In this document: positions 1-28,140 of the stretch, piece after piece
Layout of the letters: the number at the start of each line of letters is the position of its first letter
Numbering within the stretch: the stretch's first letter is position 1
From: a virus
Lineage: Duplodnaviria; Caudoviricetes
Direction: 5' to 3' (one strand)
Virus record (IMG/VR): IMGVR_UViG_3300025277_000115
Location: 1-28,140 of that record
Length of the DNA: 28,140 bases
Notes under the pieces: generated by a model
What the model saw: the letters and a program-made list of their open reading frames with translations, nothing else
Databases searched by the model: none
What the model was told of the DNA's origin: nothing
Translations under genes and position numbers: made by a program

Positions 1-1
1 C

Positions 2-202
2 TACCACAATGCCTTCGTGGGTGGGGCGGTGTTCAGTCTCCATCTCAAGGCGTTGGCAGTCGATTTGTCGATAGTGGGACAGGATAAGAAGTTGATAAAA
101 CAGATTGCCAAGGAAGAGGACTTTACTGGTTTTGGGTACTACAGGACGTTTCTACATGTTGACTTAGGTAGAAAGCGAGAGTGGGGGAAGTGGGATGCTT
201 GA
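2..202 (+). CDS. Peptidase M15 (D-Ala-D-Ala carboxypeptidase-like Zn peptidase) endolysin, 5' partial
   Basis: Frame is open from the window edge: YHNAFVGGAVFSLHLKALAVD...GFGYYRTFLHVD matches the M15 pattern HNxxVGGAxxSxHxxxxAxD...GxGxYxxFxHxD. Adjacent to a holin-like gene. Confidence 0.88.
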   Translation, partial: YHNAFVGGAVFSLHLKALAVDLSIVGQDKKLIKQIAKEEDFTGFGYYRTFLHVDLGRKREWGKWDA

Positions 203-650
203 ATTATTAGGAACGGTTTTAACTGGCGGTGCAACAGGGATTGTAGGTTCAATCATAGGAAAGGCGTTTTCTTTCCTCGACTACTGGGTTGAGGAAAAGA
301 AGGCTGACCATGAGCATGAACGAACAATTGCGCTTCTTGAGTTACAGAATAAGTTCGGCGCGGAGGAGAGTGAGAGAGAAATGGCAATCGCGCAATCTAA
401 GATTGATGCTGACTCCCGCATGGCATCCTACAACCACGACAGCATGGCTGGTACAGGTTCTCTCTGGGTCGTTGACTTGCTACGTCTTGTGCGTCCTGTG
501 CTTACTTTTAGTCTCATTGTTTTAGTGGGGATGCTTTATTTCTCTTCTGATGCAGGGGGTAAGGCTACCATTGAAGCTTCTGTGATATTCATGTGCTCGT
601 CAGCCGTTTTATGGTGGTTTGGCGACAGAGCCCTCAGGAAGAAAACATAG
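195..650 (+). CDS. Putative holin (resembles the 3-TM GTA-type holin family)
   Basis: N-terminal Gly-rich hydrophobic segment, coiled region, VRPVLT motif, two C-terminal TM helices ending WWFGDR plus a basic tail. Overlaps the endolysin stop. Confidence 0.7.
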   Translation: MLELLGTVLTGGATGIVGSIIGKAFSFLDYWVEEKKADHEHERTIALLELQNKFGAEESEREMAIAQSKIDADSRMASYNHDSMAGTGSLWVVDLLRLVRPVLTFSLIVLVGMLYFSSDAGGKATIEASVIFMCSSAVLWWFGDRALRKKT

Positions 651-659
651 GAGATTACT

Positions 660-785
660 ATGACTTGGAAAACAATTAGATCGAATCTCAAGTTTGTTAT
701 CAACAACAAGCCAGTTATAGCGGGAATCCTGCTTGGTGTAGGCTTCGTTGTTGGGTATTACGTTAAGTTGCTGGCTTGTTCTTAA
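660..785 (+). CDS. 41-aa single-TM membrane protein (not in ORF track)
   Basis: AGGAG at 649-653, ATG 660, TAA 783-785. Translation MTWKTIRSNLKFVINNKPVIAGILLGVGFVVGYYVKLLACS. Fills the gap between the holin and the tail gene. Confidence 0.7.
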   Translation: MTWKTIRSNLKFVINNKPVIAGILLGVGFVVGYYVKLLACS

Positions 786-809
786 GGTTTACGAAATTGG
801 GGTAACGTC

Positions 810-3419
810 GTGGCCGCGGTTAAGCTACAAAAGTTTCTAGGTGCTGCTCCCAAGGTCTCTGATGAGCTCTTGCCGGACGGTGCTGCCCAGACCGCGAACA
901 ATGTACAACTATATTCTGGTGACCTCTTACCTTACCCCGAAGCCTTTGCTTCCGATAACATCCCCCGTATCGGGACAATTAAAACCATCTTCGGTATCCG
1001 CAACCCGAGTACTAATGCGTTAGAGTGGCTGTCGTGGCTAAACGATGTAGATATCGTAACTATCTCCGACTCGAATGATGATGAGCTGCGGTTCTATTAC
1101 ACTGGTGATGGGGTACCTAAGGTCACGACTCATGCTCTGGCTACTAACGGGTCCGAGCCTTACCCGGTGAGCAGCGGGTACTATGATCTCGGTCTACCTC
1201 TTCCGACTACAACGGCCACAGCTACTGCCGTGGCGTTTACGTCGGCTACTTCGGCTAAGTTTGAACGTGACTCTGGTAATACCGCGATCATCACAACGGC
1301 TGCGGCGCATGGGTTCAGGTCTGGACAAATTGTTACAGTACGTAATTTTTCGACGTCGCCTTCAGATGAACTCAATGTGACCAACACCCGGATCACTGTA
1401 ACAAGTACCACTACGTTTGAGTATTTCAACGCGGGGGCCACTGTTGCTGAAACATCTAATACCGAAGCTACGATTGATTTGGCTGGTGGTACAATAACAC
1501 GCGATTATGTCTATACCTGGTACACCCCATGGGATGAGGAATCTATCGCTGCTGCTCCTTCGGATACATTGTTTATAAAGGAAGGGCAGAGCGTAGTTCT
1601 TACGGCCCTCCCAACTGCGGCCCCCGTTGGGGATAACTTTATAACTGCTATGCGGCTTTATCGTACTCTGACCTCGTCGTCTGGTACTGAGTTCTTCCGG
1701 CTGTCTACTTTGTATTTCCCCGCAGCGACAACTAGGGTTTCCCTCACATCCAATGTAGCGACTGTGACTATGGCTGTTGAGCACTCACTTATTGTGGGTG
1801 ACAGGTTTAAGTTATCGGGGTGCACGGATAGTGTTTTTAATATCATTGACGGTATCGTCACGGTGGTCGTTAGTGACACTAAATTCAGTTATGCCGTGAC
1901 TAACGCCAATATAACTGAGAAAGCCGATACCACGGGTAAACTTTATCATGATGCGTCCGAGGTACCGGCTGATGACCCGCCTATGTACTGGGGAGATGTT
2001 ATTGCAACATCTGTAAGAGTGCGTACTTCTAACGTATCTACCATGACGACGGCGGTAAATCATGATCTGCTTTCTAATCAGGTCGTTGCTATCGCAGGAA
2101 TGACTGATACGTCGTTTAATGAAACCGCCGTTGCCGTTACCGTCACAGGGGCTACTACATTCACTTACCCCAATACGGGCAGTAACGCGGTAAGTGCGTC
2201 CGATACTGGTGGTACTGTTACCAATTACAGTTTCCTCGACAACTTCGATTTCTTGAACCTCGTTGATCTACTTGTCACTGATGAATATGCCGCGCCCAAC
2301 TCGGCCATGGCGGGGATTGTGGAGTTACAGAATAACCTTATCGCGGGGTTTTTCGGTAACCAATTAGCCTTTGCCGAGCCCGGTAAGCCATGGGCATGGC
2401 CTGTGAAGTACCGGCGTACCTTCGAGTATGATATTGTAGCCTTGGTTGCTGTTGGTGGGTTCCTCCTAGTCCTTACCGAGGAATTTGCTTACCGCGTATC
2501 CGGATCAGACCCAGCCACGTTGGCCGTAGCTCGTATTGATAACCCATATCCCTGCTTATCCAAGAGGTCCGTGGTCAATATGGGTTATGGTGCGGTGTTC
2601 GCCACTTATGGTGGGCTCGCACTCTGGGCTCCTGCTACAGGTATGACTTTCGTGACTGAGTTTGTCCATGAGTTCGATACGTTTGACAGCACCCTCGACC
2701 CCAGCACGGTGGTTGGGCACTTCTTCAATGATAAATACTACGCATCATATGACACCGGGGCGTTCATCTTCGAGCGTGATGTGAAGATTGGTGGATTTTA
2801 CGTTACTACTGGGCACAAGTTTAACAGCGCGTGGACTGATCCCAGCACGGGTATCATGTATACGTCGTCTGATACTCTTGGGAATATCAATCAGTGGGGG
2901 AACGACGCTAATATCTTAGGCCCGTACGAGTGGAAATCTAAAGTTATTGTTACGAAGGACTACATCAACGTAGGTGCGGCACGGGTTGTCGCGGATTACA
3001 CAATAACTGCTGAAGACTCCGCAGCTTACACGGCCTATAACTTGGCGGTTGCTGCGTATAATACGGCTGTATGGGCTGATAGCGGGCAGTTAGGTAGTAT
3101 TAATGGGCCGACTGACTATGTCGGTAGTGATGGTGTGACGGTCAATAATTTTGCTTCATTTAATACTGGTATAGTAAATGGGCCGGGAACACCACTTGGT
3201 TTAGTCCGATCACAACGTACTGCACCTTCTGCGTACATATTAATTTTTAAATTATCACAAAATAAAACACTAGTGTTCACTAAAGCTGTTGCGGATAGCG
3301 AGATTTTCCGTTGCCCTGTTGGGTATAAATCCGATACATTCGAGGTATCCGTTTCTGGCGTTGGCCGTACCCGGTCTATACATATCGGTGAGACGCCAGA
3401 TGGATTAAGGGCGGCATAA
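810..3419 (+). CDS. Virion structural protein, probable tail nozzle/tubular protein B-like, with three inserted beta-rich repeats
   Basis: 869 aa, GTG start. N-terminus FLGAAPKVSDELLPDGAAQTANNV and propeller-like blades (NQLAFAEPGKPWAWP, IVALVAVGGFLLVLT, PCLSKRSVV) resemble podovirus tail proteins. Lies upstream of GNAT and ejection genes. Confidence 0.65.
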   Translation: MAAVKLQKFLGAAPKVSDELLPDGAAQTANNVQLYSGDLLPYPEAFASDNIPRIGTIKTIFGIRNPSTNALEWLSWLNDVDIVTISDSNDDELRFYYTGDGVPKVTTHALATNGSEPYPVSSGYYDLGLPLPTTTATATAVAFTSATSAKFERDSGNTAIITTAAAHGFRSGQIVTVRNFSTSPSDELNVTNTRITVTSTTTFEYFNAGATVAETSNTEATIDLAGGTITRDYVYTWYTPWDEESIAAAPSDTLFIKEGQSVVLTALPTAAPVGDNFITAMRLYRTLTSSSGTEFFRLSTLYFPAATTRVSLTSNVATVTMAVEHSLIVGDRFKLSGCTDSVFNIIDGIVTVVVSDTKFSYAVTNANITEKADTTGKLYHDASEVPADDPPMYWGDVIATSVRVRTSNVSTMTTAVNHDLLSNQVVAIAGMTDTSFNETAVAVTVTGATTFTYPNTGSNAVSASDTGGTVTNYSFLDNFDFLNLVDLLVTDEYAAPNSAMAGIVELQNNLIAGFFGNQLAFAEPGKPWAWPVKYRRTFEYDIVALVAVGGFLLVLTEEFAYRVSGSDPATLAVARIDNPYPCLSKRSVVNMGYGAVFATYGGLALWAPATGMTFVTEFVHEFDTFDSTLDPSTVVGHFFNDKYYASYDTGAFIFERDVKIGGFYVTTGHKFNSAWTDPSTGIMYTSSDTLGNINQWGNDANILGPYEWKSKVIVTKDYINVGAARVVADYTITAEDSAAYTAYNLAVAAYNTAVWADSGQLGSINGPTDYVGSDGVTVNNFASFNTGIVNGPGTPLGLVRSQRTAPSAYILIFKLSQNKTLVFTKAVADSEIFRCPVGYKSDTFEVSVSGVGRTRSIHIGETPDGLRAA

Positions 3420-3781
3420 TGGCACGTTTTGTAGCAACTCCTCAGGTCCCTACTACTGGTGTTCCTGAGATACAGGCTAATCTTTTTAGCGCGCTGAAAG
3501 AGAACGTAGAACTTTTAACCGCAACGCGAGGAGAATCTGATCTTATAAGCAAAGCGTTAATTCGTGGTGATGTGACAGTTAAACAGGTAGGAACGCAGGA
3601 TATGGTTTCCGTTCAAAACATTAGCCCAGATGGATTCACTGGTCCCCATGTAGATGCTAACCAGATAGCTAGTTTAGCTGCTTTTCGTGCGCTGCAACAA
3701 GATGTGCAGGCACTTGCGGATGACTTATTTCGTACAAGGCAAGCCCTTGATCTGTTAATTGCGAATTTTGGAGGACGCTAA
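3419..3781 (+). CDS. Hypothetical virion-associated protein (120 aa, C-terminal coiled coil)
   Basis: TAATG overlap with the upstream gene. Heptad-like LQQDVQALADDLFRTRQALDLL. Confidence 0.75.
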   Translation: MARFVATPQVPTTGVPEIQANLFSALKENVELLTATRGESDLISKALIRGDVTVKQVGTQDMVSVQNISPDGFTGPHVDANQIASLAAFRALQQDVQALADDLFRTRQALDLLIANFGGR

Positions 3782-3782
3782 T

Positions 3783-4535
3783 ATGGTTGATGATAACGAT
3801 TTTGACATTACAGAACTTGTTGAGATAGCGACGAACCCAGCTTATGATTATCCTGAGCCTGGTATCTCTGCTCCAGACGTAGCATCAAGTGAACCCGTGT
3901 TTCAACCGCAATTTCAACAGGGCGGCATGGTTCAAGGACAGCAACAACCGTTACCCCCGCAGGCTGCAGGGGTTAATCCTGCTGGGAATGATACCCCCAT
4001 CCCTGCGCAGCAACTGGATGCCGAGGCTCAACGTGTTATTAGTCAGGCCCCAGAGCAGTTTCTTGAGCTTAAGCAAGCAGTCGAGCAGGCTGTGGCTAAT
4101 GGCGAGATTACCATGGAGGAGCTTAATCTGGCAGGGCAGTTGGCTACCGCAGCCGCTCAGAACCCCCAACTTTGGCCACAACTCCGCCAATTTGCTATCC
4201 AGAAGGGACTTGCTGAAGAGAATGAGTTACCACAGGAATACGACCAAGGGTTAGTTTTTGCCTTGATCCTCGCTACAAAGGCCATACAGGGCGGTGGGCC
4301 GCAGGCACAGGGTCAACCCCCACAAGCAGTCGGAGGTGCGCCTCAGACGCAAGGACAGGTCCCTCAGGCCGCTCTTAGGACAGGAGGGGAAGTACCTAGT
4401 AGCCGTAATCAGGACGGCAGTGTAGCGATTACCGCTCATGACGGCGAGTTTGTGATACCAGAACGTGTTGTGCGGGAGAAAGGCACAGATTTCTTTAACA
4501 AAATGATCGAGCCAAAAGATGCCAAAACCGCTTAA
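3783..4535 (+). CDS. Gln/Pro-rich hypothetical virion protein (250 aa) with C-terminal GGxV...GEFVIP motif
   Basis: GGAGG at 3770-3774 supports ATG 3783 over 3759. C-terminal LRTGGEVP...AITAHDGEFVIPERVV...GTDFFNKM resembles a motif I recall from phage tape-measure and internal proteins. Confidence 0.75.
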   Translation: MVDDNDFDITELVEIATNPAYDYPEPGISAPDVASSEPVFQPQFQQGGMVQGQQQPLPPQAAGVNPAGNDTPIPAQQLDAEAQRVISQAPEQFLELKQAVEQAVANGEITMEELNLAGQLATAAAQNPQLWPQLRQFAIQKGLAEENELPQEYDQGLVFALILATKAIQGGGPQAQGQPPQAVGGAPQTQGQVPQAALRTGGEVPSSRNQDGSVAITAHDGEFVIPERVVREKGTDFFNKMIEPKDAKTA

Positions 4536-5013
4536 GCTTGTAGAACCTGTTGAGAAGCCTGATCCTATCAAGGATTACGAGCCCCTGTTTCTGTCTTCCA
4601 CAAGCATACTCGATATTTATTGGGGGCAGACATGTGAGGCGTTGGCTTCGTGTCTTGCTGACGACATGTATGGCGAGATGACGCTTGACGATATTTACAA
4701 CCGTATCAAGGCGGGGCAGATGTATTGCCTTGTTTTTAAGAATGATGAAGGTGAGTTACCTGATGTAGTTCTTGCGATGATCTTGGAACTCATAATATAC
4801 CCACGACTTACCGTACTGAATATCACTGCAATTGGTGGGCGGGAGCTTAGTTTAATGAGAGATAAGTTTTGGAAACACATTTGCAGTTGGGCGTATATGA
4901 ATGGTGTTCGGCATATACAGGCATCTGTAACCCCCGCTATGGCTCGTATGCTTAAGTCATATGGGTTCAAACCAATTCACCAGACTCTCAGGATGAATCT
5001 GACGGAGATGTAA
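4519..5013 (+). CDS. GNAT-fold (acetyltransferase-like) virion morphogenesis protein
   Basis: 164 aa. LNITAIGG...WAYMNGVRHIQA...MARMLKSYGF resembles the C-terminal GNAT pattern. Sits between tail and ejection genes, as T7 gp13-like genes do. Confidence 0.6.
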   Translation: MPKPLKLVEPVEKPDPIKDYEPLFLSSTSILDIYWGQTCEALASCLADDMYGEMTLDDIYNRIKAGQMYCLVFKNDEGELPDVVLAMILELIIYPRLTVLNITAIGGRELSLMRDKFWKHICSWAYMNGVRHIQASVTPAMARMLKSYGFKPIHQTLRMNLTEM

Positions 5014-5014
5014 T

Positions 5015-6592
5015 ATGATCTATGTACCCCCCTTACATGCGGAGTTAATGAGCACTACCGCGCTGACACCTACTCACCATAAAAGTGCGGTCCGTACTGT
5101 TGCTACTATTGCAGTTGCTATAGCTATTCCGGCTGTTGCTCCTAGTATTGCTACTTCTATTGGGCTATCAACCGCTCTCGGCGGTGGCGTTCTCGGTAGC
5201 ACTCTCGGTAGCGCTGTTGTTGGTACTGCTCTCGGTGCGCTCGCTGCTAAAGTCACAGGGCAACCCGTCTTGCAAGGTGCTCTCGGCGGGGCTTTCGTTG
5301 GCGGTGTTGGGGGGTTTGCGGACGCTGGCGGGTTTAGCGGACTATTTGGTGGCCCCCCAACCGGCGCGGCGGCAGTCTCGCCCTTACCTAATATACCAAC
5401 TGCCCAGCTTGCAGGTGCTCCTATTACTACAGGCCAGGGACTGATTTCGGGGGGTCAGGGGTTTGCTGGTCTTGGTGTATCACCGGGTGCTGTTGGTGCT
5501 GCGGCCCCTGGCGGGTTTACTCTAGGTGCTGCGCCTTCTACTACTTTTAATCCAATCACTGAATCCTTTGTGTACAATCCTGGTGGAGGAGGGGGTTCTC
5601 CAGTTGCTCCACTTGGGAGTACTCTAGGGGGCGGCGGCGGACCAGAAGTCATTCAGGCTAGCTTCCCCACGGTGCGGCCGCCTATTGGTGGTGTACCCCA
5701 ACCAGGTGTAAGTAGCGGGATTAACCTAGGGGGAGGGGGTACGAGTGCTCCCAGGCCAGGGTATTGGAGTGATCCCATTGGGCAATTGAGAAGTGCTGCC
5801 CAGACCGCCGCTCCTGCATCTGGGGCTGTAAGGCCATTGGTTGCTCCTGGAGCCCCTGGTGGGTTCCAGTTATCTCCTGTGCTTAACGCGGCAGGCACAC
5901 AGATTGCACCTCCGCCTCAAACTAGCTTCTTAGCTGACTTAGGAAAGAATGTAACCGCTGGTGTCAAGAAAGCGTTTGATCCCGCGAACCTCGCACAAAA
6001 AGGTGTTGAGGCCGCTGGTCAGCTTGGCCTTAGCAAGGCAGCCGAGTATTTTGCTGATGATGTGCCTGAGGAAATGTCCCCTGACGAGGAAGCGTTTCTT
6101 AGGCAGCAGCGTGCGCAGCAAGGTAGGTTACTGGGAGAGCAGGAGAAGATTGCTCTTCAGCTTGCAAACGAGGCTCGTAGCGTTCCTGTGAGTGGGCAAG
6201 CTGAGTCCAACAGAGCAAAAATTGCTGCTGCTCGCGCCGGGCAGACGTATATTCGTCAGGGTTCGCAAGCACCTGCCGCAGTAGCCGCCAGACGGCGGCA
6301 AGTTGCTCTTGCTGCTGCTAGGCGCGGTGGGACGGCACAGATACAAGGGAGAACGGGTGGTCTGGCAAGGAGAGCCGACTTCCTCACTGCGGCTGCCGGT
6401 ACTCTCCCCACCGGACAAGAATTAGCCTCAGGCGCAGCGGCTGATCTCGCGGCTGCAGATAAGGCCTTCCTACGCCGGGAGAAGGCACTACAAGAACAAC
6501 GGCAAAACTTTGCTGCTGTCTTCGGTGGTCTATTACCCGCTGGTGAAGACACAGACGAAGAGATTGAGGAAGCGCAAGCTAGGAGAACGTAA
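5015..6592 (+). CDS. Internal virion / DNA ejection (pilot-like) protein
   Basis: 525 aa. N-terminal Gly/Ala-rich hydrophobic helices, Pro/Gly low-complexity middle, Ala/Gln/Arg helical C-terminus. First of the ejection-type cluster. Confidence 0.6.
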   Translation: MIYVPPLHAELMSTTALTPTHHKSAVRTVATIAVAIAIPAVAPSIATSIGLSTALGGGVLGSTLGSAVVGTALGALAAKVTGQPVLQGALGGAFVGGVGGFADAGGFSGLFGGPPTGAAAVSPLPNIPTAQLAGAPITTGQGLISGGQGFAGLGVSPGAVGAAAPGGFTLGAAPSTTFNPITESFVYNPGGGGGSPVAPLGSTLGGGGGPEVIQASFPTVRPPIGGVPQPGVSSGINLGGGGTSAPRPGYWSDPIGQLRSAAQTAAPASGAVRPLVAPGAPGGFQLSPVLNAAGTQIAPPPQTSFLADLGKNVTAGVKKAFDPANLAQKGVEAAGQLGLSKAAEYFADDVPEEMSPDEEAFLRQQRAQQGRLLGEQEKIALQLANEARSVPVSGQAESNRAKIAAARAGQTYIRQGSQAPAAVAARRRQVALAAARRGGTAQIQGRTGGLARRADFLTAAAGTLPTGQELASGAAADLAAADKAFLRREKALQEQRQNFAAVFGGLLPAGEDTDEEIEEAQARRT

Positions 6593-8769
6593 TGGCTTTT
6601 GTATTCGGTAGCGAAGACTTCCGGCGGATCAGTGAAGACCGGCGATTACGTGAGGCAGCAACTGACCGCATCAATACCCGTAAACGTGCCCTGCTGGATG
6701 AACAGCAGCGTTCCCGGGCACCGGTTGTTCCTACTGGGCGTAAGGAAGAACTGATCTTCAATCAGGTTGGGCCGACTGCTGCTGAACAAGAAGCTGCAGC
6801 GCGACAAGAAGCTCTTCAGCGGCAGCAGGCTCTTGAGCTTGGAGCCTTTGGCCCCGTAGACGATAGCGGTGATCGTCCGGGTACGGATCGTGGGCCTACT
6901 TCTCCTTATGTTGGGGTTACTCCACAGCCGCCATCGCGTGTTGGTACACGGCAGACACCGGGTATCACGCAGAGAGCTGAATTAGTAGACCCTGATATTA
7001 GTCGCTTTATGCAATTCTTTAGCCCGAGTGGTGGAATCTATCAGTTTCAGAGCCGCTTAAATAAGGTTGAGCAACAGTTATTAGAAGACACAGGTGGTCT
7101 CTCTTCGGTAGGGATAGGACTTTTTGGTAGGAAACCAGCGCGTGAGGCGTTAGCTGAGCGCCAGAAGATTTTGCAGTTCTTTAGGCAGAACAAGGATTTC
7201 TTCCGGGCTAATCCAAATGAGATTATTGCACTCGAAGCTAATCCTACTGAATATATTAAATCACGTATGACCGGTGGTCTAACTCCTGCTGCTCCTGCTC
7301 CCGCTGCTCCCGCTCCTGGTGTCGTCACTACTACTGCTCCTCCTCCCACTGCTGCCCCTGTTCTCTCCGCAGCAGATCGCGCTATGAAGCATGACGCCAT
7401 TACATACCTAGAAAGCACGAACGGTACGAATATCCCCAAGTGGACTAAGAAGCAGACTTCTTCGGGTGTATACGGGGCAACCGATGGCACTGCTACGGGC
7501 CACGGTATCCAAGGTGTGTATGTTGCTAAGTTACAGGGGCTCACTCCTGGTTCCCCCGAGTTTAACGCCGAGAAGGACAAAGCGGCTGCGAGCCTGTTCG
7601 ACCATTATTTAGGTTTGTACCCCACTGATCCTGCGCGTGTGGCTATGTCGTATCGCTTCGGTAAATCTGCTGGTTTGCCTAAGAATTGGGATGGCTCTGA
7701 CGCGGGTATAAGAGCCCGCGCTAAAAGAGTTAAGGGTGTAGACCCTGATAAGGCCGTTAACTATGTACAGACGTATGTACAGAGACAGTCAGGTGGGGTT
7801 GCTACCGCTCCTGCTCCCACTGCTGCTCCCACTGCTGCTCCCACTGCTGCTCCCACTGCTGCTCCCGTTAGCGCGGCTGTACCCGTTACCCGGACAATTA
7901 TAGCAAATAACAAGAATAATCCCATTGAGGCTAAGGATCAGCCTATACCCACGAAGGGTGCGAGCCTAGCTAAGCAGCTTGCTACCAAGGCTCCATCTAA
8001 GGTTAAAGACTTACCATTCAATATGCCGTTCAATTTCCGTGCAGCGGAGCTCAATACTCTCCTAGCGACAAGGGAGCACCTGAGACGTACTGCGTATATT
8101 ACCGGCGGTAGCCCAGCCAGTGCGGCGTACATCCAAGCTCGGGCTGACCTTACTATGAACAAAGATGCCATTGAGCATACATCTAGGATGCAAGCTCTCT
8201 TTATGATGCAGACTCATAACGACCCCCGTATGTGGAATGAGTTAGCTGCTAGGGAGTTCCCGGGGCGGAATGTTCGCATCAGCCCTAACTCTGACGGCAC
8301 GTTCCGTGTCGAAGGTGATGGTAAGATCATTGGTGATCGTGTCAATAAAGTGAAACTCATCACGGGTTTGCGTACGAGTTACTCCCAAGCATTCCACAAG
8401 AGACTTGAAGACGCTAAGGTCGCGGCGATTACGAAACGCGATGAAAAAATGGCAGAAGCGCAAATATTGATACTCGGAGAGACGTTGAAGGGTATGAATG
8501 AGGTGCGCAAGCAGCAGCTTATCCTCCAAGGTAAGATGTTCACAGACGACCAGGGCAATACAATCGGTTTCGATGAGAATAATAATCGGGTTCTGCTTGA
8601 GATAAGCGAAGGTAAAGGGTTGGGCGAAGACAGTGAACCTATAACCACGATTAGGGAAAGGCGTGTTATTAAAACGGACCCGAAAGGGCTAACTACTTCT
8701 GATGCGGCAAAGGCAGCGGGGGTCAATTCCCTGCTCGGTTCATTCTTCGATAGCTTTATCCCAAAATAA
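6592..8769 (+). CDS. Internal virion protein with divergent lytic transglycosylase (SLT/lysozyme-like) domain
   Basis: 725 aa, TAATG coupling. AITYLES (putative catalytic Glu274), SSGVYG..TA, YL, VAMSYRFG and NYV follow the SLT motif order. Pro/Ala linkers flank the domain. Confidence 0.6.
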   Translation: MAFVFGSEDFRRISEDRRLREAATDRINTRKRALLDEQQRSRAPVVPTGRKEELIFNQVGPTAAEQEAAARQEALQRQQALELGAFGPVDDSGDRPGTDRGPTSPYVGVTPQPPSRVGTRQTPGITQRAELVDPDISRFMQFFSPSGGIYQFQSRLNKVEQQLLEDTGGLSSVGIGLFGRKPAREALAERQKILQFFRQNKDFFRANPNEIIALEANPTEYIKSRMTGGLTPAAPAPAAPAPGVVTTTAPPPTAAPVLSAADRAMKHDAITYLESTNGTNIPKWTKKQTSSGVYGATDGTATGHGIQGVYVAKLQGLTPGSPEFNAEKDKAAASLFDHYLGLYPTDPARVAMSYRFGKSAGLPKNWDGSDAGIRARAKRVKGVDPDKAVNYVQTYVQRQSGGVATAPAPTAAPTAAPTAAPTAAPVSAAVPVTRTIIANNKNNPIEAKDQPIPTKGASLAKQLATKAPSKVKDLPFNMPFNFRAAELNTLLATREHLRRTAYITGGSPASAAYIQARADLTMNKDAIEHTSRMQALFMMQTHNDPRMWNELAAREFPGRNVRISPNSDGTFRVEGDGKIIGDRVNKVKLITGLRTSYSQAFHKRLEDAKVAAITKRDEKMAEAQILILGETLKGMNEVRKQQLILQGKMFTDDQGNTIGFDENNNRVLLEISEGKGLGEDSEPITTIRERRVIKTDPKGLTTSDAAKAAGVNSLLGSFFDSFIPK
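7813..7866 (+). repeat. Perfect 12-bp tandem repeat (GCTCCCACTGCT) x4.5 encoding (APTA)n
   Basis: Read directly: units start at 7813, 7825, 7837, 7849, with a half unit at 7861. Confidence 0.95.
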
Positions 8770-10839
8770 ATGGTTGAATTTAGTATATCAGAGGGATCGT
8801 TTAACCCTGTCGCTGCAACCGAGGATACTCGTAGCTTCGGTGATGTGTCGGCTGGGTTACTTCCCCCTGCGCCTAAAGGACCTGAAATACCACCTGTTGG
8901 GTTCGACGAGATTACCAACACGGTCTTCGTCAATGGGTTTAAGTTTGACGCCGCTGACCATGACTCAGCGTTGAGGTCGAAGGAAGCTATGTCTGGGCCA
9001 CTGGTGCCTATGCCCCAGAACTACCGTCCTGTGGATGTGGAGGAGTTCGGTAAGTATATCAATCGTATCCAAGACCCATCTATCGGGCGCATCATCAAGA
9101 AGAACTTCGGCATAGGTGTCGATAATCTTCAGTTACTAGGTGGACGCGGGTTGCAGTATCTTGACCCTGCTCTGCCCTTTGATGCCAACAAAGCTGGTCA
9201 GAAGATTGTTGATGAGCAGATCGAAGACCTTCGTTTTACCCAGCCCTACCAACGGCTGTTCACCGACATCGACTCAGCCGGTGGTGCCGTCGAGTGGTTC
9301 ATAGCTAACCTAGCGCAGCAAGGCCCTATGCTTATCGAGTCTGCACTGTCGGCTATAGCTGGCGGTATTGTTGGTGGTCTCGTAGGTGGCGGGCCTAATC
9401 CTTTCACTGCTGTAGGTGGCGCGTTCTTAGCCCTCAGTGGTAAGGCTGCTGTTAAGAAAGCAGTTATTGAGGCTGCTAAGAAACACGCTGCTGGAGAAAC
9501 GCTGGACATAGCAGAGGAGAAGTTACTTCGTGAAGTAGCTAGTGGTGCCGTTGCCAGAGAACTTAAAACCAATGCCAAGAAGATATCTCCTGTCATCCTT
9601 AGTAAAGAAGGCGTTATTAAAGATTTTCTCGGTGAGGCAGGTCTTGTTCGCGGTAGTGCAGAGGCACTTAAGCGCGGTAAGCTGCAGGCTAGGATAGGCG
9701 GCGCTATAATAGGACGTTACGTTAACAGTGTAGGTATTGGTGTCTCTGATATATACGGCGAGCAGATAGAATCCGGTACGGAAAATCGTGGTAGAGCTTT
9801 TTTGTTAGCCATCCCTTACGGATTAGCTGAATCTATACCTGAATTGCTAGGTCTCGGATTCTTTATTAGGGGTGGTAAAAGCTTAGCGACAAGTGTCTCC
9901 AAGGCTGGCCGCAGGACCAAGTTCAAAGCCGCTAAAGCCGCTGGTGTTCGGGCACTCAAGCGTACCGGACGCGCAGCGGCTGGAGGCGGTATTGCTGCAT
10001 TTGGCGAGGGTACTACTGAAGCTTTCCAAGAGGCTCTTCTTCTTAGTCAGAACCCTGAGGTTGACGCTGGGTCAGCGGAAGGTATTAACCGCCTTATCAA
10101 TTCCTTCGCCGCTGGTGCGGGTGTAGGCGGTGCCATAGGTGTGGTTGGTGGGGCTGTTAGAGGTAGAGGAGCCCTTGAAGGTGATAACAAGGATATCCTT
10201 AATCCTGATGTGAGGATTGGTCCTGCGCTACTTGAAGGCCCGGACACGCCATTACAACTCGAAGACCGACGACCTCCTTCTGAGCCTATATTACAAGGGG
10301 GGCCGGTAGCACCTGTTGAACCTGCTGCACCTGCTGCACCTCCGGCTCCTGTGCCCCCTGCTCCTACACCTATCACGCCTACTGCACCTGATGTAGACGT
10401 AGATTTCCTACCGGGAGCAGGTCCGGTAGAGACTCAGGCATTCCTAGCTGCACAGGAACCACTTGTTAACCCCGCTATCGCTACGGCCCCTGTTACGCAA
10501 CAGAGAAACCTAGTACGGGAACGGTTTGAACGAGATGCTGCTGTGGCTGCTATGCCTATCCAAGGTGAATTGCCTATTACACCTGTCGCGCAGGAGATAC
10601 CTCCTATTGGCTTCCCAGCGGCTGTACCTGCGCTACAGGGACGGGTTGACCCGAGCTTCATTCCCCCTTCTCAGATCGAACTGCCGGGCGCTCAGAACCC
10701 ACTACGCCCTACGGTTAGGGGAGAGGAAGCCCTCTTCGTTAATGGTCGTGCCGTTCCAGTTAGGCAGTTGCTGGAGAAGTCCGAACAGCGTAAAGAAGCA
10801 CTTGAAGAACTGCATAATTGCCTATCTAAGAAAGGATAA
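8770..10839 (+). CDS. Internal virion / ejection protein with Gly-rich membrane segments
   Basis: 689 aa. Hydrophobic Gly-rich helices (AIAGGIVGGLVGGG, AAGAGVGGAIGVVGG), EGTTEAFQE motif of the kind seen in N-terminal parts of large phage polyvalent proteins, Pro-rich tail, ends LHNCLSKKG. Confidence 0.65.
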   Translation: MVEFSISEGSFNPVAATEDTRSFGDVSAGLLPPAPKGPEIPPVGFDEITNTVFVNGFKFDAADHDSALRSKEAMSGPLVPMPQNYRPVDVEEFGKYINRIQDPSIGRIIKKNFGIGVDNLQLLGGRGLQYLDPALPFDANKAGQKIVDEQIEDLRFTQPYQRLFTDIDSAGGAVEWFIANLAQQGPMLIESALSAIAGGIVGGLVGGGPNPFTAVGGAFLALSGKAAVKKAVIEAAKKHAAGETLDIAEEKLLREVASGAVARELKTNAKKISPVILSKEGVIKDFLGEAGLVRGSAEALKRGKLQARIGGAIIGRYVNSVGIGVSDIYGEQIESGTENRGRAFLLAIPYGLAESIPELLGLGFFIRGGKSLATSVSKAGRRTKFKAAKAAGVRALKRTGRAAAGGGIAAFGEGTTEAFQEALLLSQNPEVDAGSAEGINRLINSFAAGAGVGGAIGVVGGAVRGRGALEGDNKDILNPDVRIGPALLEGPDTPLQLEDRRPPSEPILQGGPVAPVEPAAPAAPPAPVPPAPTPITPTAPDVDVDFLPGAGPVETQAFLAAQEPLVNPAIATAPVTQQRNLVRERFERDAAVAAMPIQGELPITPVAQEIPPIGFPAAVPALQGRVDPSFIPPSQIELPGAQNPLRPTVRGEEALFVNGRAVPVRQLLEKSEQRKEALEELHNCLSKKG

Positions 10840-10843
10840 CGAC

Positions 10844-11290
10844 ATGGCTTCAATTCAACATCTCGTAGACTCTCATGCGATCACTGCTAACCAGGCTGTC
10901 GCTACGCGTGGTAAAATTCATAAACTCCCCGATAACTGCAAAGGTCTGACTGCTGAAGTCGTCTTTGTCGATGGTGGGGGTGGCGGCACGATTGATGTGT
11001 ATATCCAAACCAGTATGGACAGCCTCGGTAGCACTACTGTAGGCCGCGCACCACAGGTCTGGTTCGACGTCATGGCTTTCCACTTCACCACTGCGGCGGC
11101 ACGTAAAATCCTCAAGGTGCGTGAAGAGACAGCTATCGTGGCTTCTGTAACGGAGGCTGATGGAGCTTTAACCGACGACACGGCTGTCTCGGGCATCATC
11201 GGTTCACATGTCCGTGCTCGCATCGTATCAGCAGGTACAGCGTACTCCTCTGGAACCTCCATTGATGTTTATCTGAGGATCGAAGACTAA
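10844..11290 (+). CDS. 148-aa predicted beta-sandwich hypothetical protein
   Basis: AAGGA at 10832-10836 and ATG 10844 just after the upstream stop. Beta-strand pattern TIDVYIQTSMD...WFDVMAF...VRARIV...IDVYL. The track start at 10526 is an unlikely overlap extension. Confidence 0.75.
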   Translation: MASIQHLVDSHAITANQAVATRGKIHKLPDNCKGLTAEVVFVDGGGGGTIDVYIQTSMDSLGSTTVGRAPQVWFDVMAFHFTTAAARKILKVREETAIVASVTEADGALTDDTAVSGIIGSHVRARIVSAGTAYSSGTSIDVYLRIED

Positions 11291-11301
11291 GGTAACTCGG
11301 T

Positions 11302-14300
11302 ATGGCCAGTTGCAGTATTAAAGCTCTTAGTTCTGCAGATAAGAGAGCGTATACCGCAGTCGCAAAGCGTAAAGGGGTTACGCTTAAAGCGGCTAGGATC
11401 GCCCGTGTGGAAAAGCTATTGGATGCTGCCATTGCTGAGCATGATGCACTTATAGCTCATGTGCAGGGAGTCTACCCCGGTCTGATTAATACCGAGGGTG
11501 TGTTCTTGGAGGACCTCAGGGCACAGGAGTTTGACGCTGGACAATTAGAACTCGATTTACGGGCCCCGGTTAAGAAGAAAGCTAAGGCTAAGGAGAAGAA
11601 AGATGGTGTTCGGGGCAAAGAAAAAGAAACCAAAGCTAGGGCTGAGAAGCCAAGCCCAGCAAAAGTTCTTAAAAAGGGAAAAGCCAAAGGTTCTGAGCCA
11701 GCTCCAAAAAGAGAGGCCAAGCCCACAGTCGCTGCCGCAAAGGATAAAACAAAAGCCCCCCGCCCAAAAGCGCCCAAGGAAGAAAGTCAGCCCGCTAGAG
11801 AGAAAAAGCCGAAGCAAGCTGAGCGGGCGGAGCCAGTACCCCCTAGGGTAGATAAGGACGAGGTGTTTATAGCCACTGATGAGTGGCAGCATTTTCCTAA
11901 AGATGCTATCGCTCCTGCTGGTGTAGAATTTAGGTTAAGCTTGACTGATGAGGACCAGCGCGAGATACGTTTAATTCAGCCTGCTAAAGAAGAAGAGCCA
12001 ATACCCACTAGGGTAGCACCAGCAGTAGAGGCCACAGTCTTACCGACTGCGGAGGTGACTGCTAAAGCAGCACCCGTAGAGGCTTCGTCTGAGGTAGTTG
12101 CTATGGTTGACATCATAGAAACTGCGTCAGGGCAAGAGAAGGCCGACGCCATTGCTGACCTCCTCCATGCTGCGTTGGTGGAGGATACATCGGGGGTGGT
12201 GGAGGATACCTCTGGTGCGCTTGATCTTGCTAACAGGTATGATCTGTTATGGGACCCCGCAAACAGAGAGCTTACTATAGCTTCGTTCATTGAGGTTCTG
12301 CAGACCCTGTATGCCGACAAGAAGAACGTCACCTTCAAGCATCAGCAGGCCATGTGGGACTTCGCCATTCAGCACGACATGTTCCGTGACGCTTATATCG
12401 CTGTCACCTCAGGTGGCCAAGGCATCGAGGGGTTCACACCTACTAATCCTAAAGCGACTATGATCGCCAAGCTTAGCGAAAGGGGTATCGCGGACGTTCT
12501 TATAAGTGAGGACCGCACCGCTACTGACAAACTCATTCATCTGCTTAATAAGCTGTTCGGGTATGAGGAAGACTTGCATTTCAGCGGGCATACTGTGGAT
12601 GCGCTTAAGAATGCCAACAAGATGATAGATATCCACATCAAGGCAGGGGCCAACCTTTCGAAGGACTTCGTACCCGATACCAAGTTATCTGCCATGCTTA
12701 AGGACGGTAAGCTCGCATGGCTACCTTTCGAGGGGTCTAAAACACTCAAGGTTATCGCCACGCCCAAGGGCTTTAATTCTGCAGATATCATCGTTGCTGA
12801 AATGGATGGGCCCAAGGGACGTACTAAGATTTTCGACAACAGGCACAAGCCAATTACCAAGCCGTTATCGCTTGGTGTTGTGAAACCCATCGTCGCCAAG
12901 ATGATGGACAAGTTCAACGCGAAGGTCCGGCCTAAGCATCGCACATACAAGAACGTCGCGGAACTACAGCGCAAAGACCCGGACATCTATCAAGAGGCTA
13001 TCGACTCACGTCCTGACGGCAATCCCATACCAGCTATCGCAGCGGGCTATGCCTTTGGTAATCGCATCCTCATCTTCAGCGACAACATAGGGACCCGGCA
13101 AGAGCTGACGTTCACCGTTCTACATGAAGTTATAGGGCACTTTGGCCTCGGCTCCCTCATGCCTACTGAGGATTTCCACACCCTGTTGGATGAGATATAC
13201 GAGAGCGATCCCATGATACGCCGCGAGGCCGATAAGCTCATGGGTAAGACTCCTAGCGGCCTGACACGCCGTTCGTTCCTCCAGGGGACTGCTAGTGTTG
13301 TCGGCACTGCGGCTGCTGGACCACTAGCCAAGCTCAATCCTATTGCTAAGGCTATCCTCGCAGCACGTAAGATCGGTATCGACTTCGACGCCAAGATTGA
13401 TGCTGATGGAAACCTTCTTTCGTTCACACCGATAAGGCAGATACTGGATGGCTACTTCGACTACGATGCGACAAACCAAGACTATGTAAAAGAGTACCTC
13501 AACGTCGATGTTGCCTTTGATAATAAGTGGGATAATACAGCCTTCGCTAACGAGGTAGAAGCAGAAGACCACGATTGGATGCTGTATGAGGATCACCTAG
13601 AGATGTGGTCCCCTGATAGCCGTGTCTCCAAGCCCGTCGTAAACAAAGCAGAGAATGCTGCTATCGACAAAGTCTATAAAGCCATCGCCAACCAAGGGGG
13701 GTTCAAGGGGTTCACTAAATCTTGGGTAAAGATAACTGACTCCATCAAATTCTTGGACGCTATCCGTCAAGAGACAGATTTATTCTCTGAGCAACAGGAG
13801 AAGTTCAGACAAGCAGACAAACTCAAGCGTGGCAAGAAAGCTAGGACCTCTCGGACCACACAATACGGTGAAAAAACTGACATCGGCAGGCTAGAACGCT
13901 ACGAAGCTATTGAGGAAGCACTGGCTGACCGTGCCGCTGAGCTGAACAATTCTATCATCCAGAAAATTTGGAACGCCATACGAGAGTTCTTCCGTATCAT
14001 AGGCTTTGAGTCTAACGAGGACGCGACACGCTATTTCATTAGCCAGTCACTGCGTTACCAGCGTACAGGTCAGGTACCTGATGCCTCCGCACCAGCCGTT
14101 TACCAAAACCTTAAGGTACTTAGCGAACGGTACATCGAGGGACGGGCTAGCGTACCTGATAGTGGTGAGCGGACTGCAGAGAGCACGACTAACTTACACG
14201 AACAAGTTCTCAAGAAACAGAAGCTGGGCCGGGCCCGGGGTCTCAGTGCGCGGACTTTCTTCGAGCGGGTACAGCAGACCTTCGAGCGTGCGATTGCACA

Positions 14301-17300
14301 GAGGAGTATCAGCCCGCTACTGAGGGGCTCATGGCGCGGGCTCAAGAAGGCGGCTGAGCATATCCAGACCATGAACAACCTAGCCATCTGGAGTGAGGGG
14401 ATGGAGAAGCTGTACCGTGCTTTCGTCGATCAGGCTCAGGAGGTCAGCCACCTCAAGACCAAGTATATTAACGCCACCGAGTTTACCAACAGGGTAGACA
14501 GTAAGGTGGCTAAGGCTTTGGGATTACAGAGAGATGATGTGCCTTCCAAAGAGGACTTAGAGCAGGCTAACCGTGGGCTTGAGATATGGTTGTTCGGTAA
14601 GCTGGATATCACCCCTGAAGAACTGGAAAAATTACCCGGCCTTACTGAGTATGACACTACAGGTGCCAAAGTTCTTAGCGAAGCTGGCATCAAAGCTGTC
14701 AAGAACGTAGGGAACATGACCCGTGAGCAGATTAACGCTGGTGTTCAGATACCCATGCTAGATGATGCGACTGGTAAGCCCGCCATAGATAAAGATGGCA
14801 AGCTTATCACTGAGCCTCTAAAACCGGATGCCCCCCTCTCAGAAAACGCTTGGCGGATCATCGAAGAAACCCGCACTGCCGTTGACCAAGCTGCACTGGA
14901 CGTACACATCAACCATGTCAATGGCGTTATCAAGAACCAGAAGCACCTGCTTGACCGTATGGACAAGGACAACAAGGCTTTGACACAAGCCGATACGAGG
15001 ATCATCCAAGAGATACTGGCTGTGTACACTAAGTTGTACAACGGGACATCAGCTCACCAAGCCAAGTTAGTAGACAGCGATGGTAAGCCTGTAGATGAGA
15101 AGGCCGTCTTGCAGGGTAAGGGAATGAAATGGCAGAAGGATGCTAAGGACAGAGCTAAGCGGTTCCTCCACAACACCCTGCGGGTGCTTGATTCCAATGG
15201 GTCCAACCTCAAGCTACAGGACTGGACTGGTAACTTCGCTGATGAAAAAGATCGGAAGAATATGGAGGAGTTCGTAATCAGCACCGACCCAGAGATACAG
15301 GCGATCATCGCCAAGCTGCCGCAGCTTGGTAAGGATAAGCAGGGGGCCAAGATCAACGGTGGTAAAATCCAGAATATCATCGCGAATATACATGTAACTA
15401 ATAGCGACTTGACCAACTCCGAACTGTACGCCAAGCACACCATCGCCACTGCGTACGTCCCATTGGTTCGCCGTGGTAACTACCAAGTGCGGGTGCAGGC
15501 TTTCGATAAGGACGGCAACCCGTTACGTCTAACTGATACGTTGCAAGCTGGATTACTGTACACACGGACTAACAACTTCGAGGAAGCTGAAGCCCTAGCA
15601 GAAGAATTGTCTGCTATCCTAGCTAAGTCCAAGGCCGTGGACGGGGTACTCGACTCGGATGGTACCATACAGGATGGTGTGACTTTCCAAGCCATAAATG
15701 AATCGGCCCTAGAGTCCGCACCACTGGCTGGTATCCTAGATTACAGTGAGATATTCCATACTTTGTTGCGTGCGGGAATCGAACTCAATGCGATTGACCG
15801 CGAGAAACTTATTGAGCTAGTAGCGACACAGAATAGCACCGCCAGACATAATCTCAGGCGTCAGTCAGTCCCCGGGTGGGACCCGCAAATACATCGTGGC
15901 GTACGGGAACATCTTGAGCGGCAGGCCAACATCGCTGCGAAGAACCTATTCCAGCATGTCATATCTGATACGTTGACTACCGACGATAGTATATGGTTCG
16001 GCAACCAAGAAGAGGTTACCAAATCGCAAGCAAAGTTCGTCGCTGCGGTAGCTACTGACAACGAGGCTGCTATCTTCGAGGCTAAGAGAGATATGGATCA
16101 GAGACAGGCACGCCTTGTTCAAGCCTCTGGCCTTAAGAAGATAAAGACTCTCTCATTAGATAAAGACGGTAACGTCATTACGACATTTAAAGAAGGGAGA
16201 GGGCTGGCTCAACATTACCTAAGTAAAGCCACCAACATGGTAGGTGCCTACACCGCTGCTCACGGTATGCCCGCTGTCACTGGCGACCAGCTAGTGGGTA
16301 CAGTGTCCAGTATCTTCATGACAGTAACCGCCGCTGCCCATCTAGGCGGTGCGTTAGCTCCTGCGGCCATCAATGTAACGTCTATTATCACTCATGCCGC
16401 GCCTTACCTCGCTACCTATAATCCGAAGACGGGGTATGGTGGTGGGCATGGTATGCAAGCTGCACTACAGGCTCTCTTCCAAGCTGGCTCTGACCTCTCA
16501 TTATTCAAAGACGGTTCGCAAGACAGGACGGGCAGTGCGAAAGCGATACAAGCGATCATCGACGAGGGTGAAGATACTCTACTATCCAAGTACGGCCTGA
16601 CTATGGATGAGGCTGAGATGCTGTTGGACAAGACGTTCAAGGGTGTACTCACCGCTAACATTACCAACGTCCTCACAGGCACAGGCAACATCGGCAAGGG
16701 CGACAGCCGCGCCATTAAGCTGATGGAGAACTGGATGTTCTTGTTCACCAAGACGGAGCAATACAACAGGCGTGTTACTGCCTTGGCTACCTACCGTCTG
16801 GAGAAGGCTCGTATGTTAGTCGCCAACGAAGGTAGCGCTTTAACTACCAAGCAACAGGAACAACTTTCAGAGCGTGTGGATGCCGCCGTTGATTTCTCAC
16901 AGGGCAATTACGAGAAGTTCAACCATCCCTCCATAGCGCAGGGACCAATGCTCAGGTACCTGTGGATATACAAACAGTTCCAAGCCATCACCATCCAGTT
17001 GATGCGCCACCTAGGTCACAAGGAGAGGGCCCAGTTCCTGGCGTTCTTCATCCTGACCGCTGGCCTCAAGGGCATACCTTTCGAGGAGGACTTCGCTGAT
17101 CTAGTGGACACCATCATGCAGAGGTTCGGCATTGACTGGAATGGTCTTGAGGGGGAGATGTCTGAAATCTTTGAGAGCCTCGGCATACCTGCTGGCTTGG
17201 CGATGCGTGGCCCCATCGACTACTATTTTGGCATCACCTACTCAACTCGTATCAGCCAGTCCAACGTCATCCCCGGCACAGGGTTCTTCAAGGCGGGAGC

Positions 17301-17934
17301 TGCCAAGGCAAGGGAGGCGGCTGACATCATCGGCCCTGTATTGAGTGCATGGGATGGTGTATTCAATTCAGCGGGTACGGCAGGAGAATATCTTTTAGAG
17401 ACTGTGGGCCTCAAGCCTGACGTCACGACGGCGGGCGATGTACTGCGTACAGGCGCAGGGTTGTCGGCGTTGAAGAATTACGCTAAGGGCATCACCTATT
17501 TCATCGACGGGACTATCACTAATGACCGGGGGCAGGTGGTGTCCCATGATGCGGGGCTCATGACTGTCCTGTTCCAGATGATGGGCTTCTACCCCGGCGC
17601 AGCCACTGCCCAGTACGATGTGAACCGTATCGGCAGTGACGTAGCGGCGTACAACAAGGCACTCGTCAAAGGCTATACGGACGCATACAACAAGACTGAC
17701 AGGGCTGGTAGGCGTAGGATTAGGCGGCAGGTGCGTGAGTGGAACAAGAATGTAGGTCGGAGGAGCCCGCTTTACATAAGCGATTTCGGTGACAAGGTCA
17801 GGCGGTCTAGTAAGGCGGCGAAGCAATCATCCGTTGAGCGTTCCATCAAGGCTCTACCTAAGTCCGTTAAACCTTTCGCTAAACGGATAGCCAGGGGCAG
17901 GGGGCTTGACCCTAGGGGTCTGGAGATTGAGTAG
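11302..17934 (+). CDS. Large polyvalent / ejection protein (2210 aa): zincin-like metallopeptidase plus PLxRFG-type C-terminal region
   Basis: TAAGGT RBS, Lys/Pro-rich linker, LHEVIGHFGL at 13120-13149, downstream EAIEEALA, YVPLVRRGNY near 15454-15483 (PLxRFG variant), C-terminal EQYNRRVTALATYRL...SQGNY...YKQF...AGLKGIPF. Confidence 0.8.
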   Translation: MASCSIKALSSADKRAYTAVAKRKGVTLKAARIARVEKLLDAAIAEHDALIAHVQGVYPGLINTEGVFLEDLRAQEFDAGQLELDLRAPVKKKAKAKEKKDGVRGKEKETKARAEKPSPAKVLKKGKAKGSEPAPKREAKPTVAAAKDKTKAPRPKAPKEESQPAREKKPKQAERAEPVPPRVDKDEVFIATDEWQHFPKDAIAPAGVEFRLSLTDEDQREIRLIQPAKEEEPIPTRVAPAVEATVLPTAEVTAKAAPVEASSEVVAMVDIIETASGQEKADAIADLLHAALVEDTSGVVEDTSGALDLANRYDLLWDPANRELTIASFIEVLQTLYADKKNVTFKHQQAMWDFAIQHDMFRDAYIAVTSGGQGIEGFTPTNPKATMIAKLSERGIADVLISEDRTATDKLIHLLNKLFGYEEDLHFSGHTVDALKNANKMIDIHIKAGANLSKDFVPDTKLSAMLKDGKLAWLPFEGSKTLKVIATPKGFNSADIIVAEMDGPKGRTKIFDNRHKPITKPLSLGVVKPIVAKMMDKFNAKVRPKHRTYKNVAELQRKDPDIYQEAIDSRPDGNPIPAIAAGYAFGNRILIFSDNIGTRQELTFTVLHEVIGHFGLGSLMPTEDFHTLLDEIYESDPMIRREADKLMGKTPSGLTRRSFLQGTASVVGTAAAGPLAKLNPIAKAILAARKIGIDFDAKIDADGNLLSFTPIRQILDGYFDYDATNQDYVKEYLNVDVAFDNKWDNTAFANEVEAEDHDWMLYEDHLEMWSPDSRVSKPVVNKAENAAIDKVYKAIANQGGFKGFTKSWVKITDSIKFLDAIRQETDLFSEQQEKFRQADKLKRGKKARTSRTTQYGEKTDIGRLERYEAIEEALADRAAELNNSIIQKIWNAIREFFRIIGFESNEDATRYFISQSLRYQRTGQVPDASAPAVYQNLKVLSERYIEGRASVPDSGERTAESTTNLHEQVLKKQKLGRARGLSARTFFERVQQTFERAIAQRSISPLLRGSWRGLKKAAEHIQTMNNLAIWSEGMEKLYRAFVDQAQEVSHLKTKYINATEFTNRVDSKVAKALGLQRDDVPSKEDLEQANRGLEIWLFGKLDITPEELEKLPGLTEYDTTGAKVLSEAGIKAVKNVGNMTREQINAGVQIPMLDDATGKPAIDKDGKLITEPLKPDAPLSENAWRIIEETRTAVDQAALDVHINHVNGVIKNQKHLLDRMDKDNKALTQADTRIIQEILAVYTKLYNGTSAHQAKLVDSDGKPVDEKAVLQGKGMKWQKDAKDRAKRFLHNTLRVLDSNGSNLKLQDWTGNFADEKDRKNMEEFVISTDPEIQAIIAKLPQLGKDKQGAKINGGKIQNIIANIHVTNSDLTNSELYAKHTIATAYVPLVRRGNYQVRVQAFDKDGNPLRLTDTLQAGLLYTRTNNFEEAEALAEELSAILAKSKAVDGVLDSDGTIQDGVTFQAINESALESAPLAGILDYSEIFHTLLRAGIELNAIDREKLIELVATQNSTARHNLRRQSVPGWDPQIHRGVREHLERQANIAAKNLFQHVISDTLTTDDSIWFGNQEEVTKSQAKFVAAVATDNEAAIFEAKRDMDQRQARLVQASGLKKIKTLSLDKDGNVITTFKEGRGLAQHYLSKATNMVGAYTAAHGMPAVTGDQLVGTVSSIFMTVTAAAHLGGALAPAAINVTSIITHAAPYLATYNPKTGYGGGHGMQAALQALFQAGSDLSLFKDGSQDRTGSAKAIQAIIDEGEDTLLSKYGLTMDEAEMLLDKTFKGVLTANITNVLTGTGNIGKGDSRAIKLMENWMFLFTKTEQYNRRVTALATYRLEKARMLVANEGSALTTKQQEQLSERVDAAVDFSQGNYEKFNHPSIAQGPMLRYLWIYKQFQAITIQLMRHLGHKERAQFLAFFILTAGLKGIPFEEDFADLVDTIMQRFGIDWNGLEGEMSEIFESLGIPAGLAMRGPIDYYFGITYSTRISQSNVIPGTGFFKAGAAKAREAADIIGPVLSAWDGVFNSAGTAGEYLLETVGLKPDVTTAGDVLRTGAGLSALKNYAKGITYFIDGTITNDRGQVVSHDAGLMTVLFQMMGFYPGAATAQYDVNRIGSDVAAYNKALVKGYTDAYNKTDRAGRRRIRRQVREWNKNVGRRSPLYISDFGDKVRRSSKAAKQSSVERSIKALPKSVKPFAKRIARGRGLDPRGLEIE
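12178..12219 (+). repeat. Diverged 21-bp tandem duplication encoding VEDTSGV/VEDTSGA
   Basis: gtggaggatacatcgggggtg followed by gtggaggatacctctggtgcg. Differences are mostly synonymous. Confidence 0.85.
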
Positions 17935-20785
17935 CTACGCCTAGCTGTCCTAGTGTGGCGTCCTGTGCAGTCACAGGCGTATCCTCTAGGTAGCCTCTAA
18001 AGATATCGCAGTTGAGGTTTACACCGAGTACGTTCTGTTGCCCCGCCTTGAGTGCAGTGTCCCTACCCATCCAGAAACGACCACTAGCGGGCGTGGCATC
18101 TATACCCTCGGTTTTGATTTCCCTTTTCAACGTGCTGTAGTCATAGCCCTTGGATGATACCCACTTCTTGAACAGCCGTGATACCAACATGACTGTGCCA
18201 CGATCAAATTTCTGATTAGTATCCTTACGGTATTTGTCGAAGCGTATGCTGATCTGGCTACGGGGTATGCGGGTCTGATCCATAGTAGAGGGTATACCGT
18301 CAGTGTGCATGACTACCAAGGCTTCGTGGGCCTTCTCGTTTATATACTCATGAATTAACTTAAAGGCATCTGTTACGTTGTCCTTCACGCTACGGCGCAG
18401 TGTGTCTAACTGGTCTACGCCCCATTGCACACCTATCTCAGGGTCGAAGTTAATTAGTCCGTCCTCGTGGGCTATGTGGAGCGCAACGTCAAGGAGGACG
18501 AGGTCTGTTTCCCAGAAGCGTTCCGCACCTGTGAATGTGCATCCGTAGCGGTCGGAGAATGTAGCCGCGCTCTCTGCAATAAGTTCCCGTAAGCGTGTCT
18601 CCCCCCGTCTCAGGAGCGCCTTAATAAATTCCTCACCTACGACACCGTAGTTATGCATGAGGAATTTAATGATGGTGCGCCCTGCGGTACTGCTGTCATC
18701 GAACATCTTGTGCATGGGCATCTGAACTTCAAGGAGCCTAGCCATCTGTGCATCAGTCTCAAGACCAGACGCTGCCAGCTTGGAGATGAAGGATACGTTG
18801 GTGGATACCACTACGCAGGTAGCCCACTCCTTGGTCTCGCGTTCCTCAATGGTGCGGGTCAGTCGCTTCTTGTCCTCACCCTGTGTGACCATGTAACAGA
18901 ACTCACCTATGTGTTTGTCCTCCATCATACCTGCTTCGTCGATGGTCATAGGTAGGTGACAGTACATCCCCAACCTGTTGAACAGAGCGTTCTGTGTGAA
19001 CTTGGCGGCGATATGTAGCTTGTCAGGGTTACCCCAAACGGACTGCATCCATAGCTGGGCCAGTGTTTTACCCGCGCCTGTGTCGCCAAAGAGGGACATA
19101 GTGATGCCCTTGAGGCCCGACAAGGCCCATAGAGGGCCACTGAAAGCATGGCCTAGGGCAAACATATGCGAGGAGAGACCGGCCTTCTGGAGCAATCCTG
19201 TGGCCTCTACCCACTCACTTAAGTTACCCTTGTGTGCGTACAACGTGTTGCCCAGACGGTTGGTGTTCGATGTGAGGGATATGTCATCGGTTACAACAGT
19301 GCCGTCACGCTCACGCTTGTATAGCTTGTCGCCTATAACGAACTGAGTGAAGTTCTCTTTCCACCCCATCGAATTGTGGATGTTCGTCATCGTTTTGGTC
19401 TTGCGAAGCTCCTCCATGTATGACCGCAACATAACTTGAAAATCCTTTATCTGCTTGTCTCCCCTCAACACGATGCCTTGATCGGCTATGGCCGTAGGAA
19501 ACTCACGGCTCCCATAGTTAAGGTATGCTTGACGGAACACTAGGTCTTGCCAGCCAACGTGTCTACGCTTCCACTTGAACCGGACAGTCTCATACCCGAG
19601 GGACTCATCTCTGCCGTAGCCCACTGGGTACATATCAAAGGGGCATACAGTGACGTATACTCCATCTACCTGATGCACTATGGCTGGCTGGCCTTTCTTG
19701 CTCACCCTCTCGTAGGGCCAAGGCACTTCAACATCATGGGCCACCTCGTCCGGTGCATCGGAACTGACCGCAACCTTCTCGTAATGTACACCCAGTTGGG
19801 CGGGGCTGGCGATGTTCCCCTTGTGTTTACACTTACCGCATCCCTTGGGCCTGTCTCCTTCTATCTTGGTACAGGTGGCTGGCCCCGTGGTGTTCGCTAC
19901 CCAGTGGGCCATTTTCTTGAGAGTGGCAGCTTCGTTATACTCGGGGTGTTTCATACTCCATAATTTGGCGGTGTCTTCTGGGTTGACGCAGTGCGCGGCT
20001 ACCCCCAACATGTCGTACCACAATGGCTCGGGTACATCTTTCTGGTTTTCGGTAATCCATTTAAGCTGACGGCATCCATCTAGAATCAGATTAGGCAGGG
20101 CGGGGGTGAAGTCGGTACTTAGGGCATCTCCTAACCCGGTGTCCTTGTGTACAGGGATGACCGGTTCTGTCTCCCCTGTAGGCTTAACGTAGCCCAAGAT
20201 GTTCTGGAGCGTTTGTTGGTCTGTCGGCTCAGCTTTCATCCAGACAACAACCTCTTTCCCATTCTTCGGGTTATGTGTCTCGACGGGGCGTAGTACTCTT
20301 GCACTGTCAGCGGTGATCGCTGGGTCCACCTCGAATTGGTGGGTAACACAGGCTTCTTTTAGCGCGTTGGCCAGCGGCAACCAGTCTACCGGGGGCAGAG
20401 CCTCTTTTAACACCCAGTAGACATGGAGCCCCCGCCCAGACGATACGATCATCGGTGCTGGTAAACCCGTGTCTTGTATGAATTTTAGTAGGGCGGCGAG
20501 CCCCTTTTTTTGATTTGCGTATGGCTTGTCGTCGCCACAATCAACATCAAGGAATAAAGTATTTGTTAAGCATACATTATCTTGTTTGCGCTTGCCCTTT
20601 GTATTGAATGAGGACACTGCGTAGTAGACGTTGTTGCCGTTCTTGTCTGCCATCAGGCAGTAGTTAGCGAGTTCTTCCACTGTAGGAAAAAAGGCTTGTT
20701 GGGGTGCGCCCCCTTCATTTATTATTATTGATACATAGAAACCTTTATCTGGAAGAACACGCTTAAGAAATGTAAGCGAGTTCAT
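17912..20785 (-). CDS. DNA primase-helicase: AEP/RepB-like primase, Cys cluster, DUF927-type AAA+ helicase
   Basis: FLDVDCG, SSGRGLHVYW, DSARVLRP primase motifs; EPLWY and TC...GCGKC; Walker A GDTGAGKT and Walker B MTIDE. ATG 20785 is preferred over 20845 because the longer version runs through a hairpin. Confidence 0.88.
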   Translation of the reverse strand: MNSLTFLKRVLPDKGFYVSIIINEGGAPQQAFFPTVEELANYCLMADKNGNNVYYAVSSFNTKGKRKQDNVCLTNTLFLDVDCGDDKPYANQKKGLAALLKFIQDTGLPAPMIVSSGRGLHVYWVLKEALPPVDWLPLANALKEACVTHQFEVDPAITADSARVLRPVETHNPKNGKEVVVWMKAEPTDQQTLQNILGYVKPTGETEPVIPVHKDTGLGDALSTDFTPALPNLILDGCRQLKWITENQKDVPEPLWYDMLGVAAHCVNPEDTAKLWSMKHPEYNEAATLKKMAHWVANTTGPATCTKIEGDRPKGCGKCKHKGNIASPAQLGVHYEKVAVSSDAPDEVAHDVEVPWPYERVSKKGQPAIVHQVDGVYVTVCPFDMYPVGYGRDESLGYETVRFKWKRRHVGWQDLVFRQAYLNYGSREFPTAIADQGIVLRGDKQIKDFQVMLRSYMEELRKTKTMTNIHNSMGWKENFTQFVIGDKLYKRERDGTVVTDDISLTSNTNRLGNTLYAHKGNLSEWVEATGLLQKAGLSSHMFALGHAFSGPLWALSGLKGITMSLFGDTGAGKTLAQLWMQSVWGNPDKLHIAAKFTQNALFNRLGMYCHLPMTIDEAGMMEDKHIGEFCYMVTQGEDKKRLTRTIEERETKEWATCVVVSTNVSFISKLAASGLETDAQMARLLEVQMPMHKMFDDSSTAGRTIIKFLMHNYGVVGEEFIKALLRRGETRLRELIAESAATFSDRYGCTFTGAERFWETDLVLLDVALHIAHEDGLINFDPEIGVQWGVDQLDTLRRSVKDNVTDAFKLIHEYINEKAHEALVVMHTDGIPSTMDQTRIPRSQISIRFDKYRKDTNQKFDRGTVMLVSRLFKKWVSSKGYDYSTLKREIKTEGIDATPASGRFWMGRDTALKAGQQNVLGVNLNCDIFRGYLEDTPVTAQDATLGQLGVATQSPDP

Positions 20786-20807
20786 GTTGTTAGCCTTAGC
20801 CCCAGTT

Positions 20808-20838
20808 AATTGGAAAGGGGAGCGGCGAACCACTCCCC
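20808..20838 (-). terminator. Intrinsic terminator-like hairpin between the HTH gene and the primase gene
   Basis: Minus strand GGGGAGUGG-UUCG-CCGCUCCCC (9-bp stem with one U-G pair, UUCG loop) followed by UUUCCAAUU. Fully paired only on the minus strand. Confidence 0.7.
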
Positions 20839-20851
20839 CGTCCAATGTATG

Positions 20852-21139
20852 TTACTCGTCTTCTTTCATCAATTCAATAAGTGAATTGAATCGTTGTGGG
20901 GAAGACATAGCGATAACCTCTGGTGATGGCCATTCCTGCTCAGTCATTACTCCCATCATTTTTTTGAGCAGCTTCCGCACCTTCTCATCGTTCTTTTTCC
21001 GGATGGGTTTTCCTCCAACCCATCCGGTGTAGGTTACACGCGACACACCCAGCACTTTAGCCATCTGTGTCGCAGTGAGAAGCATATGCTTCCGCAGAGC
21101 TTCTACTTTTACGAAGAAATCCGGGGTTGCATCAGGCAT
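20852..21139 (-). CDS. XRE/Cro-like helix-turn-helix transcriptional regulator
   Basis: VEALRKHMLLTATQMAKVLGVSRVTYTGWVGG matches the XRE HTH pattern. 95 aa. Confidence 0.85.
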   Translation of the reverse strand: MPDATPDFFVKVEALRKHMLLTATQMAKVLGVSRVTYTGWVGGKPIRKKNDEKVRKLLKKMMGVMTEQEWPSPEVIAMSSPQRFNSLIELMKEDE

Positions 21140-22118
21140 CGTCAGCTACCTCCTGCATAAGTTGGGTAATCTCAGCCGCCAACCCTTCGGTTCCCTCGGC
21201 AACAGGGGCCGCTACAGGTTCTTCAGCAGGAGCCGCTGCTTCTTTTGGTGCTTCTGCGCCTGCTACGACAGTCGCTGCTCCGAACCCTGTTGTCTTTTTC
21301 TCCTCAACAGGTTCTGGAGCTGGTGTCACAGGTATCATCACCGGGGCTGGTTTCTTAACCACAGGTGGTGCTGTAGTAGCTGTTACGGCATCTACCTTTA
21401 ATGTACTCATGGTGGTTGCTTCACCTGTGATCTGCTTAATAATGTCGGACTTGAACAGTGGGTCCACTAGCTTCTGGGTATCTTCATCCAGAAGCCCACT
21501 GAACTTGAACTTGAGCTTAGGGTAAGACGCCTCAGTGTCGAACAACACAGTGGTACGTACACATTCAGTCGGAATTTTACGCATCTTAAGGCCAGCTTGG
21601 TATGCACTAAGCCCCTTGAGTGCCGATGCTGTGACTTCCAGTAAGTAGATAGGGCCGCTAACGTCATCAGCAGATACAACAGCCAGCCGCTTCTTATCGG
21701 CACAGGCTTTAACCTTCGTACCCTGTGGGGTGATACGGCTACCCCATGCGTTCTGCGGGCAACCAGCACATAGATCGTTCTGTGGCTGAGTGCTGTCCGG
21801 GTGTGGTTTGTCTCCCTCCAATGAGTAGCAATCAGGAGCAGACGGTTCCGCGTCAGGATTCCACGCTGTGGCGTACCACGCTTTGGATAAGCCGGGGTTG
21901 GCCCCTACTACAACAACTTCCAGAGCTGTTGTATCCAATACGGACTCAGCTCCACCGTCGATCAACCGGAAGCGGGAGCCTTTGATTGAGATACGGGGGA
22001 ACTCTGCCCCGCTACTTAACCCGCCACCAATGGCGTCACCTAGGGCAGACGGCTGGCCGATACGGTCAGCAAGGTGAGCGGGAATTTTGAGGTCTGTTGG
22101 TATGATATCACTAGCCAT
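21132..22118 (-). CDS. Putative single-stranded DNA-binding protein with Zn-binding Cys cluster
   Basis: 328 aa. FPRISIKGSRF, PDCYS, CAGCPQNAWGS, KAC; Pro/Ala/Glu-rich flexible region and acidic C-terminus (EVADDA); replication-module context. Confidence 0.6.
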   Translation of the reverse strand: MASDIIPTDLKIPAHLADRIGQPSALGDAIGGGLSSGAEFPRISIKGSRFRLIDGGAESVLDTTALEVVVVGANPGLSKAWYATAWNPDAEPSAPDCYSLEGDKPHPDSTQPQNDLCAGCPQNAWGSRITPQGTKVKACADKKRLAVVSADDVSGPIYLLEVTASALKGLSAYQAGLKMRKIPTECVRTTVLFDTEASYPKLKFKFSGLLDEDTQKLVDPLFKSDIIKQITGEATTMSTLKVDAVTATTAPPVVKKPAPVMIPVTPAPEPVEEKKTTGFGAATVVAGAEAPKEAAAPAEEPVAAPVAEGTEGLAAEITQLMQEVADDA

Positions 22119-22360
22119 TACTTTTTCTTCCTTCTATCCATTTCTTTTTGTGTAAACATCTCTCCCTGCTTGGGTTCGATGTCCAGTTTGTGCCGCGCTT
22201 GTACGGCGATGATTTCTTCTGCGATAGCTATTTCTGTCTTGGCGTAGGTAATTTTAGGTTCCTTATCTACGCTATATTCCGGTGATGTGATTAGTAGGTA
22301 GCCGTTACTGATTGGCAGTACCTGCATCATCGGTGTAATATGTTCCAGAAAGACGGTCAT
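22118..22360 (-). CDS. Hypothetical protein (80 aa)
   Basis: TAATG overlaps with both neighbours. Confidence 0.75.
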   Translation of the reverse strand: MTVFLEHITPMMQVLPISNGYLLITSPEYSVDKEPKITYAKTEIAIAEEIIAVQARHKLDIEPKQGEMFTQKEMDRRKKK

Positions 22361-22761
22361 TATGCCTTCTTAACGGGCCTTCGTACCGATACTCCTATCC
22401 TAGTCCCAAAGTTCACGCCGTCTGGGACGGTCTTGTTCGCGTCGATATACCCACGGACTGATCTCTTGTTCACACCCCTAGTCAGCATATCCCACGCCTC
22501 GTTCTCCTTAACGAAAGCTAATACTGCGTCCCAGTTAGCCACACTAGCGTAGTCACTGGTGGTAAGGAATGCAGTGCCGTGATCAGTCTTGAAAGACTTC
22601 ACGCCTGTCTCATCTGACTTAGCTTGTATCCACGCTTCCAGCTTGAGCATCTTCTCCTTGATACCAACTACTATCTCCTTGGTATCGGCTTCAATAATCT
22701 CTTTCCGGTTACGTAATGTAATGTATGCTTCCACCACATCACCAACAGTTGGTTCAGCCAT
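22360..22761 (-). CDS. Phage replication-module protein (133 aa, N-terminal coiled coil; loosely Gam/Gp157-like)
   Basis: AAGGAGA RBS before ATG 22761. YITLRNRKE coiled coil, GVKSFKTDHGTAF, VANWDAVLAFV, VPDGV. Confidence 0.7.
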   Translation of the reverse strand: MAEPTVGDVVEAYITLRNRKEIIEADTKEIVVGIKEKMLKLEAWIQAKSDETGVKSFKTDHGTAFLTTSDYASVANWDAVLAFVKENEAWDMLTRGVNKRSVRGYIDANKTVPDGVNFGTRIGVSVRRPVKKA

Positions 22762-22873
22762 TGAATATCTCCTTGTAGATAGCCTCAACGATCTCAACAA
22801 ACTCCTCTTGGGAGTAGCGTTTAATGCTGATCTCGCTAACCAGTTGTTTGAATAGTTTAACTTCCTTAGTCAT
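22754..22873 (-). CDS. 39-aa hypothetical protein (not in ORF track)
   Basis: AGGAGGAG upstream of ATG 22873. Translation MTKEVKLFKQLVSEISIKRYSQEEFVEIVEAIYKEIFNG. Overlaps the helicase stop and the next start by 8 nt each. Confidence 0.7.
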   Translation of the reverse strand: MTKEVKLFKQLVSEISIKRYSQEEFVEIVEAIYKEIFNG

Positions 22874-24419
22874 CCATCTCCTCCTGTATAAGATCAAGCA
22901 GTAGCCCTTGTAACTTCTGCTTCAATTCTAGTCTTGCGTACATCTTACGCTCCAACACTGTCCCTTCTATGTGGACTATGTTAGAGGCGTGGTGCTTGCC
23001 TATACGCTCTATCCGCCCATTCGCCTGTACGTACTGCTCATTAGAAGTTATCGGGCCGTACCATACTATGGTCGAGGCGGCGGTGAGGGTCAGGCCATGC
23101 GCCATTGTTGCGGGGTGGGCTATAATAATGCGCGGGTTAACTTCGTTTTGGAAGTCATGGAAGATAATATTACGCTTCCGGGTAGGCACTGCGCCGTTGA
23201 CGATAGCCACTGTCCATCTCTTCGAGAGTTCGCGCTCAAGCATCTTGAGCGTCCCTGTGAGGGGGACAAAGACAATCACCTTGCCCCCAACTTCTTCTAT
23301 AACCTCGCGCACAGCATCGACTCGTGGTTTGCAGGCTAATTCTACGTCCTCGCCCTTATCGTTGTAGGCTACGCCACAAGCTATCTGTACCAGTTTCTGT
23401 ATCTTGACTGCCTCATTGACGGCAGTAATTTGTTCGCCGCCAGCAACATCAGTGATGAAGTGCTTCATCATCTTGTCATAGTGTTTGCGTTGCTCAGTAG
23501 TTAACTGAACCTCGCGTGTTTGGTAGACAGTAGGCGGAAGATCGAAACACTCATCCCGTTTATATCGTACTGAAGGTTGTAGAACATGTTTCACAGTATC
23601 CAGCGCACTGGGTCTCGGGATATAGGTGTACTGCCCGAACCTCTCCATTGTCTGGTCACGGAAGGCAGTGAATGTGCGGGGGGCGTATGGACTATCCACT
23701 AGCTTGGCCAGAGCCCATGCGTCAGTAGGTAAATTAGGGGTGGGCGTACCTGTCATGAGCCACAACCTCATGTCGGGGTGCATACTCATCCACTTACGGA
23801 ATAAACGAAACTTGTTAGTAGAAGGATTGCGATACACAGCCGCCTCGTCTACGATTACAAGGTCGAACATATCAACAGCGTCATCACATATAATGCCGAA
23901 GCCATCGTGGTTGACGATGTAGAAATCTACGTCTGTTTTTAATAATTTAAGCCGCCGCTTAGATGTACCGTATAGCGTTACAGATGTCCTATGAACAAAC
24001 TCTTTAAATATCGCATCCCCCCAAACACGTTCTAGAGTAGATAGCGGGGAGATAATTAATACTTTCTTAATTACGTCTGCCTTCATTAGGTAGTCGGCAG
24101 ACCACAAAGCAGAATATGTCTTACCCGTTCCGATTTCATTAAGAACTATAGCCTTCTCATTCATGGTGAGAAAAGCGGAAGTCAGGCGTTGGTGATGATA
24201 GGGTGTAAACTCCCCCGACCAATCGTAGTAGTGAAGGATAGGGGCGGGGGCTTTGATACCAAGGTTGCGTAGGATACGCACCTCATCAGACTTGTGGGGC
24301 ACTGCGGTAAAGGTAGACCCGTTCACTGTAACTTGTTGTGCAGTGGGGATACATTCAAGTACGCGTGCTGGGTTGTTCAGCTTGAGGGCTATGGCTTTGG
24401 CTTGTTCAAGCACTAGCAT
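22866..24419 (-). CDS. SNF2-family (SF2) helicase/ATPase
   Basis: NEIGTGKT (I), IVDEAA (II), LMTGTP (III), HGLTLT (V), QANGRIERIG (VI). Confidence 0.93.
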   Translation of the reverse strand: MLVLEQAKAIALKLNNPARVLECIPTAQQVTVNGSTFTAVPHKSDEVRILRNLGIKAPAPILHYYDWSGEFTPYHHQRLTSAFLTMNEKAIVLNEIGTGKTYSALWSADYLMKADVIKKVLIISPLSTLERVWGDAIFKEFVHRTSVTLYGTSKRRLKLLKTDVDFYIVNHDGFGIICDDAVDMFDLVIVDEAAVYRNPSTNKFRLFRKWMSMHPDMRLWLMTGTPTPNLPTDAWALAKLVDSPYAPRTFTAFRDQTMERFGQYTYIPRPSALDTVKHVLQPSVRYKRDECFDLPPTVYQTREVQLTTEQRKHYDKMMKHFITDVAGGEQITAVNEAVKIQKLVQIACGVAYNDKGEDVELACKPRVDAVREVIEEVGGKVIVFVPLTGTLKMLERELSKRWTVAIVNGAVPTRKRNIIFHDFQNEVNPRIIIAHPATMAHGLTLTAASTIVWYGPITSNEQYVQANGRIERIGKHHASNIVHIEGTVLERKMYARLELKQKLQGLLLDLIQEEMDD

Positions 24420-24735
24420 GGAGCCGTCCTTCGATAGCCTTATTAATAAATTTTTCTACTTCTGCGATGCTTTCCACATCATGCACTAGAAAGAATCTAC
24501 CTCCTGCTTTTTCTATCTTCTCGCTGCATTGTTGTTGCAAGGCAGTCATAGGTCTCTTGCTATTCGCTTTGACTTCGATACCTATGAACACGCCACAAGC
24601 ACATACAATACGATCAGGTACACCAGACCGCCCAAAAGGGCCAGCTTGCGGGGAGAAGTACCAGACACCACGGTTCTTCTTAAGTTTGAGCATGGTGTCT
24701 AGTTTCTTTTTGATTTTTCCTTCGGGCGTAGTCAT
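24406..24735 (-). CDS. VRR-NUC domain nuclease (Holliday junction resolvase-like)
   Basis: TPEGKIK...GRSGVPDRI...FIGIEVKA...TALQ, the PD-(D/E)XK VRR-NUC pattern. Confidence 0.9.
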   Translation of the reverse strand: MTTPEGKIKKKLDTMLKLKKNRGVWYFSPQAGPFGRSGVPDRIVCACGVFIGIEVKANSKRPMTALQQQCSEKIEKAGGRFFLVHDVESIAEVEKFINKAIEGRLHASA

Positions 24736-24741
24736 GGCGTT

Positions 24742-24769
24742 ATAATATATAACCTTACAGGGGTGTCAA
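24742..24769 (-). promoter_or_regulatory. Sigma70-type promoter with overlapping 15-bp palindrome
   Basis: Minus strand TTGACA (24769-24764), 16-nt spacer, TATTAT (24747-24742), within a 35-bp intergenic gap. Palindrome GTTATA-ATA-TATAAC at 24739-24753. Confidence 0.75.
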
Positions 24770-24770
24770 G

Positions 24771-25421
24771 TTAAATTCTTGCAAATTCGCAAATATGTTT
24801 GGCAGGACACCAAGGACATAGCCCACTTGGTTTAGCTGGCCAGTTAGATGCCTCCGCGGCGGCCTCTATACGTTGCACCCTTGCGAAGAACTTGTTCCAC
24901 AACGCTGGCTCTTGTTTTTTCCGGTAAGTTTTACTATCCAGTTTCATATCTTTGAGCCAGATAAAAGAAGCCTTAATCTTCTGCACGCTGGGATAGTGTT
25001 TGAAAACTTGTAACACGAACAATTCCAGTTGAAAGAAATCAGGACGATACTTACCTGTTTTCCAATCTCCTATTCCTGCTGTGGTGCCGTTAAGTTTTAG
25101 AACATCTAGTTTAGATCGTAGCCAAGCGTCATCATCCCACCAACCTGTCGGAACCAAATCTTTGTTGAGGCATAGTTCCTGTTCTACAAGTAGTTCGCCA
25201 TCACCAGACTCAAAAGCTTGGCATAGTTCTTCATACTTTACAGTTTCAGGGGTTAACTCCCCACCCTTCAAGCGTTGCTCAAGTTGTTCGTGTACACGTT
25301 CACCATATATACTAGCTTCATTTGATGAAGGCTTTACTTCCTTGGTGATACGTTGCATGTGGTACTGCTTGGGGCAGTTGTCGAATTGCTTGAGCGCAGA
25401 GTAGGAGTGAGTAAGTTTCAT
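24771..25421 (-). CDS. Cas4/RecB-like PD-(D/E)XK exonuclease with Fe-S cysteines
   Basis: SYSALKQFDNCP, GERVHEQLE, KLDVL, DWKTGK, QLELF and C-terminal CPWCPAKHIC (1+3 Cys arrangement). Confidence 0.9.
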   Translation of the reverse strand: MKLTHSYSALKQFDNCPKQYHMQRITKEVKPSSNEASIYGERVHEQLEQRLKGGELTPETVKYEELCQAFESGDGELLVEQELCLNKDLVPTGWWDDDAWLRSKLDVLKLNGTTAGIGDWKTGKYRPDFFQLELFVLQVFKHYPSVQKIKASFIWLKDMKLDSKTYRKKQEPALWNKFFARVQRIEAAAEASNWPAKPSGLCPWCPAKHICEFARI

Positions 25422-27274
25422 TTACATTCTCCATAATTATTACCTATTGCAGACTCACATGTGATTGGAAGGTCAGGAGCCCAGCTCGGTGGTGTTGACA
25501 TCACACGCTCCATAACTTGTTGTGCAGTGGCTGCATCTTTTATACTCGCAACACATATATTCTCGTCATGCACTTGCAACACCACTGGGTATCCAGCTTG
25601 GGTGATCGCTGTCGCTTGCTCTGAAACAACTATACGAGCGAGGGCTTGGACGATGTTCTCCACCACCTTGCCCCCGTAGATATTTATCCAGTTAATCTTA
25701 TCGTCGGTGTCGGCAACCTTATTTTTGGTTAGCTTATGGACTTCTCTAGGGTGGGCTAGGTATTGGTAACCATCTTCACCTTGGCACAGCCTATTATACC
25801 TAAGCATCATGCCGTTGGGTAACTCTATTCCATCGGGGGTGTAGGACAGGAAGTCTCTTATGACACCATCCTTACCAGCTACCATGTTGGTAAGCACACC
25901 GTCACATTCTTTCCATAGTCCTTTGATGGCGGCGAACTTGCCACGGTAGTAGTAGACGATGCGCTTGGCTTCGACATCATCTATAAGTGCGGTATCTGTG
26001 TTGCCTGCTATGGATGGACTGCCTCTCCGCAACGTGTCCTCAAACTTCTCTGCCCCCATGCCATATCCTAGCCCAAGGATACAAGTCTTACCAACAAAGC
26101 GGGACACACCTAGGTCACCAGCAAACAACTGGTAGACATCATCACCTTGTCGGAACTGTTCAACCAAATCTGTTTGCTTGGCTAGGAAAGCTAGGATACG
26201 GGCTTCGATTTGTGATGAGTCGCAAGCTATAACCTTGTAGCCTTCGGGCGCAACGATAGCGGAACGTATGGCGTTGCCTTGTCTAGCTGGTAAATTTTGG
26301 AGGTTAAGTTTATCCCCGCCACTGAAACGCCCAGTGTGTGCGCCGTAGTAATTGAGCATGATAGGCAACGGCCCACGCTTGGAAACATCTATCAGACGTT
26401 GAGTCCGTGTCTCCTCGATGGTTGACTTGATACCCATTCTCGCCGCAACGACAGCCGACACCTGTGGGTTATCACTTTCCAGTAGGTCGAGTAGCCCTTT
26501 ATCCGTCTTGGCAAACGCATAAGTCTCCTTGCCTGTGGTCAGGCTTGTCTTCATCGGCACCGTGGCACCTAGTTTCTCAAGTAATTGAGCAAACCTCGGG
26601 TTGGACATAAACACCTTCTTTGCCGCCTCCCTCCCTCCTAGCCCCGCTAGGAGTTGGTCTTTTTTTGCTTTAACCTCTGCAAGATGTTCCTCTAAGTCAA
26701 ACCTGTTAAGCTCGAACGTCGGTTCAGTGTACATCCTGATCGTCTGGTCAATGATCATCAACTCCGATATCGGGAACCCCTGTTTAAGTTTCTTGAACAG
26801 CTTCCACGTTATCTCGCCATCGTTGATGCAGTAGTCACCATAGGTTTTGCGTTGTGCGGGTGTGAAATCCTTGCGGCGTTTACCCTTGGCGTCGATTACA
26901 TCTGTCCCCTTCTCACCTATGTCATAAAACCTAGCCAACATCTTGAGCGAACCCCCAACTGTGGCGTTGTGTCTAGGTCGTGACATTGAGAGGGTGTCGA
27001 ACCAGAACTTAGGCTTAATATCATAAAGCCATGATAGGATTGCCCCATCGAAAGCGGCATTATGGCAAAGTATAGCCTTGTCACTGTAGTCCAACGAGTT
27101 GAGGAACGTGTATACATCGTTGCCGCTGTACCAACAGCCGGGGTCTTCATTGACCTTGACGCTAACACCTATCGTCTCAAACAGGTCGGACCGGACGTAC
27201 TCCTCTGTCGTTATCTTCGACAGGGAGTAGTCCTGATCGTAATACGTTTCAAAGTCGATAGTTACGATGTCCAC
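25418..27274 (-). CDS. Phage family A DNA polymerase with 3'-5' exonuclease and no 5'-3' exonuclease
   Basis: ExoI IDFET, ExoII HNAAFD, ExoIII YCIND; HTGRFSG, NLQNLP, motif A DSSQIEAR, motif B RFVGKTCILGLGYG, motif C QVHDE. GTG start. Confidence 0.96.
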   Translation of the reverse strand: MDIVTIDFETYYDQDYSLSKITTEEYVRSDLFETIGVSVKVNEDPGCWYSGNDVYTFLNSLDYSDKAILCHNAAFDGAILSWLYDIKPKFWFDTLSMSRPRHNATVGGSLKMLARFYDIGEKGTDVIDAKGKRRKDFTPAQRKTYGDYCINDGEITWKLFKKLKQGFPISELMIIDQTIRMYTEPTFELNRFDLEEHLAEVKAKKDQLLAGLGGREAAKKVFMSNPRFAQLLEKLGATVPMKTSLTTGKETYAFAKTDKGLLDLLESDNPQVSAVVAARMGIKSTIEETRTQRLIDVSKRGPLPIMLNYYGAHTGRFSGGDKLNLQNLPARQGNAIRSAIVAPEGYKVIACDSSQIEARILAFLAKQTDLVEQFRQGDDVYQLFAGDLGVSRFVGKTCILGLGYGMGAEKFEDTLRRGSPSIAGNTDTALIDDVEAKRIVYYYRGKFAAIKGLWKECDGVLTNMVAGKDGVIRDFLSYTPDGIELPNGMMLRYNRLCQGEDGYQYLAHPREVHKLTKNKVADTDDKINWINIYGGKVVENIVQALARIVVSEQATAITQAGYPVVLQVHDENICVASIKDAATAQQVMERVMSTPPSWAPDLPITCESAIGNNYGECK

Positions 27275-27702
27275 TATGCACCATCCTCCTTATCCCAGTC
27301 TGCTTCCACTTCCTCCCGTGTACGCTCTGCTACGGGGAGGTCTGCTTCATCTATTATACGGCTTAACATTTCATTTACGTTGAGGGTTTCGTAGGACACA
27401 CCTATTATGTCCTTCGCTTTTTGGGCTGTCCACAATCTAGCCGCTGGTAAATCAGGTTGCTCTTTGCACAACGTATTGAGGAACACCTCAATCCTATCCA
27501 TGCGCTCGTTAGTCTCACGCCATGTTGCGTCACCACTTGAGGTGGCGTTGTTATTTTCCCTGATAGCATCATCGTAGTGGTGCGCCATATGTTGGGCTAA
27601 CTTATGGAACGTGTGTCGTATCCAGCCCAACATATCCTTTTCCCTGTCTGACAGGGAGTCGTGGTCTATCTCATTAAGGATTTTGTGTGGATCAAACGCC
27701 AT
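27274..27702 (-). CDS. Hypothetical protein (142 aa)
   Basis: ATG 27702 overlaps the upstream stop (TAATG), with GAGGGG upstream. Its stop overlaps the polymerase GTG (TAGTG). Confidence 0.75.
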   Translation of the reverse strand: MAFDPHKILNEIDHDSLSDREKDMLGWIRHTFHKLAQHMAHHYDDAIRENNNATSSGDATWRETNERMDRIEVFLNTLCKEQPDLPAARLWTAQKAKDIIGVSYETLNVNEMLSRIIDEADLPVAERTREEVEADWDKEDGA

Positions 27703-28139
27703 TACCAACCCCTCGCTTTTCTTTGTCTTTGTCTTTCGTGTCCACCCACTACCCCAACCTCCTTAAAGTGACAGGTCTGGCATAACAGGAACGCCGCAGA
27801 TACGTCTACGTCTAATAGGCCATCGTCAAACACTGACTCAATATCCCGAACTACCCAAGGGCCGGAACGCACCCCGCACCGACTACAAACTTCCCGTTCA
27901 GCTACTTCTTTAACAGCATTTTTATGGGCGGTGAAACTCCTATGGTATGGTGTGTCACACTGCCGCCGCTTAGCTGAGCATCGCTTACAGCAAGTAGTTA
28001 TCCTACCTATGTAGGCCGGGATAATTTCGTAGTGTTCCTTGCACACTACGCAAGAGACTTCCACCCGTACCCTACGTCCTTCATTACTGCACTCGCGGCT
28101 ACAATAGTTCACGTTCACACGCTTCGCCCAACACGCATA
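27702..28139 (-). CDS. Zn-finger / degenerate HNH endonuclease-like protein, 5' partial
   Basis: Frame is open to the window edge (YACWAKRVNVNYCS...). YCSREC, CVVC, CCKRC, then CSRCG...LLCQTCH as in HNH domains, but without the catalytic His/Asn. Confidence 0.65.
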   Translation of the reverse strand, partial: YACWAKRVNVNYCSRECSNEGRRVRVEVSCVVCKEHYEIIPAYIGRITTCCKRCSAKRRQCDTPYHRSFTAHKNAVKEVAEREVCSRCGVRSGPWVVRDIESVFDDGLLDVDVSAAFLLCQTCHFKEVGVVGGHERQRQRKARGW

Positions 28140-28140
28140 C

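Follow-up and report, generated by a model that had tools for sequence, protein, structure and literature searches.

Twin-arginine (Tat) signals are regarded as a cellular, almost always N-terminal address. What, then, is a Tat-like signal doing in the middle of a giant phage protein, inside the loop of a metallopeptidase? The protein is encoded on a phage contig (IMG/VR record IMGVR_UViG_3300025277_000115), of which the 28,140-nucleotide window is the whole stretch analysed here; a late-gene block on the + strand converges in it with a replication block on the − strand. The protein scores 151.9 bits against the PLxRFG model NF032893 (cut-off 100), which assigns it to the PLxRFG polyvalent protein family. 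Two genes upstream have matches in PHROGs ('internal virion protein', 'virion structural protein'), and F116-like giant proteins are ~25% identical to its C-terminal part. Judged by gene position, neighbours and the annotation of its relatives, it is likely an ejection protein that would be packaged in the head and ejected. The features concerned are as follows.

11302..17934, + strand: giant polyvalent PLxRFG protein, 2,210 aa, final gene of the late block (ORF call)
12979..13239, + strand: N-terminal half of a zincin-like metallopeptidase (residues 560–646; HEVIGH at 13123–13140); H, E, G and H invariant in 41/41 sequences; pLDDT ~79–94
13261..13329, + strand: Tat-like head, TRRSFLQ, 15 uncharged residues and then Lys (RR at 13267–13272); supported by TIGR01409, a profile score of 34.2 bits, h-region measures and 12/24 identity in homologue P0003
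13330..13815, + strand: insert body (about residues 677–838), acidic; predicted helix and beta-hairpin, a low-confidence middle and long helices
13816..13890, + strand: basic, low-confidence linker closing the loop; a similar stretch occurs in the insert-less P0004, P0009 and L002, the first part being older than the insert; pLDDT <50 (model residues 291–298)
13891..14061, + strand: remaining, C-terminal half of the metallopeptidase, which holds the EE helix (13912–13917); EE invariant in 41/41, 54/60 identical in P0003
16333..17847, + strand: PLxRFG domain (residues 1678–2182); NF032893, phrog_21376

HExxGH and EE are invariant in all 41 aligned sequences, so that an HExxH-type helix and a second-helix Glu are both present, and the EE helix likely supplies the third zinc ligand. 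The motif of the giant protein is the five-apart variant, named for the spacing of the HExxGH histidines. An upstream transmembrane anchor was rejected, as no 19-residue window anywhere in the protein has a hydropathy of at least 1.5. Our searches found neither a prophage relative nor a close cultured relative; cultured phages had no match to the peptidase region or to two head peptides, and matches in the cultured relatives of two further loci, L142 and L298, were confined to C-terminal parts.

A Tat-headed insert in the metallopeptidase loop

The original prediction placed a module of ~200 aa within the peptidase, and its coordinates were all right: HEVIGH occupies residues 608–613 (13123–13140), M647 lies at 13240, RR656–657 at 13267–13272 and EE871–872 at 13912–13917, the last lying 258 aa beyond H613 as claimed. 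Among 227 unique homologues, the HExxGH-to-EE spacing is 49–56 in 204 and 63–80 in 7 (the spacing pattern missed 13 of the 227, which are short by eye), compared with 263 in the giant protein (P0001) and its near-twin P0002, and 306 in P0003. BLAST against the insert-less P0004 leaves residues 647–863 unaligned. Homologues do not run continuously through the region, and RRxFL is kept in one diverged carrier, P0003; the insertion is thus borne out by spacing and alignment alike. Because M647 sits in an ancestral helix, and short-loop relatives also have the basic stretch with which the insert ends (near residue 840), the gained part comes to about residues 650–838, and the Tat-headed insert measures ~190–215 aa between the HExxGH and EE helices of the zincin. 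An assembly artefact is unlikely, since two other assemblies (L001 and L072) are 100% identical over the region and P0003 is a diverged carrier. Carriers of this particular insert number 3 of 227 homologues; being rare and dispensable, it would not serve a core ejection step. The insert body had no relatives at E 1 among proteins of 481–2,000 aa, the top 150 representative hits all had their strongest stretch outside the insert, and the ESM Atlas returned unnamed clusters with a best score of 0.78; in these protein and ESM Atlas searches, we found no relative or donor of the body beyond P0003.

The insert is headed by TRRSFLQG and a 15-residue uncharged run. TRRSFLQ fits the S/T-R-R-x-F-L-K consensus (Z-R-R-x-hydrophobic-hydrophobic), and residues 654–674 match TIGR01409 above its cut-off of 16.7 when scored within shorter fragments (24.5 bits for 47 aa, 20.9 bits for 227 aa); on the whole giant protein, the model gives 16.5 bits, 0.2 bit below the cut-off. 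The Pfam TAT_signal model PF10518 gives 20.4 bits, below its cut-off of 22.7. Of 120 cellular matches, 115 offered a usable 45-codon S/T-led stretch and 114 of these survived a charge filter, leaving 96 distinct signals from which we built a 22-position Tat profile. This profile is biased to the pattern by which its members were collected and therefore serves as a chance test, not as an export prediction; on it, the head scores 34.2 bits, inside the cellular leave-one-out range (5th percentile 30.7, 25th percentile 36.8). None of 4,540 giant proteins block-shuffled locally reached 20 bits, the maximum being 15.7. The uncharged run of 15 residues compares with a cellular median of 17 and a 25th percentile of 14, as expected of an h-region, and the best 12-residue hydropathy of 1.29 lies between the cellular 5th and 25th percentiles (1.21 and 1.42). 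The h-region closes with AAA, a kind of triplet that is frequent in Ala-rich runs. We conclude that the Tat-like head is a real, non-random feature.

Between P0001 and P0003, identity is 12/24 in the head, 12/20 in the next 20 residues and 48/165 (29%) in the body, with flanks at 77/90 and 54/60 (86–90%). RR and FL are intact in the P0003 head. This offers thin evidence, coming from one diverged carrier, that selection may hold the head while the body drifts. Elsewhere in the family, the Tat profile reaches at least 20 bits in 4 of 227 sequences: P0001, P0002, P0003 and P0034. In P0034, a strong head opens a different insert holding a second peptidase domain, and in P0128 a degenerate head that has lost its Phe starts a 180-aa insert between two strands. 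The inserts of P0001/P0003, P0034 and P0128 are different inserts at different sites, and a quick tree of the PLxRFG family, built from 79 of 202 cores with the loop excluded, requires 3 changes. Only the giant protein's own copy exceeded 13 bits among 1,979 reading frames from loci gathered by PLxRFG homology, marking the feature as sporadic.

In an AlphaFold model of the peptidase region built from 41 sequences, both peptidase halves have pLDDT of ~80–94 and the Tat signal helix <50; the low confidence in the insert partly reflects a shallow alignment, in which one other row covered it. In the VIA fold search, zincins come out on top and align to both halves (model residues 1–361), with Z 6.1 against a tool threshold of 8 and an rmsd of 4.1 over 122 residues. 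Foldseek against the PDB returned nothing at E 0.001. The peptidase is predicted to close around the insert and to leave the signal helix unpacked, consistent with the original proposal although the fold match lies under the tool's threshold. A co-fold of the 38-residue head with Escherichia coli TatC and TatB(1–55), run without controls, scored 0.00 and speaks neither for nor against binding.

Buried twin-arginine heads in other phage proteins

The Tat-headed insert is no single oddity: it is one of several independent cases. A codon-pattern scan of viral contigs retrieved L298, an LPD38 giant protein whose Tat head lies ~22 residues past the start of HExxH. Within the LPD38 family, 10 of 34 members have an RRQFL-headed insert of ~133 aa between HExxH and EFxxE, with a spacing of 185–186 in 9 carriers compared with 52–53 in most other members. 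Kin that lack the insert are 84–95% identical to carriers in the flanks. The 10 LPD38 carriers, which were retrieved by homology, all preserve RRxFL, with body identity down to 39%. Two peptidase subfamilies have thus each acquired a Tat-headed insert in the equivalent loop, the bodies being unrelated.

A third family, the largest late protein of a podovirus group, has a buried head in 4 of 5 loci, and further buried heads occur in a family with lysozyme-like or ParB-like C-termini, in L271 and in a modular protein of L141. In all, buried Tat heads were seen in eight phage contexts with unrelated bodies. The bodies of different families have no mutual match (best cross-family E 0.014 in an 11-sequence set), and in every defined insert the head is followed by 100–330 aa of body. 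Several heads have uncharged runs of just 8–9 residues, LPD38 heads among them with 9, compared with a cellular 5th percentile of 11.

The survey for internal RRxFL enrichment that the original prediction had proposed came out in its favour. In the viral scan nearest to the cellular one, 12 of 14 matches were internal (at least 71 residues into the ORF) and came from 3 families; the cellular scan, which covered 36 of 64 parts and included 40 loci with short flanks, yielded about 1 internal match in 120 by eye (L220). More than 103 open codons lay upstream in 8 of the 120 cellular matches, 7 of which have a start 4–19 codons before the motif. The viral and cellular patterns differed slightly. 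Other viral scans gave deep internal heads in 5 of 15, 1 of 3 and 5 of 39 distinct matches, the remainder being N-terminal, leader-masked or chance. With KK in place of RR, an h-region followed in 0 of 6 distinct matches, a small control, versus 15 of 39 for RR. Such DNA pattern scans sample some codons only and yield no frequency. As judged from the scans, internal placement of RRxFL heads is enriched in phage proteins relative to cells, and the sequences indicate that Tat-headed inserts have been gained repeatedly and independently in phage proteins.

What the buried signal may do

The reading we prefer, at a probability somewhat short of even, is that the looped-out Tat-type signal of the giant protein binds host TatBC from the cytoplasmic side after injection, an interaction that would likely dock the protein to the inner membrane and keep the translocase occupied. 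The protein would be packaged in the virion and ejected into a host assumed to bear Tat. Its peptidase would refold in the cytoplasm, by analogy with N4 gp50, whose zincin-bearing part is proposed to refold there while membrane-anchored (PMC13434306), and would present the signal on a long loop. That TatBC could bind a loop signal lacking a free N-terminus is suggested by analogy to two groups of Tat substrates, class IV (streptomycete Rieske proteins) and class V (FecR), whose signals are internal and stay uncleaved (PMC13673990). TatBC exposes its RR site on the cytoplasmic side, where internal signals can enter it, and the binding of a signal is enough to recruit TatA (PMC13186574). Since both loop ends are joined to one folded domain, transport would stall, making tethering or occupancy the default instead of export; the short uncharged runs (8–9 residues) of several heads would also fit recognition better than transport.

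The original prediction is supported in part: the insert, the zincin model, the kept RRxFL and the internal enrichment agree with it. (Auto)proteolysis, which it offered as a way of exposing the signal, would not be needed, as class IV and V substrates are read internally (PMC13673990). We observe that the rarity of the insert and the decayed P0128 head weigh against docking. A head followed by 100–330 aa of body is also the arrangement expected of exported cargo or a captured gene start, and fits these as well as it fits docking.

An unlikely alternative is that signal and body together make up a whole pre-protein, and that one cut in the basic linker would let Tat move the body to the periplasm in a class V-like manner, for instance to act on the envelope or to exclude other phages. 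The order is signal-first in all 4 inserts with definable ends, and the P0034 head ends in an Ala-x-Ala site that precedes a whole second peptidase domain; the giant protein's own head, with its 15-residue uncharged run and AAA, would suit export too, even as LPD38 heads, with 9 uncharged residues, would not. Domains downstream of other heads point both ways, being cell-wall hydrolases in L135, L347 and L350, but ParB-like in L349. In L141, L286, L305 and L350, the head comes after an acidic site, which we take to resemble a prohead-protease cut. For the giant protein itself, however, we identified no cut site, and the basic linker is older than the insert. The body moreover folds poorly in models (mean pLDDT 49.5 for the insert modelled alone), whereas Tat carries folded proteins. 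Docking and cargo export both engage Tat, and we give the two combined a somewhat better than even chance.

Similarly improbable, and next in our ranking, is a relic: a tolerant loop would have received, by fusion, the 5′ end of a gene for a secreted protein (from a cell, or one of the small phage genes with N-terminal Tat signals), and the signal would now have no role. The loop does tolerate inserts (PMC5512222), with spacings of 63–80 in 7 homologues. Possible donors exist among small phage ORFs that begin with a Tat signal, and Met precedes T/S-RR in 10 of 10 LPD38 carriers. Carriage is patchy, and gene capture would also be expected to give signal-first modules. Yet the head persists where the body has diverged to 29% identity (P0003) and 39% (LPD38), no donor was found for the giant protein's insert body, and random fusion leaves unexplained both the frequent signal-first gain and its near-absence in cells.

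Still more doubtful is a partner other than TatC: the peptide might act as an amphipathic anchor in membrane lipids, or be bound by a signal-peptide chaperone (SlyD or a REMP, for instance). Membrane association is known for Tat signals, one of which is bound by SlyD with RR contributing (PMC13673990); some of the phage heads are also short or degenerate. A lipid anchor, however, would tolerate KK, and KK versions had an h-region in 0 of 6 cases; the full S/T-R-R-x-F-L-K/Q/R-G pattern recurs, moreover. Least probable is an internal start at M647 yielding a 1,564-aa isoform with an ordinary N-terminal Tat signal: the motif is preceded at eight codons by an ATG that has GAGG upstream of it (pairing energy −5.9), and the L135 family has an ATG 9–21 codons ahead of the motif, but −5.6 or better is found in 10 of 40 in-frame ATGs of the gene, M647 is ancestral and the isoform would begin with half a peptidase. 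As a general explanation of buried heads, an internal start was rejected, as no start is present within 45 codons in L141, nor any with a good site in L147, L332 or L298.

Beyond this protein, we put at about even the chance that diverse phages have repeatedly given their injected proteins mobile modules headed by a buried twin-arginine signal, and that the delivered protein docks on, jams or is re-exported by Tat in the first minutes of infection, an undescribed interface invisible to N-terminal predictors. If TatBC reads buried heads, injected phage proteins would grip the host translocase directly, ahead of phage gene expression. The natural pairs with and without the insert (flanks 84–95% identical) make for a cheap test, an E. 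coli assay of the module for which phage culture is not required.

Comparison with known Tat ligands and phage proteins

SignalP-6.0 scores N-termini. At least one phage screen sought Tat signals by SignalP-6.0 alone; in it, tatC mutants gained fitness against three Klebsiella phages (KLB4, KLB19 and KLB21), for which no signal was reported by that predictor in the accessible text (PMC13412088). TIGR01409 applied in six frames matched 0 of these 3 records. Of 54 loose RRxF matches in the Klebsiella phages, 30 were scored as loci with a best score of 6.0 bits, and the most signal-like match is antisense to an annotated gene. Buried signals were thus rejected as the cause of the Klebsiella tatC effect, with no TIGR01409 match in any of the three records.

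Variable inserts between the two helices of polyvalent-protein MPTases are already published (PMC5512222, Iyer et al. 2017). Like the giant protein, those zincin-like MPTase proteins are giant, multidomain phage proteins of the late-gene block with an HExxH-type helix, a Glu helix and a variable insert, and autoproteolysis or an effector role has been proposed for both. They differ in that the insert here is ~200 aa and starts with a Tat signal, and in that the motif here is HExxGH; the main text of PMC5512222 has 0 occurrences of 'twin-arginine' or 'signal peptide'. On the Tat side, neither a phage Tat-headed module nor a phage–Tat link of this kind was found in the accessible open-licence PMC and bioRxiv literature. 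What is new is therefore the Tat-type head on the loop insert, while variable inserts at the same loop were known.

The podovirus ejection proteins N4 gp50, phi24B gp47 and T7 gp16 likewise are very large products of the last late gene, have a metallopeptidase motif and are ejected or proposed to be (PMC13434306; bioRxiv 10.64898/2026.04.10.717836); the giant polyvalent gp47 was found in phi24B virions, with ejection proposed. They differ in being anchored to the membrane by their own domains, and the accessible text of these sources mentions no Tat signal or contact ('twin-arginine' has 0 occurrences in that of the phi24B paper).

Among Tat substrates, class I signals (TIGR01409, PF10518) share with the head the consensus and the uncharged run behind it, which is moderately hydrophobic and closes with a basic residue. 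The head differs in its lower-quartile hydrophobicity, its uncertain cleavage site and its position, the motif lying at residue 655 of 2,210 instead of at the N-terminus. Class IV and V substrates likewise have an internal twin-arginine signal, which in them is read without a free N-terminus and here would be, but they are host membrane proteins in which the signal divides a cis part from a translocated C-terminal domain (PMC13673990). The giant protein is viral, its flanks form one predicted globular domain and no transmembrane segment lies upstream, leaving it without the membrane-inserted helices that precede class IV signals. A class V layout would require a cut behind the insert body, since both flanks are predicted as one zincin. 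As it stands, the giant protein falls outside every listed Tat substrate class, though its head looks like a Tat signal; if the docking reading is true, it would represent a type of Tat ligand beyond the five classes of a 2026 review, a signal carried in the loop of one folded domain.

Tat-headed inserts in other giant peptidase proteins

Inserts in giant phage proteins extend to the following loci on other viral contigs (L, in the coordinates of each locus) and proteins (P).

L298:19-5208 and P0164-P0197, LPD38 giant proteins: ~133-aa Tat-headed insert in the loop equivalent to that of the window's peptidase, between the HExxH-type and Glu helices
P0034, PLxRFG-family homologue, residues ~290-615: Tat head with a terminal Ala-x-Ala site, plus a complete second metallopeptidase domain
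P0128, PLxRFG-family homologue, residues ~415-597: acidic insert of ~180 aa that separates two strands of this family's peptidase

Only 10 of the 34 LPD38 proteins carry the insert, and near-identical kin are without it. The LPD38 insert differs from that of the window's giant protein, although both are Tat-headed and occupy the equivalent loop. P0052, a relative of P0034, lacks the latter's Tat head and second metallopeptidase insert, and a degenerate Tat motif without the Phe opens the P0128 insert.

Buried Tat heads beyond the peptidases and their possible donors

Tat signals, internal or apparently N-terminal, were found in further phage proteins.

L135:1600-3549, L347:5473-7986, L349:5536-7356, L357:6166-7353: one phage family, internal Tat head ~110 or ~320 aa in
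L142:7275-12368, L147:3473-8803, L329, L331, L332: a podovirus group, internal Tat head (except in L331) in the largest late protein
L141:4161-6662, L286, L305:6941-7828, L350:6406-7065: Tat head after an acidic protease-site-like stretch or short leader
L136, L139, L144, L275, L282, L319: small ORFs, Tat signals apparently N-terminal

In the first family, the domain after the head alternates between a lysozyme or transglycosylase-like one and a ParB-like one. In the third group, L350 has an endolysin or chitinase-like domain downstream of the head. The podoviruses, distant kin of Bordetella phage BPP-1 Bbp10, have the head in 4 of 5 loci, L331 missing both the head and ~90 aa past it. The small ORFs could possibly be donors of the Tat-headed modules.

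Surroundings and zinc motif of the giant protein

Replication block on the minus strand (window 17912-28139): DUF927 primase, SNF2 helicase, PD-(D/E)XK exonuclease, family A polymerase

This block converges on the late genes. Among cultured phages, its polymerase comes closest to those of the Rhizobium RHph_TM-type and Pseudomonas KPP25-type, at 37-39% identity. Upstream of the giant protein, a 254-aa ORF was called from a TTG start (window 10526-11290), so placed that ~310 bases are shared with the 3' end of the gene at 8770-10839 (689 aa); the ORF has no family match, and its real start probably lies further downstream. Residues 1 to ~260 of the giant protein (window 11302-12100) are of low complexity, rich in Lys/Glu/Pro/Ala.

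The giant protein's zinc motif is HExxGH, with histidines five apart (window 13123-13140), and its EExxAD helix lies at window 13912-13929; in relatives this helix follows ~51 aa past HExxGH. This layout may resemble the arrangement of dipeptidyl peptidase III (M49).
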